The translations under genes were made by a program, and so were the position numbers. 64,000 bases of DNA from Patescibacteria group bacterium (GTDB lineage: Bacteria; Patescibacteriota; Patescibacteriia; Patescibacteriales; JBAZCA01): contig JBAZUF010000004.1 of the NCBI GenBank assembly GCA_041661505.1, positions 4,861 through 68,860 on the forward strand, in the 5' to 3' direction. This document shows positions 1-64,000 of this stretch, piece by piece. Position 1 is the first letter of the stretch. Each line of letters begins with the position of its first letter. Under the pieces are notes generated by a model. That model made no database searches. It was not told the origin of the DNA and saw nothing but the letters and a program-made list of their open reading frames with translations.

Positions 1-323
1 GAAAAGCTCTTTTACAAGGAATATCACAAAATACCGCGCAAAAAACAAATAGTGCGCCGCGAAAGGGAAATGACAGGCTGTCTTGCTATGGCAAATGATC
101 ATTCTTCTTTTGCGGTACACTAACTTCATGGCTGCCGGGCGGCTCAAAAGCCTTGCACATGTCCGGTAATTTAATACTACAAAAGAGAGGGTGGTTAAGC
201 TATGAAGGAAGTTGTTTCCGCGGCGGTAATTTTGGGGAAAAATATTGTTTTTTAACCTTCTGCCCCTGCGGCGGCCCTTAAATCAATTTGGGCCGGGGCA
301 AAAAACTAAATGGAGGACACACC

Positions 324-476
324 ATGAGCGATGGAACCACAACGACGCAGTTGGACACAAACACGAAGGGTGTCGAGATAGAAACACCCGACGGAACCGT
401 TATCTGGAGGGGGGTAGGATTGCCCCCTAGCCTAATGTATCCCTTACCACAGGTATTTGTGTCCTACGCGCCGTAA
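324..476 (+). CDS. small hypothetical protein, 50 aa (MSDGTTTTQLDTNTKG...)
   Basis: Internal ATG of ORF 288..476 with GGAGGA 7 nt upstream. A hairpin follows at 501-518. No family recognised. Confidence 0.35.
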   Translation: MSDGTTTTQLDTNTKGVEIETPDGTVIWRGVGLPPSLMYPLPQVFVSYAP

Positions 477-500
477 AGTCCCTCCTTGGGTCCTAAAGGA

Positions 501-524
501 ACGGCAGCGCTCTGCCGTATTTCT
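501..524 (+). terminator. hairpin acggcag/ctgccgt with a weak T tract
   Basis: 7-bp perfect stem read by eye, followed by atttct. It is nested inside a second stem, gggtcct(488-494)/aggaccc(533-539). Confidence 0.4.
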
Positions 525-657
525 ATCCTGTAAGGACCCTGCCGCGTAAACCGAGAGGCTTCGAGAGTTTTCCTGGACAGCGAAATGTGCGCGCTATCCG
601 GTTGAAAATTCTCGAACCTCTCTTCCTTCCTTTTTAATTGGTGAAAAGAGCGTTTAT

Positions 658-686
658 TTGACAGCTTTTTTCGGAAAATGTATAGT
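658..686 (+). promoter_or_regulatory. sigma70-like promoter TTGACA-17-TATAGT
   Basis: Exact -35 hexamer at 658-663, a 17-nt spacer, and TATAGT at 681-686. The ATG of the next gene is at 713. Confidence 0.55.
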
Positions 687-712
687 TAGAGAATAAGAAA
701 AAATATTTATAT

Positions 713-1141
713 ATGGAGGGAAATTTAAACCAGGACAATCTAAATAATGAAAAAGAACCGACCATGAAAGATCTTATGGCGGCGATCGACGGTGTGAGGG
801 ATGATTTGACCGGAAAGATTGACGGTGTGAGGGATGATTTGACCGGAAAGATTGACGGTGTGAGGGATGATTTGAAGGGAGAGATAAACGGCGTTCGGGA
901 TGAGTTGGGAAAGAAAATTGACAGCGCCAATGAAGCGGTCAATGAATTAGTCGAGGTTGTTAACGCTTACGCGACCGATGTTGATAAAAAATTTGAAAAT
1001 ATAGACTCGCGGCTCAAAGGATTAAGCCAGGGTCAGGAAAATCTTGAATTAAAAATGATGAATGTCGCCTATCAACTCGACGTAAATGATCTGCAAAAAC
1101 GGGTAACTAAATTAGAAGATAAGATCGGAATTGAGCGTTAA
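713..1141 (+). CDS. coiled-coil protein with an 11-aa tandem repeat (DGVRDDLTGKI x4); paralog of 38747..39169
   Basis: 142-aa ORF. Its N-terminus (EKEPTMKDLMAAIDGV) and a later block (VNAYATDVDKKFENIDSRL) align with the 38747 protein. Confidence 0.7.
   Translation: MEGNLNQDNLNNEKEPTMKDLMAAIDGVRDDLTGKIDGVRDDLTGKIDGVRDDLKGEINGVRDELGKKIDSANEAVNELVEVVNAYATDVDKKFENIDSRLKGLSQGQENLELKMMNVAYQLDVNDLQKRVTKLEDKIGIER
788..919 (+). repeat. 33-bp in-frame tandem repeat, 4 units (2 identical, 2 diverged)
   Basis: gacggtgtgagggatgatttgaccggaaagatt occurs at 788-820 and again at 821-853, followed by two progressively diverged units. Confidence 0.9.
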
Positions 1142-1145
1142 AAGT

Positions 1146-1217
1146 ATGAAGATAAAATCGCTAAAACTTAATTTGCTATTGTTATTGCCTTTAAAACGGG
1201 CGGCGATTTTGTGTTGA
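1146..1217 (+). CDS. leucine-rich leader peptide MKIKSLKLNLLLLLPLKRAAILC
   Basis: 23 codons, 9 of them Leu including 5 consecutive. It lies directly upstream of leuA and overlaps one arm of alternative hairpins. Confidence 0.7.
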   Translation: MKIKSLKLNLLLLLPLKRAAILC

Positions 1218-1272
1218 CATAAAATGTTAGACGGAAAGATACGCAAAGCCGCCCGAAAAGGTGGACTTTTTT
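1197..1272 (+). promoter_or_regulatory. leu attenuator: antiterminator 1197-1204:1248-1255 versus terminator 1245-1272
   Basis: CGGGCGGC is the perfect complement of GCCGCCCG. The latter overlaps the hairpin aaagccgcc/ggtgg(a)cttt, which runs into T6. Confidence 0.6.
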
Positions 1273-1338
1273 ATATTTTATAGGTAAATTAAATACACAG
1301 CCTGCCGTGAATATAAACGGGCCGGGCCAGCAAAAAAT

Positions 1339-2946
1339 ATGGCTAAAGAAAAATACATCCAATTAAACGACGTCTGCCTTCGGGAATCGGCGCAGGTTTC
1401 CGGCGGCGCTATGAGCCCCAAGGATCAGCTTACTTATGTAAGATACCTTTTGGAAGGCGGAATCGACCGGATCGAAATCGGCTTTCCGGGCAGTTCTCCA
1501 GTGCAGTTAGAAAATTCAAAAAGGATCGTCGGTTTCGTAGACAAGAACGCGAAGGTTAAGCGGCCGCTTTTAGGCGGACTCGCGCGGGCGAAAAAAGAAG
1601 ACATTGACGCGATCCGCGAAGCCGGATGCGATTTATGCCATATCTATATTCCTTCTTCGGACGAATTCGTCAAAGCTATGTTTGCCGCGGAAAAATACGG
1701 AGATACGGTGGAGGGCAAGCAAAAGTGGACGATTGACCAGGCGGTAAGCATGGTGCGTTATGCGAAGAGTCTGGGATTTAAAAGCGTTGAATACTCGCCG
1801 GAAGACGCGGCCCGCACCAGCCGGGAATTTCTCTATAAGATGGTGGAGGCGGTAATTTCCGCCGGGGCGGACGTAGTTAATATTCCGGATACGACCGGAC
1901 TGCGCATCGGAAGCGAGTTCGGAGATTTAATCGCGGATATTGAAAAAAACGTGCCTAACCGGAAAAAAGCATTAATCTCGGTCCATTGCCATAACGATTC
2001 GGATCACTCAACCCATAACGCGCTAGAGGCGATTAGAAACGGAGCCGATATTGTCGAAGGGACTTTTTTCGGTCTGGGCGAGCGATCGGGGATGACCAAG
2101 TTTGAGGCGGTTTTAATGAATGTAAACACGCGCCAAGATCTGTTTAGCGGTTTTAAAATAGATTTTAAGCCGGAGCTTTGTGTTAAAATCGTAAACTTTA
2201 CCGCTAACGCCCTGGGCATGTCAGTCCCCAGGCATTGGGTTGTGGCCGGCTCGCAAAATTCTATTTGCTCATCCGGCACCCATCAGGCGATTGAAGCCCG
2301 GGCCAAAGAGCGGGGGATGGAAAGCGCTTATTACAGCTGGCATCCGGAAATTTACGGCCATTCTAAAGTTACCACGGTAATCAACCAGTCATCTGGACGG
2401 GAGGGCCTCCGAAAAAGGCTTGAGGAACTGGGCTATATGCTTGGCTCTGAGGAGATGCAGAAAGTTTACGAGCAGTCGATTAAAATCTCCGAAGCTATGG
2501 CCGGAAAGCCTTTAGAAGACCGGGAACTGGCGGCTATCGTGCATGAAACAATTGACGTTATTCCTTTCCCGATAAAAGTAAAAAGATGCCAGGCCATGGG
2601 CGGAAAAGGAACTATCCCGACCGCTACTGTTGTTATTGAGGTAGAGGGTAAAGAAGGAATCGCGGCCGAAATCGGCGTCGGACCTTATGACGCTATCATG
2701 CATTCCGTCGTCCGGGCGGCGGAAAATTTTTATCCTAAATTAAAAGAAGTGAATATTGTTTTGGACGCCTGGAATCCGACTTCGGTAACTTCCGGGTCGG
2801 ACGCTTTAGCCGATGTTTACGCGCGGATACGGATTAATGATGATATAAACCACGCCTTTTCCGGCCGGGCCGTCCATATCGATACCAACCAGGCTTCGGC
2901 CCAGGCTTTTGCCAACTGTTTAAGCTGGTATTTGGCCTCGCTTTAA
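1339..2946 (+). CDS. leuA: 2-isopropylmalate synthase
   Basis: DRE-TIM metallolyase motifs (HCHNDSDHSTHNAL, GLGERSG) plus a C-terminal LeuA-type regulatory domain (GVGPYDAIMHSV). leuCD and leuB follow. Confidence 0.9.
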   Translation: MAKEKYIQLNDVCLRESAQVSGGAMSPKDQLTYVRYLLEGGIDRIEIGFPGSSPVQLENSKRIVGFVDKNAKVKRPLLGGLARAKKEDIDAIREAGCDLCHIYIPSSDEFVKAMFAAEKYGDTVEGKQKWTIDQAVSMVRYAKSLGFKSVEYSPEDAARTSREFLYKMVEAVISAGADVVNIPDTTGLRIGSEFGDLIADIEKNVPNRKKALISVHCHNDSDHSTHNALEAIRNGADIVEGTFFGLGERSGMTKFEAVLMNVNTRQDLFSGFKIDFKPELCVKIVNFTANALGMSVPRHWVVAGSQNSICSSGTHQAIEARAKERGMESAYYSWHPEIYGHSKVTTVINQSSGREGLRKRLEELGYMLGSEEMQKVYEQSIKISEAMAGKPLEDRELAAIVHETIDVIPFPIKVKRCQAMGGKGTIPTATVVIEVEGKEGIAAEIGVGPYDAIMHSVVRAAENFYPKLKEVNIVLDAWNPTSVTSGSDALADVYARIRINDDINHAFSGRAVHIDTNQASAQAFANCLSWYLASL

Positions 2947-2964
2947 TATATCAAGTTTTAAAAT

Positions 2965-4899
2965 ATGCCGAAGACGGCTTTCCAAAAAATAATTGACGCT
3001 CACGTTAAGAAATTTTTTCCTGACCAAAGGATGGTTTTAGATTTGGATTGGGTATGGGGGCATGAAATTACAACGCCGAACGCCATTTTGGATATGAAAT
3101 CCCGGGGGATAAATTCGGTTTTTAACCCTAACCGGATAAAGCTGATGATTGACCATGTCAATCCGCCAAAAGATACGGCGTCGGCGATTCAGTCAAAAAT
3201 TGTCCGGGACTGGGCGCGGGAAATGGATATTGAATTTTTAGAAGTCGGCCGCAACGGCATTTGCCACGCGGTCATTCCGGAAAAGGGCTGGATCCGGCCG
3301 GGACAAATCGGCATCATGGGCGATTCGCATACCTGCACGCACGGGGCTTTTGGCGCGTTTACCGCCGGCGTCGGGACAACCGACCTGGAGAACGCGCTAA
3401 TTACTGGGCTTTGGATTTGCCCGCCGCAAAAAGTAGTTCGCGTAAATTTTAACGGCGAGCTGGCGAAAAATGTTTTTGCCAAAGATTTGATTTTGGTTTT
3501 GATAAAAAAAATCGGGGTCAAAGGCGCGGCTAACGCGGTACTGGAATTCGGCGGAACTGCCGTGAAAAATATGAGCATGGAAGGGCGGATGACAATCGCC
3601 AACATGGCAATTGAAGCCGGTGCTAGCTCGGGCATGATGATGACGGATGAAAAAACCATCGAATACCTTTGGCCGACTTTGAAGGATGAATTTAAAAATA
3701 GAAAAGAAGCTCTGGCTGATCTGTCAAAATGGAATAGTGACGCGGATGCGAAATATGATCAGGTAATTGATATGGATGCCAGTAAACTGGCGCCGGTAAT
3801 AACTGATAATTTTTCCCCGGAAGACGTCCATTCGGTTAAAGAATTGGCTGGCAAAAAAATTGACCAAGTCTATATCGGCTCCTGCACCAACGGAAGGATT
3901 TCCGATTTAAGGATTGCCGCCGGCGTGTTTAAAGCTATGGGAAAACCGGTACATAAAAATATCCGGTGCATCATCGTGCCGGCTACGGCGCATATTTACG
4001 GCCAGGCTTTGCGCGAAGGGTTAATCGAAATATTTTTACAAGCCGGCTGTTTAATAAGCGCTCCGACTTGCGGCGCTTGCCTGGGGATGTCAAATGGAGT
4101 AATCGCGCCGGGCGAAGTATGCGTTTCAACAACCAACCGCAATTTTCCCGGACGGATGGGAAAGGGCGGGATGGTCCATCTGGCTTCGCCAATAACCGCG
4201 GCTTTAGCGGCAGTGGATGGAAAAATTACCGAGCTGGGTATTGAACTTGGAGAAAAAGTTGAAAAATTTGTTTCTTCCATAATTAAAGACGGGACGCCTA
4301 TGTCTTTAACCGGCTGGAAAGAAAAAAAGGCCGGGCCAGTTGATTATAAAGCCATGCTGAAAAACATAGGCAATGGGGAAGAAAAAGATTTTTCCGGGCC
4401 AGCCGGCTATGCGCCGATAAAAAATATTGATACCGACCAAATTATACCGGCGCGATATTTAACCGAAACCGATAAAGCTGAACTGGGAAGGCATTGCCTG
4501 GAAGACGCTCAATTCAGCGCCGAAGAGAGAAAAATAATTTTAGAATCGCAAATTTTAGTAGCCGATGAAAATTTCGGCTGCGGTTCAAGCCGCGAGCACG
4601 CCCCTTGGGCCTTGGAAGCTAACGGCATAAGATGCGTTATTGCTCCGTCTTTCGCCCGGATTTTTTATAACAACATGTTTAATAATGGATTGCTCTGCAT
4701 TGAACTCCAGCCGGAAGAAATAAGTGAATTGATGGAGGTAAAGCCTAATAGCCTGGAAATTGACTGGAAGAATGGCGTTGCCAAAACGGAAAAAGGGAAG
4801 CAATACAAATTCAGCCTGTCTGATTATCAAAAAGAATTAATTAAAAATGGCGGCAGTGCCGGCTATATGCTAAAGCTGGCCGCGGATATTAATATTTAA
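2965..4899 (+). CDS. leuCD: 3-isopropylmalate dehydratase, fused large and small subunits
   Basis: 644 aa. The N-terminal aconitase-type LeuC part has GDSHTCTHGAFG and GSCTNGRISD. The C-terminal LeuD swivel part has IDTDQIIPARYL and GCGSSREHAPWAL. Confidence 0.9.
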   Translation: MPKTAFQKIIDAHVKKFFPDQRMVLDLDWVWGHEITTPNAILDMKSRGINSVFNPNRIKLMIDHVNPPKDTASAIQSKIVRDWAREMDIEFLEVGRNGICHAVIPEKGWIRPGQIGIMGDSHTCTHGAFGAFTAGVGTTDLENALITGLWICPPQKVVRVNFNGELAKNVFAKDLILVLIKKIGVKGAANAVLEFGGTAVKNMSMEGRMTIANMAIEAGASSGMMMTDEKTIEYLWPTLKDEFKNRKEALADLSKWNSDADAKYDQVIDMDASKLAPVITDNFSPEDVHSVKELAGKKIDQVYIGSCTNGRISDLRIAAGVFKAMGKPVHKNIRCIIVPATAHIYGQALREGLIEIFLQAGCLISAPTCGACLGMSNGVIAPGEVCVSTTNRNFPGRMGKGGMVHLASPITAALAAVDGKITELGIELGEKVEKFVSSIIKDGTPMSLTGWKEKKAGPVDYKAMLKNIGNGEEKDFSGPAGYAPIKNIDTDQIIPARYLTETDKAELGRHCLEDAQFSAEERKIILESQILVADENFGCGSSREHAPWALEANGIRCVIAPSFARIFYNNMFNNGLLCIELQPEEISELMEVKPNSLEIDWKNGVAKTEKGKQYKFSLSDYQKELIKNGGSAGYMLKLAADINI

Positions 4900-4900
4900 T

Positions 4901-6058
4901 ATGGCTAAAAAAATAATCGCATTAGTCGAAGGCGACGGGGCTGGCCCGGAAATGATGCATGAAGCCTGCCGGATAGCGGTTGCCGCCGCCAAAATGGACG
5001 GGATAGAAATTGAATTCGAAAAAACCCCGATGGGCTGGAATGCTTATCATGAACATGGCGATACCTTGCCCGAAGAATCCTTTGAAAAAGCGGTTCGCAT
5101 CGGAACTATTTTTTTCGGCGGCGTCGGCGATCCGAAGTTTGATAAAACCATAGGAATGGAAAAACCGGAAATGAGGCCGGAAGCCCGGGCGCTTTTGGCT
5201 TTAAGGAAAGAAATGGGTCTGTTTTTAAATTTTCGGCCGATTATTTATTATAAATCGCTTGAAGCGCTCGCTAACGTAAAACCGGAAACTATTCCCGAAG
5301 AAGGAGTAAAACAAATCTGGATCCGTTATTTATTGGAAGACAGCTATTTTGGCAATGCCGATTTAATGGACGAGGTGCCGGAAAAGGTGCGGCAGAAAAT
5401 CGGGCTAAAGATGAAAAAAGATGTTTGCCTGGAGGATGAGATAGTCTGCGACCTGGCTTATTATAAAAAATCCACGCTGGAAAAATATATCCGCGCCTGC
5501 TTTGCCTCTGCCCGCGAAATGAAACTGCCCTTAATTTCGATAGACAAGGCCAATGTCATGGCCCGCTATGATTTTTGGCGGAAAATCGCGACGAAAATCG
5601 GCGCCGAAGAATTCCCGGACGTGGAGCTTATCCATCAACTGGTCGACTCGGCCAATTCCATGCTTTTTACGCCGGCCAAATTGCATGGAGTTATCGCCTG
5701 CGGGAACGAGCATGGCGATATCTTATCGGACGGCGCGGCCGCGGCTTTGGGCAGTATGGGGCTCATGTGTTCTTCGGCAGTTAATCCTGATACGGGCCAG
5801 GCAATGTTCGAGTCCGGGGCCGGAACCGCTCCGACTTTAGCCGGCCAGGATAAGGCAAATCCTTTAGGCCGGATTTTAACCGGAGCGTTGATGCTTCGGC
5901 ACATTGGAGCAAAAAAAGGCGCAACTGCCATCGAAGAAGCTGTTAACCGCGCATTGTCAGAAGGCTGGCGCACCGGCGATTTGTTTACAAAAAAAGATGA
6001 CCCGGCCAAACTTTTAGGTACGCAAGCGATGGGGAAAAAAGTTTTGTCATATTTATAG
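4901..6058 (+). CDS. leuB: 3-isopropylmalate dehydrogenase
   Basis: Isocitrate/isopropylmalate dehydrogenase family (GDGAGPEMM, NEHGDILSDGAAA). Operon context supports the call. Confidence 0.9.
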   Translation: MAKKIIALVEGDGAGPEMMHEACRIAVAAAKMDGIEIEFEKTPMGWNAYHEHGDTLPEESFEKAVRIGTIFFGGVGDPKFDKTIGMEKPEMRPEARALLALRKEMGLFLNFRPIIYYKSLEALANVKPETIPEEGVKQIWIRYLLEDSYFGNADLMDEVPEKVRQKIGLKMKKDVCLEDEIVCDLAYYKKSTLEKYIRACFASAREMKLPLISIDKANVMARYDFWRKIATKIGAEEFPDVELIHQLVDSANSMLFTPAKLHGVIACGNEHGDILSDGAAAALGSMGLMCSSAVNPDTGQAMFESGAGTAPTLAGQDKANPLGRILTGALMLRHIGAKKGATAIEEAVNRALSEGWRTGDLFTKKDDPAKLLGTQAMGKKVLSYL

Positions 6059-6102
6059 ATCGTAACGCCTGGCGGAAGATGTCCTTTTTAGCCGGCAAGG
6101 CC

Positions 6103-6131
6103 TTGACAGCGGTAAAGGAATAAAATATAAT
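6103..6131 (+). promoter_or_regulatory. consensus promoter TTGACA-17-TATAAT
   Basis: Both hexamers are perfect with a 17-nt spacer. The predicted start is about 6138 and the mini-ORF ATG is at 6140. Confidence 0.7.
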
Positions 6132-6139
6132 ATTTATAT

Positions 6140-6238
6140 ATGCTTAACCTGGCAAGAAAAATCGTATTGATTGTCGTAGAGGTAGTAGTCATGGTAATGA
6201 CTCCTTTTCGCGTTTGCCGGGTTAGAGTAAGAGCATAA
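6140..6238 (+). CDS. Val/Ile/Leu-rich leader peptide MLNLARKIVLIVVEVVVMVMTPFRVCRVRVRA
   Basis: 32 codons with 10 Val, 2 Ile and 3 Leu, including the run IVLIVVEVVVMV. The mRNA is nearly leaderless, and the 3' part of the ORF forms an antiterminator arm. Confidence 0.7.
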   Translation: MLNLARKIVLIVVEVVVMVMTPFRVCRVRVRA

Positions 6239-6287
6239 AAAGAAAAAAAGCTAAGATGAACCCCCGGCAAACAAGCCGGGTTTTTTT
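6212..6287 (+). terminator. attenuator: antiterminator 6212-6221:6263-6272; terminator cccggc-aaacaa-gccggg plus T7
   Basis: gtttgccggg is the exact reverse complement of cccggcaaac. The terminator stem is 6263-6268/6275-6280, followed by ttttttt at 6281-6287. Confidence 0.7.
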
Positions 6288-6670
6288 GTAAGATGTTCTT
6301 TTGTAGACGGGTGGGCTAATTATGATAACGCGCCTGAAATGGCAAGCGAGCTAATCGTTTTTCGCTTCGGGCGCGTTAAGTAATTGTTTCCTTCGCGGCA
6401 GTCCTGGCGTGCGGCAAGCGACAAAATCGCTTCCAGCAGACGGCGACAGAATCGCCTCTCAATTTTAGCACATAGGGCAAAAACCCGAACAGGCATTTTC
6501 CTGCCAGGCTCTTTCCCGCAAGGCTTTTTTACAAGAGCTAACGCACCCGTAACAATATGGTGTTTCCAAAAGTTTGGAAGCATCCGGGGGGTCTATAGAT
6601 TGCAGATTGATTTATAGATCCCCCTCCTTCCTTTTTCATAATTTAATTAAATATTTAGCCAATTTTAGTC

Positions 6671-6699
6671 TTGACATATGGGCCAAAAAGCACTACTAT
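6671..6699 (+). promoter_or_regulatory. promoter TTGACA-17-TACTAT
   Basis: Perfect -35 hexamer, 17-nt spacer, and a 4/6 match at -10. The predicted start coincides with the ATG at 6706. Confidence 0.5.
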
Positions 6700-6705
6700 T
6701 ATCAT

Positions 6706-6759
6706 ATGATAACCAGACCGCAAAATATTTTATTGGTAAACTTGATTCTACCCACCTAG
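6706..6759 (+). CDS. second branched-chain leader peptide MITRPQNILLVNLILPT
   Basis: 17 codons, 8 of them Ile/Leu/Val. The spacing from the promoter implies a leaderless mRNA. It lies 110 nt upstream of the first ilv-cluster gene. Confidence 0.45.
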   Translation: MITRPQNILLVNLILPT

Positions 6760-6795
6760 ATGGCGGTTTTCCAGCATGGATAAAAGATAAAAACT

Positions 6796-6819
6796 GCCAC
6801 ACTAAAAGGTGGCTTTTTT
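6796..6819 (+). terminator. weak hairpin gccac/gtggc followed by T6
   Basis: 5-bp stem, 8-nt loop, and tttttt at 6814-6819. The upstream cccacc (6751-6756, the end of the mini-ORF) can pair with ggtgg (6808-6812). Confidence 0.4.
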
Positions 6820-6869
6820 AATATAGCGGGCCGTTTAAAAAGCCCGGGGAGAGAAAAAAACATAAAGAT

Positions 6870-8720
6870 ATGACCATCCAAAACGGGACAGTAAAATTTT
6901 ATAAGTTAAAATGCGTTCGATGCGGCGCTGTTTGGGATGAAAAAGAGACTTCGTCCGCCTGCTTAAAATGCGGCGACGCGCTGGAAGCCCACTACGACTG
7001 GGAGTTTATCAAATGCCGTTTAAACCAGTTCAATCTGAAATATACGCCGATTTCCGCCACCAAATATTTGAATTTTTACCCAATTTTGGATTTAAAAAAA
7101 TTAGTTACTTTAAATGAAGGCGGGACTCCCCTTCGAAAATCAAAAAAAATCGCCAAACGGCTGGGACTGGAAAACCTTTATTTTAAGGATGAAACTTCCA
7201 ACCCGACCGGCGGTTTTAAAGACCGGGGGACTATGGTGGAAATAACTAAGGCGCTTGAGATGGGAGCCAAAGCGGTGGTTGTGGCTTCCACCGGAAATAT
7301 GGCCGCTTCGGTTTCGGCTTATGCCAGTCAGGCGGGTATTCCGGCTTACATCGTCGTCCCCGAAGGAACGCCGATTGGAAAACTCTCCCAAACTTTGGCT
7401 TATGGCGCCCGGGTCATCCAAGTCCGCGCCACTTATTCGGAATGCGCGAAACTGGCCGAAGAAATAGCGAAAAAATACGGATTTTATTTGGCCGGTGATT
7501 ATGTTTTTCGGGGCGAGGGGCAGAAATCGCAAGGCTATGAAATTGTCGAACAATTATCCTGGCGCGCGCCGGACTATCTAATCGCGCCGATCGGCTGCGG
7601 GACCAATATCGCGGCGATTTATAAAGGCATAAAAGAATTTCACGATCTGGGCTTTATCGATAAATTGCCGAGAGTCATCGGCGTCCAGCCCGAAGGCGCC
7701 AATACCGTAGTCGACGCCTATAACCGCCGGTCAACGAAAATAAATCCAATTGCCAAGCCCAAAACAATCGCTTCGGCCGTCGCCGTCGGCTACCCTTTAG
7801 ACGGTTTAAAAGTTCTGCGCGATATTAAAGAATCAAAAGGCATGGCGATTAGCGTGAATGACGAAGAGATCTTAAACGCGGAAAAAGAACTGGCTTACGA
7901 GGAATCGATTTTTGTCGAACCGTCGGCCGCGCTTTCGCTGGCCGCCTTGAAAAAAATGTGTTCGAAAAAAATCGTCGGGAAAAATGAAACAGTGGTCTGC
8001 GTTTTGACCGGAAACGGGCTAAAAGATCCGGTAACCATGCTGAAAATTCTCCCATCGCCTCCGTCAATCGAGCCGAAACTCTCGGAAGTCGACCATTATT
8101 TGAAAATGAAATTATATAACATCCAGGCCACGGTCGAAAAAGATAAAGCGGAAATCCTCTTTAGCAAAGCGCCCGGTTTAGCCCAAATAAAAAAAACGGT
8201 GCAAAAGAAGTTCGGCCTGGACTTAACTAAAATTTATCTGGACGCTATCCACGCTGAAGTGAAAGAATTTTTTAATAAAGAAGAAAAAATGAGAAAATCG
8301 GATTTGCAGCACATCATTGAAGCTAATTTAAAAACCGATCCCAAGGCGGTAAAAATAATCAAAGTCGAAGATTTTAAAGTGAGCACTTCAAAAGCCGCTA
8401 AGGCCGAAGCCCAGGTTTGCGTAAAAATCGCCGAGAAACGCATCTGCCGGGTGAATTCTTTCGGCGTGGGGCCGGTGGACGCGATTATGAGAGCGATCCG
8501 CGAAGTCATTAAAAAAGAAAAACTGCCCAATTACTGGCTCATTAATTTTGACGTGAAAATCGACAGCAAAGGAACCGACGCGACGGTGGAAGTTACTATG
8601 GAATTAAAAGACGAAGCCGATAACAAAGTTATCTCAACCGCCGCTTCGCCGGACATTATTGTCGCTTCGATTGAAGCGTTTGAACGGGGATATAATATTC
8701 TCTATAATAAGAAAAAATAA
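6870..8720 (+). CDS. thrC: threonine synthase fused to a C-terminal LeuA-type (LeuA_dimer-like) regulatory domain
   Basis: N-terminal Zn ribbon (CVRCG...CLKCG). The PLP-lysine motif NPTGGFKDRG and ASTGNMAAS are typical of ThrC. The C-terminal ~200 aa (FGVGPVDAIMRAIREV...ASPDIIVASIEAFERGYNIL) resemble the regulatory domains of the LeuA and CimA proteins in this window. Confidence 0.8.
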   Translation: MTIQNGTVKFYKLKCVRCGAVWDEKETSSACLKCGDALEAHYDWEFIKCRLNQFNLKYTPISATKYLNFYPILDLKKLVTLNEGGTPLRKSKKIAKRLGLENLYFKDETSNPTGGFKDRGTMVEITKALEMGAKAVVVASTGNMAASVSAYASQAGIPAYIVVPEGTPIGKLSQTLAYGARVIQVRATYSECAKLAEEIAKKYGFYLAGDYVFRGEGQKSQGYEIVEQLSWRAPDYLIAPIGCGTNIAAIYKGIKEFHDLGFIDKLPRVIGVQPEGANTVVDAYNRRSTKINPIAKPKTIASAVAVGYPLDGLKVLRDIKESKGMAISVNDEEILNAEKELAYEESIFVEPSAALSLAALKKMCSKKIVGKNETVVCVLTGNGLKDPVTMLKILPSPPSIEPKLSEVDHYLKMKLYNIQATVEKDKAEILFSKAPGLAQIKKTVQKKFGLDLTKIYLDAIHAEVKEFFNKEEKMRKSDLQHIIEANLKTDPKAVKIIKVEDFKVSTSKAAKAEAQVCVKIAEKRICRVNSFGVGPVDAIMRAIREVIKKEKLPNYWLINFDVKIDSKGTDATVEVTMELKDEADNKVISTAASPDIIVASIEAFERGYNILYNKKK

Positions 8721-8721
8721 T

Positions 8722-9624
8722 ATGGAGACCACAAAATACATCTGGCAAAACGGAAAATTGGTAAATTGGGAAGACGCTAAAATCCATGTCTTAAGCCACT
8801 CGCTCCATTACGGCTCGGGGGTTTTTGAAGGCATCCGGGTTTATGAGACGAAAAAGGGCCCGGCGATTTTTCGCCTCCCAGAGCACGTGGACCGGTTTTT
8901 TTACTCGGCTAACGCGATGAAAATGAAAATGCCCTGGACTAAGGATGAGTTTAAGGCCGCCATAATTGAAACCGTGAAAAAAAACGATTTGAAATCGGGC
9001 TATATCCGGCCCCTGGCTTTTTACGGCTACGGCGAGCTTAGGATCAGCCCGCTAAAATGCCCGGTCGAAGCGATTATCGCCGCCTGGCCCTGGGGAAAAT
9101 ATTTATCGGCCGACCCGATTAAGGTAAAAGTTCCGGACTACATAAGAATTCATCCTAAGTCATCAATAGCAGACGCGAAAATTTGCGGCCATTATGTCAA
9201 TTCAATCCTTTCCTTTTTAGAGGTGGAAGCGGCCGGCTACCACGAAGCGCTTTTACTCGACTTTGAAGGAAACATCGCCGAAGGTCCGGGAGAAAATTTT
9301 TTTCTTGTGTCCGGCGGAAAATTGGCGACCCCAAAACTGGGAAATATTTTAGCGGGAATTACCCGGCAGTCGATTATTGAGCTTGCGGGCGATTTGGGAT
9401 ACGCGGTGGAAGAAAAAACAATTACGCTTGACGCCGCGATAGCGGCGGATGAATGCTTTTTTACCGGAACGGCGGCTGAAGTAACGCCGATCGGATCTAT
9501 TAATGATTGCCTGATTGCCGGCGGAGCCTTTGGCCCGATTACCCGGCGTTTTAACGACGAGTTTATGAAAATCGTTTCCGGGGAAAATGAAAAATACGAA
9601 AAATGGTTAACATACGCGAATTAA
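8722..9624 (+). CDS. ilvE: branched-chain amino acid aminotransferase
   Basis: Class IV aminotransferase (LHYGSGVFEGIRVYE, FTGTAAEVTPI). The start was chosen at METTKYIW, 1 nt after the thrC stop. Confidence 0.9.
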   Translation: METTKYIWQNGKLVNWEDAKIHVLSHSLHYGSGVFEGIRVYETKKGPAIFRLPEHVDRFFYSANAMKMKMPWTKDEFKAAIIETVKKNDLKSGYIRPLAFYGYGELRISPLKCPVEAIIAAWPWGKYLSADPIKVKVPDYIRIHPKSSIADAKICGHYVNSILSFLEVEAAGYHEALLLDFEGNIAEGPGENFFLVSGGKLATPKLGNILAGITRQSIIELAGDLGYAVEEKTITLDAAIAADECFFTGTAAEVTPIGSINDCLIAGGAFGPITRRFNDEFMKIVSGENEKYEKWLTYAN

Positions 9625-9641
9625 TTTTGAAACTGCCTCTT

Positions 9642-11261
9642 ATGAAACTGCCATCAGAAAAATTAAAAAAGGGAATTGCCACTATGCCGCACCGGGCGCT
9701 CTTGCGGGCTGACGGCTTGCGCGGCGCGGATTTTAAAAAGCCTTTTATCGGCGTGGCTGATTCTTATAACGATATTATTCCCGGGCACATTCATCTGCGC
9801 GAGCTGTCAGAAGAGGTGAAGCGGGGAATCCGCGATGCCGGCGGCGTGCCGTTTGAGTGGGGCGTACCGGGGGTTTGCGACGGCATTGCCATGCACGTCG
9901 AAATGCGCCTGTCACTGCCTAGCCGGGAGCATATCGCCGACAATATAGAAATCATGGTGCTGTCTCATAGCCTGGACGGCTGGGTTGGCGTAACTAACTG
10001 CGACAAAATCACGCCCGGAATGCTAATGGCGGCCGGGAGGCTTAATCTTCCGGCGGCAATTTTAACCGGCGGGCCGATGAAGGCGGGAATCGTGAATGGA
10101 AAAAAAATGGACGTGATTTCCGATTTTGAGGCGGTAGGGCAAATTGAAGCCGGAAAATTATCCAAAAAAGAGGCTTTGAAAATTGAATGCGAATCCTGCC
10201 CGGGCGCCGGGAGCTGCGCCGGGCTTTTTACCGCTAATTCTATGGCGGCCATGACCGAAGTTTTAGGCATGTCAGTAACGGGCTCTGCCACAACGCTCGC
10301 CCTGGATCCGAAAAAAAAGAAACAAGCTTATGAAACCGGCCGGCGCATTGTGGAACTGGTAAAAAGGAACATTAAACCAAAAGATATAATGACCAAAAAC
10401 GCGTTTTTAAACGCAATAAGAGTGGACATGGCTATCGGCGGCTCGACCAATACGGCCCTGCATTTGCCGGCCATTGCCAAAGAATGCGGAATTAAGCTGG
10501 AGCTCGGGCTATTTGACCAGGCCTCCCGGCAAACTCCCAATATTTGCCATATTCGGCCGGCCGGGCCTTATGTTATGGAAGAACTGGATCAGGCCGGAGG
10601 CATCCCGGCGGTGTTAAATCGCCTGAAAAAATACTTAAAGCCAGCCATAACTATTAATAAAAAGAATATTTTAAAAATTGCCGAAGAAGGAAGGGTGCGG
10701 AATGAAAAAGTAATAAGGCCGCTTTCGGACCCGTTCTATAAAGAAGGCGGCATCGCGGTTTTAAAAGGGAATTTAGCGCGGACTTCGGTAGTAAAACAGA
10801 CCGCGGTCGAACCGGAGATGCTGAAAATTACCGGGCCGGCCAAAGTTTTTTCCGGCGAGCAGGCAATTTTAAAAGCCGTGGCCCGGAAAAAAATTAAAGA
10901 CGGCGACATTATCGTAATTAATTTTATGGGTCCGGCCGGCGCGCCGGGCATGCCGGAAATGCTTACGCCCACGGCCGCCATATCCGGCGCCGGATTAAAG
11001 TGCGCGCTGATTACCGACGGCCGTTTTTCCGGCGGAACTCGGGGGGCGGCTATCGGCCATATTGAACCCGAAGCTTTTCATGGCGGAGTAATCGGCATTA
11101 TAAAAGACGGCGACCTGATTGAGATTGATATTCCCAAAAGAAAATTAAATGTGGCGCTAAGCCGCGCGGAAATTAAAAAGAGGAAGAAGAATTTAAAAAT
11201 TCCTAAAAGAAAAATGACCAAGATGCTGGAAAAATACCGAAAGGATAACAAAAAAGCCTGA
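9642..11261 (+). CDS. ilvD: dihydroxy-acid dehydratase
   Basis: IlvD/Edd family (CDKITPGMLMAA, CPGAGSCAGLFTANSM, ITDGRFSGGT). The start at MKLPSEKL avoids overlap with ilvE; 9603 is an alternative. Confidence 0.9.
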   Translation: MKLPSEKLKKGIATMPHRALLRADGLRGADFKKPFIGVADSYNDIIPGHIHLRELSEEVKRGIRDAGGVPFEWGVPGVCDGIAMHVEMRLSLPSREHIADNIEIMVLSHSLDGWVGVTNCDKITPGMLMAAGRLNLPAAILTGGPMKAGIVNGKKMDVISDFEAVGQIEAGKLSKKEALKIECESCPGAGSCAGLFTANSMAAMTEVLGMSVTGSATTLALDPKKKKQAYETGRRIVELVKRNIKPKDIMTKNAFLNAIRVDMAIGGSTNTALHLPAIAKECGIKLELGLFDQASRQTPNICHIRPAGPYVMEELDQAGGIPAVLNRLKKYLKPAITINKKNILKIAEEGRVRNEKVIRPLSDPFYKEGGIAVLKGNLARTSVVKQTAVEPEMLKITGPAKVFSGEQAILKAVARKKIKDGDIIVINFMGPAGAPGMPEMLTPTAAISGAGLKCALITDGRFSGGTRGAAIGHIEPEAFHGGVIGIIKDGDLIEIDIPKRKLNVALSRAEIKKRKKNLKIPKRKMTKMLEKYRKDNKKA

Positions 11262-11297
11262 ATTATTTTTGATTATATTCTACCATGTTAAATTTAT

Positions 11298-13007
11298 ATG
11301 ATCGGAGCTGACGTATTAATAAAATCATTACTGGAAGAGGGAGTCGAGGTAATCTTCGGCTATCCGGGAGGGGTAACCATACCTTTGCATGACCGGCTGG
11401 CTTTTTATCCGAAAATAAGGCACATCCTTCCAAGAAACGAGCAGGGCGCGGCTATGGCGGCTGATGCTTATTTCCGCGTTACCGGCAAGCCGGGAGTCTG
11501 CCTTTCGACCTCCGGACCGGGCGCGACCAATTTAATTTCCGGCATCGCCAACGCTTATATGGACTCAATCGGCGTGGTGGCCATCACCTGCCAAGTTTCC
11601 ACCAAAATTTACGGCACGGACGCTTTTCAGGAAATAAAAATGACCGAGCTTACTAAAGCTATTACCAAGAAGAATTATTTTGTTAAAGACGTAAAAGACC
11701 TGCCGAAAATAATTAAAGAAGCTTTTTACCTCGCCCGCTCGGGGCGCCCCCGGCCGGTGCATATTGATTTGCCGGTGGACGTTATTAAAGCCGAAGTGAA
11801 GGAATTTTCTTATCCCCGGGACAAGGACGCGGAAGCTTTATCCGGACGGGATTATAAAGTAAGCCGGGAAACGGAAAAAGAAATTGAAAAGGCAGTTAAA
11901 TTAATCCATGAAGCGAAAAAGCCGATTGTTATCGGCGGCCATGGTATAATTTTGTCGGGCGGATCAGAAGAGTTTAAAGAATTTATAGAAGCCAATGAAC
12001 TGCCGTTTGTTACGACGCTTTTGGGAATAAGCGTTTTGCCGGATAAGCATCCTTTAAATTTCGGCATGGCCGGAATGCATGGCATGGCTTACGCCAATTT
12101 GGCGGTGCATAGCGCTGATCTTATTATCGCCCTGGGAACCAGGTTTTCCGACCGGATTACCGGGAATCTTGAGCATTACGCCAAGCGGGCTAAAGTAATC
12201 CACTTGGATATTGACGCGAGAGAAATCGGAAAAAATGTTAAGGTGGACGTTCCGCTTATAGGCGACGCCAAAAGCATATTAAGGCTAATGAACAAAAAAT
12301 TGGCCGGATATAAAAGAGAGCGCAAAAGCCGGCGCTGGGTCGATCAAATCTGCACCTTAGAAGAAAGGACCAGCCTTGATAAAATTAAAACTGAAGCCAA
12401 GCTGAAAAGAACCGGGCATATTTTTGCCTTTGAAGTGATTGAAGAAATTTCTAAACAAGCGGCCAAAAATGCAGTCGTCGTTTCGGATGTCGGGCAAAAC
12501 CAGATGTGGACGGCGCATTACTTTGACTATACTTATCCCGGCCAATTTTTGTCTTCCGGCGGCTTGGGCTGTATGGGCTACAGCCTGCCGGCGGCGGTAG
12601 GCGCGCAAACCGGCAAGCCCGGCGCCCAGGTTTGGTCAATTATGGGCGACGGGGGACTGCAGATGAATATTCAGGAGCTGGGGACGATAATGGAACAAAA
12701 ATTGCCGATAAAGATTATTGTTTTAAATAACGGGTTTTTGGGCATGGTGCGCCAATGGCAGGAATTGTTTTTTAAGAAAAATTATATGTCTACGCCGCTT
12801 TGCAATCCCGATTTTATCGAAGTCGCGAAAGCTTACGGCATCGAAGCATATAGGATTACCAAACTTGATCAGGTGGCGCCGATGATAAAGCGGGCGGCGG
12901 CGGGAAAAGAGTCGATTTTTCTTGAGTTTGCTATCGAGCCGGAGGCTAATGTTTTTCCCATGGTGCCGCCGGGGCAAGCTTTAAGAGATACGTTAATTTG
13001 TAAATAA
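11298..13007 (+). CDS. ilvB: acetolactate synthase large subunit
   Basis: ThDP enzyme (GYPGGVTIPLHD, GLGCMGYSLPAAVGA, GDGGLQMNIQEL). Confidence 0.9.
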   Translation: MIGADVLIKSLLEEGVEVIFGYPGGVTIPLHDRLAFYPKIRHILPRNEQGAAMAADAYFRVTGKPGVCLSTSGPGATNLISGIANAYMDSIGVVAITCQVSTKIYGTDAFQEIKMTELTKAITKKNYFVKDVKDLPKIIKEAFYLARSGRPRPVHIDLPVDVIKAEVKEFSYPRDKDAEALSGRDYKVSRETEKEIEKAVKLIHEAKKPIVIGGHGIILSGGSEEFKEFIEANELPFVTTLLGISVLPDKHPLNFGMAGMHGMAYANLAVHSADLIIALGTRFSDRITGNLEHYAKRAKVIHLDIDAREIGKNVKVDVPLIGDAKSILRLMNKKLAGYKRERKSRRWVDQICTLEERTSLDKIKTEAKLKRTGHIFAFEVIEEISKQAAKNAVVVSDVGQNQMWTAHYFDYTYPGQFLSSGGLGCMGYSLPAAVGAQTGKPGAQVWSIMGDGGLQMNIQELGTIMEQKLPIKIIVLNNGFLGMVRQWQELFFKKNYMSTPLCNPDFIEVAKAYGIEAYRITKLDQVAPMIKRAAAGKESIFLEFAIEPEANVFPMVPPGQALRDTLICK

Positions 13008-13107
13008 TTATTAATTTAAGTTATTGTTTTTAATTTTTCATTTTGCGAGCATTTAAAAAATTAATTACAATTAATAAACATTAAAATATTCTAATAAAAA
13101 AAATACT

Positions 13108-14157
13108 ATGGCAAAAATTGATTTTGGAGGAGTAGTAGAAGAGGTGACGACCAGGGAAGAATTTCCTTTGGAAAAGGCGCGGGAAGTGCTGGCTAATGAA
13201 GTGGTGGCCGTTATCGGCTACGGCGTCCAGGGGCCGGGGCAGGCTTTAAATTTGAAAGACAACGGCATTAAAGTAATTGTCGGACAAAGAAAGCCCGGCG
13301 CTTCCTGGGACAAGGCTTTAGCGGATGGTTTTAAACCGGGAGAAGATTTGTTTGAAATTGAAGAAGCCTTGGAAAAGGGAACGATTATTTGCTATCTTCT
13401 TTCCGACGCCGGGCAAATCACTCTTTGGCCGACTGTTAAAAAACATTTGACCAAAGGCAAGGCCCTTTATTTTTCCCACGGCTTTGGAATAACCTACAAA
13501 GACCAAACCAACATCATTCCGCCGGCTGACGTGGATGTTATTTTAGTCGCCCCAAAAGGCTCGGGGACTTCGCTCCGCCGCTTGTTTGTCGCCGGCAAAG
13601 GGCTTAACTCAAGCTACGCGATTTTCCAGGACGCTACCGGCCGGGCGGCCGATCGGGTTAGGGCTTTGGGCATTGCCGTAGGATCGGGATTTTTATTTCC
13701 CACTACGTTTGAAAAAGAAGTCTATAGCGACTTAACCGGGGAGCGCGGAGTTTTAATGGGCGCTTTGGCCGGCATTATGGAAGCCCAGTACAACCTGTTG
13801 CGGAAGATGGGGCACTCGCCGTCCGAAGCCTTTAATGAAACGGTTGAAGAAGCGACCCAGAGCCTAATCCCTTTAGTGGCGGAAAACGGGATGGATTGGA
13901 TGTATGCTAATTGCTCTACGACTGCCCAGCGCGGAGCCCTGGACTGGCGCCACGAATTTCGAAAGGCGGTGGAACCGGTTTTTGAAAAATTATACGGCCG
14001 GGTAAAAAACGGCGAGGAGTGCCAGGTGGTTTTAAAAGCCAATAGCGATCCGGATTATCGGGCAAAATTAAATAAAGAGCTGGAAGATATGCGCAATTCG
14101 GAATTATGGCAGGCCGGAGCGGCGGTTCGCGCCTTGCGCCCGGAGAGGCAAAAGTAA
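13108..14157 (+). CDS. ilvC: ketol-acid reductoisomerase
   Basis: Class I KARI (VIGYGVQGPGQALNLKDNG, SHGFGI, ERGVLMG). Confidence 0.95.
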   Translation: MAKIDFGGVVEEVTTREEFPLEKAREVLANEVVAVIGYGVQGPGQALNLKDNGIKVIVGQRKPGASWDKALADGFKPGEDLFEIEEALEKGTIICYLLSDAGQITLWPTVKKHLTKGKALYFSHGFGITYKDQTNIIPPADVDVILVAPKGSGTSLRRLFVAGKGLNSSYAIFQDATGRAADRVRALGIAVGSGFLFPTTFEKEVYSDLTGERGVLMGALAGIMEAQYNLLRKMGHSPSEAFNETVEEATQSLIPLVAENGMDWMYANCSTTAQRGALDWRHEFRKAVEPVFEKLYGRVKNGEECQVVLKANSDPDYRAKLNKELEDMRNSELWQAGAAVRALRPERQK

Positions 14158-14236
14158 TTTTTGGCCGGCCTTTAGCGAAAGCGGCAGGCGAGCTTTTTTG
14201 AAGCCTATTTTGTTTTTATAAAATAAATATATTGCT

Positions 14237-14611
14237 ATGAAACAAGTAATCAGTTCCGGCAACGCGCCAAAAGCCGTTGGGCCGTATTCGCAAGGGATAA
14301 AATCCGGAGAATTTTTATTTCTTTCGGGGCAAATTCCTCTAAGGCCGGACGGAAGCCTTGTGGAAGGCGATATCGAAGCGCAGGCCGCGCAAGTTTTAGA
14401 GAACATAAAAGCTCTTTTGTCCGAGGCCGGAATGGGCTTTCAAAACGTGGTAAAGTCCACCATGTTCTTAGCCGACCTGGCCGATTTCCAGAAAGCTAAC
14501 GAAGTTTACGCCAAGTATTTTACCGAGCCTTATCCGGCCCGGGTTACAATTCAAGTTGCCGGGATTCCTAAAGGCGCAAGGATTGAAATTGAAGTAACGG
14601 CCAAGGCCTAG
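14237..14611 (+). CDS. ridA: RidA/YjgF family enamine/imine deaminase
   Basis: APKAVGPYSQGIKSGEFLFLSGQIPL and a C-terminal RIEIEV motif. Confidence 0.85.
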   Translation: MKQVISSGNAPKAVGPYSQGIKSGEFLFLSGQIPLRPDGSLVEGDIEAQAAQVLENIKALLSEAGMGFQNVVKSTMFLADLADFQKANEVYAKYFTEPYPARVTIQVAGIPKGARIEIEVTAKA

Positions 14612-14652
14612 CCCGCCCAAAACCCGATTTTTGCGGAATAACCAAGCAATTT

Positions 14653-14678
14653 AGAGCCATCCTAAAAGGGGTGGCTCT
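14653..14678. terminator. hairpin agagcca/tggctct between the convergent genes ridA and trpA
   Basis: 7-bp stem with a 12-nt loop, flanked by AT-rich sequence. The T tracts are weak. Confidence 0.35.
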
Positions 14679-14698
14679 TATATTACTTATATTAAAGT

Positions 14699-15505
14699 TT
14701 ATTTTTTTATTTTCGTTTCGGCTATTAAAGCCCCTAAAAATTTTTCTACCGCCTTTAGCCCTTGGCCCGCGCGGGCCTCGGTGTAGGCGTTTAGGCAGGC
14801 GCTTCCGATTACCGCCAATTCAGCTTTTCCTTTCAAGGACTGGAGGTGTTCTTTTTTTGATATGCCAAAACCCACGGCGATCGGAATATGGATATAGCGT
14901 TTTATTTCTTTTAGATGCTTATTTAAAGAGCGGTCCAGACTGGATTTCACGCCGGTTGTCCCTTTGCGTCCGACATAATATAAAAATCCGCCGGCTACTT
15001 TGGCGTTTTTTTTCGCTCGCTCGGCCGTAGAAGCCGGGGAAAGAAGGCGGATAGGAATAAGATTGTTGTTCTTCGCGTGGCGGATATAGTGTTCTTCGGC
15101 TTCCTCTTCCAAGGGAATATCGGGAAAAATAAGGCCGCTGGCTCCGGCCGCTTCGGCGTCGCGGCAGAATTTTTCTACTCCGTAATTTAAGACTACGTTA
15201 AAATATCCCATAAACAGTAAAGGGATTTCTACCTGGCGCGAAAGCTCTTTCATGGCGCGAAAAGAGTCGCGAACCCGGGTGCCGTTATCAAGGGATTTCT
15301 TATTGGCTTTCATGATTGTCGGCCCGTCCGCCATCGGATCGGAAAAGGGAATTTGCAATTCGACAAAATCAACGCCTAAGCGGGCCATAAGCTTAACTAA
15401 ATTCAAGCTTTCTTTTATAGTCGGATAGCCGATTACTATGTGAGTCATCAAGCCGAGGCGATTTTCTTTTTTTATTTTTTCAAGCTGTAAATTGATCTTA
15501 TTCAT
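14699..15505 (-). CDS. trpA: tryptophan synthase alpha chain
   Basis: TrpA family (ELQIPFSDPMADGPTI). Last gene of the trp operon. Confidence 0.9.
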   Translation of the reverse strand: MNKINLQLEKIKKENRLGLMTHIVIGYPTIKESLNLVKLMARLGVDFVELQIPFSDPMADGPTIMKANKKSLDNGTRVRDSFRAMKELSRQVEIPLLFMGYFNVVLNYGVEKFCRDAEAAGASGLIFPDIPLEEEAEEHYIRHAKNNNLIPIRLLSPASTAERAKKNAKVAGGFLYYVGRKGTTGVKSSLDRSLNKHLKEIKRYIHIPIAVGFGISKKEHLQSLKGKAELAVIGSACLNAYTEARAGQGLKAVEKFLGALIAETKIKK

Positions 15506-15551
15506 ATAATAATGGATGCCGGAATTCTCTTTCGTGGAATTCCCGCCCGCC

Positions 15552-16799
15552 TTATATTTTACTTTTTAAATAGTCTTTCCAGCCCTGGTCGCCTAAAGCT
15601 TCCGCCACGATAAAAATATCTTTGTCTCCCCGGCCGGAAAGGTTAATGACGATGGTTTTATTTTTCTTTAGCTTAGGCGCGAGCTTGATGGCATGGGCGA
15701 CGGCATGGGAAGACTCCAAAGCCGGAATTATTCCTTCGGTTGAAGCCAGCAATTTAAAAGCGGCTAGCACTTCTTTATCAGTAACATATTTATATTCCAC
15801 CCGGTTTTCCTCAAACAGCTTTCCGTGCTCCGGCCCGATTCCGGAATAATCGAGGCCGGCTGAAATGCTGTGGGTATTCTGGATTTGGCCGTCGGCATCC
15901 TGGATAAAATAGGATTTATAACCTTCAACCACCCCGACTTTTTGGTTTTTTTGGAGCCGGGTGGCGTGGTCGCCCGTTTTTTTTATTCCTCTTCCGCCGG
16001 CTTCAACGCCGATTAATTTTACGCTTTTATCGTCAAGAAAAGGGTTGAAAATCCCGATGGCGTTCGAGCCGCCGCCGACGCAGGCGACAATGTAATCCGG
16101 TTTTTTTATTTTATAGATCTCTTTTAATTGCTTTTTTACTTCGAGCCCGACGATGGTTTGGAAGTCCCGGACGATTGACGGGTAGGGATGGGGGCCGAGA
16201 GCCGAACCCAGGAGGTAATAAGTGTCGTCAACGTTGGTTATCCAATCTTGCAGGGTGGCGGTTACCGCGTCCTTTAGCCTTTGGGTGCCGTGCAAAACCG
16301 GGACGACTTCGGCGCCTAATTGTTCCATCCAAAAGACGTTGGGGCGCTGGCGCTGGTAATCGACTTTGCCCATGTAAACCGTGCATTTAAAGCCGAATTT
16401 AGCGGCCACGGTCGCGGTGGCAAGGCCGTGCTGGCCCGCTCCGGTTTCGGCAATAAGCCTTTTTTTGCCCATCCTCTTAGCAAGGAGCGCCTGGCCTAAG
16501 GAGTGGTTCATCTTATGGGCGCCGGTTAAATTTTGGCCTTCATTCTTAATAAAGATTTTGGCTCCGCCCAGGCGGCGGGTTAAATTTTCGGCAAAATAAA
16601 GCGGCGTCGGACGGCCGCCGTAGTTTTCGTAAAGGCTCATGAGGTCTTTTAAGAATCCCGGATCCCGCTTTGCTTTTTCGTAAGCGATTTCTAATTCTTC
16701 CAGGGCCGGGATAAGCATTTCCGGCACATACCTTCCGCCGAGCTTTCCGAAGTGCCCGCCCCGATCGGCGTCATACTTAGTTTTTATAAAGATGTTCAT
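15552..16799 (-). CDS. trpB: tryptophan synthase beta chain
   Basis: PLP enzyme (NLTGAHKMNH, ETGAGQHG, GGGSNAIG). Confidence 0.95.
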   Translation of the reverse strand: MNIFIKTKYDADRGGHFGKLGGRYVPEMLIPALEELEIAYEKAKRDPGFLKDLMSLYENYGGRPTPLYFAENLTRRLGGAKIFIKNEGQNLTGAHKMNHSLGQALLAKRMGKKRLIAETGAGQHGLATATVAAKFGFKCTVYMGKVDYQRQRPNVFWMEQLGAEVVPVLHGTQRLKDAVTATLQDWITNVDDTYYLLGSALGPHPYPSIVRDFQTIVGLEVKKQLKEIYKIKKPDYIVACVGGGSNAIGIFNPFLDDKSVKLIGVEAGGRGIKKTGDHATRLQKNQKVGVVEGYKSYFIQDADGQIQNTHSISAGLDYSGIGPEHGKLFEENRVEYKYVTDKEVLAAFKLLASTEGIIPALESSHAVAHAIKLAPKLKKNKTIVINLSGRGDKDIFIVAEALGDQGWKDYLKSKI

Positions 16800-16805
16800 A
16801 TTTTT

Positions 16806-17471
16806 TTATTCCGCGATTATATTTTTCATAAGCAGTTTCATTTTATCATTACTTTTTTTTCCGGGATAGTCTTCAACTCCCTGCGATACATCGATTATTT
16901 CCGGTTTGAGTTTATTAATATATGAATCTATATTCAAAGGGCTTATGCCGCCGGCCAGGATTAAAGGCCAGCCCAGTTTTCTTAGCCGGGTGAAAATTTT
17001 GTAATTTTCGAATTTTATCTTTTTTCCCCCGGCTTTATCTTCCGCGCTGGAAGCGTCCAGAAGAAATTTATCAATTTTTCCCAGGTATTTTTCAAGCTCC
17101 GTTTTTTTATCTTTTTCGTTTTCCTCCCCTTTTATTTTAAATGATTTCCAGACTTCGATATTTTTTTTAAACCGGCTGCAAAATTCCGGCGCCTCATCGC
17201 CGTGGAATTGCAAAACATCAACCAATCCGCTTGACGCTAATTTAAGCAGTTTTGACTCTTCCATGTTAACGGTAACGGCAACGATCTTTGGAAAATTTTT
17301 TGACACTGATTTAAGAGTTTTTATTTCTTCTGCCAGTTTCAGAAACTTGCCAATCGAAACAGATCTTGGGCTTTTGGGAAAATCAACAATAAAACCAAGA
17401 TAGCCGGCGCCCCGCGCTATGGCGTTCTTCGCGTCTTCCAAATTAGTAATTCCGCAAAATTTTACTTTCAT
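16806..17471 (-). CDS. trpF: phosphoribosylanthranilate isomerase
   Basis: MKVKFCGITNLEDA N-terminus; position between trpC and trpB. Confidence 0.85.
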   Translation of the reverse strand: MKVKFCGITNLEDAKNAIARGAGYLGFIVDFPKSPRSVSIGKFLKLAEEIKTLKSVSKNFPKIVAVTVNMEESKLLKLASSGLVDVLQFHGDEAPEFCSRFKKNIEVWKSFKIKGEENEKDKKTELEKYLGKIDKFLLDASSAEDKAGGKKIKFENYKIFTRLRKLGWPLILAGGISPLNIDSYINKLKPEIIDVSQGVEDYPGKKSNDKMKLLMKNIIAE

Positions 17472-18328
17472 ATATTTTCGGCGGCGCCATCATCAAAGGC
17501 CATTAACTCGTCAATTGCTTCGCCGATATTCCCGGCTTTCATTAAGGATGTGCCGACTAAAATCGCGTTCGCGCCGGCCGCTTTCATTTTTACGGCGTCC
17601 AGCCGGCAATTAATTCCCGACTCCGCCACCTTTATTATATCATCAGGGATTAAAGAGGAAAGCCGCGGAAAATTATTTATGTCAATTTTCATGCTTTTTA
17701 AGTCCCGGTTATTGATGCCGATGATGCTTGAGCCGGGTTTTTTTATACTGGACATAAGCCGCGCTATGCTTTGGCATTCTTTCTCATCGTGCGCTTCGAC
17801 CAAAACATCAAGATCCAGCCGGCCAGCCAAAGAATATAATTCTTTTAGCTGCTCTTCCTCTAGAATCGCGGCGATCAGAAGAACGGCGTCGGCGCCGAAA
17901 GCCTTGGATTCATATAGCTGGTAAGGATCAAAAATAAAGTCTTTGGAGAGGACCGGTAAACCGGCAGCCCCTTTTACCAAAGGAAGAAAGCCGAGACTGC
18001 CGTTAAAAAATTTTTCTTCGGTTATAACCGATATAGCGCTGGCTCCATGGTCTTCGAAAATCTGGGCGATTTCCAAAGGATTGAATCCTTCCCGGAAGGC
18101 CTTTTGGCCGGCAGAAGGGGAAAAATTTTTAATTTCCGCGATTAATGAAAGCCCTTCTTTCTTTAAGGTTCCGGCAAAATCCCTTTTCTCATAATTATTG
18201 CCCTCCTTATCGGCTTTGATTTTTTCTTGCAATCCGTCCAAACTGGTTTTTTTCATCCTTTCACTAATTTCCAGGATTTTGTTTTCGCAAATTTTATCAA
18301 GAATAGTATTGGTTTTTTTGTATTGCAT
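17468..18328 (-). CDS. trpC: indole-3-glycerol phosphate synthase
   Basis: IAEIKNFSPSAG and INNRDLKS motifs. Overlaps trpF by 4 nt. Confidence 0.9.
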   Translation of the reverse strand: MQYKKTNTILDKICENKILEISERMKKTSLDGLQEKIKADKEGNNYEKRDFAGTLKKEGLSLIAEIKNFSPSAGQKAFREGFNPLEIAQIFEDHGASAISVITEEKFFNGSLGFLPLVKGAAGLPVLSKDFIFDPYQLYESKAFGADAVLLIAAILEEEQLKELYSLAGRLDLDVLVEAHDEKECQSIARLMSSIKKPGSSIIGINNRDLKSMKIDINNFPRLSSLIPDDIIKVAESGINCRLDAVKMKAAGANAILVGTSLMKAGNIGEAIDELMAFDDGAAENI

Positions 18329-18378
18329 AAAGATATCTGGATAATTTAATGCGGCCTGGCCGCTCCGGCCAGGCAGGC

Positions 18379-19392
18379 CTATACTTTGTTTGAAATCTCA
18401 ATAAAGTCTTTAAGCTTGCTAAGAGCTTTTCCCGATTCAATCATATCTTTCGCCAATTTTATCCCTTCTTCCATTTTTCCGGCTTTCCCAAAAGCGAGCA
18501 TGCCCGCGGCCGAATTTAGAAGTACGGCGTTTAACTGGGCTTCGGTTGCCTTGCCATTTAAGACGTTTAAGAATATTTTGGCGTTTTGATCCGCGCCGCC
18601 GCCTTTTATTTCCTCTATATTATACAGCTTTAAGCCAAAATCGCGAGGATTTATTTCGCATCGCGCGGCCCGGCCATTTTCATAAGTATAAAGCTCTGTA
18701 TCGCCTCCGATGCTCACTTCGTCTAAACCTTCTTTTCCGTGAACTAGAATTACTTTTTTAGCGCCGGTCTGTATCAAAGTTTTGGCGATTATTCCGGCTT
18801 TGGACGCGTCCGCCAATCCAATCAGCTGATGGGTGGCTTGGGCGGGATTCAGCATTGGGCCTAAAATATTAAAGTATGTTTTTTTCCCGTATTCGGCCCG
18901 CGCGTCTTTAACATGCCTCAAGGCTGGATGGAAATTCGGCGCGAACATGAATACGATGCCGGCTTCTTTTAAGCATTCTTTCGCCTGGTCCGGATCAAGA
19001 TTTATTTTCACGCCCAGTTTTTCCAATACGTCGGCCGAACCGCATTCGCTTGAAGCGGCCCGGTTGCCGTGCTTAGCCACCGGAATTCCCGCGGCCGCGC
19101 AAACTATCGCGGAAACCGTGGAAATGTTAAAAGTACTGAACCCGTCTCCGCCGGTTCCGCAGTTATCCAGCGTATCGAAATCTATTTTTACCCTGGCCAT
19201 TTTTTTCCGCGTCGCTTCGACAATTCCCGCGAGCTCCTCTTCGGTCATTTCTTTTTCCTCGAAAGATTTGAAAATTCCAATAATTTCATCTTTAGCCAAT
19301 TGTCCTTCTATGATGTTCATCTGCATTTCGCATGCTTGTTCACGGGTGAGATTTTTTTTGCCTTTCAGCAGTTTTAAAATTTCATTTATCAT
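18379..19392 (-). CDS. trpD: anthranilate phosphoribosyltransferase
   Basis: DNCGTGGDGFSTFNIST and KHGNRAASS motifs. Confidence 0.9.
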   Translation of the reverse strand: MINEILKLLKGKKNLTREQACEMQMNIIEGQLAKDEIIGIFKSFEEKEMTEEELAGIVEATRKKMARVKIDFDTLDNCGTGGDGFSTFNISTVSAIVCAAAGIPVAKHGNRAASSECGSADVLEKLGVKINLDPDQAKECLKEAGIVFMFAPNFHPALRHVKDARAEYGKKTYFNILGPMLNPAQATHQLIGLADASKAGIIAKTLIQTGAKKVILVHGKEGLDEVSIGGDTELYTYENGRAARCEINPRDFGLKLYNIEEIKGGGADQNAKIFLNVLNGKATEAQLNAVLLNSAAGMLAFGKAGKMEEGIKLAKDMIESGKALSKLKDFIEISNKV

Positions 19393-19397
19393 AAAAA

Positions 19398-20012
19398 TTA
19401 TTTATCTCCTAAAATAAAATTTTTAAGCAGTATTTTTCCGCCTTCAGTGGCGAAAGATTCCGGGTGGAATTGGATTCCGCAGATTGGATATTTTTTGTGC
19501 TTTAGCCCCATAATTTCGCCGGTATCGGCGGCGCGGGCGGTTATTGCAAGGCATGAGGGAAGGGATTTAGCATCGGCTACAAGAGAATGGTAGCGCATGA
19601 CTTCAAGGTTTTGGGGCAGGCCGCGGAACAACCCTTTAGAGTCATGCATTATCCGGCTTACTTTTCCGTGCATCGGCCGCTTGGCTCTTATGACTTTTCC
19701 CCCGCAGTAATGGGCGATGCCTTGCATGCCCAGGCAAACGCCTAAAACCGGAATGGTTTTTCCCAGCCGGGTTATAACCTCGGCGCACACCCCGAAATAA
19801 GCCGGTTCGGACGGATCGCCGGGGCCGGGGGAAATTACTATTTTATCAAAGCCGCTTTTTTCAATCTGTCCGGCGGTAATTTCGCTGTTCCTTTTTACTA
19901 TAAGCTCAAAGGGCCGGTTTTCGGCTTCTAAAATTTCGCCGATATACTGGTAAAGGTTGTAAGTAAAGGAATCGTAATTGTCGATTATCAGGATTTTCAT
20001 AGAATTATTCAA
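19398..20012 (-). CDS. trpG: anthranilate synthase component II (glutamine amidotransferase)
   Basis: Class I GATase (GVCLGMQ, QFHPES). Overlaps trpE by 8 nt. Confidence 0.9.
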   Translation of the reverse strand: MNNSMKILIIDNYDSFTYNLYQYIGEILEAENRPFELIVKRNSEITAGQIEKSGFDKIVISPGPGDPSEPAYFGVCAEVITRLGKTIPVLGVCLGMQGIAHYCGGKVIRAKRPMHGKVSRIMHDSKGLFRGLPQNLEVMRYHSLVADAKSLPSCLAITARAADTGEIMGLKHKKYPICGIQFHPESFATEGGKILLKNFILGDK

Positions 20013-21417
20013 ATTCTTTTAGAACTTTCTTCATCGCGAAAAGCTTACTTTTAATTTCGGCGTATTCTTTTCCCGGTTTTGAGTCATAAACAATCCCGCC
20101 GCCGGTCTGGGCGTAGCCCTTATTTTTGTAAATGAATAATGACCTGATGGGAATGGCAAAAGTACATTCGCCGGAAAAGCCGAAATGCCCGACCGCGCCG
20201 CCGTAAGGGCCGCGCGCCTCATTTTCCTCGCGCTCGATTATTTTCATCGCTTCGATTTTTGGCGCGCCAGTCAAGGTTCCGGCCGGGAAATTGGCGGCCA
20301 GGGCGGAAAAGGCGTCTTCGCCTTCCCGGATGATGCCGGCCACTTCTGAAGAAATATGCTGGACGTGGCTGAATTTTTTTACATCCATGGCGTTTTTCAC
20401 TTTGACGGAACCGAACCGGGCGACCCGGCCGATGTCGTTTCTGTGCAAGTCGATTAGCATTGAATGTTCGGCGATTTCTTTCGGATCGGATAAAAGTCGG
20501 CGGGTAAGTTTTAAATCTTCGGCCCGGCTGGTCCCGCGAGCGGCCGTCCCGGCCAAGGGAAAAGTTTCCATTTCCCCCTCTCTTAACCTGAATAAAAGCT
20601 CGGGCGATGCGCCGATTATTTTTTCCGGACCGAATTTGAGGTAAAACATGTGGGGCGAAGGATTGACCTTCCGCAGACTTTCATAAATTAAAATATCATC
20701 TCCCCTTATTTCAAATTCGCTTTTAAACCCGGCCACGCACTGGAAGATTTTTCCCTCGGTTATGTCTTTTTTTATCCTTTTTACCATCGCCTCATGCTCT
20801 TTTTTGGTTTTTGTGTCCCGGATGAATTTTACCTTAAGTTTTTTCGGGCCGGAATTTTTTACCGCTGCGCCGCCGCCCTTTTTGCCGAAGGCCATTTTTT
20901 TTATCAAGGGCGCGCGGTTTTGGCCGTAGTGAAAGTAAAAAGATTCGCCCGTCATTTTATCGTAAACCAATCCGTCGGTGTAAACCCCGAATTTAAACTG
21001 GCTAAAATTTTTATGCGGCGCTAGATTAATAGCCGGCTCAAAATAATTCATGCCTTCGTAGGCGATATAGCCGATAAGGCCTCCGGCGTATTGGCGGGAA
21101 ATTACGTTATTGGGAACAATTTTCCTTAAGGCGTAATACGGATTTTCGACCCGGAATTTTTTAGTTTCAATCTTGCCGTTTTTGGCGCGGCAGTTTGTAA
21201 GGCTTAATTCATTTCCGGCGGCGGCCAAAATTGCTTCCGGGCCGAACCCGATTACGTGATAGCGCGAGCGGCCGCCCTCTTCGCCCAAGGATTCGAGAAT
21301 GAAGCAGTCTTCGAAATTTTCTTCAATTTTTTTGAATAGCTCAAAAAAATCAGCGTCCTCGGCGAATTTTATATAGCTCGGTTTTTTATTCTTAAGTTTT
21401 ATTTTCGGCAGCGTCAT
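20005..21417 (-). CDS. trpE: anthranilate synthase component I
   Basis: Chorismate-binding enzyme (FPAGTLTGAPK, GPYGGAVG). First gene after the T-box leader. Confidence 0.9.
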   Translation of the reverse strand: MTLPKIKLKNKKPSYIKFAEDADFFELFKKIEENFEDCFILESLGEEGGRSRYHVIGFGPEAILAAAGNELSLTNCRAKNGKIETKKFRVENPYYALRKIVPNNVISRQYAGGLIGYIAYEGMNYFEPAINLAPHKNFSQFKFGVYTDGLVYDKMTGESFYFHYGQNRAPLIKKMAFGKKGGGAAVKNSGPKKLKVKFIRDTKTKKEHEAMVKRIKKDITEGKIFQCVAGFKSEFEIRGDDILIYESLRKVNPSPHMFYLKFGPEKIIGASPELLFRLREGEMETFPLAGTAARGTSRAEDLKLTRRLLSDPKEIAEHSMLIDLHRNDIGRVARFGSVKVKNAMDVKKFSHVQHISSEVAGIIREGEDAFSALAANFPAGTLTGAPKIEAMKIIEREENEARGPYGGAVGHFGFSGECTFAIPIRSLFIYKNKGYAQTGGGIVYDSKPGKEYAEIKSKLFAMKKVLKEFE

Positions 21418-21502
21418 AAGATTAATTTGTTTTTTCTCGTTCGCATGCGGCGGGTAATTCAGGAAAAGATGTTGCCAGCTTTTTTATCCGGCCGCTGGAA
21501 TT

Positions 21503-21781
21503 AAAAAACCTCCCATCCTTTTATCTAAATAAAATATTTTAGATAAAAGGACGAGAGGTTATCCCGCGGTGCCACCCTTTTTTCCTCCGCCCGAGGCGGA
21601 GAACGCTTACTGACTCGTAAATTGAAATCAGTTATCCTCTGGTTACGGAGGAAGCCGGGCCCTCACTAGCGCAAGAGCCGCCTTTCCCGTCCTGTATTGC
21701 GCAAGACGGGGTAAACTAGACCCAGTCCCTTGGCAGAACCAAGGGATCCAGTTTTAGGCTTTATAGTTGTTAAATTGCTTA
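21503..21781 (-). promoter_or_regulatory. T-box leader (tRNA-sensing riboswitch) of the trp operon, with a terminator
   Basis: The minus strand reads AAAAAAGGGUGGCACCGCGGGAUAACCUCUCGUCC, with the T-box core at 21563-21577. It is preceded by a Stem-III-like hairpin CUCCGCC-UCG-GGCGGAG. A long terminator hairpin at 21509-21558 ends in U6. Confidence 0.85.
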
Positions 21782-21787
21782 ATATTA

Positions 21788-21816
21788 TTTATAGCACAGA
21801 GCTAAACTGCTGTCAA
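21788..21816 (-). promoter_or_regulatory. promoter TTGACA-17-TATAAA for the trp leader
   Basis: On the minus strand the -35 hexamer is at 21816..21811, the spacer is 17 nt, and the -10 hexamer is at 21793..21788. Confidence 0.6.
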
Positions 21817-21868
21817 ATGCCCGAAAGTTATGGTTATTTTCTGGGGGTTTTTTCAATAAACGCCCGGT

Positions 21869-21898
21869 TTGACAGAAAAAGCAGTAGCATGATAATAT
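21869..21898 (+). promoter_or_regulatory. promoter TTGACA-18-TAATAT
   Basis: Perfect -35 hexamer at 21869-21874. The mini-ORF ATG at 21908 is 9 nt after the -10 hexamer. Confidence 0.45.
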
Positions 21899-21907
21899 CT
21901 ATTATAG

Positions 21908-21964
21908 ATGCAAACCGGTCTCAATAATGAAGCCGGTTTTATTGCGCTCTTTATTAAAAAGTAA
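21908..21964 (+). CDS. near-leaderless mini-ORF MQTGLNNEAGFIALFIKK (speculative)
   Basis: It has the same promoter-to-ATG geometry as the other leader ORFs and contains the hairpin aaaccgg/ccggttt (21912-21939). It shows no obvious amino-acid bias. Confidence 0.25.
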   Translation: MQTGLNNEAGFIALFIKK

Positions 21965-22402
21965 TAATTGGCGGAGCCCGTATTAGGTGCCTGGAGTCTT
22001 AAATTCCAACCGGCAGAGATAAGTCTGCCTAGAATTGAGAAAGTTATGAACCTTTTTGTAATTTCGACACAGCCTGGGATGGCCAGTGAAATACACACCA
22101 CTCTGCAAAAGGATTTTCCCGATGGAGTGGTTGTGATGGGTCAGGATCGGCTGACCCTGGATACTAGTTTAAAACCTGACAGGCAAGTCGAGCTGTCAAT
22201 CAGAAGCGGAATAAGAAGCATGAAAGGCGTGGTGGCAATATGCCAAGTTCCGCGGCGTCCGCCTGTGAGATTCCGCAATCCTTTTCGCGTTCAATGCGGA
22301 AGCAATTGCGGAGAATGCGAGAGAGATCTCTGCTAAATAGCATGCACGTCGGGCGAGGGAAGCAAAGCACGCGCTTTCCCCGCCCGCCCAGAACTTTCCG
22401 CT
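21965..22402. other. GC-richer, densely hairpinned segment: unclassified ncRNA candidate or a 96-aa Cys-tailed ORF (22046..22336 +)
   Basis: Many perfect local stems: ggcaga/tctgcc, ccactc/gagtgg, gggtcag/ctgaccc, tgacag/ctgtca, tccgcaat/attgcgga, and a 14-bp stem at 22349-22384. Strand and class are unresolved. Confidence 0.35.
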
Positions 22403-22436
22403 AAAAAAACCGCCCGACTTTGATGGGGCGATTTTT
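22403..22436 (-). terminator. terminator after aroC (usable on both strands)
   Basis: Stem cgccc/gggcg (22411-22415/22426-22430). The minus strand has a U7 tract (22409..22403) and the plus strand has atttttgtttt. Confidence 0.55.
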
Positions 22437-22490
22437 GTTTTAATGCAAGTTCGGCGCTTTATGCATATTAGGATGGGCCTGGCAGAAGAA

Positions 22491-23564
22491 TTATTTATAG
22501 GCTTTATAGCGCAGGTAATGGTCAAGGATTACCAAGGCGGCCATAGCCTCGACGATGGGAACCGCCCGGGGAACGATGCAGGGGTCGTGCCGGCCGGCGG
22601 CCTTTAAAGTGATGGATTTATTTTGGCGGTTGAGCGTTTCTTGGGCTTTGGCTATTGTTGAAGTCGGCTTAAAGGCCACCCGGAAATAAATATTTTCGCC
22701 GTTTGATATTCCGCCCAAGGTTCCGCCGGAGAAATTGGTGCGGGTTTTGACTTGGCCTTTTTCCGCGTAAAACGAGTCGTTGTGTTCGCTCCCGCGCATT
22801 TCCACGGCGCAAAAGCCTGACCCGATTTCAAAACCTTTGGCGGCATTGATCCCGAGCATAGCCTTGGCCAGATCGGCCGGCAATTTATCAAATACCGGAC
22901 TGCCTAAGCCGACCGGGGCATTCTTAATTACCGCCGATACGCTTCCGCCGATTGAGTCGCCTTCCGCTTTAACGGCTTCGATAAGGGCAATCATTTTTTT
23001 CGCCGCTGTTTCATCCGGGCATCTTACCGGATTGGCTTCGATTTTTTTTAAGCTTACTTTGGAATAATCAACTTCGGATTTTACGCTTCCTACCTGATCG
23101 ACAAAGCCTATAATTTCAACGCAAAATTTTTCCTTTAAATATTTTTTGGCGATGGCTCCGGCCGCCACCTGGGCTAATGTCGTCCTGGCCGACGCCCGGC
23201 CGCCGCCGCGCCATTCGCGGTTTCCGTATTTGGCCGAATAAGTAAAATCCGCGTGCCCCGGGCGGTAAACTTCTTTTAAGTTTTCGTAGTCTTCCGAACG
23301 GGCATCGCTATTCTTAACCAGTAAAAGAATCGGAGCGCCGGTGGTCTTGCCGCCGGTAACGCCCGATAAAATTTGGATTTTATCTTCTTCTTTCCTTTGG
23401 GTGGTAATTTTACTTTGCCCGGGCTTTCTCCGGTCAAGCTCTTTTTGGATGTAAGCTTCAGTTATTTCCAATCCGGCCGGACAGCCGTCAATTATGGCGC
23501 CTACGCCTGCTCCGTGCGATTCGCCGAAAGTAGTAATAGTAAATAATTTTCCAAAAGTATTCAT
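22491..23564 (-). CDS. aroC: chorismate synthase
   Basis: [18 protein letters not shown] and [13 protein letters not shown] motifs. Confidence 0.95.
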
Positions 23565-23591
23565 AGTTTTTCTCGATTGGATATTAATATG

Positions 23592-24263
23592 TTATTTAAT
23601 GATGCCCATTTTCCGGTAAACATTTTTCAATTCTTTAACCGTAAGCTGGCCCGGCGCGGTAGTTTTTCCGATAGAAGCGAAAGTGAGGAATCCGCCCCAA
23701 AGCGGCGATAAGAGCCGTGTAATTTTTCCTTTTTCGCCCATGCCCAAAACTATCATTTCTTGATTTTTCTTCCGGCTGGCTAGCAGTTCAAAAAGTTTTT
23801 GATTGTCTTTTTCATTATTAACCATGGTAACAATTTTCATTATATTAGCTTTGCTAACTCCCATCTTTTTCACAACATCCTTAAGCTTCGGCAAGGCCGG
23901 GGTTTTTTTAAAGTCGTGGTAGGAGCAGATTATCTTGGAACCATTCGGCCCGCCCGGAATTTTAATTTTTGAAATGGCCGGCAATTCTATGTCAACGAAA
24001 TCAAAACCGGATTTTAAAGCTGTGTTTAATATGGCGAGCCTTTCTTTTTCCGCGCCCGGAAATTTACCGCCTTCGCTTTTTTTCCGGCAGGTAAAAATGG
24101 AACTTTTTTTAACCGCTCTTTTGATGGCGGAGATATGTTCCGGCTTTAAATTTTTAATGTAATCCGCCCTTAACTCAACCCAATCAGCCTGCTTTTGGGC
24201 AATCCGCAGATTAGACAAGAACTCTTTTAAATTTTTTTCCGCAACCACCGCGCAAATTCTCAT
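23592..24263 (-). CDS. aroD: 3-dehydroquinate dehydratase, type I
   Basis: Size, operon position and a type I-like layout (VELRADY...). Confidence 0.75.
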   Translation of the reverse strand: MRICAVVAEKNLKEFLSNLRIAQKQADWVELRADYIKNLKPEHISAIKRAVKKSSIFTCRKKSEGGKFPGAEKERLAILNTALKSGFDFVDIELPAISKIKIPGGPNGSKIICSYHDFKKTPALPKLKDVVKKMGVSKANIMKIVTMVNNEKDNQKLFELLASRKKNQEMIVLGMGEKGKITRLLSPLWGGFLTFASIGKTTAPGQLTVKELKNVYRKMGIIK

Positions 24264-24282
24264 ATTAATCTTGCCGATATTA

Positions 24283-25596
24283 TTATTTTAAATTTTTAGA
24301 CAATACTTTTCTCATGGCTCGAACCGGCGCTTTTTTCCCGGTGTAATATTCAAACTGGGCCGCGCCCTGGTATAAAAGCATTTCCAGCCCAGGAATAATT
24401 TTCGCTCCTTTCTTTTTCGCGTCTTTTAATAATCTGGTTATAGGAGGCGAATAAACCGCGTCAAAAACAATTTGTCCTTTATGTAAAAACTCGGCCGGGA
24501 CCGGCGTTTTGTTAATCCGCGGCTTCATTCCGACCGGTGTCGCGTTAATAATAATGTCAAAATTATTAACCCGGTGAATTTCCGAAAAATCACAATAACT
24601 CGCCTTGAATTCTTTGGCAAGTTTTCCGGCCCTTTCCGCGTCCCGCCCGAATACGGTTAGCTTCGCCCCTTTTCTTGTTACGCCGTAAGCGATAGCCCGG
24701 GAAGCGCCGCCGGAACCCAGCAAAGCTACTTTTTTATTTTTCAGCCGGGTCATTTTTTCCAAAGGAATCACCGCTCCCTGCCAATCAGTATTATAGCCCG
24801 TCAACCGGCCTTTGTCATTCACTACCGTATTCACCGCTTTGATTTTTTTTGCTACCGGGTCGATTTTATCAAGGAATTTCATTACGGCTTCCTTGTGCGG
24901 CATGGTGCAGGTTAAGCCGCGGATGCCGGATATTCTAACCGCTTTTACCGCGTTTTTTACTTCGGGTTTTTTTATCCGGGCGGATAAAAAAATAAACCGA
25001 TTGTCGATTTTAAGCGCCCGGTAGGCGGCGTTATGCATGGCGGGCGAAAGAGAATGGGCGATCGGGTCGCCGATTATCAGGCAGACTTTTTTCAAATCTT
25101 TTTCCAGGACGGCTATAATTTTCTCGCTAATCGCGTTAAGATCGGGGTTTTTTATACAGTCAATAACTTCATCCGCGTACAATGAATATAGCGGGCTTCG
25201 CAATTTAAAAAGTTTTCTGGCCGATTCCCGGTCCTTAAATAGCGGACGGGTTTTGTCGTTTTTCAGCCTTTTTTCGATATTTTTAAACCCATCTTTTAAA
25301 TAGATGATTTTTCCGTTCTTTTTCAGATTGCGGATATTTTTTTCATTCATAACAATGCCTCCGCCCGTGGAAATTATTTTTTTATCAATATCCGACAATT
25401 CCTTTGCCACCCGGGCTTCCAGCGGCCGGAAAGTTTTTTCCCCGCCTTTCTCAAAAATTTCATTGATGTTTTCTCTCCGGCTTTTTTTAACAATCAAATC
25501 ATCCATTTCAACCGCCTGAAATCCCAGCCTTTTAGCCAGGATTTTTGACAGGCTGGTTTTTCCCGAACCCATAAAACCGATTAAGACGATGTTCAT
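24283..25596 (-). CDS. aroKE: bifunctional shikimate kinase / shikimate 5-dehydrogenase
   Basis: The N-terminus has the P-loop GFMGSGKT of shikimate kinase. The C-terminal ~270 aa match AroE (IIGDPIAHSLSPAMHNAA, NTDWQG, LGSGGASRA). Confidence 0.85.
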   Translation of the reverse strand: MNIVLIGFMGSGKTSLSKILAKRLGFQAVEMDDLIVKKSRRENINEIFEKGGEKTFRPLEARVAKELSDIDKKIISTGGGIVMNEKNIRNLKKNGKIIYLKDGFKNIEKRLKNDKTRPLFKDRESARKLFKLRSPLYSLYADEVIDCIKNPDLNAISEKIIAVLEKDLKKVCLIIGDPIAHSLSPAMHNAAYRALKIDNRFIFLSARIKKPEVKNAVKAVRISGIRGLTCTMPHKEAVMKFLDKIDPVAKKIKAVNTVVNDKGRLTGYNTDWQGAVIPLEKMTRLKNKKVALLGSGGASRAIAYGVTRKGAKLTVFGRDAERAGKLAKEFKASYCDFSEIHRVNNFDIIINATPVGMKPRINKTPVPAEFLHKGQIVFDAVYSPPITRLLKDAKKKGAKIIPGLEMLLYQGAAQFEYYTGKKAPVRAMRKVLSKNLK

Positions 25597-25622
25597 ATAA
25601 TAAGGTTAAGCACTTTACTCTA

Positions 25623-26909
25623 TCAGGCTAATTTAATTCCCGCGCTTTTAATTATATTCCAGAATTCAGGGAATGATTTTGACACGACTTCGGGATTTTT
25701 AATAACCATGCCCGGGATTTTCGCGCCGGCTATGGCAAAGGACATTGCCATGCGGTGATCGTTGTAGGTGCTGATTTTCGCGCCGCGAGGATTTCCGCCC
25801 TGGATGGTTATCGAATCATGGCTGATAGCGGAGCGGATGCCCATTTTTTTGAGTTCGGTTTTTAACGCGCTTAACCGATCGGTTTCTTTGTGGCGCAGGG
25901 TGGACAAGCCGGTAATTTTAGTAGATCCTTTTGAAAAAGCCGCTACAACCGCTAGCGTCTGGGCCGTATCAGGCATATCTTCCATGTTAACCTTAATTCC
26001 TTTTAGAGTTGCCGGCCCCTTAACTTCAATCCAGTTTTCTTTTTTATTTTTTATGACTTTGGCGCCCATGCGTTTTAGTAAATCGGGAAATTTAGCGTCG
26101 CCCTGCGATGAGTTAGGCGGAATATTTTTTACTTTGATTCGGCTGCCGGTAATGGAAGCCAATGCCCAGAAATAACTGGCACCCGACGCGTCGCCCTCAA
26201 TCCGGTATTGGCCGGGACTATAGCGCGCGACCGGGCTTACCGAGTATCTTTTATAGTTATTATTTTTTACAAAAACTCCATGCTCTTTCAGGCTCTCCAG
26301 AGTCATGTCGATAAAAGATTTGGAGACCTGTTTGCCTAAAACTTTTATATTTAATCCCCGTTTTAATGCCGGCGCGATTAAGAGAAGGGAAGTGAAAAAC
26401 TGGCTGGATACTTTGCCGGGCATTTTTACCTCTCCTCCGGTGATTTTACCCCCGATAATTTTTATGGGCGGACAATTTTTTTCTGCCAGGTATTTTATTT
26501 CCGCTCCAAGCGACCCCAAAGCTTTTACTAAATCGCCGATCGGCCGCTTTCTCATGCGGCGAGAACCGTCTAATGTTATTTCTCCGGGTGTGAGGACGGA
26601 AAGGGCGGCAAGGAACCGGAAAGTAGTTCCGGCTGGACCGACATTAATGCGGCCGTTAAATGGTTTAAAGCGGCCGCCATTTCCTACAATTTTAGTTTTG
26701 TCCCCAACTTTAGTTATCCGGATTCCTAGTTTTTTTAAGGCGTTAATCATCACCCGGGTGTCGTCTGAAAGGGAAACGCCCCGTAAAATCGTCCGGCCGT
26801 CCGTAAGCGCGGCCATAACCAAAGCCCGGTTAGAAAAACTTTTGGAACCGGGCATTATAATTGATTTATTGATTAATTTTTTCAAGGGTTGGATTTTGTA
26901 TGGCCGCAT
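25623..26909 (-). CDS. aroA: 3-phosphoshikimate 1-carboxyvinyltransferase (EPSP synthase)
   Basis: PGSKSFSNRALVMAAL and LRHKETDRL motifs. Confidence 0.95.
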   Translation of the reverse strand: MRPYKIQPLKKLINKSIIMPGSKSFSNRALVMAALTDGRTILRGVSLSDDTRVMINALKKLGIRITKVGDKTKIVGNGGRFKPFNGRINVGPAGTTFRFLAALSVLTPGEITLDGSRRMRKRPIGDLVKALGSLGAEIKYLAEKNCPPIKIIGGKITGGEVKMPGKVSSQFFTSLLLIAPALKRGLNIKVLGKQVSKSFIDMTLESLKEHGVFVKNNNYKRYSVSPVARYSPGQYRIEGDASGASYFWALASITGSRIKVKNIPPNSSQGDAKFPDLLKRMGAKVIKNKKENWIEVKGPATLKGIKVNMEDMPDTAQTLAVVAAFSKGSTKITGLSTLRHKETDRLSALKTELKKMGIRSAISHDSITIQGGNPRGAKISTYNDHRMAMSFAIAGAKIPGMVIKNPEVVSKSFPEFWNIIKSAGIKLA

Positions 26910-26981
26910 TTTACAATGTAATAGCTGTATTATAATGGCCTGCAGTGAAGTATTGCTGTACCCGCGCCATGCTTATTGAGA

Positions 26982-28070
26982 TTAACTTATGTAGCCTTTT
27001 TTTACCAATAGTTCGGCGTTTAAAATTCCTCCTCCGGCGGCGCCGCGAACCGTGTTATGGCTTATAGCGGCGAATTTATAATCAAAAATTTTGCATTTTC
27101 GGAGGCGTCCGATGGTTACGGCCATGCCTTTCTCCGCGTCCCGGTCTTTTCTCGGCTGGGGCCGGTTGTCTTCCCGGCGGTAGATGATTGGCCGCAAAGG
27201 CGCGAAAGGGAGTTCTAATTCCTGCGGAAGGGCTCTGAATTTTTGCCAGATTTTTATTATTTCTTCACGCTTGGGCTTCTTGCCGTTAAACTTAAAACTG
27301 ACGCAGGCCAGATGTCCGTCCGCTACCGGCACTCGGTTGCAATGGGCGGAAATTTTCAAAAAGTTGGTATTGGCGAATTTTCCTTTTTTAATGGAGCCTA
27401 ATATTTTCAAAGGCTCTTCTTCGGTTTTATCTTCCTCGCCCGCTATAAAGGGAACGACATTGCCGATCATGTCTAGTGACGGGACGCCCGGATAACCGGC
27501 GCCGGAAACAGCCTGCAGGGTGGCAATAAAGATTTTTTCTATGCGGTAGCCCGCCTGAATTATTGCGAAAATCGGAGTAATATAGCTTTGCAAACTGCAA
27601 TTGGGCTTGGTAACGATAAACCCTTTTTTCCAGCCCCGGTTTATTTTCTGGACCGGAATTATTTCAAGATGCCGGTGATTTATTTCCGGGATGAGCATCG
27701 GAACGTCTTCGGTCCAGCGGTTGGCCGAGGCGTTCGATACGACCGGAATTCCGGCGGCCGCGTATTTCTCCTCCATTTTTTTAATAAGATTTTTATCCGG
27801 CAGTTCAAAGGCCGAGAAAACAAAATCACAGCGCTTTTTTGCCGCCTTGATATTGGCAACATCCGCGACAATCAAGGATTTTACGTTTTCAGGGATCGGG
27901 ACAGGCATTTGCCAGCGGCCTGCCACCGATCTTTCATAGCTAACGCCGGCGGAATTAGCCGAAGCCGCGACGTGAGTTACCGTAAACCAGGGGTGGTTGC
28001 GAAGCAGTTTTATGTAATTTTGGCCTACCATGCCGGTAGCCCCGAGAATCCCGACTTTGAATTTTTTCAT
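26982..28070 (-). CDS. asd: aspartate-semialdehyde dehydrogenase
   Basis: GILGATGMVGQ, NCSLQ active-site region, SGAGYPG. The start was chosen at MKKFKVGILG, an internal Met of the ORF that ends at 28115. Confidence 0.85.
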   Translation of the reverse strand: MKKFKVGILGATGMVGQNYIKLLRNHPWFTVTHVAASANSAGVSYERSVAGRWQMPVPIPENVKSLIVADVANIKAAKKRCDFVFSAFELPDKNLIKKMEEKYAAAGIPVVSNASANRWTEDVPMLIPEINHRHLEIIPVQKINRGWKKGFIVTKPNCSLQSYITPIFAIIQAGYRIEKIFIATLQAVSGAGYPGVPSLDMIGNVVPFIAGEEDKTEEEPLKILGSIKKGKFANTNFLKISAHCNRVPVADGHLACVSFKFNGKKPKREEIIKIWQKFRALPQELELPFAPLRPIIYRREDNRPQPRKDRDAEKGMAVTIGRLRKCKIFDYKFAAISHNTVRGAAGGGILNAELLVKKGYIS

Positions 28071-28139
28071 AAACGAAATAACCGAGCCCCGCCAGCTCGC
28101 TGGCAGGACAGGCAAAGGGCATAAAAATGCCTTAATATT

Positions 28140-29531
28140 TTATTTTATGAATTCTTTGTGCAGGGCCCGGACCATTTTTTCCATTTCTTCGGTTTTTACG
28201 ACCGCTTCCAGCCGGACGCAATTTTTGTAAGGAAAAGCGCCGAGCTCGGTATAGGGGCAAAGACGGATCAGGATGTCATTAAAACGGTTTACGTCTTTCC
28301 AATCAAGATTGCCGATTAAGATCACCATGTTAACCGGCGATACTTCCAGTTTTTTTACTTGCTTTTTTAGCTCGGCAATCATCTCTTCAAAGCCGTTGCC
28401 GTTATTTTCCGCCACTAAAATGAGCTTGTCCCGGGTGTTTCTGGTTATGTCCAAATTTACTTTATGGCTGGTCAAAATCCGCGTTACATTGGCCAGGTAG
28501 CCGTAATTATTCATCCGGTCATCGGTAATAATTAAGAGGGATAAGTTTTTTTTGAAGCTGACGATTTTCGCGCCCTTAACGCTTTTAATATAGGGCCCGA
28601 CTTGGGTTTTTTTAGCCGGGTCGATAATCGCCGCCACCTCGGCCGGAGTCTTAAACATTTTTACGTATTGGATGGCCTTGTCATGGATAACCTTGCCGGA
28701 TTCGGCCGCTTCAGCATAGCTTATGAATGGAACGGTTATCGCGTCTTTGGCGATTTTTGGATCAGCGGATAAAACTCCCTCCACGTCTTTCCATAAAATA
28801 ATTTTTTCCGCTTTTAAGGCCGCCCCGAGGAAGCAGGCGGTCGTATCGGTTCCGCCCCGGCCTAAAGTAGTTGTATTGCCCTCCAAAGTTTCTCCGCAAA
28901 ATCCAGGGATAACCGGAATTTCTTTGATTTTCAAAATTGTTTTTCGGGCGGATTTGGCCGAAAGATCATAATTGATGTTGGCATTTTTAAAACAATCGTC
29001 GGTGATGATGGGGATTTCTTCGGCAAACACCGCCCGGGCGGAAAACCCCCGCGACTTAAGATAATAGGAAAAGCAGACGCTCGCCAGCTTTTCGCCATAA
29101 GCCGTAATTTTATCGTCAAAAATTGGCAAGAATCCGAAGCGGAGAAGGGTGACGAGATCATTTTCGAGCTCACCGAAAACCCGATCCAGGGGCGCTTTGG
29201 CGTTTTTTCTCCAGTCCCGGGAAACGCAAACTTCTTCCAAAAGCTTCATGTGCTTTTCGTTCAAGCTATTGACGAAAGGTTTTATCAGGCTGTCGATATA
29301 TTTTTCGCTCGCTCCGCCCAGTCTTTGATTCCTTCTTATTTTTTCTTTGATATGCCCAAGAAATAAAATAATCTCGTCAGTTACTCCTTTTAGCGCTGAA
29401 ACCACTACAATCGGCCGGTAGCCGGCTTTTAGCTGTTCGGAAATCCTTTTTTCGGTATAGGGGATAAGTTTTTTTATCATTATCCCTCCGCCGAATTTAT
29501 TGACGATGATTTTAGTCCCGGATTTTGGCAT
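28140..29531 (-). CDS. aspartate kinase
   Basis: Amino-acid kinase fold (IVNKFGGG, TLGRGGTDTTA) with a C-terminal ACT-like region. Confidence 0.85.
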   Translation of the reverse strand: MPKSGTKIIVNKFGGGIMIKKLIPYTEKRISEQLKAGYRPIVVVSALKGVTDEIILFLGHIKEKIRRNQRLGGASEKYIDSLIKPFVNSLNEKHMKLLEEVCVSRDWRKNAKAPLDRVFGELENDLVTLLRFGFLPIFDDKITAYGEKLASVCFSYYLKSRGFSARAVFAEEIPIITDDCFKNANINYDLSAKSARKTILKIKEIPVIPGFCGETLEGNTTTLGRGGTDTTACFLGAALKAEKIILWKDVEGVLSADPKIAKDAITVPFISYAEAAESGKVIHDKAIQYVKMFKTPAEVAAIIDPAKKTQVGPYIKSVKGAKIVSFKKNLSLLIITDDRMNNYGYLANVTRILTSHKVNLDITRNTRDKLILVAENNGNGFEEMIAELKKQVKKLEVSPVNMVILIGNLDWKDVNRFNDILIRLCPYTELGAFPYKNCVRLEAVVKTEEMEKMVRALHKEFIK

Positions 29532-29571
29532 AATTTATTTTTCCAAAAATTATTATTGGCGCGATTTAATC

Positions 29572-30582
29572 TTATTTTTCGGTTATGGTTTCTTTGATTT
29601 TTTGGCCAAAGTGGCGGCCCATCTCTTCTTCCTGGATAAAAGCCAAAACCCGGTCGCCCGGCTTTAGCTTGGTTACGGAAACAGGACTGCCGTCATTTTT
29701 TGTAAGGCGGATAGTCTCGGCATTTTGCATAACTAAAGAAAGCTCCCGGCCGCCCGCAATACCGCGGACAATGAGCATCGGCCGCCGCTCGATTTTCACC
29801 CGGCCGACAATCACTTCCTCGGTATTGCCTTTTTGGTCAACTACCAAAGCCTTGAGGCCGCTTTTTAATTCTCCCAAATACTTGGTCTTATCGCCGGGCA
29901 TCCGGATATAGGCATGGGTGCCGCCGGCGTTAACCCGAAAGGGGCGGGGGTCGCAATAAGGAGTCTCCACATTTTCATTATATACTAAAAACATAGCTTT
30001 GGAAGAGTCCCCCACTAGCATGCCCTGGCCGGGGGATAAGGTGGAAGCAGTATCAACTACTACCCGGTCGCCCAGGCCCAGCTGTTCAATGCTTATGATT
30101 TCCGCCTCGCAAAGCTCTAGTTTTTCATTTTGGATTTCTTTTATCAGTTTGGCTGTTTTTTTTATTTCATTTAAATCGCCGGTTTCCAAAAGAATTCCGT
30201 CAGAACCGATTTCCAAAGTTAGAAAAGCCAGTTTAGCCTCATTATAATTTCTGACGTGCTGGATTAAATTGGAAGTTTTGGAAATTAAATTTTCCAGAGG
30301 GATGATAGTCCAGTCAAAATTTCTTATGATGACCGGAATCTTTCCCTTATAGGCCACCACCCGGTTTTCGCATTCCTTGTTCTCTATCTTCACTTCATCG
30401 GCATTTTCTCCGATGATGAAATCAGCCGGAGCTTTGGTAGAAATAATTTTTGCCCGGGAAAGTTCCCTGGTTTTTTCTATATCTTTTTCCGCGACATAAA
30501 TCGCTTCAAATCCCGACTCGATCGCGGCGGTAATTAATTTTTTATCCCAGTTTGGCGGCTGGTACCAGAATTTTTTTTGCAT
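29572..30582 (-). CDS. 3-dehydroquinate synthase II (archaeal type, MJ1249-like)
   Basis: The N-terminus KKFWYQPPNWDKKLITAAIESGFEAIYV and overall length match my recollection of the archaeal DHQS-II family. It is adjacent to ADH synthase. Confidence 0.8.
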   Translation of the reverse strand: MQKKFWYQPPNWDKKLITAAIESGFEAIYVAEKDIEKTRELSRAKIISTKAPADFIIGENADEVKIENKECENRVVAYKGKIPVIIRNFDWTIIPLENLISKTSNLIQHVRNYNEAKLAFLTLEIGSDGILLETGDLNEIKKTAKLIKEIQNEKLELCEAEIISIEQLGLGDRVVVDTASTLSPGQGMLVGDSSKAMFLVYNENVETPYCDPRPFRVNAGGTHAYIRMPGDKTKYLGELKSGLKALVVDQKGNTEEVIVGRVKIERRPMLIVRGIAGGRELSLVMQNAETIRLTKNDGSPVSVTKLKPGDRVLAFIQEEEMGRHFGQKIKETITEK

Positions 30583-30631
30583 ATGCGAGGCGCCATTAAT
30601 TATGGCTTAATAAGGCAATCATGGAGCCTGG

Positions 30632-31420
30632 TTATCTTTTTAAGTTTACCTCAATTTTAGAAGCATTGTAAACCGCGTCTTTAATTTTTTCAAGCATGCC
30701 CGAAACGTCCTCGGACTGGAAGACATTTCTTCCGACCGAGACTCCGGCCGCGCCGACCCGGACGCAATCCCGGATTGAGGAAAGCATTATTTCTTCCGAA
30801 CCCTTGGCTCCGCCGGCGATTACTACCGGAATCGGACAGCCTTCGACCACCTCGCGAAAACTTTCCGCGTCGCCGGTAAAAGGGACTTTGACGATGTCGG
30901 CGCCAAGCTCGGCCGCTACCCGGGCGGCATGCTTAACCCGGGCGGTATCCCGGTAATGGACAATCTTTCCGTCAATCATGGTCCGCGGATACATCATGGC
31001 GAGTAAAGGCAGGCCTTCTTCCTGGCATTCTCTTGCCACGGTTCCCAAATCTTTTAACATTTCCCCTTCGTGCTCGTTTCCTAAATTAAGATGGATGGAA
31101 ACGCCCTGGGCGCCCAGTTCTTTAACTTCGCGGGCGGTAGCAATTAAAACTTTTCGAAGCGAGCCGGAAAGGCCGGTGGAAGCCGAAATATGAATAAAGA
31201 CCGGCAAATCGCCGATAACATCCTTGTATAATTTATAAATCCCTTTGTGGATAACAATGGCATCGGCTCCGCCGGCCTTAACCTTTTTGATTATTTCATC
31301 CATCTTGATGAGGCCGGGAATAGGCCCGTCGGTAACGCCATGATCCATCGGAACAATAACTGTCCGCTTGGAAATGGGGTTGATAATTTTTGACAATAGC
31401 TCACGCTTGGTGTTAGTCAT
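30632..31420 (-). CDS. 2-amino-3,7-dideoxy-D-threo-hept-6-ulosonate (ADH) synthase, MJ0400-like class I aldolase
   Basis: RTVIVPMDHGVTDGPIPGL, LLAMMYPR, AELGADIVKVPFTGD and GAAGVSVGRNVFQ closely parallel the archaeal enzyme as I remember it. Confidence 0.8.
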   Translation of the reverse strand: MTNTKRELLSKIINPISKRTVIVPMDHGVTDGPIPGLIKMDEIIKKVKAGGADAIVIHKGIYKLYKDVIGDLPVFIHISASTGLSGSLRKVLIATAREVKELGAQGVSIHLNLGNEHEGEMLKDLGTVARECQEEGLPLLAMMYPRTMIDGKIVHYRDTARVKHAARVAAELGADIVKVPFTGDAESFREVVEGCPIPVVIAGGAKGSEEIMLSSIRDCVRVGAAGVSVGRNVFQSEDVSGMLEKIKDAVYNASKIEVNLKR

Positions 31421-31469
31421 AGTATTGGCTGAAAGGGATTTACGCGTTTCGCGCGAGACCCCTAAATTT

Positions 31470-31553
31470 AAAAAAACCGGCTGTCTTTCAAGGCCGGGTT
31501 ATATTCTTAAGTAATTTATTAGTCTTTAATTTATTCTGCAAAAAGCCGGCCTT
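31470..31553 (-). promoter_or_regulatory. aromatic-operon attenuator: antiterminator 31553..31546:31497..31490 versus terminator 31497..31477 plus U7
   Basis: On the minus strand AAGGCCGG, inside the leader ORF, is the perfect complement of CCGGCCUU. The latter overlaps the terminator stem CCGGC/GCCGG, which is followed by UUUUUUU (31476..31470). Confidence 0.7.
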
Positions 31554-31609
31554 TTAATAAGGTTAAAATAGAAATAAAAGTAGCTAAACCAGATTTGGCC
31601 GAATTTCAT
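31526..31609 (-). CDS. aromatic leader peptide MKFGQIWFSYFYFYFNLIKRPAFCRIN
   Basis: 27 codons, 10 of them aromatic, with the contiguous run W-F-S-Y-F-Y-F-Y-F. It lies between the promoter and the first gene of the aromatic operon. Confidence 0.8.
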   Translation of the reverse strand: MKFGQIWFSYFYFYFNLIKRPAFCRIN

Positions 31610-31638
31610 AAAATATTGGTGATTTTTGTATATCCTAA

Positions 31639-31667
31639 ATAATACACATTTTCAAAAGACGTGTCAA
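31639..31667 (-). promoter_or_regulatory. promoter TTGACA-17-TATTAT
   Basis: On the minus strand the -35 hexamer is at 31667..31662 and the -10 hexamer at 31644..31639. Confidence 0.6.
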
Positions 31668-31698
31668 GAGCAGTAAAAATTGGTTAAAATTCGCTAAT

Positions 31699-31736
31699 AA
31701 AAAACACCTCCTGACTTTGACGAGCCAGGAGGGTGG
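31699..31736 (-). terminator. terminator after argB
   Basis: The minus strand reads CACCCUCCUG-loop-CAGGAGGUG followed by U6 (31704..31699). Confidence 0.7.
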
Positions 31737-31768
31737 AGAAATCCGGGGCACCATCTCTCCGGAGTCAG

Positions 31769-32672
31769 TTAATTGGTGATTAGCCGTCGGACCACCTCGG
31801 TTCCGATTCCCTCTTTGGTAAAGAACTCTAAAAGGACGGAATGAGGCAAGCGGCCGTCAATCAAATGCACCCTTGCCGACGCCGGAGTTTATCGCCTCCA
31901 CGGCACTCTCGATTTTTGGGCGCATGCCTCCGGTGATTACGCCTTCCTGGATTAAGCCTTCCACCTCGTCAGTCCACAGGGTGCTTATTACCGAATCTTC
32001 ATCATTTTCATCTCCAGGAACGCGCAGAAGGCCAGGAACGTCGGAGATAAATACGAGCTTCGCGGCCTTAAGGGTTTTTGCTACAAAGAACGCCACTTCA
32101 TCGGCATTCATGTTGCAGAACTGGCCACACTCGAAATATCCGAGAGGGGTGATTATAGGGATAATATTCAGTCCCAGCATCTGTTCAATTTGATTAATAT
32201 CCGCGCGTATCGGCTCGCCCACCAATCCTAAGTCTGCGGGCATTCCCGATTCGTCAAGCATTTTTTTCTTTACTGCCGTAAAAGTATCCTCACCGTACAA
32301 CTGCCAGGCTCGGCCGCCGCGTTCGTAGATTTTGCTGACCAATCTGCGATTAATCTTTTTCAGCACTTCCTGCACTACGTCCAGAGTGGGCTGGTCAGTG
32401 TAACGCAGACCGTTTACTTTCCTGGTTACTATCCCTCTCTCTTCCGAAAGCTTGTTGATTTCCGGTCCGCCCCCGTGTACGAGAATGGGTTTTATACCCA
32501 GTATCTGCAAGACTGCAAGATCTGAAAGCAGGTCGTCCTCATGTTCAGGATCTTCAATTACACTGCCGCCTGACTTGAATACCATAATTTGGTTTTTAAA
32601 AGCCTTGGCATAGGAAAGCGTTCCCAGCACTACTTGAATTTTTTCCAACCCTTCTTTAATGCGCGCGTTCAT
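31769..32672 (-). pseudogene. argB: acetylglutamate kinase with a 1-nt frameshift near the C-terminus
   Basis: The ORF 31857..32672 stops at ...SGVGKGAFD*. Skipping nt 31871 restores the canonical tail [26 protein letters not shown]..., which ends at 31769. Confidence 0.75.
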
Positions 32673-32894
32673 GATTTTCTCCCTTTTCTTGTTTTTTAGG
32701 ATTTAGGATTAGTTAAGTGTATTTTAGCCGCAGAAGGAAAGAGATTGGGCGCGAATCGGGCAAACTCCTTTCTGCTGCGGCAAATCACAAAAGATTATTA
32801 AAGAGCAGTAATGTTTAAAGCCAACAGTAATTTATATAACAAAAAATACGTATTGCAAAGGTTTTACGGCATTTGCCCGTAAAAACCGCGGGGG

Positions 32895-32923
32895 TTGAAA
32901 ATTTGGGAAAATAAAGGTAAGAT
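32895..32923 (+). promoter_or_regulatory. promoter TTGAAA-17-TAAGAT
   Basis: Hexamers read by eye upstream of pheA. Confidence 0.4.
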
Positions 32924-32970
32924 TGGATTAGCCTGGCTTCTTGCAGGCGAGTTAAATATAACTTATTTAT

Positions 32971-33552
32971 ATGAGCGCCAAAATAATTATCGGGGTTTCA
33001 GGAAACAAGGGAAGTTTTACCGAAGAGGCCGCCAAGCACTACTGCACCGAAGAAAAGATTCAAAATTATGAGCTTGCCTATCTCACTTCCGTAGAAAATG
33101 TTTTGCGCGATCTGGGTAAAGGAAAAATCGATAAAGGCGTTTTTCCGATCGAAAACTCGACCGGAGGAGTTGTTATTGAGGCGGTGGAAGCTATGGCCCG
33201 CTATATATTTGCCATCGAAAAAATGTTCGAAATTGAGATAAAGATGAATCTGCTTATGAAAAAAGGAATAAAGCCGGAAGATATAAAATCAATTACTTCG
33301 CACCAGCAGGCGCTGCGTCAATGCCGGATGTATTTAAAAAGAAAATATCCCAAAGCCGAACTCTGCGAATATCCGGATACGGCGACGGCCGCCAAGGATT
33401 TAGCCGACGGAGTATTGCCGGAAACTACCGCCGTAATCGCCCCGAAAATCTGCGCCGAATTGTATGATTTAGAATTGGCCGAAGAGGGCATCCAGGATTT
33501 AAAATTTAATTTTACGTCTTTTATCGTAGCCGCGAACGAGCATGCCTATTAA
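32971..33552 (+). CDS. pheA: prephenate dehydratase, catalytic domain only (no ACT domain)
   Basis: GNKGSFTEEAA, FPIENSTGGVV and NFTSFIV correspond to PDT motifs. At 193 aa it ends where the ACT domain would begin. Confidence 0.8.
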   Translation: MSAKIIIGVSGNKGSFTEEAAKHYCTEEKIQNYELAYLTSVENVLRDLGKGKIDKGVFPIENSTGGVVIEAVEAMARYIFAIEKMFEIEIKMNLLMKKGIKPEDIKSITSHQQALRQCRMYLKRKYPKAELCEYPDTATAAKDLADGVLPETTAVIAPKICAELYDLELAEEGIQDLKFNFTSFIVAANEHAY

Positions 33553-34570
33553 AAAAACAGTTTCCATAATCGGGTTCGGACGCTTCGGCCAGTTAACCGC
33601 AAGCGTCTTTTCGAAACGGGCGGAAGTTTTAATATATGAAAGCCGCGTTAAAAATGACCATAAACTCAAAGCGAAAAAAATCGGGGCAAAAATCGTAAAT
33701 TTAAAATTAGCGGCGAGCGCGGATTTGATAATTTTAGCAGTTCCTATTTCTGCGGCCGAAAAAGTGATTAAACAAATCGCTCCGTATGTCCGCCCCGGAT
33801 CTTTAATTGTCGACACCTGTTCAGTAAAAGCATACCCTTGCGGCTGGCTAAAAAAATATTTGCCGAAAAGCGTAGAAATCATGGGTACCCATCCGCAATT
33901 CGGCCCGGTTACGACCAAGTTTAATTTTGAAAAACAATCCTATAAGTTAAAAGGCCTGCAAATCGTTTTATGTCCGATAAGAATCGGCGGCGCGCGCCTT
34001 GGGGCGGTGAAAAATTTTTTAACCGGCTTGGAACTGAAAGTTATCATAACCACCCCGGAAGACCATGACCGCCAAAACGCTTATACTCTCGGCCTCGTCC
34101 ATTTTGTCGGGCGGGCTTTGCTCGGCGCCGGCGCCCGCGAACAGGAAATATATACTCCCGGCTATACGGACTTGCTTTCCATCCTGCCGCATACCACTTC
34201 CGATAACTGGCAATTGTTTTACGACATGCACAATTATAATCCATACGCCGAATCAGTGCGCCTTAAATTTATGGGAGCCTGCGAATCAATGGACGAGCGG
34301 ATTAGAAAAGCTAATGTAAAAGACGAACTGGGTTTCCGGCGGGAGGCGATTAATAAAATCGACTGCCGGGTTTTTAAATTATTAAAAGACCGTTTCCGGC
34401 AAGTTAGGGCGATAGGAAAAATTAAGGGTAAAAAAGGCTTGCCAATCCAGGACAAAAAAAGGGAAGAAGATATAATAAAAGATAAAGTGAAAAAATTCAA
34501 GATGGACAAGAATTTTGTTGAAGGGATTTACCATTCAATATTTAAAGAAGCTTACCGGAAACAGAAATAA
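33542..34570 (+). CDS. tyrA: prephenate dehydrogenase with a C-terminal AroQ-type chorismate mutase
   Basis: Rossmann motif IIGFGRFGQ and GTHPQFGP. The C-terminal ~85 aa (REAINKIDCRVFKLLKDRF...DKKREEDII) look like a type II chorismate mutase. Confidence 0.8.
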   Translation: MPIKKTVSIIGFGRFGQLTASVFSKRAEVLIYESRVKNDHKLKAKKIGAKIVNLKLAASADLIILAVPISAAEKVIKQIAPYVRPGSLIVDTCSVKAYPCGWLKKYLPKSVEIMGTHPQFGPVTTKFNFEKQSYKLKGLQIVLCPIRIGGARLGAVKNFLTGLELKVIITTPEDHDRQNAYTLGLVHFVGRALLGAGAREQEIYTPGYTDLLSILPHTTSDNWQLFYDMHNYNPYAESVRLKFMGACESMDERIRKANVKDELGFRREAINKIDCRVFKLLKDRFRQVRAIGKIKGKKGLPIQDKKREEDIIKDKVKKFKMDKNFVEGIYHSIFKEAYRKQK

Positions 34571-34581
34571 AATTTTGATTT

Positions 34582-35304
34582 ATGAAAGAAAAACCATCGG
34601 CCTATGACGACGCCGAGATAATTTCCGTCTCTGACCAGAATTTAGAAATACATAATCGGGCTTTTCTAGACTTAAACCTCAAGGAAATTATCCCGCCTAA
34701 TGCCGTCGTCGTAAATATGGGAAGCGGAGTGGAAAAGCTCTTCGAAAAAGAATTATTGAAAGAGCGGCCGGACATTAACTTCGTTTCGGTAGATTTCTCT
34801 TTGGGGCTGGAAGACTATACGAAAGGCGAAGCAGAGAAAGAATCTAAAAATAATCAGTGGACGGTTATATCTCCTACCAGTCCCCACGACAAAACCGCGA
34901 TATACGCGAAGAAGCCTTTGGGCCAGGAATTCTTAGATGATATCGAGGAAGAAAAGCTAAGCGAGCTTACCGAGAGCGAAAAAAGGAGGCACTGGAAAAA
35001 AAGATACCAGTCGTTAAAAGAGGTTCCTGGTTCAGTCGCCATGAAAGCGCCAAAATTGGCATTGGCCGACAATTCCGCGGATACAGTTGTTGATTTCATG
35101 GGCGCCTATCAATACCTTAAAGACGACCAGGCGAGAAAAGAATATTTGGAAGAAATCCGCCGGATATTAAAGCCAGGCGGCGCGTTATATATTTACGCGG
35201 ACAGCCTCTTTCCGGAGACTCTTGCCGCCCAGATCGAGGGATTGCAAGTTGACGAAGAAAGGGTCAGGAGCGGTAAGCGGGTGTTAAAAATATCAAAAGC
35301 TTAG
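34582..35304 (+). CDS. putative class I SAM-dependent methyltransferase
   Basis: VVNMGSGVEK (motif I-like) and ILKPGGALYIY. Substrate unknown. Confidence 0.5.
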   Translation: MKEKPSAYDDAEIISVSDQNLEIHNRAFLDLNLKEIIPPNAVVVNMGSGVEKLFEKELLKERPDINFVSVDFSLGLEDYTKGEAEKESKNNQWTVISPTSPHDKTAIYAKKPLGQEFLDDIEEEKLSELTESEKRRHWKKRYQSLKEVPGSVAMKAPKLALADNSADTVVDFMGAYQYLKDDQARKEYLEEIRRILKPGGALYIYADSLFPETLAAQIEGLQVDEERVRSGKRVLKISKA

Positions 35305-35355
35305 CCAATCGAGGCGTGAAAGAAATCCCGGTTAAGATTATTATCCGCGCATTTA

Positions 35356-35384
35356 TTGACAAGTTCTAGCCTATCCGGTAATAT
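35356..35384 (+). promoter_or_regulatory. promoter TTGACA-17-TAATAT
   Basis: Perfect -35 hexamer. The ATG at 35391 is exactly 7 nt after the -10 hexamer, giving leaderless geometry. Confidence 0.6.
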
Positions 35385-35390
35385 ATAAAC

Positions 35391-35477
35391 ATGAGAAAAT
35401 TTACCGTTTCCACAATTACCATGAAGATGACCGGCATTATTATGACCGGGAATTTAATGTGGACGGTAAAGCTATAA
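35391..35477 (+). CDS. Thr/Met/Ile-rich leader peptide MRKFTVSTITMKMTGIIMTGNLMWTVKL
   Basis: 28 codons with 6 Thr, 4 internal Met and 3 Ile. The 3' end of the ORF is one arm of an antiterminator. Confidence 0.6.
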   Translation: MRKFTVSTITMKMTGIIMTGNLMWTVKL

Positions 35478-35531
35478 AGTCAAGTTAGCGAATTGAAATA
35501 AGCAGCCGTCCACACCCGGACGGCATTTTTA
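35460..35531 (+). terminator. attenuator: tggacgg(35460-35466):ccgtcca(35506-35512) versus terminator gccgtcc/ggacggc plus aTTTTT
   Basis: Terminator stem 35505-35511/35518-35524 with T tract 35525-35530. The alternative 7-bp pairing uses the W-T-V codons of the leader ORF. Confidence 0.65.
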
Positions 35532-35655
35532 ATATTTTTTCCGGCTGATTGCTGCTTTAAATATTTCGCAGGCATTATTTTATTTTTCAGCTATTATTTA
35601 TTGGAAAACAGAGTTATGTCTTACTGCGAAAAATATCAGACACAAGGAGGTTAGC

Positions 35656-35844
35656 ATGGAAGAGAATGACGGAATTGTTTGTTTTTGCCGCGTATGCGGT
35701 AAAAAAATGGTAGTTGAGTCAAGGGGCGGCAATCTTGACGCCGCCGCCCTAAAAAACATGCTTTCCTGCTCCGATGCTTGTCGCGAGCGGGAACGCGAGC
35801 AATTAATCTCCGCCCCCAAGAGCATTGTTTTTCAGGGGATATAA
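35656..35844 (+). CDS. small Zn-ribbon-like protein, 62 aa
   Basis: AAGGAGG lies 5 nt upstream of the ATG. Contains CFCRVCG...CSDAC. Confidence 0.5.
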   Translation: MEENDGIVCFCRVCGKKMVVESRGGNLDAAALKNMLSCSDACREREREQLISAPKSIVFQGI

Positions 35845-35855
35845 AAGGAGATATT

Positions 35856-36032
35856 ATGTTCCTTCAAAAGTCCTCCGTTCCGCGGGAGAAAAAAAAGGTA
35901 ACCGTTCTAAACTGCGGAATTTGCGGAAAGGAAGTCAAGCTGGTGGTCGCGAGAGACTATCCAGAAGACCTGATCCGCAAAATGGCGTCCCCGGTTTGCA
36001 AGGAATGCAAAATAGAACTGGGGATAGGATAG
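35856..36032 (+). CDS. small Zn-ribbon-like protein, 58 aa
   Basis: AAGGAG upstream. Contains CGICG...CKEC (two CxxC pairs). Confidence 0.5.
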   Translation: MFLQKSSVPREKKKVTVLNCGICGKEVKLVVARDYPEDLIRKMASPVCKECKIELGIG

Positions 36033-36167
36033 GGGAGAAAGACAAAGAAGTTTGTCTTTCTCCCCTCCTCAATTTAATTTTTATCTTTAAAGATAAGGCT
36101 TGGGTTGAGGAGGATTCTAAATACTAAAGTAGTCAGTGATCTTTTTATAAACGAGGGGGAGAAAAAA

Positions 36168-36542
36168 ATGAGGCTTATGTGGCGGGCAGTAATAGGCAGG
36201 TGTTCGACTCCGGATTGCGGGCTGGATTATGAGCTAGTACCCACGAGCTGGAAAGAAAGAGGGAAAGCAAAGAGAGGGGAATTGCCTTGCCCTGACTGTA
36301 AGTGTTACGAAGCAGTCGTTCTGGCCATTGGTAATTGTATTTCCCAAGGCGGTAGGGCAATAACTAAGGCCGGGGAGATTGTATCAACAACTCTATTGGT
36401 GCCGTGCAAGAATTGTTTAAGAGACTTTCTTTACACGGCCTCCAGCGAGGAAGATGCATTAAGAGCTAAACACGGGGCTGAAATTTGTGTCTTATGCCAG
36501 CAATTAGAAAGGGGAAAAAATGGCAAAACCTGCATGGGGTGA
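36168..36542 (+). CDS. Cys-rich hypothetical protein, 124 aa
   Basis: GAGGGGGAG upstream. Contains several CxxC-type pairs (CSTPDC, CPDCKC, CKNC, CVLC). Confidence 0.5.
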   Translation: MRLMWRAVIGRCSTPDCGLDYELVPTSWKERGKAKRGELPCPDCKCYEAVVLAIGNCISQGGRAITKAGEIVSTTLLVPCKNCLRDFLYTASSEEDALRAKHGAEICVLCQQLERGKNGKTCMG

Positions 36543-36885
36543 TCTCTATCTGAAGCCAGGTGAGGAATATCCAATCGGTCCTCAACCCGGTGATCTCCTG
36601 ATAAACCAAGGACCTGTAATTAAAGGTGTTTGTTCGAAATGCCGCCGTTGGTTTGAGGAGTCGGTGGAAAATTTCGAGATCGTGATGAAGACGAGGAGAT
36701 GCTTTACCTGCCGCGGCAGCGACTGGGGGAGTATTACTTCCCGGCTCATTTTGCACCAAGAGGTGTTGTCTGATGGTTATGTATCAGAAACACCACTTGA
36801 AGATCTTTGGGCGCTGGAGAAACCCCCAACCTCCGTACCGGCAGGAGTTAAAGATTTGGCCGATATCGGGTTCTGGCAAGATTAA
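36520..36885 (+). CDS. hypothetical protein with a CxxC...CxxC motif, 121 aa
   Basis: AAAGGGG upstream. Overlaps the previous ORF by 23 nt. Contains CSKC...CFTC. Confidence 0.5.
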   Translation: MAKPAWGDLYLKPGEEYPIGPQPGDLLINQGPVIKGVCSKCRRWFEESVENFEIVMKTRRCFTCRGSDWGSITSRLILHQEVLSDGYVSETPLEDLWALEKPPTSVPAGVKDLADIGFWQD

Positions 36886-37038
36886 AACAGTCAGGATTAG
36901 GGGGCATCCGACCTATCCGATCGGAGGAGATCAAGGACTGTCTTAAAGAGGCCCTTAAAAAGGGTCAAGGCGCAACACTAAGCGCGTCAGAAGGGGGAGA
37001 AAAAAATTTCTCCCCCTGCTCCACTTCAAAAAAATCAT

Positions 37039-37066
37039 TTGACATAAAATATAAAGCGCATAAATT
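37039..37066 (+). promoter_or_regulatory. promoter TTGACA-16-TAAATT upstream of cimA
   Basis: Perfect -35 hexamer. The implied 5' UTR is very short and has no SD. Confidence 0.45.
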
Positions 37067-37081
37067 AATTAACTTTTTAAT

Positions 37082-38656
37082 ATGCCAAAAGGAGTAAAGA
37101 TTTACGATACAACCTTGCGCGACGGGACCCAGGCGGAGAATTTCAGCCTGACGGTTTCCGATAAAATAAAGATCGCCTTAAAGCTTGATGATTTAGGCCT
37201 GCATTATATTGAAGGCGGCTGGCCGGGTTCTAACCCTAAGGACGCGGCTTTTTTTAATGAAATAAAAAAGCACGAATTGAAAAACGCGGTTATTGTTGCT
37301 TTTGGCTCGACTCATCATCCGGCGGTTTTAGCCGAAGATGACTTGAACCTGAAAGCCTTGGCCGATTCCGGCGCGAAAGCCGTAACAATTTTTGGCAAAG
37401 CCTGGACCGTGCAGGTAAAAGAAGCTTTGAATATCCCGCTGGAAAAAAATTTGGAAATAATTTTAGAAAGCTTAAGAATTTTGAGGCCGCGGGTTAAAGA
37501 GCTTTTTTTTGACGCCGAGCATTTTTTTGACGGTTATAAGGCGGATTCGGAATATGCTTTGGCGGTTTTATCTAGGGCCTTAGAAGGCGGGGCTGATTGT
37601 TTGGTGTTATGCGATACTAACGGCGGAAGCATGCCAAGCGATATCCGGCAAATTATCACTAAAGTCAAAGAAAGGTTTCCTGCGGCGGAATTAGGCATCC
37701 ATGCCCATAACGATTCCGAGCTGGCGGTAGCCAACACCATGACGGCGGTTAAGCTCGGAGCAGTCCAGGTTCAGGGAACGATTAACGGGATTGGCGAACG
37801 CTGCGGAAACGCGAATTTATGCTCAATAATTCCCAATCTGATTTTAAAAAAGGGTGTTATGTGCCTGCCGAAAGAAAATTTAAAAAAATTATCGGCCGCG
37901 AGCCGCTTTGTCAGCGAATTGGCGAATTTAAATCCTAACCGCTATCAGCCGTATGTCGGACAAAGCGCTTTTGCCCATAAGGGCGGAGTGCACATTAACG
38001 CCGCCTTGAAAAATCCGATGACTTATGAGCATATTGATCCGGCTTTGGTCGGGAACATCCGGCGCATTTTAGTTTCCGATCTTTCCGGCCGCTCGGCTAT
38101 AGCGAAAAAATTGGAAGACTTTGGCATTAATTTATCCAAGACTGATCCGGCGGCCTTGAAAATTTTAAATGAAGTAAAGGAATTGGAAAACCACGGCTAT
38201 CAGTTTGAAGCGGCCGAAGCCAGTTTTGAGCTTTTGGCCAGCCGCCTGCTTGGGAAAAACAAAAATTATTTCCAGTTGGTTGATTACCGGGTGACTGACT
38301 GCAAGGCCGGAGAAGGGGAGGCGCCGTCCATCGAGGCAACAGTAAGGATTAAAGTAAAAGATCGCGAAGAGCATAGCACGGCCAAAGGCGTCGGCCCGGT
38401 TGATGCCCTAAACAATGCTTTAAGAAAGTCTTTGGAAAAAATTTATCCCCAGCTAAACGGCATGAAGCTTACGGATTATAAGGTCCGGGTATTGCCGACG
38501 AATGACGGTACGGCGGCCCGGGTAAGGGTATTAATTGAATCCTGCGACGATAAAGACTACTGGGGCACGGTCGGGGTATCAGTTGATATATTAGAGGCAA
38601 GCTGGATGGCTTTAGTCGATAGTTTTAATTACAAATTGTATAAAGAAGAAAAATAA
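37082..38656 (+). CDS. cimA: (R)-citramalate synthase
   Basis: IYDTTLRDGTQAE, the YIEGGWPGSNPKD signature of the CimA branch, HAHNDSELAVANT, and a C-terminal regulatory domain GVGPVDALNNAL...VDILEASWMAL. Confidence 0.8.
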   Translation: MPKGVKIYDTTLRDGTQAENFSLTVSDKIKIALKLDDLGLHYIEGGWPGSNPKDAAFFNEIKKHELKNAVIVAFGSTHHPAVLAEDDLNLKALADSGAKAVTIFGKAWTVQVKEALNIPLEKNLEIILESLRILRPRVKELFFDAEHFFDGYKADSEYALAVLSRALEGGADCLVLCDTNGGSMPSDIRQIITKVKERFPAAELGIHAHNDSELAVANTMTAVKLGAVQVQGTINGIGERCGNANLCSIIPNLILKKGVMCLPKENLKKLSAASRFVSELANLNPNRYQPYVGQSAFAHKGGVHINAALKNPMTYEHIDPALVGNIRRILVSDLSGRSAIAKKLEDFGINLSKTDPAALKILNEVKELENHGYQFEAAEASFELLASRLLGKNKNYFQLVDYRVTDCKAGEGEAPSIEATVRIKVKDREEHSTAKGVGPVDALNNALRKSLEKIYPQLNGMKLTDYKVRVLPTNDGTAARVRVLIESCDDKDYWGTVGVSVDILEASWMALVDSFNYKLYKEEK

Positions 38657-38692
38657 GAATTTTTTAATATTTTATGCTTCAGGCTGGAAAAT

Positions 38693-38721
38693 TTGACACG
38701 GATTTTAGGATAAGCTATGTT
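38693..38721 (+). promoter_or_regulatory. promoter TTGACA-17-TATGTT
   Basis: Read by eye upstream of 38747. Confidence 0.45.
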
Positions 38722-38746
38722 TAAATAAGAAGAATAATTTATTATT

Positions 38747-39169
38747 ATGGCTGATAATAATATAATCAACGACCAAAATAAGCCGGCTGATAAAGAACCG
38801 ACTCTTTATGATGTTTTAGACGCCATAAATGTTTTTGCGACAAAAACTGATGAGCGGCTTGAGAATATAGAATCAACCATGGTGACTAAAGATTTTTTGG
38901 AAAAACGGTTGACTCCGATAGAATTAACCATGGTAACTAAAGATTTCTTGGAAAAACGGTTAGCGCCCATTGAGGCCAATATGGTAACCCGGGATTATCT
39001 TGATGATAAGCTTGGCGATTTAAAAGGCGATTTGATTGTAACCATGAGAAAAGAAGACGCCAAATTAAGAATTTTGATAGAGATTCTTCGAGGGAAAAGC
39101 GTTATATCCGAAGACGAAGAAAAACGGATTTTATCCATGGAACCGTTTCCTAAGCTATATGTTAGCTAA
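38747..39169 (+). CDS. coiled-coil protein with a 17-aa tandem repeat (TMVTKDFLEKRLxPIEx); paralog of 713..1141
   Basis: 140-aa ORF. Shares the N-terminal KEPTxxDxxxAI and ATxxDxxxENIxS blocks with the 713 protein. Confidence 0.7.
   Translation: MADNNIINDQNKPADKEPTLYDVLDAINVFATKTDERLENIESTMVTKDFLEKRLTPIELTMVTKDFLEKRLAPIEANMVTRDYLDDKLGDLKGDLIVTMRKEDAKLRILIEILRGKSVISEDEEKRILSMEPFPKLYVS
38876..39028 (+). repeat. 51-bp in-frame tandem repeat, 3 units (the third diverged)
   Basis: accatggtgactaaagat... at 38876 and accatggtaactaaagat... at 38927. Confidence 0.85.
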
Positions 39170-39190
39170 GGTTAAAGTAAATATTTTATA

Positions 39191-39219
39191 TTGACATTTG
39201 GTAGGCTCTTCGCTACAAT
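39191..39219 (+). promoter_or_regulatory. promoter TTGACA-17-TACAAT
   Basis: Perfect -35 hexamer and a 5/6 match at -10. The mini-ORF ATG at 39229 is 9 nt after the -10 hexamer. Confidence 0.6.
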
Positions 39220-39228
39220 GGAATCAAT

Positions 39229-39309
39229 ATGAATTTAAACCAAGTCAAAATTGGATCCCCCATTTCCGGCGGTTGTGGCGGTAGTGGCTCATGCATTGAG
39301 CAATTTTGA
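39229..39309 (+). CDS. Gly/Ser/Cys-rich leader peptide MNLNQVKIGSPISGGCGGSGSCIEQF
   Basis: 26 codons with 6 Gly, 4 Ser and 2 Cys in the block SGGCGGSGSC. The stop codon lies inside an antiterminator arm. Confidence 0.55.
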   Translation: MNLNQVKIGSPISGGCGGSGSCIEQF

Positions 39310-39398
39310 GGATGGTTTAAAAAGAAGAACATGCATAGGTTAGCAACAAAGCTAAAATAAGACACAAGCCATCCTCAAAGGGATGGCTTTAGCGTTTT
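39307..39398 (+). terminator. attenuator: tgaggatgg(39307-39315):ccatcctca(39369-39377) versus terminator agccatcc/ggatggct plus a T-rich tail
   Basis: The 9-bp and 8-bp perfect stems share nt 39369-39374. The tail ttagcgtttt is at 39389-39398. Confidence 0.6.
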
Positions 39399-39448
39399 AG
39401 GGGTATAATGCAGTGAACGCTCTTTTTGAAAATTTGGGAGGAATAGCC

Positions 39449-39856
39449 ATGAATCAATTTGATTTTACGGAAGTCGTTGCCGAGGGCGCGGAAAGCGGGA
39501 ATCAAAACGGTCTAATCCGCGGACTCTGCATAAGAGGAGAACATCGCGGAGAGATCATGTGTTTCAGCTTTCCTCAGCCTGTGCAGGGCAAGTTTTTTTG
39601 GACCGTAGAACGAAGTGGCGAGAAGATTTTGTCCTCGGAAAAATGGGAGATTATCCGGAAGGGAGGTGATGAAATGAAAGACTGTTGTCGTGAGACGACG
39701 GACAGTGCGGGTAAAAATAAACATGTTGCTTGCCTGCACTGCGGGGAGAGATGGGAAAAATTCGGCGATAAATGGCGTAAAGAGATACCCCCGGCAAATT
39801 TTAAGCTGGAGGGTGAAATTTACGTCTACGAAGACCACCCCGCCGTACCATCCTGA
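39449..39856 (+). CDS. Cys-rich hypothetical protein, 135 aa
   Basis: GGGAGG lies 8 nt upstream of the ATG. Contains DCC...CLHCG. Sits between the attenuator and cysK. Confidence 0.5.
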   Translation: MNQFDFTEVVAEGAESGNQNGLIRGLCIRGEHRGEIMCFSFPQPVQGKFFWTVERSGEKILSSEKWEIIRKGGDEMKDCCRETTDSAGKNKHVACLHCGERWEKFGDKWRKEIPPANFKLEGEIYVYEDHPAVPS

Positions 39857-39954
39857 TCCGCGTACCGGAGGTGTTTTCTAGAAGGACAAGCTTTGCCTTC
39901 AGGGAACGCCTCCGGTTCCTAATTCCTTATTTAGAATCAGATTTATATACCAGA

Positions 39955-40848
39955 ATGCTTTACAATAATATCCTAGACACAATCGGCAATACGCCGATGG
40001 TAAAAATTAATAATTTGTTCAATAAAGAAGGCGTTAATATTTACGCTAAAATTGAAGGCGTTAATCCGGGCGGAAGCATTAAAGACCGGATTGCCCTAAA
40101 AATGATCGAGCAGGGAGAAAAGGAAGGGAAGTTAAAAAAAGGAAAAACGATTATTGAGGCGACTTCGGGAAATACCGGAATCGCCCTGGCCATGATTGGA
40201 AGTTTAAAAGGCTACGCGGTGGAAATTGTAATGAGTTCGGCTGTTTCGCCGGAACGGGTAAAAATGATAAAGGCTTTTGGCGCTAGTATAATTTTAACCG
40301 GCTCGAACAAAGGGACGGACGGGGCTATAATGAAAGTAAAGGAAATGGTAGCCGGCTGCCCGGAAAAATATTTTAATCCGAACCAATTCTCGAATGAATA
40401 TAATAAAATCGCCCATTATGAGACAACCGGTAAAGAAATTTGGAAAGATATGGGCGGTAAAATCGACTATTTTGCCGCCGCTATCGGTACTTCGGGAACA
40501 CTGATGGGAGTCGGCGCTTATTTAAAAAAAATGAATCCGAATATCAAGGTGGTTTCGGCCGAACCTGTTTTAGGGCATTATATCCAGGGATTAAAGAATA
40601 TGCAGGAGGCGATTGTTCCCGAAATTTATAATCGCGAAAAGCTGGATGATGTTATAATGATTAATACAGAGAAAGCATTTGAAATTTCAAGGGAAATCGT
40701 AAAAAAAGAAGGGATATTTGTCGGCATGTCTTCGGGAGCGGCTATGCTCGCGGCGCTGGAAATCGCCAAAAAAATTGATAAAGGGAATATTGTTACGATT
40801 TTTCCGGACCGGGGAGAAAAATATTTAAGCACAAAGTTGTTTGAGTAA
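39955..40848 (+). CDS. cysK: cysteine synthase (O-acetylserine sulfhydrylase)
   Basis: IGNTPMVKINN, NPGGSIKDRIA (PLP lysine) and TSGNTGIALA. The start was chosen at MLYNNILD. Confidence 0.9.
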   Translation: MLYNNILDTIGNTPMVKINNLFNKEGVNIYAKIEGVNPGGSIKDRIALKMIEQGEKEGKLKKGKTIIEATSGNTGIALAMIGSLKGYAVEIVMSSAVSPERVKMIKAFGASIILTGSNKGTDGAIMKVKEMVAGCPEKYFNPNQFSNEYNKIAHYETTGKEIWKDMGGKIDYFAAAIGTSGTLMGVGAYLKKMNPNIKVVSAEPVLGHYIQGLKNMQEAIVPEIYNREKLDDVIMINTEKAFEISREIVKKEGIFVGMSSGAAMLAALEIAKKIDKGNIVTIFPDRGEKYLSTKLFE

Positions 40849-40958
40849 TTTTATATTTTCGATCTTTCAAAAGTCCAGTGGATAGGAAAGCGGAAAGTAG
40901 AAAAATTTTAGTTTTCGGTTTCCTGTTCAATGTATTTCCAACGAAAGGAGGTTAGAGG

Positions 40959-41132
40959 ATGTCCCAAAAAAACGAAAGGAGCGTTATTATCGGAACTTGT
41001 TCTATATGCGGATTCCCGATAATTGAAGGCGACAAGCCTGACAAACACTCAAACCCGACTACTTGCCGAATAAATATTCTTTCGGAGCGTCGACGGGATG
41101 TTGAGAAATTGTCATGCAAGGGGCAGAAATAA
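40959..41132 (+). CDS. small Zn-ribbon-like protein, 57 aa
   Basis: AAAGGAGG upstream. Contains CSICG...C...C. Too short to appear in the ORF track. Confidence 0.45.
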   Translation: MSQKNERSVIIGTCSICGFPIIEGDKPDKHSNPTTCRINILSERRRDVEKLSCKGQK

Positions 41133-41177
41133 AAAAATTTCAAACAGGACGGCATAGGAAGCCGCCGAGGAGGGAGT

Positions 41178-41318
41178 ATGTCAATCGCCGGGTACAGGGT
41201 GATTAAGGAGGGCCAGCCTAAGGGAGAGGTAGACAATACCCCTAAAGAGGGAACCTCCCTGGAGGACGTGGACGCGAAAGAGCCCTCTGATGACGACAAC
41301 AATGAGGACTGGAGCTAA
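41178..41318 (+). CDS. small acidic protein, 46 aa
   Basis: GAGGAGGGA upstream. C-terminal tail EPSDDDNNEDWS. Confidence 0.35.
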   Translation: MSIAGYRVIKEGQPKGEVDNTPKEGTSLEDVDAKEPSDDDNNEDWS

Positions 41319-41337
41319 CCGCAGTTAGTTCTCGCAA

Positions 41338-41390
41338 CCCGAGAGACGCTATTCTGGCAAACTCAATTCTGCCATGGAGCGTCTCTCGGG
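41338..41390. repeat. 13-bp perfect inverted repeat cccgagagacgct/agcgtctctcggg
   Basis: Strong hairpin with a 27-nt loop and no T tract. It lies between the small ORFs and the serA promoter region. Confidence 0.7.
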
Positions 41391-41460
41391 CTCCAATTTC
41401 CGCCAATCATCTTCCATGTATCAACTTTGATAATATAATTTACAAATTTAAAGATAACAT

Positions 41461-42414
41461 ATGGCGGCCAAAGTATTGCTTTTGGAAGGGATTAAAGAGG
41501 AAGCAAAATCTTATTTTGAGGAAAGGGGTTATAAGGTGGAGCTCGTAAAAGGCACTTTAGCGAAAGAGGAATTAAAAGAGAAAATTAAAGATGTTGAAGT
41601 GCTCGGCATCCGCTCAAAAACCGAAATTGACGAGGAAGTGCTTGCCGCGGCCAAGAATCTAAAAGTGATCGGCGGCTACGTCATCGGCTTAAATAAAGTT
41701 AACCTTCCGGCCTGCACTAATGCCGGAGTAACGGTTTTTAACGCTCCCCATTCTTCAACCCGAAGCGTAGCCGAATTGGCAATTGGCCTCATAATCTCGC
41801 TTTTTAGAAAATTAGGCGACCGGAATCGGGAAATGCACGCCGGCGAATGGAAAAAAAGCGCCAAAGGATCTTTTGAAGTCCGGGGCAAGACTCTTGGGAT
41901 TGTCGGCTACGGCAATATCGGCGTCCAGGTTTCGGTTTTGGCCGAAGCTTTCGGGATGAAAGTTGTTTTTTTTGATCCCTATGACAAACTGCCGATGGGG
42001 AACGCGGAAAAGATGGGGACGCTGGAAGAGCTTTTAGGCGCCGCCGACATTGTAGCTTTGCACGCCCCATCGCCAAATCTAATGAACAAGGAAAAAATCG
42101 GCTTAATGAAAAAGGGAAGCTATTTAATTAATTTAAGCCGGGGGAATGTGGTTGACTTAACTGTTTTAGCTCTATATTTAAAATCCGGGCATCTGGCCGG
42201 AGCGGCGATTGACGTTTACACAAGCGAGCCGAAAACTAACGATGAAAAATTCGTTTGCGAACTGCAGGACCTGCCAAACGTTATTTTAACTCCGCATATC
42301 GGCGCTTCAACCGAAGAGGCGCAGATGGATATCGCGCTATCGACTAGCGAAAAGGTTTATAGGTTTTTAACTGAAGGCCGGACAATCGGATCGGTTAATC
42401 CGCCAAAAGCTTAG
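41461..42414 (+). CDS. serA: D-3-phosphoglycerate dehydrogenase (short form, no ACT domain)
   Basis: 2-hydroxyacid dehydrogenase family (GIVGYGNIGVQV, LSRGNVVD, TPHIGAST). It precedes serC and serB. Confidence 0.8.
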   Translation: MAAKVLLLEGIKEEAKSYFEERGYKVELVKGTLAKEELKEKIKDVEVLGIRSKTEIDEEVLAAAKNLKVIGGYVIGLNKVNLPACTNAGVTVFNAPHSSTRSVAELAIGLIISLFRKLGDRNREMHAGEWKKSAKGSFEVRGKTLGIVGYGNIGVQVSVLAEAFGMKVVFFDPYDKLPMGNAEKMGTLEELLGAADIVALHAPSPNLMNKEKIGLMKKGSYLINLSRGNVVDLTVLALYLKSGHLAGAAIDVYTSEPKTNDEKFVCELQDLPNVILTPHIGASTEEAQMDIALSTSEKVYRFLTEGRTIGSVNPPKA

Positions 42415-42458
42415 CCTGTTTTACCGCCTTAAGGCTTGTTAATTTATAAAAATAAAAT

Positions 42459-43544
42459 ATGTATTTGACTTTTAACGTCGGACCATCGGCCATCTCGGAA
42501 GAAGTAAAAAAGGACGTCTGCGAAGCCGCCGACAATAATCTTCTTTCCCTTTCCCACCGCCACAAAGATTTTCTAGCGATTTTTCGCTCGGCCCGCGAAA
42601 ACTTGTATGAATTTTTAGATATTCCAAGAAACTATTCGATATATTTCGTCTCTTCGGCTACCGAATGCATGGAAATACTCGGCCGGAATCTAGTCGACAA
42701 AAAAAGCCAGCATTTTATTTTTGGATCTTTTTCCAAGCGCTTCGCCAGCACTTTGAAAAAAATCGGCAAGGAGACTGTCGTTCGGGAAGTGGAGCCTGGA
42801 AACGGTTTTAACTATGCTATTGAAGAGATAACGGATAAAGAAGTTGAACTGGCGGCCCTTACTTATACCGAAACTCCGGCCGGCGTAAGCCTGGCTGAAG
42901 GCGAGCTCAAAACTTTCAGAAATAAATACCCGGATATTTTAATCGCCGTTGATATAGTATCGGCGGCCGGGGCGCATAAAATTAATTTTAGCCTGGCCGA
43001 CGCCTGGTTTTTTTCGGTGCAAAAAGGATTTGGGCTGCCGGCCGGTTTGGGCGTTTTAATTATCAATGAAAAAGCTAAAGCCAAAGCGCTAAAGATGGAC
43101 GCTGAAGGAAAAGACGTAGGCGCGGTCCATTCGATTGCCAATTTGGAAAAATACGGCGTAAAAGATCAGACTTTTGAAACGCCTAATGTTCTTGGATTGT
43201 ATTTGTTGTCAAAACAAGCCGGACGGTTTAAGGACAAGGGAATGAATGAAATTGAGAAAGAAACCCGCCAAAAGGCCGAATACCTGTATAGCTGGGCCCG
43301 GGAAAAGGGGATGGAAGTTTTAGCCCGGGAAGAAAAATACAAGGCTTTGACGGTTTTATGCATAAAACTTCCGGCCGGGGTTAGCGCGGAGGATTTCCAT
43401 AGAAAATTAAACGCCCAAGGGATAATTTCCGGCAAAGGCTATAAGGAGATGAAGGAAACTCATTTCCGCTTAGCTAATTTTCCGACCCACACCTTAGAGG
43501 ATTTTAAGCGGCTTACCAAGGCGATTGACGATATGAAAGAATAA
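42459..43544 (+). CDS. serC: phosphoserine aminotransferase
   Basis: Class V aminotransferase with an FNVGPSAIS N-terminus. Gene context supports the call. Confidence 0.8.
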   Translation: MYLTFNVGPSAISEEVKKDVCEAADNNLLSLSHRHKDFLAIFRSARENLYEFLDIPRNYSIYFVSSATECMEILGRNLVDKKSQHFIFGSFSKRFASTLKKIGKETVVREVEPGNGFNYAIEEITDKEVELAALTYTETPAGVSLAEGELKTFRNKYPDILIAVDIVSAAGAHKINFSLADAWFFSVQKGFGLPAGLGVLIINEKAKAKALKMDAEGKDVGAVHSIANLEKYGVKDQTFETPNVLGLYLLSKQAGRFKDKGMNEIEKETRQKAEYLYSWAREKGMEVLAREEKYKALTVLCIKLPAGVSAEDFHRKLNAQGIISGKGYKEMKETHFRLANFPTHTLEDFKRLTKAIDDMKE

Positions 43545-43595
43545 ATATTTTTTCCGCCTTCCGGGCATTAATCAATTATGTAAGCCATTTCTATC

Positions 43596-44264
43596 ATGAA
43601 AGAAAAATTTTTGATTATCGATTTTGACAGCACTTTAGTCCAGATCGAATGCCTGGATGAATTGTTTTTTTTAACCCTGAAAGGGAATCCGGACAAGGTA
43701 AAAATTATGGGGGATTTTTCCGAAATTACCCGCCTTGGGATGGAAGGGAAGCTTTCTTTCGGGGAGTCGCTTGAAAAAAGGATGGCTCTGGTAAAGGCGG
43801 GAAAAAAAGAACTGGACGAATTCATAAAACTTTTGCACGGGCATATAACCGAGTCGTTTTGGAAAAACCGCGGATATTTAAAAGAGCATGCCAAAAATAT
43901 TTATGTTTTTTCCGGCGGTTTTAAGGATTACGTAATTCCCATAGTTATTAAACTGGGGCTTTTGCCCGAGAACGTTTGCGCCAATAACTACATCTTTGAC
44001 AAGGAGGGAAATATAATCGGTTTTGACAAGGAGAATTTTTTGGCCCAGACCGGCGGCAAATGGAAGCAGCTCAAAGCCTTGAACCTGTCCGGAGAAAAAA
44101 TCGTTATCGGCGACGGCTGGACCGATTATGAAATCAAAGAAGCCGGGGCGGCGGATAAGTTCATCGCTTTTACTGAAAACGCGGCGCGGAAATCGGTAAT
44201 CGAAAAAGCGGATTTTACCGCTGAAAATTTTGATAAAGTCATTGAAATTTTGGAAAAGAACTGA
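43596..44264 (+). CDS. serB: phosphoserine phosphatase (HAD family)
   Basis: DFDSTL (DxDxT), GDGWTD, and gene context. Confidence 0.75.
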   Translation: MKEKFLIIDFDSTLVQIECLDELFFLTLKGNPDKVKIMGDFSEITRLGMEGKLSFGESLEKRMALVKAGKKELDEFIKLLHGHITESFWKNRGYLKEHAKNIYVFSGGFKDYVIPIVIKLGLLPENVCANNYIFDKEGNIIGFDKENFLAQTGGKWKQLKALNLSGEKIVIGDGWTDYEIKEAGAADKFIAFTENAARKSVIEKADFTAENFDKVIEILEKN

Positions 44265-44582
44265 TATAAAAACCGGCTGGCCATAAAGGCGTTCCTTAAT
44301 TGAAATATTAATAAAGGCGTGCTAAAGTAAAAATACCCCGCAGTTTGCGGGGCAATAAAGCTTCACCAGCCGGCATAAATTTTGGATCAAATTGTATAAT
44401 TTTGGCTAGCCGTTTTCCCGCCTCGTTCGCGAGTCGGGATAGGCTCAAAGGATTAAATCGCCTTTAGGATTGTTAAGCGGTGAATCGGCATTTTGTCCTG
44501 TTTACTGCGAGATGAATTCTTAGGCCCTCTGTCCCGTTTCGGGATAGCATCCATTAGAATAAGGCCAAAATTTAACCGGCCT

Positions 44583-44740
44583 GGCCCTGTCGCCAAATGC
44601 CATTTCTACTGCAATTTGAAAATTTTGGCTGCAAAGTCCAAAAAGCTCCTCCGCTTACTATTGTAAACATCGTCGCTTTTTGAACTTTTCGCTTCAAAAT
44701 TTTCAAATTTCGCTACGAAAGCGTATTTGGCGACAGGACC
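44583..44740. repeat. about 158-nt long imperfect inverted repeat (hairpin) just upstream of tRNA-Pro
   Basis: The arms are ggccctgtcgccaaat...tttgaaaatttt...caaaaagc and their reverse complement, with internal mismatch bubbles and a 28-nt apical loop. Confidence 0.7.
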
Positions 44741-44765
44741 ATTGGTGGAGCTTTAGTGTTTTAAA

Positions 44766-44836
44766 CGGGCTGTCGTATAGTGGCAGTACGCGTGCATGGG
44801 GTGCATGTAGCCGCGGTTCGATTCCGCGCAGCCCGA
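44766..44836 (+). tRNA. tRNA-Pro (anticodon GGG)
   Basis: Hand-folded cloverleaf: acceptor cgggctg/cagcccg, G18G19, anticodon loop aUGGGGu, T loop ttcgatt. CCA is not encoded. Confidence 0.85.
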
Positions 44837-44861
44837 CTGGCTATTTAGTTAAATAAAATTT

Positions 44862-45173
44862 ATGACTTCAGAAAAAAAACATTTTACTTTGGAAGACGCC
44901 AAAAGGGTGGGCGGAAAAATCGGGGCCGATTTTGATAAGCTTGATCCGGAACAATTCCGGGCCGGCATGGACGTCGAGCTGGAACATGGATCAAGAGATG
45001 CCCAAACCAACGTTACCAACGACGACGAAATTATTACCGGAAAAATCGCTTTGGCGCACATGAAGGAATTTCCGGATTATTACGAGCGGCTGGAAAAGAT
45101 GGAAAAGGAAGCGGAAGAATTTTGGGACAAAAAAGAAAGCGGCGGCTGTAGTTGTTGCTGCGGGCGCCATTAA
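44862..45173 (+). CDS. conserved hypothetical protein with a C-terminal CSCCC tail
   Basis: 103-aa ORF with a DVELEHG motif. Family not confidently named. Confidence 0.5.
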   Translation: MTSEKKHFTLEDAKRVGGKIGADFDKLDPEQFRAGMDVELEHGSRDAQTNVTNDDEIITGKIALAHMKEFPDYYERLEKMEKEAEEFWDKKESGGCSCCCGRH

Positions 45174-45216
45174 TCCGCCAGTTAAATCAGCTTTTGTCCG
45201 GCTGATCGGAAGCGAA

Positions 45217-45244
45217 TTGACAAGCAAGAAAAAACATGTATAAT
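45217..45244 (+). promoter_or_regulatory. promoter TTGACA-16-TATAAT
   Basis: Both hexamers are perfect, upstream of rplU. Confidence 0.6.
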
Positions 45245-45297
45245 ATAGGAACTAGCGCTTGCTTATTGCAGGGCTGTTTTAATTTCAATATTTTTTT

Positions 45298-45612
45298 ATG
45301 ACAATCGCAGTAATAAAAACCGGCGGAAAACAGTATAAAGTAAAGCCGGGCCAGATTATAAAGATTGAAAAACTGGCCGGTGAAAAGGACTCAAAAGTTG
45401 ATTTTGAAACCCTGATGGTCGCTTCCGAAGACGGGGCAACCCTAAACCTCGGCGGACCTTCGTTAGGCGCGAAAGTAGCCGGAAAAATTTTAGAGAACGG
45501 GAAATCAAAAAAAATAACGGTGGTAAAGTATAAAAATAAGATCCGGTATCTGCGGACCAAAGGCCATCGCCAGCAGTTTACTAAAGTTGAGATTACCAAT
45601 ATTGCCGCCTAA
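45298..45612 (+). CDS. rplU: 50S ribosomal protein L21
   Basis: MTIAVIKTGGKQYKVKPGQ and GHRQQFTKVEI. Confidence 0.95.
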   Translation: MTIAVIKTGGKQYKVKPGQIIKIEKLAGEKDSKVDFETLMVASEDGATLNLGGPSLGAKVAGKILENGKSKKITVVKYKNKIRYLRTKGHRQQFTKVEITNIAA

Positions 45613-45632
45613 TAACTTGAACTCAAAAAAAG

Positions 45633-45657
45633 ACCCGCCCAGTGAGGCGGGTTTTTT
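45633..45657 (+). terminator. rho-independent terminator acccgcc/ggcgggt plus T6
   Basis: 7-bp GC-rich stem with a 6-nt loop, running into tttttt. Confidence 0.85.
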
Positions 45658-45718
45658 GACGCAATTTGTTGACGTAATTTGGGCAGTCTTTAAGCCTGTC
45701 CCCGGATTTCCGTAATTA

Positions 45719-46321
45719 CTACATCTCGCTTCGGTATTTTAAGGAATTCGACAAAGTGAGCTCATCGGCGTATTCGATATCGGCGCCCATAGGCAGGCCC
45801 CGGGCCAGGCGCGTTACTTTGATGCCGGGAAAAGCGGACTTAATGAGCTTGGTCAGATACATAGCGGTCGTTTCGCCGTCCAAGTTCGGGTTTAAGCCCA
45901 AGATCACTTCTTTGATTTTTTTCCCGCGCAGTTTTTCAATCAGCGCCTTGATGTGCAAATCTTCCGGCCGGATCCCTTCAATAGCATTTAGTTCGCCGTT
46001 TAGGATATGGTAATAGCCGTTATAATTCCGGGTGGAGTCGATGGCCGCCATGTCGCGGTTGTCGGCCACGACGCATAAAAGCGATGAATCGCGGCGAGGG
46101 TCGGAGCAAACCGGGCAGGAATTTTTTTCCACCAAAGCCAGGCAGTTTTTACAGATGGAAATTTCTGATTTTAAAAGCGCCAGGGCTTTGCCGAAGTCGC
46201 GCAATTCTTCCGGGGATTTTTTCAATAAATAAAAAACATACCGTTCCGCGGTCTTCGGCCCGACGGACGGCAATGTTGAAAAAAGCTTGATCAGGTTTTC
46301 GATGCTTTTTGGATATTTCAT
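45719..46321 (-). CDS. recR: recombination protein RecR
   Basis: LPSVGPKTAERY HhH motif, C4 zinc finger CKNC...CPVC, and a Toprim domain. Confidence 0.95.
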   Translation of the reverse strand: MKYPKSIENLIKLFSTLPSVGPKTAERYVFYLLKKSPEELRDFGKALALLKSEISICKNCLALVEKNSCPVCSDPRRDSSLLCVVADNRDMAAIDSTRNYNGYYHILNGELNAIEGIRPEDLHIKALIEKLRGKKIKEVILGLNPNLDGETTAMYLTKLIKSAFPGIKVTRLARGLPMGADIEYADELTLSNSLKYRSEM

Positions 46322-46359
46322 CGGCTTTGGCTGGATGGGTTTATTTTTGGCGCCTGGCT

Positions 46360-46632
46360 TTAGAATCCCGGCAGTCCGCCCATCTCCTGCATTTTTTTAG
46401 CCATGATCTTTTGGGTTTTTTTAATCGTATCGTTTATCAGGTCTTTTAATATCCCTTCCTGGCTTTCTTTGGCGATGCCGTCGTTAATGCTGACGGATTG
46501 GACTTCCAAATTGCCGTTCATAACGATTTTTATTCCGCCCTTCTCCGATTCAATCGTTTCCTGGGACAGGACGTTTTGGATGGATTTGGCCTGGCTTCTT
46601 AAGTCTTTGATTTGTCTTAGTTTGTTGAACAT
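46360..46632 (-). CDS. ybaB: nucleoid-associated protein YbaB/EbfC
   Basis: 90 aa with family-typical length and sequence. Adjacent to recR. Confidence 0.85.
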   Translation of the reverse strand: MFNKLRQIKDLRSQAKSIQNVLSQETIESEKGGIKIVMNGNLEVQSVSINDGIAKESQEGILKDLINDTIKKTQKIMAKKMQEMGGLPGF

Positions 46633-46658
46633 GGTGCTTATATATTAGTAATGATAAA

Positions 46659-48050
46659 TTAAAACTGGGGAACTCCGGTGTTAACTTTTGCGTCTAAATT
46701 TTTAAAGCTGGTAGTTTGCTCGTCAAAATACATGTCAACGCGTCCGGTCGGGCCGTTTCTATGCTTGGCGATATGGAGTTCGGCCCGGTAGCGGTCGTCG
46801 TCGTTTAAATCTTCCATTCGGTAATTCCGGTCGGCGGCTTTGCGGTAGATAAACATTACGATATCGGCGTCCTGCTCAATCGAGCCGGATTCGCGAAGGT
46901 GCGACAATTTAGGGATGGCCGGCTTTGACTGTTCGACGACGCGCGACAGCTGGGAAAGGGCGATCACCGGTATGTTCAATTCGCGGGCAATGCCTTTCAA
47001 GCCCCGGGTAATTTCTGAAATTTCCTGGACGCGGTTGTCGCCGTATTTTCCCCGGCCCTCCATCAGCTGCAAGTAATCAATTATTAGAAGATCCAGTCCT
47101 TTTTCAATCTGCAGGCGCCGGGCCTTGGTTCTTATTTCCATGATTGAACAGCTGGGGGAATCGTCTATGAAAATCGGCGCTTCGGATAATTGGCCCATAG
47201 CGTCGCCAATCCGCATAAAATCGTTGTCTTCTTCCTTGTCCGATAATTTTCCGGTTCGCATTTTCCAGAGGCTGACGCCGGCTTGGGCGCAAAGCATCCG
47301 GTCGACTAACTGCTCTTTAGACATTTCCAGAGAAAACAAGCCGACTGACGCTTTCACTTTTACCGCCGTCTGGCGGGCGATATCAAGCGCCAAGGATGTT
47401 TTTCCGACCGAAGGCCGGGCGGCGATGATTATCAAATCGGACTTTTGCAGGCCGGCCATCATTTCATCCAGCTCATAGTAGCCGGTCGCGAGTCCTCGCA
47501 ATTTTCCCGACTGCTTATGCAATTCGTCAATCCGGTCAAAAGCTTCGGTCAAAAGGGAATCGATGGGGATAAAAATATTTTTTACGAATTTTTGGGAAAC
47601 CGAGAAAATTTTCTGCTCGGCTTCGTCCAGGAGTTTTTCTAAATCCTCCTCTTCATTATAGCCCATCTCGCCGATTTGGGCGGCGGTTTCGATTAAGCGC
47701 CGGAGCGTAGCTTTGCGATGGACGATTTGGGCGTAATGGACGATGTGCGATGAGGTGGCGACAATAGTCGACAAGTGGGCAAGATAAGTCCGGCCGCCGA
47801 TTTGCGCCAGCGCGCCTTTTTCTTCCAGGCGGTTGGTTAAGCTTAAGATATCAATCGGTTCGCGCCGGCTAAACAATTCTTTCATCGAGCTGTAGATCAG
47901 TTCGTGGCTTTCCTTATAGAAATCCTTATCAAAGACGATGTCGGCCACCTTAATAATCGCGTCTTTATCAATCAAAAGACAGCCTAAAAGCGATTCTTCG
48001 GCTTCCAAATTTTGCGGTGGCATTTTTTCGGCGACTTGGGGCACGGTCAT
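46659..48050 (-). CDS. dnaB: replicative DNA helicase DnaB
   Basis: PPQNLEAEESLLG, Walker A ARPSVGKT, and IIDYLQLM. Confidence 0.95.
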   Translation of the reverse strand: MTVPQVAEKMPPQNLEAEESLLGCLLIDKDAIIKVADIVFDKDFYKESHELIYSSMKELFSRREPIDILSLTNRLEEKGALAQIGGRTYLAHLSTIVATSSHIVHYAQIVHRKATLRRLIETAAQIGEMGYNEEEDLEKLLDEAEQKIFSVSQKFVKNIFIPIDSLLTEAFDRIDELHKQSGKLRGLATGYYELDEMMAGLQKSDLIIIAARPSVGKTSLALDIARQTAVKVKASVGLFSLEMSKEQLVDRMLCAQAGVSLWKMRTGKLSDKEEDNDFMRIGDAMGQLSEAPIFIDDSPSCSIMEIRTKARRLQIEKGLDLLIIDYLQLMEGRGKYGDNRVQEISEITRGLKGIARELNIPVIALSQLSRVVEQSKPAIPKLSHLRESGSIEQDADIVMFIYRKAADRNYRMEDLNDDDRYRAELHIAKHRNGPTGRVDMYFDEQTTSFKNLDAKVNTGVPQF

Positions 48051-48227
48051 AAGCTGGGGATTAATGAATTTTTAAAGCGTGATTGATAAGTTCATACTAC
48101 ACTGTTTCTTCGGCTTTGAAAAGCTCAAGTTTTCCACGAGTTTTTCACTAGTTATGCACAGGGAAAGGGCGGGCTAAAAGAGCCGAATTTTAAAGCTAGA
48201 CCGAACAATTGGCTGTGGAGGCGCGTA

Positions 48228-48256
48228 TTGCAAAATTTGCGGCAATTTGTTATTAT
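48228..48256 (+). promoter_or_regulatory. promoter TTGCAA-17-TATTAT for the tRNA pair
   Basis: Read by eye, about 85 nt upstream of tRNA-Lys. Confidence 0.5.
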
Positions 48257-48340
48257 ACTAAATAATCTCTGCGCTAAGCAGAATTGTTTTTAGTTTTGCG
48301 CCGTTAGCCATAAGTTGGCAGACGGTTAGCAATGCAACAT

Positions 48341-48413
48341 GCGCCGTTAGCTCAGTTGGTAGAGCAACTGCCTTTTAAGCAGAAGGTCACTGGTTCGAGT
48401 CCTGTACGGCGTA
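48341..48413 (+). tRNA. tRNA-Lys (anticodon UUU)
   Basis: Hand-folded cloverleaf with anticodon loop cuUUUaa. It has a G1-U72 pair and one T-stem mismatch. Confidence 0.8.
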
Positions 48414-48437
48414 CAATTATCTATTTTCTATCAATTT

Positions 48438-48512
48438 GCCGAAATAGCTCAATGGTAGAGCAACCGCCTTGTAAGCGGTAGGTTGTCGGTTCGAGTCCGA
48501 CTTTCGGCTCCA
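48438..48512 (+). tRNA. tRNA-Thr (anticodon UGU), CCA encoded
   Basis: Hand-folded cloverleaf: acceptor gccgaaa/tttcggc, anticodon loop cuUGUaa, T arm gtcgg-ttcgagt-ccgac. Confidence 0.9.
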
Positions 48513-48648
48513 AAAAATAAGTCTGTACTTTTACAACATTCCCATGCTCTTGGCTATGTCAGGCTGGTTAATCAGTCTGTCGAAATAAATTTGCGTTCCG
48601 TGGTTGGCCGGATCCAGAGCTATTCACTTCTTGACCTAGGAGGAAGCC

Positions 48649-49050
48649 ATGTCCGTTGATTGGAGATTGCTGGGTATGTTGGCTCTTTTGTTTGCCGGTG
48701 TCGTTATATTTCTTTTCTTCATCCGCCGGTACCGCATAATCGCGAAGGAAAATAAGAGGCGTGAGAAAGCGTGGGCGGATGATCACGAAATCCGTGCGAT
48801 TGACTGGGACGCCAAAGGAATTTTGGTCATAACCTTGGCTAGCGGAAAGACCGTCCCGGTCAGCTACTTTCAGAGCTGGGCCCCGCTGGACTACGGAAAA
48901 AGGTGCCTCGACAAAGAGAAGTATGTAAGTTTGGAAGTGGCTGAAGGCGGCGCTTCGAGGCGGGTACGCTATAGCATATCTAAAAGCGCTATGTATAGCC
49001 TGGAAAAGTCCCTTCCAATGAAAGAGTTTGGTTCTCGCGCGAAAACTTGA
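48649..49050 (+). CDS. hypothetical membrane-anchored protein
   Basis: AGGAGG upstream and one N-terminal hydrophobic helix. Lies immediately after the tRNA pair. Confidence 0.5.
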   Translation: MSVDWRLLGMLALLFAGVVIFLFFIRRYRIIAKENKRREKAWADDHEIRAIDWDAKGILVITLASGKTVPVSYFQSWAPLDYGKRCLDKEKYVSLEVAEGGASRRVRYSISKSAMYSLEKSLPMKEFGSRAKT

Positions 49051-49123
49051 CTCTGAAAAGGCTTGATCAGCTAATTATTAAGATCAAGAGTGCGGGCGAT
49101 TTAAATGCTCTTTGACAACACAG

Positions 49124-49152
49124 GGGCCGGCAGTACAATGCGGCCCTTTTTT
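49124..49152 (+). terminator. terminator gggccg/cggccc plus T6
   Basis: 6-bp GC stem, 11-nt loop, and tttttt at 49147-49152. Confidence 0.75.
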
Positions 49153-49199
49153 CTGGAGTTTTTTAAAATGTAAATTAATTTGGTTTGTCTGCGCGAAAC

Positions 49200-50555
49200 A
49201 TGGCAAAAAAATTTAAAATCTACACCCTCGGCTGTAAAGTTAACCAGTATGATTCTGGCGTCCTGGCCGGAAAATTAAAGGCGGCGGGCTTTCTATTGGT
49301 AAAAAATAACGCGAGCCTAGCAATCGTAAATACCTGTGCGGTTACGCAAACGGCGATACGGAAGGGCAGAAAGATGGTTGTTAAAGCCAGGAAAGAGAAC
49401 CCTAAGGCGCGGATTATTATTACCGGCTGCTGGCCAAAAGTTTATAAGGAGGCGGGTTATGGAAACGAGAAAAGCGTGGTAGTCGTAAGAAACGAAAAAG
49501 AACTGGAGAAAATAAGCGGATTTAGCGGCAGAGATATGGGAAGCAGAAACAAGGCGGATGGCGGTGGCCCGGTTAAGGATGACGAAGTAATGCCGTGCAC
49601 GAAGGTTATAAGCGCTAACGATCGGGCGAGATACTCGATTAAAATTCAGGACGGCTGCGAGCAATTTTGCTCCTATTGCATAATTCCTTATGCCCGGGGA
49701 AAAATGAAAAGCCGGTTAATGGATGAAGTTCTAGAGGAAATTAAAACAGCAGTGGAGAAGGGCTATCGTGAAGTGGTATTATGCGGAATCCATCTCGGGC
49801 TTTATGGAAAAGATTTTAAAAATAAAAAATTGGGAACAGGAGGCAGGACGAGAAACGTGAATCTGGCGGGATTACTGAAAAAGGCGGCAGAGATAAAAAA
49901 CTTGGGTAGAGTGAGGCTAAGTTCAATTGAGATTACGGAAGTGAGCGATGAGCTTATAAAGCTAATGGCCGATTACACCAGGCAGGCTGACGCGAAAAAG
50001 AGCGGGGCAAAAATTTGCCGGCATTTGCACATACCTTTGCAATCCGGCTCGGATAAAATTTTAAAGTTAATGAACCGGCCTTATGCCGCGGCTTATTTCA
50101 GGAAGCGAGCGAGAGCCATAAGGAAAAAATTACCGGATATAGCGCTGACAACGGATGTGATTACCGGCTTTCCGGGAGAAACCGAAAAAGATTTTAAAGA
50201 GACATATAATTTTATTCGGGAGATGAAATTCAGCCGATTGCATGTTTTTCCTTTTTCGGCCCACGAAAAAACCCCGGCCGCGAGACTGCCTTTCCGCGTG
50301 CCTGAAGAAATAAAAAGCGAGCGGGCCGCCAAATTAAAATCTCTGGGCGAAAAAATGGCTCTGGATTATAAAAATAAGTTTAGGGGGCGAAGCCTTTTTG
50401 TCGTTATTGAAAATAAGCGGAAAGGGGAGTGGCTCTTAGGAAAAACTGAATACTATTTTGACGTTGTATTCACGGAGAAAAATATACCGGACGCGGTGAA
50501 AATTGACTCTAAGAGGCTTGCCGGAAAAATCGCAAAGGTTAAGTATTGGAAATAA
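49200..50555 (+). CDS. radical-SAM methylthiotransferase, MiaB/MtaB family
   Basis: N-terminal KIYTLGCKVNQYDS, radical-SAM CEQFCSYC, and a C-terminal TRAM-like region. Subfamily assignment is uncertain. Confidence 0.8.
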   Translation: MAKKFKIYTLGCKVNQYDSGVLAGKLKAAGFLLVKNNASLAIVNTCAVTQTAIRKGRKMVVKARKENPKARIIITGCWPKVYKEAGYGNEKSVVVVRNEKELEKISGFSGRDMGSRNKADGGGPVKDDEVMPCTKVISANDRARYSIKIQDGCEQFCSYCIIPYARGKMKSRLMDEVLEEIKTAVEKGYREVVLCGIHLGLYGKDFKNKKLGTGGRTRNVNLAGLLKKAAEIKNLGRVRLSSIEITEVSDELIKLMADYTRQADAKKSGAKICRHLHIPLQSGSDKILKLMNRPYAAAYFRKRARAIRKKLPDIALTTDVITGFPGETEKDFKETYNFIREMKFSRLHVFPFSAHEKTPAARLPFRVPEEIKSERAAKLKSLGEKMALDYKNKFRGRSLFVVIENKRKGEWLLGKTEYYFDVVFTEKNIPDAVKIDSKRLAGKIAKVKYWK

Positions 50556-50612
50556 AAATGGGCTTATGGTAAAATATAGCTACATAAGCGATTTTAGGAT
50601 ACCTAGCCAGAT

Positions 50613-51518
50613 ATGCCCAATTTTGGACGCCAAATTAGCCATTTTTTGAAATACAATAATGCCGCTATCGTTATTATCGCGGTGATTTTACTTTTTGGCG
50701 GAGCGGTTTTCGCTAGCGAGCCCGGAAGAGACGCTGTTGGAAAGAAACAGACGGCAATCCAGGGCGTCGACAATAAGCTTTTGCTTGCTGCCGATCTGGA
50801 CAAGCATAAGTTTGATTTTAAAATCGAAAAAATCGAGGGCGACGAAAAATATTACTACGTTAATTTTACTTTTCTGGATATCGCGGTCGTAAACAGCGCC
50901 TGGCAATACCAGATGCGGGAAGGGGCGATAAAAGTCTCCAAAAATATTCCTGAAGATCTTGGAAATTATTTAAGCGGGGAATTGAAAGATATCCAGGAAA
51001 AAAGGCTAAAGGAATTAAAAGAAGCTAAAGATGAGGCGATAAAAAAAGGAGAGGAAAAGCGGATCCAGGTAACCGAATATACCGGCTTAATCGGGAAGAC
51101 TTTGAACCTGGCCGGCAATATCTTGCCAAATTACGAACCGGTAAAAAAAGTAGAATTACCGACTCCGGCCACTGACCCGGCGTTGACAGCGCAAATTGAA
51201 CGAAATATAGACGGCGGTTCCGGTTCTGATAATTTAACGCAAGTATATTTAAATTACGTAGCCGAGCATAACGGCGGCCAGGCAAATCCTCCGGCGGAAA
51301 GCGGCAATACTTCCGGGCCGGCTGATTCGGTAAATCCTCCGGCCGCTGGCGATAATGCCGGAAGCGACGGCGCTAATGCTGGGGGCGGTTCGAGCGGATC
51401 AGCGGGAATCGGCGCGGATACTCCCGGCGCGGGCGCGGGCGGTAATACCGGCGGCAGTACCGATTCCCAGACGCAAGAAGTCCAGGTAATTAATTTGCCG
51501 CAGAATAATACAGAGTAA
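50613..51518 (+). CDS. hypothetical membrane-anchored protein with a low-complexity G/A/N/S-rich C-terminus
   Basis: 301-aa ORF with an N-terminal TM helix. Confidence 0.5.
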   Translation: MPNFGRQISHFLKYNNAAIVIIAVILLFGGAVFASEPGRDAVGKKQTAIQGVDNKLLLAADLDKHKFDFKIEKIEGDEKYYYVNFTFLDIAVVNSAWQYQMREGAIKVSKNIPEDLGNYLSGELKDIQEKRLKELKEAKDEAIKKGEEKRIQVTEYTGLIGKTLNLAGNILPNYEPVKKVELPTPATDPALTAQIERNIDGGSGSDNLTQVYLNYVAEHNGGQANPPAESGNTSGPADSVNPPAAGDNAGSDGANAGGGSSGSAGIGADTPGAGAGGNTGGSTDSQTQEVQVINLPQNNTE

Positions 51519-51520
51519 AT

Positions 51521-52099
51521 ATGCCAGACAATTTTTCACAAACCGTCGATTTAAGGGAAGAGGCGGAAAGGAAGAAAAAAAATTCCAAGCCCAAGGAGTC
51601 TGATTTTGAAAAAGTTTACGGGCGGGAAGGGGAGGCAAGAAAAAAAGAACTGCAAAAGATTTCCGTTCCCCGGGCGCCAAAGGAAGCCAATCCGGCTTTT
51701 AGATATATTTTGATTGTTTTTGCCGTAATCCTGGTTGGAGCCGGAATATGGTTTTTATTTTTCCGCGGTTCAAATACGGCCTCAAAGCCTGAAGCAAATT
51801 TACCGAAGGGGAGCAACTGGAACGCGGTAAAGCTGGTGGACGGCGAAATTTTCTACGGCCAAATAAAAGATACCAAATCCGATCCGGTAGTAATCGAAAA
51901 CGTATATTATAACTACGAGCAAGCCCAGGACGTTAAAAAGGAAGTGGATGAAACCGCCAACCTGAAGCTGGTTAAGCGCGGAAAAGAAACCCACGGCCCG
52001 ACCGGCAGCCTAAACGTCGTCCGTTCGCAGATTATTTATATGGAGCCTTTGGCTGAAGATTCGAAAGTCTTGCAGGCGATTTTGGAATACGAGAAGTAG
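51521..52099 (+). CDS. hypothetical membrane-anchored protein
   Basis: 192-aa ORF with a Lys-rich N-terminus followed by a TM helix. Starts 2 nt after the previous gene. Confidence 0.5.
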   Translation: MPDNFSQTVDLREEAERKKKNSKPKESDFEKVYGREGEARKKELQKISVPRAPKEANPAFRYILIVFAVILVGAGIWFLFFRGSNTASKPEANLPKGSNWNAVKLVDGEIFYGQIKDTKSDPVVIENVYYNYEQAQDVKKEVDETANLKLVKRGKETHGPTGSLNVVRSQIIYMEPLAEDSKVLQAILEYEK

Positions 52100-52154
52100 G
52101 ATTTGTCTCGCCTCGTAATGGTAAGGATTATGGGGGATATCCCTCATTTTTAAT

Positions 52155-52502
52155 ATGAAGACGATAAAAATTAAAGGAAAAGTTGTTAAGGGGAAAGGCA
52201 AAGGGAAGGCCTTTGGCTTCCCGACCGCTAATATCGCCCTGCCGGAACTGGAAGAAAAAATAGGGAGCGGCGTCTATTATGGCCGGGTGGCAATCGGTTC
52301 GAAGGAATATAAGGCGGCGATATTTATACCGAAAGCGAAAGACCTGCTGGAAGCCAATATTTTCGATTTTGACGGCGATATCTATGGCTCCGAGATTGAG
52401 GTAATTTTGGGTAAAAAACTAAGGGAAGCCATAGATTTTAATAGCGAGAAAGATTTAATCGACCAGGTAAAAAAAGACCTTGGGGCGATAAAAATGGATT
52501 AA
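52155..52502 (+). CDS. riboflavin kinase (stand-alone RibF C-terminal domain)
   Basis: GKVVKGKGKGKAFGFPTANI and ANIFDFDGDIYG. Confidence 0.8.
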   Translation: MKTIKIKGKVVKGKGKGKAFGFPTANIALPELEEKIGSGVYYGRVAIGSKEYKAAIFIPKAKDLLEANIFDFDGDIYGSEIEVILGKKLREAIDFNSEKDLIDQVKKDLGAIKMD

Positions 52503-52539
52503 TTTAAGCTTAATGCTTCAGGCTTAATATAGGACGTCT

Positions 52540-53853
52540 ATGACTTATAAAATACACACTTTAGCCAACGGACTAAGGGTAATTACTTCGCCGGTCAAAG
52601 GGACCCAGACGGCGACGGTTTTAATTATGGTCGCTACCGGCTCGAAATTCGAAAACCGGGAAAATAGCGGAATTTCCCATTTTCTTGAGCACATGTTTTT
52701 CAAAGGGACGAAAAAGCGGCCGCGGGCTATTGATATTGCCAATGCCTTTGATTCGCTCGGGAGCGAAAATAACGCTTTTACCACTAAAGAATATACCGGC
52801 TATTGGGTTAAGGTGAATATCCAAAAATTGGACGCGGCGGTAGAAATATTAAGCGACCTGATCAAGAATTCAAAATACGAAGCCCAGGAAATTGAAAGGG
52901 AAAAAGGCGTGATTATCGAAGAGCTTAACATGTACGTTGACAATCCGATCATGCATATTGACGATGTCTTTGAAGAGGGATTGTACGGCGACACGCCGGC
53001 CGGCTGGCAAATTATCGGGACTAAAAAAACCATTGCCGGGCTTAGGCGGGAAGATTTTTTGAAATATGTTTCCTCGCAGTACGGCGCGGAAAACATGATC
53101 GTCAGCGTAGCGGGAAATATTAATGAGAAGGAAATTATTAAACTCGCGGAAAAGCATTTTTCCGGAATCGGCAAAGCCCGACCTGAAGATAAAGCGGCAG
53201 TGGTTGAGGCGCAGGCCGCTCCGCAGGCAAAAATCAGTTTTAAAAAAACCGACCAGGCGCATCTTATGCTCGGCGTCCGCGCTTTTCCGTACGGTGAAAG
53301 AAACGAATTCGCCCTGCGGGTGCTCGCGATAATTTTGGGCGGATCAATGGGATCGCGGCTTTTTACCGAGTTAAGGGAAAAGCGCGGGCTGGCTTACTAC
53401 GTCCGGGCCCAGAGCGAATTTTATACTGACAGCGGATATTTCGCGGCAAGCGCCGGAGTCCAGGTGGAAAAAATTGAAGAGTCAATTGAGATAATTTTGC
53501 GGGAGTTCAAAAAACTGGCGCGCGAGCTGGTCGGCCCCGTAGAATTAAAAAGGATAAAGGACCTGATCCGGGGGCGGATGTCTTTGCAATTCGAATCCTC
53601 GGACAGTATCGCGAGCTGGTACGGCCGGCAGGCGATTATGGCTTTAGAAAAAGCCAAGCTGGAAAAAACCGCGCCGGACTTAAAAAAGGAAATCCTGATT
53701 CCCGAAGACTTCTTTAAAAAAATCGACCAGGTCAGCCCGAAAGATATCCGCGAACTGGCCGGAAGAATTTTTGATAATTCAAGGCTAAATTTAGCCATAA
53801 TCGGGCCTTATAAAACGCAAGAAAAAATGTTCGCGAAGCTACTTAGATTTTAG
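52540..53853 (+). CDS. M16 family zinc peptidase
   Basis: Inverted zinc motif HFLEH within GISHFLEHMFFKGT. Confidence 0.85.
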   Translation: MTYKIHTLANGLRVITSPVKGTQTATVLIMVATGSKFENRENSGISHFLEHMFFKGTKKRPRAIDIANAFDSLGSENNAFTTKEYTGYWVKVNIQKLDAAVEILSDLIKNSKYEAQEIEREKGVIIEELNMYVDNPIMHIDDVFEEGLYGDTPAGWQIIGTKKTIAGLRREDFLKYVSSQYGAENMIVSVAGNINEKEIIKLAEKHFSGIGKARPEDKAAVVEAQAAPQAKISFKKTDQAHLMLGVRAFPYGERNEFALRVLAIILGGSMGSRLFTELREKRGLAYYVRAQSEFYTDSGYFAASAGVQVEKIEESIEIILREFKKLARELVGPVELKRIKDLIRGRMSLQFESSDSIASWYGRQAIMALEKAKLEKTAPDLKKEILIPEDFFKKIDQVSPKDIRELAGRIFDNSRLNLAIIGPYKTQEKMFAKLLRF

Positions 53854-53872
53854 GATTTGCGCAGTCGTCTTG

Positions 53873-55042
53873 TTACCGATTTCCTTTTGCTCTATTATGA
53901 GTCTTGCATAACATCTGACAATTTTTGGCCGACGTCGCTCCACCCTTACTCCACGCCGCTACATGATCGGCATCCATTTCAGCAAAACTCCAAATCTTAT
54001 TCTTACCGGCATCATGTCCAAGAGCGCAATGCTGGCAGTTTGATTCGCCTTTTTTCTCTGCCTTGGCGGTTTGCGCAGTATAAACCGCCTTTTTGGTCGC
54101 ATCGTCAAAAACTCTAACGTCAAGCAATTTCGCGTCAACAGAGCCTCCTAAAATATATTCAAAAATTCCTTTGCGGTTTTTTATATACGGGTCGCCATAA
54201 AGTTCACGTACTTCTTCCGAAACCTTTTTCGGATTGTATGATTTTTTATGGTATGCCTCATACAGCCGTCCCCACTCCAGTCCGCGCATCTCGCTTTCCA
54301 CATCAATAAATACGCCGGAAACCCAATCAATCACACTGCAAAAATACCTTTTCAGCTCGGTAATATTTTTATCAAAACGATGACTGCTCATATAGTCTCC
54401 GATATTGCCTTTGCTTACCCAATCCAGCGCGCGTTCCAAAAAATCCTGCCTGTTAGCGCTGCCCGATACATACGCGCTCCATTTTTGGATATTTGAGTTT
54501 TGGCTGTTGCTAAACTCCTCTTTGCCTAGTGTTACAAATGGTCCAGAATACACCGCGTTAAGCAGTTCCTGATTATTTAATGGCACTCCCGCGATATTGA
54601 TCGTTCTAAACCATTCTTTTATCTCGCTTTCGGTGCCTTCGCATTCATAAATGAGCAGTCTAGTTTCCCAAATTTTGGCTTTCTTGTCTTTTGCCATGCC
54701 GCTAAAATACTGCTCCATGCCGTTTTCGTCTTTGATAGCGAATTTGTCAGTTACAAAACGCCCAACGCTGGTGATGCGCTGCTGCCCGTCCAAAACTTCC
54801 AGGTTGTTTAGAGAAACTTTATTAAAATAAATCAGGCCGATTGGGTAGCTTTTAAGCAGAGATTCAATAACGGCAACCTCTCTTTTGCCGCCGTCGGAGG
54901 CATAGATATAGTTGCGCTGATACTCCGGCTGAATAGTAAGCTTGCCGGACAAACCAAATAACCCTTTGCCCTCAAGTTCGTTATAGACAAATCCGTTGCA
55001 AATATCTTTGACGGTAATGTTGGTTTTTAAAGTTGTTTTCAT
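53873..55042 (-). CDS. DUF262 (ParB-like NTPase/nuclease) plus HNH endonuclease, GmrSD/type IV restriction-like
   Basis: IQPEYQRNY and LDGQQRITS in the N-terminal domain. C-terminal HNH motif CQHC...[12 protein letters not shown]...[14 protein letters not shown]. Confidence 0.75.
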
Positions 55043-55069
55043 AATATTGAAATTTTTATTAACTCTTTA

Positions 55070-55273
55070 TCACAAAACCCCCATTTTTTGTTCTAATCTC
55101 ACATCCTCGTCTTGTTGCTCAAGCCACAGATCGTAATCTGACTTCTTTTCACCCTTTTTCTCAGCAAGGATGTCAAGAGCCGGTTGACCTGTTTCAGCAT
55201 CCACGAACTTTGTGCCTGTAGTTTTTTCAAAGAATTTTATAAATGCTTCAGCATCAATAATTGGTTTTTGCAT
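55070..55273 (-). CDS. small hypothetical protein, 67 aa
   Basis: ORF within the minus-strand island. No family recognised. Confidence 0.35.
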   Translation of the reverse strand: MQKPIIDAEAFIKFFEKTTGTKFVDAETGQPALDILAEKKGEKKSDYDLWLEQQDEDVRLEQKMGVL

Positions 55274-55286
55274 AGGGGTTTTTATA

Positions 55287-56243
55287 CTATTTTTTGCTTT
55301 CCAGCCTTTTTTGATTATATTTTTCCAATTCTTTTCTTACCTTTTTTTCCATTTCCAAATGTGAAACATTGCCGGAACTTTGCAATATTTTTTTATCGTT
55401 CAAAACCAAGAAACTATCCAGTTTGCCAATCCAATCTTTCATATACATCAATCTTTGTTCCACGCTTTGAAGCTCGGCAAAAGACAAAAATTGTTCCACC
55501 AACAAATTTAACCTTTTTAGTTCCAATTCCTCTAAATAATTTTTAGCGATTTGCGCTTGCTCTCTATTAATGATTTTTCCTTTCCAGTTGGTAAGCCCCA
55601 GATTTTCTTTTTTATTATCAATCCGGCTGCTGACAATTTCCGCCGCCGTAAGTCCGGTAATGGCATAATGGAATTTATTTTGCACAGTGGCATAAAATAA
55701 TTTCGCGTAATTAGTTTTGGGATTATAATCGGCGCTGGTAGCAAAAACGTCCCGGACTTTTTGATAAAAATTTGCCTCGGAAGTCCTGATCCTCCTGATC
55801 CGTTCTTCCCACTCTTCAAAATAGGTTTTCTTCACCCGGCCTTCCGCCAAGCGTTCATCATCCATCACAAAACCTTTGACTATGTATTCTTTCAATTTTT
55901 GAGTAGCCCATATACGAAATTGGGTGCCGCGCAAAGAATTTATTCGATATCCTACGGAAATTATGGCATCAAGGTTATAATGTTTTGTGACATAATTCTT
56001 GCCATCAGAAGCAGTTACCGAGTATTCCTCGGTAACTGAATTTTCTCTTAGTTCAGCCTCTTTAAAGACATTTTTTAGGTGTAAACTGATGTTATCTGTT
56101 GAACAATCAAAAAGCTCCGCCATCTGCTTTTGCGAAAGCCAAACTGTCTCATTTCTCATCACCACCTCGACTTTCGTTTCGCCGTCTTCGGCGTTATAGA
56201 TAATGATCTGGTTATTTTTATCTTGATCGCTCATAGGCCGCAT
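55287..56243 (-). CDS. RhuM-family protein
   Basis: ETVWLSQKQMAELFDCSTDNISLHLKNVF and GYRINSLRGTQFRIWAT are typical of RhuM-like proteins seen next to R-M systems. Confidence 0.7.
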   Translation of the reverse strand: MRPMSDQDKNNQIIIYNAEDGETKVEVVMRNETVWLSQKQMAELFDCSTDNISLHLKNVFKEAELRENSVTEEYSVTASDGKNYVTKHYNLDAIISVGYRINSLRGTQFRIWATQKLKEYIVKGFVMDDERLAEGRVKKTYFEEWEERIRRIRTSEANFYQKVRDVFATSADYNPKTNYAKLFYATVQNKFHYAITGLTAAEIVSSRIDNKKENLGLTNWKGKIINREQAQIAKNYLEELELKRLNLLVEQFLSFAELQSVEQRLMYMKDWIGKLDSFLVLNDKKILQSSGNVSHLEMEKKVRKELEKYNQKRLESKK

Positions 56244-56845
56244 TACTTAACATCAGGCAAATCTCTTAGTTTTGTCCCTTTGTATTTAAAATAATCTGCG
56301 CCGGCATAAGCTCCGCTTGCGTTTAATTCTTTTCGTTGCTCATAAAGCTTATAGGCAAGCGGCGACAATTTCCAGACCTGGCCTTCATATTCTACTTCGC
56401 GCTCACCAACAACTTTTGCCGATATATTTTCATCGTCTTTAAAAACAACTATTTCTCCATTTTTTATTCCTTTTCTGTAAAAAGTGAACAGCCTGCTCTC
56501 TTCTCTTACTTTTGACACCTCGTCAAACTCTTTTTCTTGGTCAACATTTTCAGGATAAATAATTTTACCCTTAAAAGAAAGCAATAATTGTCGGATCAAT
56601 TCCTGGTCAAGCGCGAATAATTCACTCTCGCCGACCCGGTGCTTATTAAAAATATCATGCAGTAGCGACTCTTTATCAGCGTAATCCTCAAGCTCCATCG
56701 CAAAAAATCTTTTTAATCCGGCGACATTATAATAACCGTTGGCTTCAAGATTCCGCATCCGTTCCTGATAATTAGCAGTGCCGGTTTTTCCGATTTTTAT
56801 TAAACCGGAAACCGCGGTTGTCATTATGTAAATTGCTCCTTTCAT
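56243..56845 (-). CDS. GIY-YIG / T5orf172-type nuclease-like protein
   Basis: N-terminal GAIYIMTT...GLIKIGKT and ESELFAL resemble the T5orf172 domain. Confidence 0.6.
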   Translation of the reverse strand: MKGAIYIMTTAVSGLIKIGKTGTANYQERMRNLEANGYYNVAGLKRFFAMELEDYADKESLLHDIFNKHRVGESELFALDQELIRQLLLSFKGKIIYPENVDQEKEFDEVSKVREESRLFTFYRKGIKNGEIVVFKDDENISAKVVGEREVEYEGQVWKLSPLAYKLYEQRKELNASGAYAGADYFKYKGTKLRDLPDVK

Positions 56846-56863
56846 GTTGTTTATTTTAAAATA

Positions 56864-57676
56864 CTATTTATCAAGTATCTGTTTAATTAAGTTAGTAGTC
56901 GTAGTCCAAAATAATTTTGCATCACCAATTACTATACTTTCGCCCATTCTCAATTCCTTTTCTGGATGTATATAATTTCTATAGTCTCTAATAAGGCGGC
57001 TAAAATCTGCTGAAGGCTTTGTAATAACTTTTATCTCACTCAAAACATCAATATAATCCTTAAGCATCCATTCTCCTAGCTGTTTTGGCCTATTCGTTTT
57101 ATAGTCTTTAGGGGTTGACTTTTGTTTAAAAAGAACAGATTTATCATCAAACTTATTAATTTTTGCTATCAACACTGATTCTATCAAGCCACCCATCATG
57201 ACAGTTGATGCGAGAGGAGCCTCGCATTTTAAACAATTTTCTATCTCTGCCCATCTTTTCTGTATTATACTAATCATCGCTTTATCAGAAATTAAAATTG
57301 AAAAATCAGGCATAACACTTGAATCATTATAAACAATTTCGCCAGATATAATTTTTTTAATGATTATTGACCTCAGTTTAATCAAATCATTTTTTAATTT
57401 GTTGATAATATTTTTATAAATAGCTCTCTTTGTCCTCTTATCCGAAAAATCTAATAGTCTACAATAAGAATCATGAATTTTAGAGATATCAGTAGAATCG
57501 TTAAAAAAAATAGAAAGTTTGGGCTGATAAAATTTAATCCAAGAATAAGAAGTAGCCTTGATTAAATCTTTTTCATCAATAGAATTGACTTGATCGATTT
57601 TCTTCTTATTTAAAATCTTTTTCAGACTTTCTAATTCAATAATAGCTTTATCTATAAATGAAATATTTTCGTGCAT
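56864..57676 (-). CDS. hypothetical protein with a C-terminal HEPN-like Rx4-6H motif
   Basis: The C-terminus reads LIRDYRNYIHPEKE. The gene is very AT-rich. No family confidently assigned. Confidence 0.45.
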   Translation of the reverse strand: MHENISFIDKAIIELESLKKILNKKKIDQVNSIDEKDLIKATSYSWIKFYQPKLSIFFNDSTDISKIHDSYCRLLDFSDKRTKRAIYKNIINKLKNDLIKLRSIIIKKIISGEIVYNDSSVMPDFSILISDKAMISIIQKRWAEIENCLKCEAPLASTVMMGGLIESVLIAKINKFDDKSVLFKQKSTPKDYKTNRPKQLGEWMLKDYIDVLSEIKVITKPSADFSRLIRDYRNYIHPEKELRMGESIVIGDAKLFWTTTTNLIKQILDK

Positions 57677-57677
57677 A

Positions 57678-58274
57678 TTACTTTTTACTTTTTTTCTTGG
57701 TCACTTTTTTTTCTATACGGTTTCTCTTTTTCTTTTTAACTACTCTTCCGTCATTATTGTCAGGTAAAACCATTGCCACTAAATTTTCTCCAACCGTATT
57801 TAATTTATATTTTCCAGAATCAACCCTATCAAGATAACCTGATTTATTATAAACGTTGTTCAATGTTGCCGCAGGCTTCTGAAATCGGCTCCTATCAGAC
57901 AAACGAGCAGCTTCATTTAAATCTTCACTAATAATAAACTCTTTTTTTTGGTCTTCTGGGGCTTCAAATTTAAAATAATAAGCCACCACTGCCACAAATT
58001 GAGCGTCACTGCTTGGATTTTTTTCATTAACAAATCTTTTAATATCAACTCCTCTGCTTTTGGTGATAGATTGATCGGGCTGAATTTGACTAGTAGTTTC
58101 AGATACACCAAGAGAATAACCTACATCTTTAATACTTGGAGCATTTTTCATGCCCATTCTTTCACAAGCCCATTTAATGATTCTCATTCTTTCTTCATCG
58201 TTAAATTTTTCTAAAGACTCAACTAAGATTTTTACTGCGTCGAGGTCTTCAAATGATTTTTTTTGCTCAGACAT
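57678..58274 (-). CDS. hypothetical protein with a Lys-rich C-terminal tail
   Basis: 198-aa ORF whose stop lies 1 nt from the next gene's start. It may contain a winged-helix-like segment, which is a guess. Confidence 0.4.
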   Translation of the reverse strand: MSEQKKSFEDLDAVKILVESLEKFNDEERMRIIKWACERMGMKNAPSIKDVGYSLGVSETTSQIQPDQSITKSRGVDIKRFVNEKNPSSDAQFVAVVAYYFKFEAPEDQKKEFIISEDLNEAARLSDRSRFQKPAATLNNVYNKSGYLDRVDSGKYKLNTVGENLVAMVLPDNNDGRVVKKKKRNRIEKKVTKKKSKK

Positions 58275-58299
58275 ACATTTTTTAAATTAAATTATAAAC

Positions 58300-59442
58300 T
58301 TATTTCCCAACTTTCTTATGCCCAATAAAAATTCTCTTGTACGCCCTTTCGCTATTTATCAACGGCTGCGATACTTTGCTTTTTTCGTCCCATAATCCAT
58401 TTGAAAAACCTCTACCTTCACTTTCAGTGGCTCCTAAAATCTCAAACTGCTCCGGATTGTATTTATCTAAGAAACTGATCGGCACGCCCATTACGCCGTC
58501 ATAATCGCTAGGGATGGCATCGGTGAAGGGAACTTCTATGGCGTTGTAATTATCATATTTATCATACGCCTTTTTGCCTTTAATTTCTTTGTGCCTGCTG
58601 TATTTTAAATTTTCTTCCATGGTCATGAGCGGCAAAGCTCTGTGGCGGCGCCCGTGGTCAAGGCGGGTAAACCAGCAGGAATTCCCGAGTCTTGTATAGT
58701 TGCCAACATACCCTAGCCTAGCCGCTTTTAGCCTATCACTCTCCGCAATCTCAAAACCATTCGGCACGGCAAAGACCATATCACTCCCGTTGCCAGTCGC
58801 GCCAAGCCACATCTTGTTTTCCTTAATTTTTGGAAAAACTTCCTTATACGTTATAGCGTTCATGTTGCCGATAATCACGAACTTTTTATTGTACTCAAAA
58901 AGCTGTTTGACGTATTCGCGGAAAAGGCTGAACGGGGGATTGGTTACTACAATGTCGGATTGTTTTAGTAATTCTACGCACTCGGGACTTCTGAAATCGC
59001 CATCTTCATTAAGCGGAGTCCATTCGTTATGCTTATTTGCCTTTAACTGCTTGGCAACATCCTTTAGGTTGAATTCGCCATCGCCGTCTAAGTCATGCAC
59101 TTCATTGATAATAAATTTGTTGGCGGTTATCTTGGGGCGGCCTTTTGATTTTGGGAGAGATTTATTATCGCCAAACAACTCTAGTTGCGTGTTGGCTACG
59201 GGCGAGGGCTTGTAGCTGGTAGTGATAAGCTGTTTTAATCCGAGTTTATTGAAATTGAGCACGAAATAGCGAAAAAAATTGCTCTCATACGGATCGTCGC
59301 AATTGCAATACACCGCCTTGCCGCGGAATGCATTGGGGTTAAATTCCAGATACGCTTCAATTTCTTTCTGAATATCGCCGTACTGGGTATAAAACTCGTC
59401 ATTTTTTGCCCTTTTTGCGTTCGTAAGATTGCTGTTTGCCAT
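58300..59442 (-). CDS. N6-adenine DNA methyltransferase, EcoRI-methylase family
   Basis: N-terminal KNDEFYTQYGDI, YCNCDDP, and catalytic VVTNPPFSLF (NPPF). Confidence 0.8.
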   Translation of the reverse strand: MANSNLTNAKRAKNDEFYTQYGDIQKEIEAYLEFNPNAFRGKAVYCNCDDPYESNFFRYFVLNFNKLGLKQLITTSYKPSPVANTQLELFGDNKSLPKSKGRPKITANKFIINEVHDLDGDGEFNLKDVAKQLKANKHNEWTPLNEDGDFRSPECVELLKQSDIVVTNPPFSLFREYVKQLFEYNKKFVIIGNMNAITYKEVFPKIKENKMWLGATGNGSDMVFAVPNGFEIAESDRLKAARLGYVGNYTRLGNSCWFTRLDHGRRHRALPLMTMEENLKYSRHKEIKGKKAYDKYDNYNAIEVPFTDAIPSDYDGVMGVPISFLDKYNPEQFEILGATESEGRGFSNGLWDEKSKVSQPLINSERAYKRIFIGHKKVGK

Positions 59443-59575
59443 ATTGACTATACCCCTAAAATTAAATAAAATACGAGTATTAAGGCTTGGTTATATTATA
59501 GACCTGATTGGCTAAAGCTGGCAAATTTGGCGGACGAATGAAAGATGGATTGGCGGATTTTAAACTGGGAAAAAC

Positions 59576-62500
59576 ATGAACGCTTCGTTAACAAAACTAA
59601 ACCCCGAACAGCTAAGAGCGGCAACCCATACCGAGGGGCCGCTTTTAATTGTGGCTGGCGCCGGAACCGGAAAAACAACCGTGCTTGTTAACCGGCTGGC
59701 TTTTTTAATTGAAAAGGGCCTCGCTAAGCAGGAAGAAATTTTACTTATCACTTTTACCCGCAAAGGGGCCGAAGAGATTGACGAACGGGCCGATAAACTT
59801 TTGCCTTACGGGTATGTTGACCGCTGGATTTCCACCTTTCATGATTTCTGCGCCCGGATTTTGCGCGAGCACGCTTTGGATATCGGTTTGCCGGGCGACT
59901 TTAAAGTTATAACGCAGACCGAAGCCTGGGTCATCGTAAAAAAACATTTGGACGAATTTAACCTGGATTATTACCGGCCTTTAGGCAATCCGACCAAATT
60001 CATCCACGAACTTTTAAAGCATTTTTCCCGCTTAAAAGACGAAGATATCGGGCCGAGCGAGTATCTTGAATACGCGAGCGGATTGGAGCAGGACTCTGAC
60101 GCCATGATGTCGGGCGGGAAAGGCAGTAAGGTAAAATCTAAGGTGAAGGGCGCCAGGGCCGCAAAGGCGGAGAAAGCGCTAGGCAAAGCGCTAACTGAAA
60201 CCGCGGACAACGATATGGACGGCATGGAAGCCTCGCGGATTATAGAGCTGGCCAATGCATATCACGCCTATAATAAACTACTACTGGACAATAGTTATCT
60301 GGATTTCGGCGATTTAATTTGCTATACGCTTAAACTGTTTCGCGAGCGGCCGAACATCCTAAAAATCTATCAGGAAAAATTTAAATACATCATGGTGGAC
60401 GAATTCCAGGATACTAACTGGGCCCAATACGAAATGATTAAAATTTTGGTTGGCGAAAAGAAAAACTTGGTTGTTGTTGGTGACGACGATCAGGCAATCT
60501 ATAAATTCCGCGGTGCGTCCTTATCCAATATCATGCAGTTTAAGGATGATTTTCCCAAGGCTAAAGAAGTGATTCTAAACCTGAATTACCGCTCGGGCCA
60601 GGCCATACTAGACAAGGCTTACGAATTTATCAAGCATAACGACCCAAACCGGCTGGAAGTAAAATTAAAAATAGGGAAGGACCTAAGAGCCCAGAAAAAG
60701 GAACCGGGCAATGTGGAGCACCTCTATTTCATGAATGACGAGGACGAAACCCGGGCGGTTATAGAAAAAATCCTTAGCTTAAAGCGCGAAGACAAAGAAG
60801 CGAGTTGGGCCGATTTCGCGATTTTAACCCGGGCAAACGACACAGCCAATAAATTTATTGCCGAGCTAAAAAGAAATGACATACCGGGAGATTTTCTTTC
60901 GCAAAAAGGGCTTTACTTTAAGCCGGCGATTTTGGACATCGTTTCCTATTTTCGCCTCTTGGACAATTATCATGAATCTTCGGCCTTATTCCGGGTTTTA
61001 AATATCCCGGCCTTCCGTTTAAGCCACGCTGACATTATAGCGGTTAATTTTTTTGTCCGGGCCAAGGGCTGGTCTATGTACGAGGGCATCGCCAATATCG
61101 CCGCTGTTCCTAAAGTCAGCCCGGAAGGAGTAGCGAATGCCGCCAAACTAACAGCCATGATCGCAAGGCATTCGGTCCTTGCCCGCCGGGAAAAGCCTTC
61201 GCGGATATTTTTACAATTCATTAACGAGTCCGGCCTGATCCGCGATTATGATTTTGACCGCGACAAAGAAATTTTTAACCAGATCAGCCAGTTTTACAAA
61301 CGGATAATTTTTTACGAAGACAATGACCCGGATTTAAGGTTAAGGGATTTTATGGAACTCCTAAACCTGGAAATGGAGTCGGGCGAGTCTGGATCCTTAA
61401 ACGCTCAAGCCGACGACGCCGATACGGTAAAGGTTATGACCGTCCACGCCGCCAAGGGAAAGGAATATAAGTTCGTTTTTATTGTCAATGTCGCTGACAA
61501 AAAATTCCCGACTATCGGCCGGGGTGAAAAAATACCGGTGCCGGACGCTTTAGTCCGGGAAAAATTGCCGGAAACCGGGGACGAGCATTTAGAAGAAGAG
61601 CGCCGGCTTTTTTACGTTGCGATGACTCGGGCTAAGGAAAAACTCTTTTTTACGAGCGCTGAAGATTACGGCGGAGTAAGAAAGAAAAAGATTTCCCGGT
61701 TTTTATTTGAAGCCGGAGTGGCAAAGGAAGGGGCTAAGCCTATGTATGCCGAAATTCAGGTAAAGGGCGCTAAGAGTCCGGGCGATATGTTTTTACCCGA
61801 AAAAGAAAAAGCGCCAGCCTGCCAGGACAAATATTATCTGCCTTCAAAATTTTCTTTCTCCCAGGTAGAGACTTACAATAACTGCCCCTTGCAGTATAAA
61901 TTTAATTACATCTTAAAAATCCCGACCCCGGGCAAAGCGGTTTTTGTTTACGGCCGGGTTATGCATAGCGTTTTAAGGGATTTTCTCTCGCCGTTAATGG
62001 AAGCCGGCGGCATCCAGCCGGGGTTATTCGGCGCCGCGAAAGGGAAAGGCGGGAAAGCCGCTTATCCGGACTTTAAAAAACTTTTAGACATATTCGCCGC
62101 CCGCTGGGAGGACGATGGTTATGATGATCAAAAGCAAAGGGAAGGCTATAAGAAAAAAGCTCGGAAGTCGCTTGAGATTTTTTACGCTGACTTAGAAGAA
62201 AACGGCTGGCCCGAACCCCTATACTTAGAAAAAAACTTTGCCATGCGGCTCGGAGAGTTTATGTTCCGCGGGGCGATTGACCGGGTAGACCGGCTTTCGG
62301 ACGGGACGGCTATGATCATCGACTATAAAACCGGTCAGCCAAAAGACAAGTTAGCCTTTGAAGAGAAACGCCAGCTCATATTATACCAGCTGGCTTTAGA
62401 AGACTTATTTAAAATTAAAGTTTCCAAGCTCGCTTACTATTACCTGGACAGCGGGAAGAAAATCGCATTTAGCGCTACAGAAAAAGACGTTGAGAAATTT

Positions 62501-62626
62501 GAGGAACAGGCTTTGGCTTCAATAGAGCGGATCCGGAGCTGTGATTTTACGCCGACTCCTGGATTTGTCTGCGACTGGTGCGACTTTAACGGGATTTGCG
62601 AGTTCAGGAAAATCAATAACCGGTAG
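59576..62626 (+). CDS. UvrD/PcrA-type helicase with a C-terminal Cas4/AddB-like PD-(D/E)xK nuclease
   Basis: Walker A AGAGTGKT and DEFQDTN. The C-terminus has CPLQYKF plus DYKTGQ plus CDWCDFNGIC (a 4-Cys cluster). Confidence 0.85.
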   Translation: MNASLTKLNPEQLRAATHTEGPLLIVAGAGTGKTTVLVNRLAFLIEKGLAKQEEILLITFTRKGAEEIDERADKLLPYGYVDRWISTFHDFCARILREHALDIGLPGDFKVITQTEAWVIVKKHLDEFNLDYYRPLGNPTKFIHELLKHFSRLKDEDIGPSEYLEYASGLEQDSDAMMSGGKGSKVKSKVKGARAAKAEKALGKALTETADNDMDGMEASRIIELANAYHAYNKLLLDNSYLDFGDLICYTLKLFRERPNILKIYQEKFKYIMVDEFQDTNWAQYEMIKILVGEKKNLVVVGDDDQAIYKFRGASLSNIMQFKDDFPKAKEVILNLNYRSGQAILDKAYEFIKHNDPNRLEVKLKIGKDLRAQKKEPGNVEHLYFMNDEDETRAVIEKILSLKREDKEASWADFAILTRANDTANKFIAELKRNDIPGDFLSQKGLYFKPAILDIVSYFRLLDNYHESSALFRVLNIPAFRLSHADIIAVNFFVRAKGWSMYEGIANIAAVPKVSPEGVANAAKLTAMIARHSVLARREKPSRIFLQFINESGLIRDYDFDRDKEIFNQISQFYKRIIFYEDNDPDLRLRDFMELLNLEMESGESGSLNAQADDADTVKVMTVHAAKGKEYKFVFIVNVADKKFPTIGRGEKIPVPDALVREKLPETGDEHLEEERRLFYVAMTRAKEKLFFTSAEDYGGVRKKKISRFLFEAGVAKEGAKPMYAEIQVKGAKSPGDMFLPEKEKAPACQDKYYLPSKFSFSQVETYNNCPLQYKFNYILKIPTPGKAVFVYGRVMHSVLRDFLSPLMEAGGIQPGLFGAAKGKGGKAAYPDFKKLLDIFAARWEDDGYDDQKQREGYKKKARKSLEIFYADLEENGWPEPLYLEKNFAMRLGEFMFRGAIDRVDRLSDGTAMIIDYKTGQPKDKLAFEEKRQLILYQLALEDLFKIKVSKLAYYYLDSGKKIAFSATEKDVEKFEEQALASIERIRSCDFTPTPGFVCDWCDFNGICEFRKINNR

Positions 62627-62699
62627 AGTGTTGAAATGCAAGGGAAAAACTGATAGCATATAATTATCAATTATTGAATACGAACCAACCACCGAAAAC

Positions 62700-63110
62700 A
62701 TGGGCTTAAAATCGTATCTATTTGTCATGACTCTCGCTACGGCCGTATGCTGGGCGGTTTTTTCGTATATAACCTGGACCGTCAATCCGGAAGTAACCAA
62801 CGGGGTGGGCTTTTTCCTTTTTTATTTGTCTTTATTTTTATCCATCGTTGGAACAACGGCCATCTTCGGTTTTGTAATCCGGTTTATTGCTTTTCGGCGC
62901 GACTTTGCCCTGCGCGCGGTAATTGAAGCTTTCCGGCAGTCGTTTTTATTCGCCGGGCTGGCTATCGTAGTATTGATACTGCTTTCCAAAGATATGTTTA
63001 ACTGGGTAAACCTCGCCTTTTTGGTAATCGGCTTAAGCGTCTTGGAATTTTTTCTAGTGAGTTATAATAAACATGACATAAGCGCCGTAAAAGAATATGG
63101 TGAACAGTAA
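62700..63110 (+). CDS. hypothetical integral membrane protein
   Basis: 136-aa ORF with about 4 hydrophobic segments. Confidence 0.5.
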   Translation: MGLKSYLFVMTLATAVCWAVFSYITWTVNPEVTNGVGFFLFYLSLFLSIVGTTAIFGFVIRFIAFRRDFALRAVIEAFRQSFLFAGLAIVVLILLSKDMFNWVNLAFLVIGLSVLEFFLVSYNKHDISAVKEYGEQ

Positions 63111-63160
63111 AGCGGATAATGAAATTTTTATGTTTATCCAAAAGAAAGATGAATTCTAAT

Positions 63161-64000
63161 ATGAAAAAAGAACTGGAAAATTTAAAAAAAGAAATTTCGG
63201 AACAACTGGCCAAAGTTAAAAATCTGGATGCTTTTCGCGATTTAGAAATAAAATATCTTGGCCGCAAAGGCGAACTGGCCAAAGTTATGAAAGCGGTGGC
63301 GCAACTGGCGGACGCGGAAAAAAAGGAAATGGGCCGGCTCGCTAATGAATTGAAAAACGAAGTCTCGGGAAAGTTCCGGGAGATTAAAGAAGCGCTTGAA
63401 CAAACCGGTAAAATTGAGAGCCAGATTGACGCAACTCTTCCCGGCGAAAAAATTATCTCCGGCCACCTACATCCGATAACTATCGTCCAGGAAGATTTAG
63501 AGGATTTTTTCCGCAGTCTGAATTTCAGGATTTTGGAAGGCCCGGAATTGGAGAGCGACTTTTTTAATTTTGAAGCTTTGAATATTCCCCCCCATCATCC
63601 GGCCCGCGACATGCAGGACACTTTTTACGTTGACGTAAAAAACAGCCAGGGAGAAAACGACCTGGTTTTACGGACGCATACTTCACCAGTCCAGGTGCGG
63701 TCCATGCTTAATTATGGGGCGCCGCTGCGCTGTATAATTCCGGGAAGATGCTTTCGTTCGGAAGCGACTGATGTCCGGCACGAGCACACTTTCTACCAGC
63801 TGGAAGGCTTGGTAATTGATAAAGGCATAAACATCCGGCATTTAAAGGGAGTTTTGGAAGCCATGGCCAAGCACCTTTACGGCCCGGAAACCGAAGTGCG
63901 CCTGCGGCCTAAATTTTATCCTTTCGTCGAGCCGGGTTTTAACGGGGAAGTAACTTGCTTTATCTGCCGCGGCCAGGGTTGCCGGCTATGTAAGCAAACC
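63161..64000 (+). CDS. pheS: phenylalanine--tRNA ligase alpha subunit (3' end beyond the window)
   Basis: Hand translation from ATG 63161 gives MKKELENLKKEI...HPARDMQDTFY...LRTHTSPVQVR. The frame is open to the window end. It is absent from the ORF track because it has no stop. Confidence 0.9.
   Translation, partial: MKKELENLKKEISEQLAKVKNLDAFRDLEIKYLGRKGELAKVMKAVAQLADAEKKEMGRLANELKNEVSGKFREIKEALEQTGKIESQIDATLPGEKIISGHLHPITIVQEDLEDFFRSLNFRILEGPELESDFFNFEALNIPPHHPARDMQDTFYVDVKNSQGENDLVLRTHTSPVQVRSMLNYGAPLRCIIPGRCFRSEATDVRHEHTFYQLEGLVIDKGINIRHLKGVLEAMAKHLYGPETEVRLRPKFYPFVEPGFNGEVTCFICRGQGCRLCKQT

Follow-up and report, generated by a model that had tools for sequence, protein, structure and literature searches.

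At the position where ilvA usually stands in an ilv operon, the stretch of Patescibacteria DNA analysed here (64 kb in length, hereafter the window) carries a gene whose homologs are labelled 'threonine synthase' throughout the databases. The question raised by this locus is what such an enzyme does at the head of a branched-chain amino acid (BCAA) operon. The open reading frame starts with ATG and encodes a protein of 616 aa, which is 100% identical to a database entry (P0001) that stems from a Patescibacteria MAG. The initial annotation described this protein as a threonine synthase (ThrC) fused to a LeuA/CimA-type domain. Both halves of the fusion are confirmed by Pfam and NCBIfam matches, and its claimed place at the head of the ilv operon is borne out by the gene order leuA, leuCD, leuB, fusion gene, ilvE, ilvD, ilvB, ilvC, ridA (Table 1). 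We conclude that the fusion probably replaces the missing threonine dehydratase instead of making threonine.

Table 1. Features of the fusion gene and of its surroundings, in positions of the window
Feature	Position	Strand	Description or basis
Fusion-protein CDS	6870..8720	+	Zn-ribbon, ThrC-like PLP domain, helical linker subdomain and LeuA_dimer regulatory domain
N-terminal Zn-ribbon (C15, C18, C31, C34; CxxC...CxxC)	6906..6980	+	Cys conservation, 44 family members
Fold-type-II PLP catalytic domain, residues 79-381	7104..8012	+	Pfam PALP, E 1.3e-78
Flexible linker and helical subdomain, residues ~395-475	8052..8294	+	Homologous to CimA linker subdomain; BLASTP
LeuA_dimer (PF08502) regulatory domain, residues 476-611, motif G532-V-G-P-V-D-A538	8295..8702	+	Pfam
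leuA-like	1339-2946	+	NCBIfam
Fused leuCD	2965-4899	+	NCBIfam
leuB	4901-6058	+	NCBIfam
Putative attenuator	6671..6821	+	Promoter-like site, leader ORF, terminator-like hairpin; RNA fold z = -2.1
Promoter-like site of putative attenuator	6671-6699	+	
Leader ORF	6706-6759	+	Peptide MITRPQNILLVNLILPT; Ile/Val/Leu-rich
Terminator-like hairpin, then T-run	6796-6813	+	
ilvE	8722-9624	+	NCBIfam equivalog above cutoff
ilvD	9603-11261	+	NCBIfam equivalog above cutoff
ilvB	11298-13007	+	NCBIfam equivalog above cutoff
ilvC	13108-14157	+	NCBIfam equivalog above cutoff
ridA (enamine/imine deaminase family), closing the cluster	14237..14611	+	PF01042; TIGR00004, 164.6 bits vs cutoff 106
cimA	37082..38656	+	TIGR00977, 743 bits vs 450

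The catalytic half clearly belongs to the ThrC family by fold and profile. Its PLP-lysine motif reads NPTGGFKDRG, the lysine being K117 (codon 7218-7220), the counterpart of K61 in T. thermophilus ThrC, and each of the four Zn-ribbon cysteines is either invariant or conserved to at least 90% across 44 family members. An AlphaFold2 model of the fusion (mean pLDDT 82, pTM 0.72) was compared as a whole with solved ThrC structures using Foldseek and gave a target-normalised TM-score of 0.85 at 37-40% identity, followed by serine racemases and dehydratases as the next structural neighbours; this result is dominated by the catalytic domain and thus gives no independent reading of the regulatory (R) domain. 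Two NCBIfam ThrC equivalogs are passed, NF006050 narrowly (318.5 bits vs a cutoff of 303) and TIGR00260 with 250.6 bits vs 167. On the latter model canonical ThrCs reach 317-337 bits, and the fusion clade lies about 70-110 bits below them. The IlvA/TdcB models score 85-134 bits, all far under their cutoffs of 320-800, and the top one, TIGR01127 (133.9 bits vs 378.75), leaves the fusion outside that family. Pfam finds no ACT-like Thr_dehydrat_C domain at the C-terminus of the fusion, but a LeuA_dimer domain instead.

This C-terminal match is clear, with 82.7 bits (gathering score 24.9; E 2.7e-23; profile positions 4-130 of 131), and PF08502 is precomputed in all fused homologs. The initial annotation held that the last ~200 aa repeat the regulatory pattern of LeuA and CimA, and the alignments agree: the C-terminal 200 aa match residues 329-524 of the window CimA at 30% identity (BLASTP E 3e-10), across both linker subdomain and R domain, with a weaker alignment to the window LeuA (E 2e-4). 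The only PDB sequence match for the regulatory domain is the R domain of Leptospira CimA (3F6G/3F6H, E 0.0067). In the GxGPxDA loop, all 44 family members share G532, G534, V536 and A538, and at least 90% of them keep V533 and D537. The model contains an internally duplicated beta-beta-beta-alpha unit (strands 497-532, helix 535-549, strands 555-593, helix 596-615), preceded by helices at 437-487 and by two linkers modelled with low confidence (386-394 and 415-426). In CimA, PF08502 confers an allosteric response to L-isoleucine (PMC13381585). By analogy, the module of the fusion would bind a branched-chain amino acid at a dimer interface and transmit inhibition.

The only fold-type-II PLP enzymes of the window are the fusion, TrpB and CysK, so that no ilvA is present within the 64 kb, as the initial annotation had stated. 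A PALP gene at 39871 was considered as a hidden ilvA and rejected, being CysK/M. The cimA gene that had also been reported is present, and its product is a genuine citramalate synthase and the closest window relative of the fused regulatory module. Like the fusion enzyme as proposed below, CimA commits carbon to 2-oxobutanoate, and cimA provides the window with a second route to this compound. Both ask and asd are encoded in the 64 kb, in which neither thrB nor hom was found. Upstream of the fusion gene lies a putative attenuator (Table 1). An Rfam scan of this upstream region gave no match, so that a T-box or riboswitch was rejected and a leader-peptide attenuator preferred. Leader ORFs rich in Ile/Val/Leu, not Thr, are likewise found 5' of five orthologs (L001, L002, L003, L007, L013).

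The active site was compared between 119 family members and four solved ThrCs, using T. thermophilus numbering. The family keeps the PLP lysine, the S-x-G-N carboxylate loop, R160, E162, G163 and K165. In every one of the 119 members, T88M, N154G, S155D, V156Y, G190T and S248D are found and N157 is deleted, and N188 has become C or V in 116 of them. Six of these changes (T88M, N154G, S155D, deletion of N157, N188C/V and S248D) affect invariants of proven class-I ThrCs and are clade-wide. With the exception of V156 and G190, the canonical residues at the changed positions are also retained in Arabidopsis ThrC and in P0343, a Zn-ribbon ThrC used as a control. T88, N154, S155, R160 and N188 form what we take to be the substrate-phosphate site of ThrC, in which T88, N154, S155 and N188 presumably bind the phosphate of O-phosphohomoserine; these assumed positions fall exactly on invariant polar residues of the solved ThrCs. 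R160 alone survives in the clade. The resulting signature in the fusion is S140-T-G-N-M144, G209-D210-Y211-x-F213-R214, G242-C243-G244-T245-N246 and D311. The initial annotation called the catalytic part a typical ThrC, which holds for the fold, the family, the Zn-ribbon and NPTGGFKDRG, but not for the active-site signature.

The value of this signature depends on the wider superfamily. Across ThrC-like proteins these active-site positions vary greatly, and many of the subfamilies have no assigned function; L009, the nearest relative in the genome collection ('STGNL/NIIRPYY'), likewise departs from the crystallised ThrCs. On these grounds the signature could be called not diagnostic, a view that we rejected: closer unfused relatives are fully canonical, and one of them stands in a thr operon. 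This is P0343, which has 43% identity to the catalytic part of the fusion, a likewise Cys-rich N-terminus (archaeal-type ThrC), the complete canonical signature and a GHMP-kinase(thrB)-thrC-hom-ask operon. The M/GDY/GT/D signature is present in every fused protein and in every RidA-linked unfused one. In a neighbour-joining tree, all 92 M/D-type sequences lie inside one clade of 97 tips, whose bootstrap is moderate (29/60) and whose sister is the canonical ThrC clade. The catalytic half thus departs from a typical ThrC and falls in a sister clade in which invariant residues are replaced.

The fused architecture is widespread, not rare. It occurs in hundreds of clusters from Patescibacteria, DPANN archaea and Methylomirabilota (NC10), including Ca. 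Methylomirabilis oxyfera. A family confined to CPR was considered and rejected, as the metagenome scan and the homolog search revealed a large Methylomirabilota branch. The literature search found no characterisation of the fusion, of ThrC-like dehydratases of this kind or of Methylomirabilis thr/ilv genes: the Peribacter genome paper states only that most amino-acid synthesis is missing from those genomes, and the M. marburgensis paper deals with a heterologous ilvA. The architecture is common, with three lineages, but not characterised in the literature found, which leaves only half of the reservation in the initial annotation that it might already be both.

Gene neighbourhoods were probed for 105 sequences (the window, 24 loci and 80 metagenome loci). 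The order ilvE-ilvD-ilvB-(ilvC) behind the fusion gene is conserved in the window, in L001-L007 and in many metagenome loci; BCAA genes or RidA are found at 22 of the 25 informative low-GC metagenome loci, and a DPANN archaeon has leuA-ilvB-ilvN-leuC-..-leuD-leuB-ridA-fusion-ilvC. At least 15 loci have RidA next to a clade member or close by. In nine distinct loci (L015, L020, L022, L024, L030, L041, L044, L072, L093) it is a same-strand neighbour at no more than ~230 bp, before or after the gene, and it ends the operon of the clade member in the window, L001, L003, L007, L026 and L056; the four RidA proteins tested are all archetypal RidA. ThrB was found in none of the 105 sequences, and no thr genes are hidden at L008. 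Hom occurs once, in locus L104, where it overlaps the stop codon of the fusion in the operon leuA-leuC-leuD-leuB-fusion-hom. The clade thus shows the IlvA-like context, an operon position with ilv genes and a partnership with RidA, and lacks the genomic association with thrB, hom and ask that marks ThrC. In Methylomirabilota the gene stands alone among housekeeping genes at 41 of 44 informative high-GC loci, which makes context uninformative there, and the unfused members of Thermococcales and other archaea are also solitary, without BCAA genes.

Our tentative reading, for which we would claim slightly less than balanced confidence, is that the fusion is a ThrC-derived, isoleucine-regulated deaminase making 2-oxobutanoate, and a functional analogue of IlvA. 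The initial annotation left a choice between Leu/Ile control of threonine synthesis and a modified activity, of which the latter is better supported, since six invariant residues are replaced and the context is ilv/RidA and not thrB/hom. We infer the substrate, the product and the effector as follows. The protein would most likely be a neofunctionalised ThrC offshoot acting as the committed enzyme of isoleucine synthesis. Its ThrC-type PLP domain would form the PLP-aminocrotonate, most likely from L-threonine, and would release 2-aminocrotonate instead of adding water. Tautomerisation and hydrolysis would then yield 2-oxobutanoate and ammonia, a step that the co-encoded RidA may speed, and the product would be supplied to the downstream IlvB, IlvC, IlvD and IlvE. 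Isoleucine would bind to the CimA-like C-terminal module and switch the enzyme off, with the Ile/Val/Leu-rich leader peptide possibly adding transcriptional control.

The chemistry of ThrC itself is consistent with this proposal. The bound phosphate ion of ThrC normally directs water addition. Without phosphate, T. thermophilus ThrC reportedly forms 2-ketobutyrate only (Murakawa et al. 2011, J Biol Chem 286:2774), so that loss of the phosphate site would predict just this product. D210 and D311 may act as substitutes for this catalytic phosphate ion. RidA in BCAA operons is suggestive, not diagnostic, as RidA protects other PLP enzymes too, e.g. IlvE. The ThrC equivalog scores above cutoff count against the deaminase reading. 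With CimA already in the genome of the window, a second source of 2-oxobutanoate is also not strictly necessary, which speaks against it as well. The ThrC of Microcystis aeruginosa deaminates threonine to 2-ketobutyrate (PMC12172450), and the same paper cites this deamination for T. thermophilus and B. subtilis ThrC.

The strongest competitor, though an unlikely one, is a true ThrC that converts O-phosphohomoserine to threonine, its output tuned by a branched-chain amino acid through LeuA_dimer; its position in the ilv operon would follow from threonine being the isoleucine precursor. The passed equivalog models, the closest fold, the retained PLP lysine, carboxylate loop and R160, the translational coupling of hom to the fusion in L104 and the name given in every database all speak for it. 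Methylomirabilota are free-living autotrophs, and this reading would be compelled if they had no other thrC. An allosteric precedent exists in the SAM-activated plant ThrC (cited in PMC13381585). Against it stand the six replaced residues, which are invariant from bacteria to plants; two of them have become Asp, which should disfavour a dianionic phosphate. P0343, the closest relative from an actual thr operon, retains all canonical residues, the TIGR00260 scores fall short of those of canonical ThrC, thrB adjacency is nil and RidA is often adjacent. Moreover, inhibition of the sole threonine source by Ile or Leu would cause threonine starvation and would make little regulatory sense where CimA provides 2-oxobutanoate.

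An improbable variant keeps the product and changes the substrate: 2-oxobutanoate would be formed by gamma-elimination from homoserine or activated homoserine, bypassing thrB, thrC and ilvA. Gamma-elimination followed by aminocrotonate formation is the chemistry that would be retained from ThrC, and the invariant Asp at the former phosphate site could protonate the gamma-hydroxyl leaving group. The window has ask and asd and no thrB, the RidA linkage fits equally well, and with hom at the stop codon of the fusion in L104 a homoserine-derived substrate fits at least as well as threonine. Mammalian THNSL2, a ThrC homolog, is reported to degrade O-phosphohomoserine to 2-ketobutyrate (Donini et al. 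2006). However, hom adjacency is seen once in about 100 loci and not in the window, O-phosphohomoserine as substrate should have preserved the phosphate site, and we know of no fold-type-II homoserine dehydratase. The least probable reading, another fold-type-II PLP reaction (serine dehydratase giving pyruvate, racemase/epimerase or beta-replacement) with a purely regulatory link to isoleucine, draws on the varied active sites of the superfamily, the solitary archaeal unfused members and the serine racemases/dehydratases next in structure, but the lead position before ilvEDBC, the Ile-rich leaders, the CimA-type sensor and RidA point to an isoleucine-specific entry step, and these operons miss no other Ile-specific function.

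The deaminase that we favour can be set beside known systems. Class-I ThrC (EC 4.2.3.1; T. thermophilus 1UIM/1V7C, M. tuberculosis 2D1F, B. subtilis 6CGQ, A. aeolicus 2ZSJ and A. thaliana 1E5X) shares the fold, NPTGxFKDRG and the S-T-G-N loop, but the fusion has a 200-aa regulatory module and clade-fixed active-site changes, and the genes of its clade are found with ilv and RidA, those of ThrC with thrB, hom and ask. Biosynthetic IlvA combines a PALP catalytic domain with C-terminal ACT-like domain(s) and is inhibited by isoleucine. The fusion resembles it in joining a fold-type-II PLP domain to a C-terminal amino-acid-sensing domain, in ilv operon position, in RidA partnership and in the product proposed for it, 2-oxobutanoate formed by way of 2-aminocrotonate. 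The two are not orthologs, however: the catalytic domain of the fusion descends from ThrC and its sensor is LeuA_dimer, where that of IlvA is the ACT-like Thr_dehydrat_C. With the R domains of CimA and LeuA it shares the Pfam match, the linker and R alignment to CimA and the GxGPxDA motif, but theirs is carried on an HMGL-like TIM-barrel synthase and that of the fusion on a PLP enzyme. The plant SAM-activated enzyme resembles the proposed one as a ThrC family member under allosteric control by an end product of a competing branch. It has an N-terminal extension, binds SAM at the dimer interface and, unlike the clade, keeps the canonical active-site residues. The deaminating ThrCs (Microcystis ThrC, THNSL2) share a ThrC scaffold yielding 2-ketobutyrate, as is proposed for the fusion, but have no LeuA_dimer, and in the fusion clade the remodelling is fixed and not a matter of promiscuity. 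Microcystis ThrC still converts O-phosphohomoserine to threonine (PMC12172450).

At the level of the family, we regard it as evenly balanced that these proteins form an unrecognised, feedback-regulated class of 2-oxobutanoate-forming enzymes, non-homologous to IlvA, in which the phosphate site of ThrC was converted to carboxylates and the isoleucine sensor of CimA was then captured, across Patescibacteria, DPANN archaea and Methylomirabilota. If homoserine is the substrate, the enzyme may open a new shortcut, on which 2-oxobutanoate is reached from aspartate semialdehyde in three steps. Even as a true ThrC, the fusion would have no bacterial precedent in combining an added BCAA sensor with an unorthodox phosphate site. 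If the deaminase reading is right, it would be a non-orthologous replacement for IlvA, a textbook allosteric enzyme, built on another PLP scaffold and another sensor domain. It would illustrate the modular evolution of feedback regulation, one sensor module serving both alternative entry enzymes of the pathway. Nature would also have provided a test of the 'product-assisted catalysis' model for the reaction specificity of ThrC, under which an enzyme that loses the phosphate site should default to 2-oxobutanoate. Hundreds of genomes with a 'threonine synthase' and without ilvA would then be mis-annotated and their isoleucine pathways complete, a correction that would alter gap-filling for the threonine and isoleucine pathways alike and would reach Ca. 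Methylomirabilis oxyfera and many CPR/DPANN organisms whose biosynthetic capacity is debated.

The reading frame at the head of the ilv genes encodes a protein identical to the recorded P0001 of a Patescibacteria MAG. In Pfam it carries a PLP-dependent PALP domain (residues 79-381, E 1.3e-78) and, as the initial annotation had anticipated, a C-terminal LeuA_dimer domain (residues 476-611, E 2.7e-23, 82.7 bits; gathering score, 24.9). The N-terminal 390 aa pass the NCBIfam threonine synthase equivalogs NF006050 (318.5 bits versus 303) and TIGR00260 (250.6 bits versus 167), while all threonine dehydratase models stay far under their cutoffs. The four cysteines of the Zn-ribbon are conserved across the fusion family. 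The last 200 aa can be aligned over their whole length with the window CimA, a genuine citramalate synthase gene product, at its residues 329-524 (30% identity, E 3e-10), spanning both linker subdomain and regulatory domain; the match to the window LeuA is weaker (E 2e-4). The sole solved structure matched by the C-terminal sequence is 3F6G/3F6H (E 0.0067), the regulatory domain, binding isoleucine, of the citramalate synthase of Leptospira. Three parts can be told apart in the AlphaFold2 model (mean pLDDT 82, pTM 0.72): the body is ThrC-like, the linker (386-394, 415-426) is poorly defined, and a helical subdomain then leads into two beta-beta-beta-alpha units. Foldseek ranks solved threonine synthases first for the model (target-normalised TM-score 0.85). 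The fusion that had been noticed initially is confirmed.

The operon position also holds: leuA-like, fused leuCD and leuB genes and an 811-bp spacer lie 5' of the fusion gene, and ilvE, ilvD, ilvB, ilvC and a RidA gene lie 3'. No ilvA was found in the window, as had been claimed, nor were thrB, hom or a second ThrC; the only other fold-type-II PLP enzymes there are TrpB and CysK. Within the leuCD frame, residues 4-423 match the large-subunit model and residues 484-637 that of the small subunit; L024, a DPANN locus, has leuC and leuD as separate genes with two CN_hydrolase genes between them. The window LeuA-like synthase falls under every LeuA equivalog cutoff (best 336 bits versus 532) and may have an unusual substrate specificity, whereas the leading synthases of the L024 and L104 operons are clear LeuA (660-680 bits versus 598.7). 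As the ilvB-ilvC gap is so short, the window operon is without ilvN, the valine-sensing small subunit of acetolactate synthase, which is present in the related loci L013, L024, L056 and L062.

Coordinates of features in the window
Feature	Position	Strand	Remark
Amino-acid biosynthesis region	1339-44264		about 43 kb, dense
LeuA-like synthase	1339-2946
leuC and leuD as one ORF	2965-4899		644 aa
Second promoter/leader/terminator unit	6103-6290		directly 3' of leuB
Perfect sigma-70-like promoter	6103-6131		TTGACA-17-TATAAT
Val/Ile/Leu-rich ORF	6140-6238		32 codons, MLNLARKIVLIVVEVVVMVMTPF...
GC-rich hairpin and T-run	6263-6280
Hairpin with 17-bp stem	6586-6624		GGGGGGTCTATAGATT...AATCTATAGATCCCCC; between the two leader units
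Promoter-like site	6671-6699		5' of fusion gene
Leader ORF			17 codons, MITRPQNILLVNLILPT; after the 6671-6699 site
Terminator-like hairpin and T-run	6796-6813		just 5' of fusion gene
Fusion CDS	6870-8720	+	616 aa ORF
ilvB-ilvC gap	13008-13107		100 bp only
Aspartate kinase and aspartate-semialdehyde dehydrogenase	26982-31420	-	inside aromatic amino-acid cluster
Segment of low G+C	54001-58000		G+C 0.34-0.40 versus about 0.45-0.48 elsewhere; GC skew reversed

With the unit at 6103-6290 besides that at 6671-6813, the leuB-fusion spacer seems to hold two tandem attenuator-like units. In five other loci, too, the ortholog is preceded by comparable leader ORFs rich in Ile, Val and Leu (for example MRPTITNIIIIIIIIATQVVG in L007 and MNIVNLIIISIIIAT in L002). 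These leaders are not threonine-rich; the leader of the E. coli thr operon is. An Rfam scan of the region 5' of the fusion gene matched no family. The PF08502 domain of CimA responds allosterically to L-isoleucine (PMC13381585).

The catalytic half had been called a typical ThrC, and this description does not survive an alignment in which 119 members of the family were set against four threonine synthases of solved structure (T. thermophilus numbering). The PLP lysine K61, the S84-x-G86-N87 loop, R160, E162, G163 and K165 are kept. In all 119 members, T88 is replaced by M, N154 by G, S155 by D, V156 by Y, G190 by T and S248 by D; N188 is C or V in 116 of the 119, and N157 is deleted. In the T. 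thermophilus structures, T88, N154, S155, R160 and N188 reportedly bind the phosphate of O-phosphohomoserine and later the released phosphate ion; the sole internal check on this assignment is that these positions coincide exactly with invariant polar residues of the alignment. The distant Arabidopsis enzyme also keeps T88, N154, S155, N157, R160, N188 and S248. The ThrC superfamily is heterogeneous at these positions, and the first unfused relative seen (L009) deviates from the crystallised enzymes too, so deviation alone proves little.

A natural control came from a search seeded with an unfused Thermococcus member. It recovered a canonical Zn-ribbon group (407-447 aa, ~43% identical to the fusion catalytic part) with a fully canonical signature (STGNT, N-SINPYRLEGQKT, GNAGN, S248), whose member P0343 lies within a GHMP-kinase(thrB)-thrC-hom-ask operon. 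In this data set, 34/34 sequences with canonical T88 and S248 (T/S-type) are unfused, and every fusion falls among the 62 with M88 and D248 (M/D-type). In a distance-based neighbour-joining tree of 242 sequences, 92/92 M/D-type sequences group together in a clade of 97 tips, whose five remaining tips have M88 as well; its sister is the canonical ThrC clade, including the four crystallised enzymes. Subsample bootstrap for the M/D clade is moderate (29/60). These results are consistent with a duplicated threonine synthase whose function has changed. A subclade of 68 tips contains 59/62 fused proteins with nine unfused ones nested inside, and unfused P0130 (L022) is found at the syntenic position that the fused gene takes in L015; judged by these sequences, gain or loss of the regulatory module has happened repeatedly, unless some ORFs are truncated.

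The architecture is common, already visible in public annotation, and not in itself new. Both domains are present in all but one of the best 120 clusters of the first homolog search, to ~50% identity, and the named ones are all called 'threonine synthase'; when 1.84 billion representatives were searched exhaustively, ~13 clusters formed at 50% identity proved to be fused. It is common, but no paper describing or testing it was found in the literature searched, so that "common" applies here and "characterised" does not. Fused proteins occur in DPANN archaea and in Patescibacteria labelled Parcubacteria, Peregrinibacteria, Gracilibacteria, Peribacteria, Altimarinota and Gottesmanbacteria. Of the 80 fused loci of a metagenome scan, the majority are high-GC; one representative of these, L082, is Methylomirabilota (NC10), with close homologs in Ca. 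Methylomirabilis oxyfera (2.75-Mb contig), M. limnetica and M. lanthanidiphila. Only some Thermococcales (T. onnurineus, T. siculi, T. thioreducens, Palaeococcus pacificus) have an unfused clade member, and there and in other archaea the unfused genes stand alone. One of them (L019, Thermococcus sp., SNUL01000003.1, 8001-9170) adjoins thymidine kinase and type III RuBisCO; occurrence and setting suggest a patchy distribution and possibly a catabolic role.

The fusion gene heads ilvE-ilvD-ilvB in the window and in seven of the eight related fused genome loci (L001-L007), followed by ilvC except in L004, whose retrieved sequence stops after ilvB. L004 also has a 4.7-kb insertion between fusion gene and ilvE (11822-16517) and is otherwise syntenic. 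A Gracilibacteria locus has the fusion gene heading ilvE-ilvB-ilvN, and a DPANN archaeon has leuA-ilvB-ilvN-leuC-..-leuD-leuB-ridA-fusion-ilvC. Among informative metagenome loci stratified by GC, the 25 of low GC (<0.52) have BCAA genes in 19, RidA in 6 and either in 22, versus 2, 1 and 3 of the 44 of high GC (mostly NC10), where neighbours look by eye like housekeeping genes. The context evidence comes from Patescibacteria and DPANN and says nothing for NC10. A same-strand RidA gene lies within ~230 bp in nine distinct loci (L015, L020, L022, L024, L030, L041, L044, L072, L093), upstream in some and downstream in others, beside fused and unfused members alike, and RidA closes the operon that holds the gene in six more (window, L001, L003, L007, L026, L056). 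The RidA genes put to TIGR00004 were four in number, and each is archetypal (138-165 bits versus 106). With probes from the control operon of P0343, no ThrB was found in 105 sequences, and Hom was found in L104 only, where a homoserine dehydrogenase homolog overlaps the fusion stop codon by 4 bp (leuA-leuC-leuD-leuB-fusion-hom).

We tentatively propose that the fusion descends from ThrC but is a functional analogue of IlvA, regulated by isoleucine and acting most likely on threonine. By established chemistry, ThrC forms PLP-aminocrotonate as an intermediate, to which water is added under the direction of the bound phosphate ion, giving threonine; T. thermophilus ThrC without phosphate reportedly releases 2-ketobutyrate only. 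A scaffold without the phosphate site should therefore default to 2-oxobutanoate, which would arise from threonine, by running the final step of ThrC backwards, or else from a substrate of the homoserine type. RidA acts on enamines and imines such as would be released here, which would explain the recurrent pairing. Operon position and the isoleucine-type leader point to the gene as the entry step specific to isoleucine. Deamination of threonine by ThrC proteins is on record (PMC12172450). CimA, the other enzyme committing carbon to 2-oxobutanoate, has a sensor resembling that of the fusion; since the organism already has CimA, the fusion as proposed would give it a second route, and Geobacter sulfurreducens carries both (PMC12131731).

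The initial annotation had offered feedback control of threonine synthesis or a modified activity, and the remodelled signature and the context favour the latter. A real, allosterically controlled threonine synthase is unlikely, even though the annotation models still pass their cutoffs, hom is coupled to the fusion gene once (L104), and presumably prototrophic NC10 bacteria could rely on the fusion as their only thrC. A homoserine-type substrate, a variant of the same 2-oxobutanoate idea, is less likely still, and some other PLP chemistry about equally so.

The biosynthesis region around the operon covers Leu, Ile/Val, Trp, shikimate, Phe/Tyr, argB, cimA, cysK and serA/serC/serB. Its aspartate kinase and aspartate-semialdehyde dehydrogenase genes adjoin a DeoC-like gene and a PF01959 dehydroquinate synthase, presumably resembling, in a Patescibacteria genome, the aspartate-semialdehyde-dependent (archaeal-type) route to dehydroquinate. 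The region is unusual against the usual description of Patescibacteria as lacking most amino-acid synthesis, e.g. Ca. Peribacter (PMC4736985). The low-G+C segment, whose scanned genes had no NCBIfam match, may be an acquired island.

In the literature searched, it appears unreported that the fused proteins belong to a clade of their own kind whose active site is remodelled, that this clade is linked to BCAA genes and RidA and not to the threonine pathway, and that it plausibly replaces IlvA. The proposed role as an IlvA analogue is a prediction open to direct standard assays.

Follow-up and report, generated by a model that had tools for sequence, protein, structure and literature searches.

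A candidate young ORFan transcription unit on a species-specific insert between aroC and the trp promoter of a Patescibacteria group bacterium

A compact DNA element between aroC and the trp promoter of a Patescibacteria group bacterium shares features with several described kinds of bacterial element. Among large stand-alone structured non-coding RNAs, the OLE, GOLLD, ROOL and HEARO types are known. Like these, the unit studied here is several hundred nucleotides long, has a promoter and a terminator of its own, carries many local hairpins and lies above intergenic DNA in GC content. Unlike them, and with the comparison reaching as far as Rfam 15 covers them, it has no Rfam match; it is also absent elsewhere in the genus, folds equally on both strands and diverges approximately neutrally. 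Its nearest counterpart among known kinds is the bacterial ORFan. In the relevant sections of the literature, E. coli ORFans are characterized as short, narrowly distributed and fast-changing (PMC3514957), and most ORFans are attributed to import (PMC13012023). The 96-codon open reading frame of the unit (ORF96) resembles the E. coli ORFans, as portrayed in those sections, in being short, limited to one species, without homolog, fast-changing and non-native in its codons, and in occupying a discrete insertion that sister genomes lack (PMC13012023, PMC3514957). It differs in composition, its GC content exceeding that of its surroundings where E. coli ORFans are characterized there as AT-richer, and in that the E. 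coli studies, as far as those sections go, drew on population data for selection on coding capacity, whereas ORF96 is represented by one variant strain (PMC13012023, PMC3514957). We favor, with roughly even confidence, the reading that the unit is a young ORFan transcription unit under weak constraint, carried on a species-specific insert of about 670 nt.

The window analyzed here is a stretch of 64,000 nucleotides, and the assembly that carries it totals 1.29 Mb over 12 contigs, with a completeness of 96%. Within the window, aroC (chorismate synthase, 22491-23564; Pfam E 1.5e-141) and trpE (anthranilate synthase component I, 20005-21417; Pfam E 2.4e-81) both lie on the minus strand and are separated by a spacer of 1073 nt that contains the unit. 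The same spacer holds the trp promoter on the minus strand (TTGACA at 21816-21811, 17 nt, TATAAA at 21793-21788) and a trp T-box leader (21510-21790, minus strand), which scores 36.9 bits against a Rfam gathering score of 93 (E 2.7e-6) and has its terminator at 21557-21510. Most of the stem I/II region of this leader is absent from the Rfam match, yet its conservation across the three genus members is good, and in the alignment a UGG within the conserved ACTGGGTC could be the Trp specifier. A search of the literature on tryptophan T-boxes in Patescibacteria found no related paper.

Alignment of the three genomes of the genus revealed a lineage-specific insert of approximately 665-675 nt (about 21820-22490, both strands) that occupies the space between the aroC stop (22491) and the trp -35 box, with a left edge uncertain by about 10 nt. 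In the other two genomes, G001 and G002, the aroC stop lies only 10-14 nt from the trp TTGACA. Both genomes have aroC and trpE adjacent and in the same order, at 79-80% and 75-76% identity to the window, respectively, and both keep the TTGACA-17-TATAAA promoter, after which the T-box leader aligns well with that of the window; on the other side of the insert, the end of aroC aligns as well. The genome of the window, G000, is the outlier of the three (aroC identity 79-80% versus 86%; trpE identity 76% versus 79.5%). Read from the alignment, the element is an insertion-or-deletion difference within the genus. Outgroups give it no direction: of 151 genomes of the order only 5 were found to carry aroC, and in the two of these that belong to other genera the gene is followed by different neighbors, so that acquisition by the genome of the window is not distinguished from loss in the lineage of G001 and G002. 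No match to the insert DNA was found in 40 relatives, and searches with blastn at word size 7 and with tblastx returned neither a second copy nor a distant echo in its own genome. For a MITE or IS we looked for nested terminal inverted repeats, direct repeats flanking the insert ends and multiple copies; the insert is single-copy and has neither type of repeat. It likewise contains no tandem repeat, and no phage or mobile-element trace was found for it.

The spacer of G001 holds an unrelated nested-palindrome repeat of about 306 nt between the trp T-box terminator and trpE (locus L004, 2890-3195), with inner arms of 14 nt at 100% and of 20 nt at 85% complementarity. G001 contains 12 matches to this repeat and G002 contains 2, whereas G000 gave none; it looks like a MITE-type family specific to part of the genus. 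Since the G001 spacer took up this unrelated repeat, the aroC-trpE spacer evidently accepts insertions, and different species of the genus have received different ones. That the region tolerates junk also speaks for a reading that we consider possible though doubtful, in which the insert of the window is inert imported DNA. According to this reading it is decaying foreign or rearranged scrap, ORF96 is a chance frame in GC-richer DNA, the promoter is useless or fortuitous, and only the terminator has been kept, for its service to aroC.

The initial annotation had described a self-contained plus-strand unit between aroC and the trp promoter with a strong promoter of its own and a bidirectional terminator, and this description stands. 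The sigma-70-type promoter (21869-21898, plus strand) can be read as TTGACA-16-GATAAT, which matches the consensus at 11/12 positions, or in the form originally proposed, TTGACA-18-TAATAT, with TTGACA at 21869-21874, a TG ahead of TAATAT and 10/12 matches. It and the trp promoter face away from each other, with their -35 boxes 50 nt apart. Promoter sites with at least 11/12 matches number 111 in the genome, and their density of 20 per 200 kb compares with 3-7 in five shuffles, an approximately fourfold enrichment. This near-consensus promoter would start a plus-strand RNA of about 530 nt near 21903-21905, divergent from the trp promoter.

Directly behind the promoter we recovered the annotated 18-codon mini-ORF (21908-21964, translation MQTGLNNEAGFIALFIKK) and, inside it, the annotated hairpin AAACCGG/CCGGTTT. 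The hairpin forms the 5' terminus of the predicted transcript (21907-21943, plus strand), overlaps the start of the mini-ORF and folds at -13.7 kcal/mol (z -3.58), a value that none of 200 shuffles equaled. The label of a leaderless mini-ORF was not supported: the AUG (21908), 3-5 nt from the predicted transcript start, is buried in the paired stem of this hairpin, and no terminator/antiterminator switch lies behind it. Leader-peptide attenuators share with the unit a very short ORF directly behind the promoter, together with a hairpin. Unlike them, the unit has no terminator/antiterminator pair, no biosynthetic gene downstream that could be regulated, and an AUG that is paired; the mini-ORF peptide contains no codon run for one amino acid, and no T-tract terminator was present between 21964 and 22046. 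We rejected a leader-peptide transcription attenuator on these grounds, and we read the 5' hairpin as a stabilizer and the mini-ORF as incidental.

The annotated 96-aa ORF was confirmed at 22046-22336 on the plus strand, with an ATG start and with start and stop intact. Its frame is open upstream to a TTG at 21968, which would give 122 codons, and the gene callers of the source collections disagree on the start (122, 96 or 85 aa). The annotation had assigned it a weak RBS, and a Shine-Dalgarno sequence is indeed absent, but its A-rich context with T at -1 is the norm of the genome: the 25 nt ahead of 800 long ORFs, genome-wide, are rich in A and poor in G and carry no Shine-Dalgarno signal, and position -1 is T in 68%. 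Since starts in this genome do without that signal, a weak RBS is no argument against any ORF here, and the typical start context of ORF96 weighs against a chance frame in inert DNA. The same can be said of its length: an ATG ORF of at least 96 aa arose on the plus strand in 2.3% of 3000 dinucleotide shuffles (p = 0.023), and on either strand in 7.9%.

The codon content of ORF96 gave an equivocal coding signal. Under a native codon model, its log-likelihood ratio of -0.052 fell below that of 99.8% of 2457 true in-frame chunks and of 86% of 429 shadow ORFs; by this measure it does not outdo shadow ORFs, in agreement with imported scrap. A model trained on real versus shadow frames scored the whole ORF at 0.002, with 5.6% of real chunks lower and 8.5% of shadow ORFs higher, and it divided the ORF into unlike halves. 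The first half scored +0.117, and codons 12-60 or thereabouts reached +0.18 to +0.23, against a real-gene mean of 0.177. The last 48 codons scored -0.112 and are non-coding-like, and no other frame takes over. The gene-like first 60 codons thus argue against an inert stretch, and the second half argues for it. The plus strand also shows a purine excess of the kind seen on sense strands, with an AT skew of +0.069 and a GC skew of +0.125 (real-gene means +0.084 and +0.064). Two ORFs on the minus strand, at 21853-22101 and 22196-22525, belong to no family and have non-coding-like codon scores of -0.106 and -0.245.

ORF96 begins with a beta-rich stretch of about 65 aa and continues through a linker rich in Arg and Pro to a tail with the pattern C-x3-C-x2-C-x4-C, and its predicted product would be a small beta-rich domain to which the linker and a four-cysteine tail are attached. 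AlphaFold run without an alignment returned a best model with a pLDDT of 60, while the other four models had 31-37; in the best model only, six strands were placed in residues 3-67 at a pLDDT of 62-73. Such low confidence is what a chance frame in inert DNA would also give. With this low-confidence model, Foldseek found no match at E <= 0.001; its top matches were generic beta-sandwiches, with no TRAP-like match among them.

Searches for relatives of the protein were negative throughout. ORF96 had no family in Pfam, NCBIfam (none at E <= 10) or PHROG, and among 5.8 billion clustered proteins it retrieved its own cluster only. The 4 members of that cluster, P0001, come from four source collections and are letter-identical apart from where the start was called, so the cluster reveals no variation. 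A whole-library HMMER search returned, besides ORF96 itself, P0002 (E 5.9e-11, 7 stretches) and P0003 (E 3.8e-8, 9 stretches). Both are giant cadherin-like/Ig-like repeat proteins in which different parts of the query were matched, in pieces of about 25-28 bits each, and because one weak match was counted many times we rejected them as repeat-summed noise. A remnant of such a cadherin-like/Ig-like domain was also rejected: a profile built from 16 repeat units of P0002 scored ORF96 at 8.0 bits (E 0.64 among 3458 genome ORFs), hhalign gave a probability of 18%, and neither Cadherin_4 nor Big_9 was found in Pfam. Other candidates were discarded as well, namely the best ESM Atlas scores (0.81 and 0.78, within the range for shuffled proteins), PDB sequence matches (E >= 0.69) and a match to Arg_repressor_C (E 0.056, 13.7 bits versus a cutoff of 25). 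For Cys-rich RiPP precursors of the SCIFF/ranthipeptide type, a match to a family model and an adjacent radical-SAM maturase are expected. No NCBIfam family was matched at E <= 10 and the neighbors are aroC and trpE, which led us to reject this candidate.

The DNA of the insert was no more productive, having no match in phages, plasmids, viral contigs, metagenome contigs or genome contigs, where records of its own or a very near genome may be excluded. ORF96 is intact and no homolog was found outside its species, the two features by which an ORFan is recognized. The lack of relatives in every collection searched is equally in keeping with imported DNA that has no function. According to the ORFan reading that we favor, ORF96 would be of recent origin and experience little if any purifying selection, and it may have been imported from an unsampled source or have arisen on imported DNA.

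A second strain allowed divergence to be assessed. Two groundwater sequencing runs, which may be its source, contain the stretch completely, and 17% of its words occur in a third run, X3, which belongs to a different study; among the sequencing runs on record that contain the stretch, none is listed as RNA. The X3 contigs represent a close strain and cover 21678-21952 and 21985-22320, leaving 21953-21984 and 22321-22520 uncovered, and since they cover the element it exists in a second strain. Differences from the window numbered 10 in 540 nt of trpE, 3 in 108 nt of the T-box, 9 in 336 nt of aroC and 4 in 275 nt of 21678-21952, which comprises the T-box 5' end, both promoters and the mini-ORF. 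In the ORF body (21985-22320) there were 22 in 336 nt, with no gap. The body thus differs at 6.5% of positions (22/336; 93.5% identity) and the flanks at 2.1% (26/1259; about 98% identity; Fisher p = 9e-5). One X3 record (record 20, 22521-22580, 11 differences in 60 nt) was excluded from these counts as probably derived from another organism, and because X3 contig depth is below 5 some of the differences may be errors. We obtained a rough neutral estimate of 4.6-9.3%, which is the synonymous divergence if the flanking genes have a dN/dS of 0.05-0.2, a range that was assumed and not measured. Since 6.5% falls inside this rough estimate, no constraint is visible on the body. Divergence at about the estimated neutral rate is also what scrap DNA should display, and it counts against an RNA whose body is functional. 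None of the 22 changes is an indel, which weighs against inert DNA and hints weakly that the frame is preserved. The 98.5% identity of the promoter and 5' part in X3 points in the same direction, though that stretch also includes the trp promoter and the T-box 5' end.

The initial annotation had read the stretch as a hairpin-dense structured element that could not be matched by eye to tmRNA, RNase P, SRP or 6S RNA. The lack of a known RNA family was borne out. In Rfam 15 at gathering thresholds the window yielded only 3 tRNAs, located elsewhere, with nothing at threshold inside the element, tmRNA, RNase P, SRP, 6S RNA, riboswitches and large non-coding RNAs included. A permissive Rfam search of 21869-22436 produced STnc240 as its sole entry (22.8 bits against a gathering score of 55, E 1.4), and ARAGORN detected no tRNA or tmRNA gene in the element.

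The individual structures were partly as described, with some coordinates of the earlier description off by 1-3 nt. Both arms of the proposed closing helix ggcgga/tccgcc are present, at corrected positions 21970-21975 and 22258-22263. We counted 5 local perfect stems of at least 6 bp, with loops of 3-12 nt, in place of the at least seven claimed, and the alternative pairings were reproduced at 22271-22312. The reported 14-bp stem does exist at 22350-22363/22373-22386, but its arms are 86% complementary and not perfectly paired. This GC-rich hairpin (22350-22386, plus strand), with its 14-nt arms, folds at -22.8 kcal/mol (z -1.82) and lies 14 nt past the stop of ORF96. No U tract follows it, and it is probably a 3' stabilizer. 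Together, the 5' hairpin and this 3' hairpin would protect the RNA. The GC-richer composition of the body was likewise corroborated, at 0.509 versus 0.376 +/- 0.064 in ORF-free stretches and 0.442 in the genome; a GC content this high is compatible with foreign DNA, with a gene or with an RNA.

Several of these properties would suit a non-coding RNA of about 530 nt restricted to this species, in which the hairpin-rich, GC-richer body acts as RNA, either regulator or scaffold, and the ORF is incidental. We consider this account unlikely. Its composition fits, as does the arrangement of the unit, which has its own promoter and terminator and, as the annotation had stated, no plus-strand gene downstream. 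The fold of the predicted transcript (21903-22440) also appears supportive at first, with a z of -4.56 on the plus strand and none of 100 shuffles as good, but the reverse complement folds equally well (z -4.85), and equal folding on both strands indicates DNA-level palindromes rather than strand-specific RNA structure. For the body alone (21965-22340), the plus-strand z was -3.33, while random 376-nt segments of the genome (n=30) had a mean z of -0.83 (sd 1.84) and 4/30 of them reached -3.33. Similarly, the 5 perfect hairpins exceed the 1.2 +/- 1.1 seen in shuffles (p = 0.014), but among 2387 equally long windows of the genome 6.2% contain at least 5. Measured against the genome background, the excess of structure is modest, and the claim of a large structured RNA element could not be upheld. 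Nor did the element behave as a conserved RNA among relatives, being missing from both sister species and changing approximately 3 times faster in its body than the flanking genes. Lack of conservation, which the annotation had named as evidence against its reading, was found at the genus level (G001 and G002) but not at the strain level, as the close strain has the element. The stretch is not supported as a conserved structured RNA, and we regard it as an ordinary orphan insert. The main value of the analysis is this clean negative, in which a unit that by eye resembled a large structured RNA turned out to be an orphan insert that has no family, diverges near-neutrally and is absent from the sister species.

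The 3' end of the unit is formed by a bidirectional intrinsic terminator at 22405-22436, where a hairpin folds on both strands (-11.5 kcal/mol on the plus strand; -13.8 kcal/mol, z -4.05, on the minus strand) with A/T runs flanking each side; a consensus terminator scan did not report it. The ORF is preceded by an 11/12 promoter and followed by a terminator, the order proper to a gene, and this arrangement tells against inert DNA. For the young ORFan unit we propose the following course, built from the predicted signals. The RNA begun at the near-consensus promoter would end at about 22436 in the terminator and would most likely be the mRNA of the 96-aa ORFan, with translation starting at AUG 22046 in the absence of a Shine-Dalgarno sequence. 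On the plus strand the terminator would stop this orphan transcript before it ran antisense into aroC, and on the minus strand it would stop aro-operon transcripts ahead of the trp promoter and T-box operon. We infer from this position that the terminator is the one part of the unit with an evident host role, which would be to separate aro transcription from the trp T-box operon.

No terminator is present on the aroC side in G001 and G002. Between the aroC stop and the trp -35 box of these two sister species (locus L003, about 2570-2590; locus L004, about 2565-2585), the sequence offers the aro operon no terminator, and transcripts of the operon would continue directly into the trp promoter and T-box leader. 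An insert can therefore supply an operon terminator that relatives lack.

A more ambitious account, which we judge rather improbable, is that the unit is a newborn functional element in a reduced genome, whether a de novo or freshly imported proto-gene that has only recently gained a promoter and a terminator or a regulatory RNA of about 530 nt restricted to this species. Transcribed divergently from the trp T-box promoter, such an element could influence it. Should ORF96 prove to be expressed, as the young ORFan unit that we favor would have it, the locus would represent a datable ORFan gain in a very small genome.

Elsewhere in the window, at 35656-36885, are orphan mini-ORFs which, like ORF96, are small, bear cysteines, have no relatives and lie in a gap beside the control region of an amino-acid operon. 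Codon scores are non-native in both cases (zn145 -0.023 and zn121 -0.078 for the mini-ORFs; -0.052 for ORF96). Unlike them, ORF96 has a single C-x3-C-x2-C-x4-C tail where they have CxxC pairs, and the insert shares no sequence with them. Finally, a 15-nt direct repeat (93%) links the T-box leader start (21752-21766, TTTTAGGCTTTATAG) with the last codons of aroC (22495-22509, TTATAGGCTTTATAG). Both copies sit outside the insert edges, and the repeat could be due to chance in AT-rich sequence or be a trace of the origin of the insert.

Follow-up and report, generated by a model that had tools for sequence, protein, structure and literature searches.

The operon described here probably represents a self-contained pathway to chorismate in a member of the Patescibacteria (CPR), with a DAHP-independent entry, control by attenuation, and aspartate kinase (AK) and asd genes as a dedicated source of L-aspartate semialdehyde (ASA). 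New are the leader attenuator, a CPR-restricted module consisting of the genes for ADH synthase (ADHS), 3-dehydroquinate synthase II (DHQS-II), AK and asd, and the occurrence of AK-asd in two contexts, aro and polyamine; the ADHS/DHQS-II route as such is known in bacteria.

Eight closely packed genes extend on the minus strand from position 31420 to position 22491 of the window, i.e. the entire 64-kb stretch of DNA that was analysed. They are arranged in the order ADHS, DHQS-II, AK, asd, aroA, aroK-aroE, aroD and aroC, with gaps of 19–72 nt between the listed open reading frames (ORFs). Profile matches identify aroA as an EPSP synthase gene (25623..26909, minus strand), aroK-aroE as a fusion of shikimate kinase and shikimate dehydrogenase (24283..25596, minus), aroD as a type I dehydroquinate dehydratase gene (23592..24263, minus) and aroC as a chorismate synthase gene (22491..23564, minus). 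According to these family assignments every step from dehydroquinate (DHQ) to chorismate is encoded in the operon. Extent and gene families thus agree with a preliminary description of this DNA, which had also stated that the operon lacks DAHP synthase and a classical aroB. The latter statement holds for the whole 64-kb window, where no ORF of at least 150 amino acids matched the Pfam families of DAHP synthase and DHQ_synthase (AroB). A terminator-like hairpin after aroC (22403..22430, minus; CGCCC/GGGCG with a 10-nt loop, followed by seven Ts), which was read from the sequence by eye and lies outside the limits of the hairpin scan, probably marks the operon end. The same operon is present in identical form in two further assemblies, L001 (ENA) and L002 (Logan), which excludes an assembly accident; the best match among species-representative genomes in the DHQS-II scan amounts to 69%.

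Other genes for aromatic amino acid synthesis are located on both sides of the operon. Downstream, trpE-G-D-C-F-B-A (14699..21697, minus; Rfam and profiles) are preceded by a T-box-like leader (21544–21697, with a terminator at 21510–21557) that scores 36.9 bits (E 2.7e-6), below the Rfam gathering score of 93. This element (RF00230) is found only before trpE and not upstream of ADHS. Divergent from the aro operon are pheA, encoding prephenate dehydratase, and a fusion of tyrA with a chorismate mutase domain (32971..34570, plus strand; profile matches).

The aro operon itself appears to be switched by a leader rich in Phe, Tyr and Trp codons. A putative σ70-like promoter (TTGACA-17 nt-TATTAT; 31639..31667, minus; 11 of 12 consensus matches) lies upstream of an ORF of 27 codons (31526..31609, minus) that was detected by a small-ORF scan and by inspection of related loci. 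The predicted peptide, MKFGQIWFSYFYFYFNLIKRPAFCRIN, contains 10 aromatic residues, eight of them in one run of nine (WFSYFYFYF), and among the 717 small ATG ORFs of the window it is the only one with at least seven aromatic residues in nine. Leader ORFs rich in F, Y and W, homologous or analogous, are followed by a terminator at all nine distinct related loci. In the window, sequence and folding place this attenuator terminator at 31470..31497 (minus), where CCGGC (31497–31493) and GCCGG (31481–31477) enclose an 11-nt loop and precede seven Ts. The antiterminator, AAGGCCGG, is located at the 3' end of the leader ORF and is likewise complementary to the 5' arm of this terminator. While the stem in the window is short (5 bp, −7.8 kcal/mol), the relatives combine the same attenuator layout with other sequences and with stems of greater stability (−9.6 to −15.1 kcal/mol). 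Complementarity between the 5' arm of the terminator and a segment at the ORF end, or shortly past it, is seen in the window and in most relatives (L004 not clearly among them); in L003 the antiterminator pairing is absent from the MFE fold. Because the complementary segments differ in sequence between loci, the antiterminator and terminator pairings are compensatory. Compared with shuffled sequence, the fold of the complete 230-nt leader is not significantly stable (z = −0.74), and the case for an attenuator therefore rests on comparative conservation. No Shine-Dalgarno sequence is evident ahead of the leader ORF, and Rfam searches were negative for riboswitches and T-boxes upstream of the aro operon (gathering score, whole window; E ≤ 1 over 31350–33050).

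From this arrangement we infer ribosome-mediated attenuation as the mechanism of operon control. With charged Phe, Tyr and Trp tRNAs in plentiful supply, a ribosome would finish the FYFYF leader and cover the antiterminator strand, so that the terminator could form. If these tRNAs were scarce, the ribosome would stall at the aromatic codons, the antiterminator would pair with the 5' arm of the terminator, and the operon would be transcribed. Aromatic amino acid control had been claimed in the preliminary description, which had not seen this feature; the conserved leader-peptide attenuator now gives the claim a concrete basis. As in the pheA, trp and his leaders of enterobacteria, a short ORF of regulatory codons and an intrinsic terminator precede the first structural gene, and the antiterminator overlaps the ORF end. 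Unlike those leaders, the one described here is reduced to a minimal three segments without an obvious 1:2 pause hairpin, has a mixed Phe/Tyr/Trp run, and lacks a clear Shine-Dalgarno sequence. We know of no description of leader-peptide attenuation in the CPR lineage.

Profiles, motifs and tree position assign the third gene (28140..29531, minus) to a CPR-specific, aro-linked clade of aspartate kinases with a degenerate ACT-like C-terminus. The protein matches PF00696 with 120 bits and TIGR00657 with 211.7 bits (cutoff 208.7; aligned through residue 462), and the motifs KFGG, GRGGTD and WKDV-GV are invariant across the AK family alignment. Its C-terminus scores 17.2 bits (ACT_7) and 16.2 bits (ACT_9) against a cutoff of 27. 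The adjoining asd gene (26982..28070, minus) is of the archaeal/eukaryal (archaeal/fungal) type, based on TIGR00978 (387.8 bits; cutoff 301.2) and on alignment with the M. jannaschii ASADH (1YS4; 316 bits), with conservation of the PNCS and DGH motifs that contain the catalytic Cys and His. Its true ATG is at 28070, whereas the mechanically derived ORF runs to 28115. With this correction the spacer between AK and asd measures 69 nt; it contains two hairpins (28086..28132, minus; hairpin scan), one of them with a 10-bp stem (28109–28086).

The order ADHS-DHQSII-AK-asd is kept in nine distinct loci, among which the remaining aro genes are rearranged: dehydroquinase is of type I or type II, aroK and aroE are fused or separate, and aro genes are located upstream or downstream. 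In the genome scan this module was confined to one clade of the Patescibacteria, and neither AK nor asd is present in the 77 DHQS-II loci of other groups (Desulfobacterota, Aquificota, Spirochaetota and archaea). A survey of 70 AK-family loci showed linkage to aro genes in 13 and, in 42, to genes for carboxyspermidine dehydrogenase (CASDH), carboxyspermidine decarboxylase (CASDC), agmatinase or arginine decarboxylase; asd follows AK wherever downstream sequence is available. The aro-linked cassette is always located immediately after DHQS-II. From its two contexts, aro and carboxyspermidine, we conclude that AK-asd behaves as an ASA-supply cassette for whichever pathway uses ASA. Placement of the two genes in the operon is both conserved and selected. 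The view that it fits ASA supply to ADHS, put forward in the preliminary description, is thus strengthened both by the ninefold conservation of the module and by the presence of the pair beside another ASA consumer elsewhere. In a neighbour-joining tree the aro-linked AKs are monophyletic and stand apart from the polyamine-linked ones, which suggests specialisation. Between the two contexts asd is 73% identical and AK only 47%. It is the regulatory C-terminal region that accounts for the extra divergence of the aro-linked AK: identity is 39% to AKs of the polyamine-linked type and 52% inside the aro clade, the catalytic core being 59–60% identical in both comparisons.

The polyamine-linked cassette of related CPR genomes, a paralogous AK-asd pair, would serve carboxyspermidine (polyamine) synthesis. 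The CASDH/CASDC pathway (PMC10413350) resembles the system studied here in that it consumes ASA and in that a homologous AK-asd adjoins the genes for CASDH, CASDC, agmatinase and arginine decarboxylase. It differs in being another ASA-using pathway with an AK clade of its own, and none of these genes is present in the window. A wider and more tentative reading, though to us a quite plausible one, is that AK-asd of Patescibacteria has been uncoupled from the aspartate-family amino acids and has become a portable ASA cassette. It may have been specialised at least twice, once for spermidine and once for ADHS/DHQS-II, the latter together with divergence of the regulatory domain of AK and ribosome-mediated attenuation by Phe/Tyr/Trp.

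Alternatively, AK and asd may be the only, general-purpose aspartate-pathway genes of this genome, which came to lie with the aro genes while also supplying the synthesis of threonine, lysine, DAP or polyamines. Products of the aspartate family would then be subject to aromatic control, a concern voiced in the preliminary description. Small size and a scarcity of paralogues are typical of CPR genomes. Neither in the window nor in the approximately 7–8 kb past each edge (about 80 kb altogether), where only unrelated genes were found, is there a second AK or asd. Furthermore, a threonine-synthase-like (thrC-like) gene at 6870–8720 implies another ASA-derived need, and AK and asd may thus serve more than aromatic synthesis. 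We regard such a general role as rather unlikely in view of the separate clade of the aro-linked AKs and the invariable position of the cassette behind DHQS-II; moreover, a general pathway would be ill served by Phe/Tyr/Trp attenuation. We therefore prefer the interpretation that AK and asd are dedicated to the aromatic route.

Another possibility is a mis-binned or chimeric contig from outside the CPR, in which case the CPR context would be an artefact. An amino acid biosynthesis cluster of about 35 kb is indeed atypical for CPR, and one relative of the DnaB protein encoded on the same contig carries a Planctomycetes label. However, the best named relatives of this DnaB (72–88% identity) are from Patescibacteria, Falkowbacteria and Parcubacteria MAGs of several studies, relatives of DHQS-II and AK from independent projects, including GW2011_GWA2_44_12, carry CPR labels, and the same arrangement was assembled independently. 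We thus consider an origin outside the CPR improbable.

The entry into the pathway is determined by the first two genes. ADHS (AroA'; 30632..31420, minus) is a predicted transaldolase of the class I aldolase fold according to profile scores and alignment with MJ0400. The DeoC/LacD class I aldolase fold is matched over the full length (PF01791; 180.8 bits), and the best NCBIfam match is NF005556 (284 bits; cutoff 241). The equivalog TIGR01949 scores 282.9 bits, 17 bits under its cutoff of 299.45. Asp33 and the Schiff base-forming Lys184 (MJ0400 numbering), whose roles in MJ0400 are outlined in PMC4162585, are kept, and the PMDHG and GADIVK segments align. DHQS-II (AroB'; 29572..30582, minus) matches PF01959 with 381.5 bits over residues 3–336 and the equivalog NF002627 with 409.2 bits (cutoff 392); the PDB contains no solved homologue. 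These scores uphold the proposed entry via ADHS and DHQS-II. DHQS-II is widespread in bacteria, with at least 597 confirmed matches in species-representative genomes. In a rough neighbour-joining tree (a distance method, applied to the nearest 80 loci only) the CPR clade is surrounded by sequences from bacteria, those from archaea being dispersed, and a recent transfer from archaea, which had been considered in the preliminary description, finds no support there.

If the ADHS homologue were an ordinary class I FBP aldolase, DAHP synthase and AroB encoded elsewhere would carry the flux and DHQS-II would be accessory. Such a role would be in line with the missed TIGR01949 cutoff and with the Halobacterium homologue, for which FBP aldolase activity was shown and no DKFP transaldolase activity was found, as summarised in PMC4162585; moreover, the sequence analysed is that of the window and its flanks. 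Yet the match to MJ0400 (2QJG; 235.9 bits) is twice that to an archaeal class I FBP aldolase (1OJX; 110.9 bits), LsrF scores 101.6 bits, and the archaeal FBA model reaches 144 against a cutoff of 430. In addition, ADHS and DHQS-II occur as a pair in most of the DHQS-II loci that were examined, and the aromatic supercluster (aro, trp, phe and tyr together) is without DAHP synthase or AroB. A plain FBP aldolase, very unlikely on these model scores and this context, was rejected. The same kinds of evidence led us to dismiss as hardly credible a GriI/GriH-type identity (BagB/BagC, ClxE/ClxB; 3,4-AHBA synthases of the same two protein families that also use ASA), with formation of 3-amino-4-hydroxybenzoate from ASA and DHAP or of another aminobenzoate and not of dehydroquinate, since matches to the NCBIfam models BagB_FevI and BagC_FevH stay far under the cutoffs (181.9 vs 500 and 161.1 vs 750), DHQS-II passes its equivalog and is not of the NF041224 (GriH/BagC 3,4-AHBA synthase) subtype (161 vs 750), and the Phe/Tyr/Trp-rich leader and the shared operon with aroD, aroE, aroK, aroA and aroC, next to trp, pheA and tyrA, point to primary aromatic amino acid synthesis and not to a natural-product cluster.

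In the pathway we propose, AK and asd would convert aspartate to ASA, ADHS would combine ASA with a C3 unit from a keto-sugar phosphate, and DHQS-II would deaminate and cyclise the product to 3-dehydroquinate, from which the aroD, aroE, aroK, aroA and aroC products would lead to chorismate. The model for this route is the M. jannaschii pathway of MJ0400 (ADHS) and MJ1249 (DHQS-II) (White 2004, cited in PMC4162585 and PMC1173090). [quoted passage not shown] Common to both systems are the two families at the head, the residues Asp33 and Lys184, ASA as the expected C4 substrate, and canonical steps after DHQ. By contrast, none of the five archaeal loci examined includes AK and asd in its cluster, and the host here is a CPR bacterium. 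No conserved DKFP-forming candidate adjoins the four-gene module, the neighbours of which vary by locus: an argB-like gene in the window, pheA in L087 and L090, and in L085 a 435-aa gene for which Pfam gives no more than a faint match to AP_endonuc_2.

A bacterial precedent is the aromatic supraoperon aroA'>aroB'>...>trp of Desulfovibrio vulgaris, described in 2005 (PMC1173090). It is likewise headed by aroA' and aroB', has the trp operon next, and is predicted to be controlled by an attenuator. It differs in that it is without AK or asd and includes pheA and tyrA but not the full aroD-E-K-A-C set, whereas in the window pheA and tyrA are oriented divergently from the aro operon, and trp is preceded by a T-box-like leader of its own. 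The operon-level coupling, which had been called notable for a bacterium, is thus new with respect to the AK-asd linkage but not with respect to ADHS and DHQS-II in a bacterial aromatic operon. Neither a linkage of AK and asd to aroA'/aroB' nor the DHQS-II route in CPR was encountered in searches of the open-access literature, which is weak evidence of novelty.

Because an entire clade keeps the genes for ASA formation within the operon, the module provides comparative-genomic evidence, independent of archaeal biochemistry, for ASA as the physiological substrate of the bacterial ADHS/DHQS-II route. It also makes more pressing the question of how bacteria obtain the C3/C6 donor, be it DKFP or another compound, and the four-gene module with its leader represents a clean unit for complementation in E. 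coli aro mutants. If our proposals are correct, the sugar-phosphate donor would be made by an enzyme yet to be recognised in any bacterium, and the leader-peptide attenuator would imply coupled transcription-translation control in a CPR lineage. CPR bacteria are usually described as auxotrophic symbionts. Some of them seem to keep a compact, regulated aromatic pathway, and certain CPR bacteria near the Falkowbacteria would then be genuine aromatic (and branched-chain) prototrophs that rely on a DAHP-independent route.

The eight open reading frames at 22491–31420 lie on the minus strand with short spacers between them, and their order as given in the preliminary description is correct because the Pfam and NCBIfam identities match it in transcription order. 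The first gene encodes an aldolase of the DeoC fold, best matched by the models of ADH synthase (ADHS; NF005556, 284 bits, cutoff 241; TIGR01949, 282.9 bits, slightly below its cutoff of 299.45). It is followed by genes for 3-dehydroquinate synthase II (DHQS-II; PF01959, 381.5 bits; NF002627, 409 versus a cutoff of 392), aspartate kinase (AK; TIGR00657, 211.7 versus 208.7) and aspartate-semialdehyde dehydrogenase of the archaeal/eukaryal (archaeal/fungal) type (asd; TIGR00978, 387.8 versus 301.2), and then by aroA, an aroK-aroE fusion, a type I aroD and aroC, with a terminator-like hairpin 3' of the latter. For AK, the position of KFGG, invariant in the family, at residues 12–15 identifies the 463-residue form as correct, and asd starts at the ATG at 28070, not at the TTG at 28115. 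The operon was recovered in two other assemblies as well. That it includes neither a DAHP synthase gene nor aroB was likewise borne out, as neither family has a match among window ORFs of at least 150 amino acids. Two hairpins are present in the 69-nt AK-asd spacer (28086–28132, minus strand), one being AAGGCAT-TTTT-ATGCCTT and the other a GC-rich 10-bp stem followed by a weak T-tract; they may represent an internal partial terminator or an element of mRNA processing or stability.

The assignment of the first two genes to the archaeal entry route stood up to profile searches. DHQS-II was confirmed by PF01959 and NF002627, and ADHS is nearer to Methanocaldococcus jannaschii ADHS (MJ0400; PDB 2QJG, 235.9 bits) than to archaeal class I FBP aldolase (about 110 bits) or LsrF (about 101 bits). 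ADHS has conserved residues at the positions of Asp33 and Lys184 of MJ0400, which act as proton acceptor and Schiff base residue, respectively (PMC4162585). A solved relative of DHQS-II was sought and none was found. The best structural match of asd is the M. jannaschii enzyme (1YS4, 316 bits), to which it aligns at both the PNCS and the DGH motif; AK is divergent, its top solved relative being M. jannaschii AK (115 bits), and its C-terminal 164 residues gave only sub-threshold ACT matches. A GriI/GriH-type identity of the first two genes, that is, 3,4-AHBA synthases, was rejected, the BagB and BagC models scoring far under their cutoffs.

The AK-asd pair also occurs in other contexts. On another CPR contig of the same sample (ENA k141_1165549, 6372–15570), an AK homologue adjoins asd, and divergent from the pair are genes for a saccharopine-dehydrogenase-family protein resembling carboxyspermidine dehydrogenase (CASDH), a carboxy(nor)spermidine-decarboxylase-like protein, an arginase-family protein and an Orn/Arg decarboxylase. 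Scanning JGI metagenomes with a profile of AK yielded 79 loci, and among the 70 with a near-full AK the gene was polyamine-linked in 42, aro-linked in 13 and otherwise placed in four, with upstream sequence too short in the remaining 11; asd lies 3' of AK in all cases with downstream sequence. The 42 polyamine-linked loci, which are found among L084–L165, have AK-asd divergent from the same four kinds of genes, a putative compact spermidine cluster with its own supply of aspartate semialdehyde (ASA). Since the aminopropyl donor of CASDH is ASA (PMC10413350), ASA consumption is common to the aro and polyamine contexts, the strongest indication that the role of AK and asd in the aro operon is to feed ADH synthase. 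Another ASA-derived need is plausible because the window contains a thrC-like gene.

A midpoint-rooted neighbour-joining tree groups the aro-linked AKs in a single clade apart from the polyamine-linked ones. Identity between the two contexts is 73% for asd and 47% for AK. The C-terminal region of aro-linked AKs is 39% identical to that of polyamine-linked AKs versus 52% within the aro clade, and the catalytic core shows 59–60% in both comparisons. This C-terminal divergence would fit a changed allosteric effector, although the sequence pattern is only suggestive.

Among species-representative genomes, a DHQS-II profile scan gave at least 597 confirmed matches. The best 80 loci, taken for comparison, belong to Desulfobacterota, Aquificota, Spirochaetota, Pseudomonadota, Omnitrophota, archaea and CPR-labelled MAGs. 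With the window proteins as tblastn queries, AK and asd were detected immediately 3' of ADHS-DHQSII only in L003, L004 and L005, the window's nearest relatives in this set, and in none of the remaining 77, which include five archaeal and about 30 Desulfobacterota loci. Nearly all AK homologues are labelled Parcubacteria, Paceibacterota, Moranbacteria or Nomurabacteria. Parcubacteria GW2011_GWA2_44_12 has the order ADHS-DHQSII-AK-asd-aroA-aroK-aroQ-aroE...aroC-pheA, so public databases have contained the module since 2015. Gracilibacteria-labelled MAGs (L006–L009, L011) carry lone DHQS-II homologues (55–57% identity), and tblastn detected none of ADHS, AK, asd and the aro genes within 10 kb of them; an alternative genetic code could have hampered this search, or the enzyme could have a different role. 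An ADHS-DHQSII-AK arrangement was also seen in L160 (Ga0190363_1001987, 6175–8785), whose DHQS-II groups close to an Altiarchaeota sequence and outside the main CPR clade, whose AK is matched better by a polyamine-type query than by the window AK, and which has its own F/Y-rich leader (MRKRKFINNQFYFGFFGPLLRG) and strong attenuator. The same module may have been assembled independently there.

Upstream of ADHS, on the minus strand, a promoter consensus match (TTGACA-17-TATTAT, 31667–31639) precedes a leader ORF of 27 codons (MKFGQIWFSYFYFYFNLIKRPAFCRIN, 31609–31526) and a terminator (CCGGC-loop-GCCGG-T7, 31497–31470). The 3' end of the ORF, AAGGCCGG, could pair with the 5' arm of the terminator, and among 717 small ATG ORFs of the window this one alone has at least seven aromatic residues in nine. 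The window terminator stem measures 5 bp, the overall fold of the leader is non-significant, no clear Shine-Dalgarno sequence precedes the ORF, and no T-box or other Rfam element was found at this site. In all related loci having upstream sequence, a comparable ORF precedes a hairpin and T-run; besides that of L160, these ORFs are MKFGQIWFSYFYFYFTLKTRPVFCINQ in L090, MKTVQLWFSYFYFYFNLTPRPVFCIS in L087, MENIRSTSWFFSFYFFTEF in GW2011_GWA2_44_12 (L085), MKLISNTIWFSLYYFLQPTAGSEY in L131, ...NLFFSFFVFYYFFNFII in L003, a tandem pair (...FYFYFTRQCGG and ...SFYFYFYPE) in L005, and MKYTKNNQFFFYSFFSRHKR in L004, where it lies 5' of aroD, the first gene of that operon. In most loci the terminator 5' arm is complementary to a segment at or just past the ORF end while the sequences differ; complementarity was assigned by inspection only in L003 and was not established in L004. 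From this comparative pattern we read the leader as a predicted device by which ribosomes would mediate attenuation in response to Phe, Tyr and Trp; the short window stem, the non-significant fold and the lack of a clear Shine-Dalgarno sequence weaken this reading.

The preliminary description had raised transfer from archaea, and of a recent direct event there is no sign. A rough neighbour-joining tree of 86 DHQS-II sequences unites the aro-linked CPR proteins in one clade, with the lone Gracilibacteria-labelled sequences as sister and Halothiobacillus next, and the five archaeal sequences are dispersed among bacterial ones. Archaeal affinities are found in asd, which is of the archaeal/fungal type, and in AK, whose nearest solved relative is archaeal; both are part of a cassette widespread in CPR.

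The operon is part of a large amino-acid biosynthesis cluster. The window carries leuA, a leuC-leuD fusion (644 amino acids, 2965–4899, plus strand), leuB, a fusion of a threonine-synthase-like and a LeuA regulatory domain, ilvE, ilvD, ilvB and ilvC; the aro operon followed by trpEGDCFBA on the minus strand; pheA and tyrA-chorismate mutase, divergent from the aro operon, the latter having prephenate dehydrogenase extended by a chorismate mutase domain at the C-terminus (33542–34570, plus strand); and, farther along, cimA, cysK, serA, serC and a serB-like gene. The unusual 616-residue fusion (6870–8720, plus strand) consists of a threonine-synthase domain (NF006050, 318.5 versus 303) and, at the C-terminus, a LeuA allosteric/dimerisation domain, and it occupies the leu/ilv operon place expected for threonine deaminase. 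A T-box-like leader precedes trpE (21544–21697, minus strand; terminator 21510–21557), with a strong T-box/antiterminator part and Stem I mostly missing or divergent (36.9 bits, E 2.7e-6, under the Rfam gathering score of 93). The neighbouring operons for aro and trp thus seem to be controlled through different sensing mechanisms. An acetylglutamate-kinase gene located between the aro operon and pheA (31857–32672, minus strand; TIGR00761, 207.6 bits) stops prematurely through a frameshift near 31868–31872, and a one-base frame change gives back the canonical C-terminus; the 271-residue call is identical in the ENA assembly, and the gene may be a pseudogene or reflect a shared sequencing error or programmed frameshift. 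A low-G+C island (34–40%; 53873–59442, minus strand) with GmrSD-like/HNH, RhuM-family, T5orf172 and EcoRI-type adenine methylase genes and two unknown ORFs is probably an acquired restriction/defence island. Within about 7–8 kb past each window edge the genes are unrelated.

The NCBI source label reads "Patescibacteria group bacterium", and the top named relatives of DnaB (46659–48050; 72–88% identity) are in MAGs of Patescibacteria, Falkowbacteria and Parcubacteria obtained by several projects. Biosynthetic CPR are not without precedent, since tryptophan, aromatic and branched-chain pathways are encoded in some of them (Chiriac et al. 2022, PMC9166423). No description of the ADHS/DHQS-II route or the module in CPR, and nothing on AK-asd linkage to ADHS/DHQS-II, was found in the open-access literature.

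The core interpretation of the preliminary description, an aromatic operon built on the ADHS/DHQS-II route with AK and asd embedded, holds, and the finding is real. Bacterial aromatic operons headed by ADHS/DHQS-II genes are an established kind, by the account of the Desulfovibrio vulgaris supraoperon in Song et al. (PMC1173090). The present operon differs from the one described there in its embedded AK-asd cassette, its full DHQ-to-chorismate gene set, its explicit aromatic leader peptide and its CPR host. The CPR aro operon is a new variant of a known pathway arrangement, to which it adds a predicted regulatory element, and the pattern seen across its relatives is informative.
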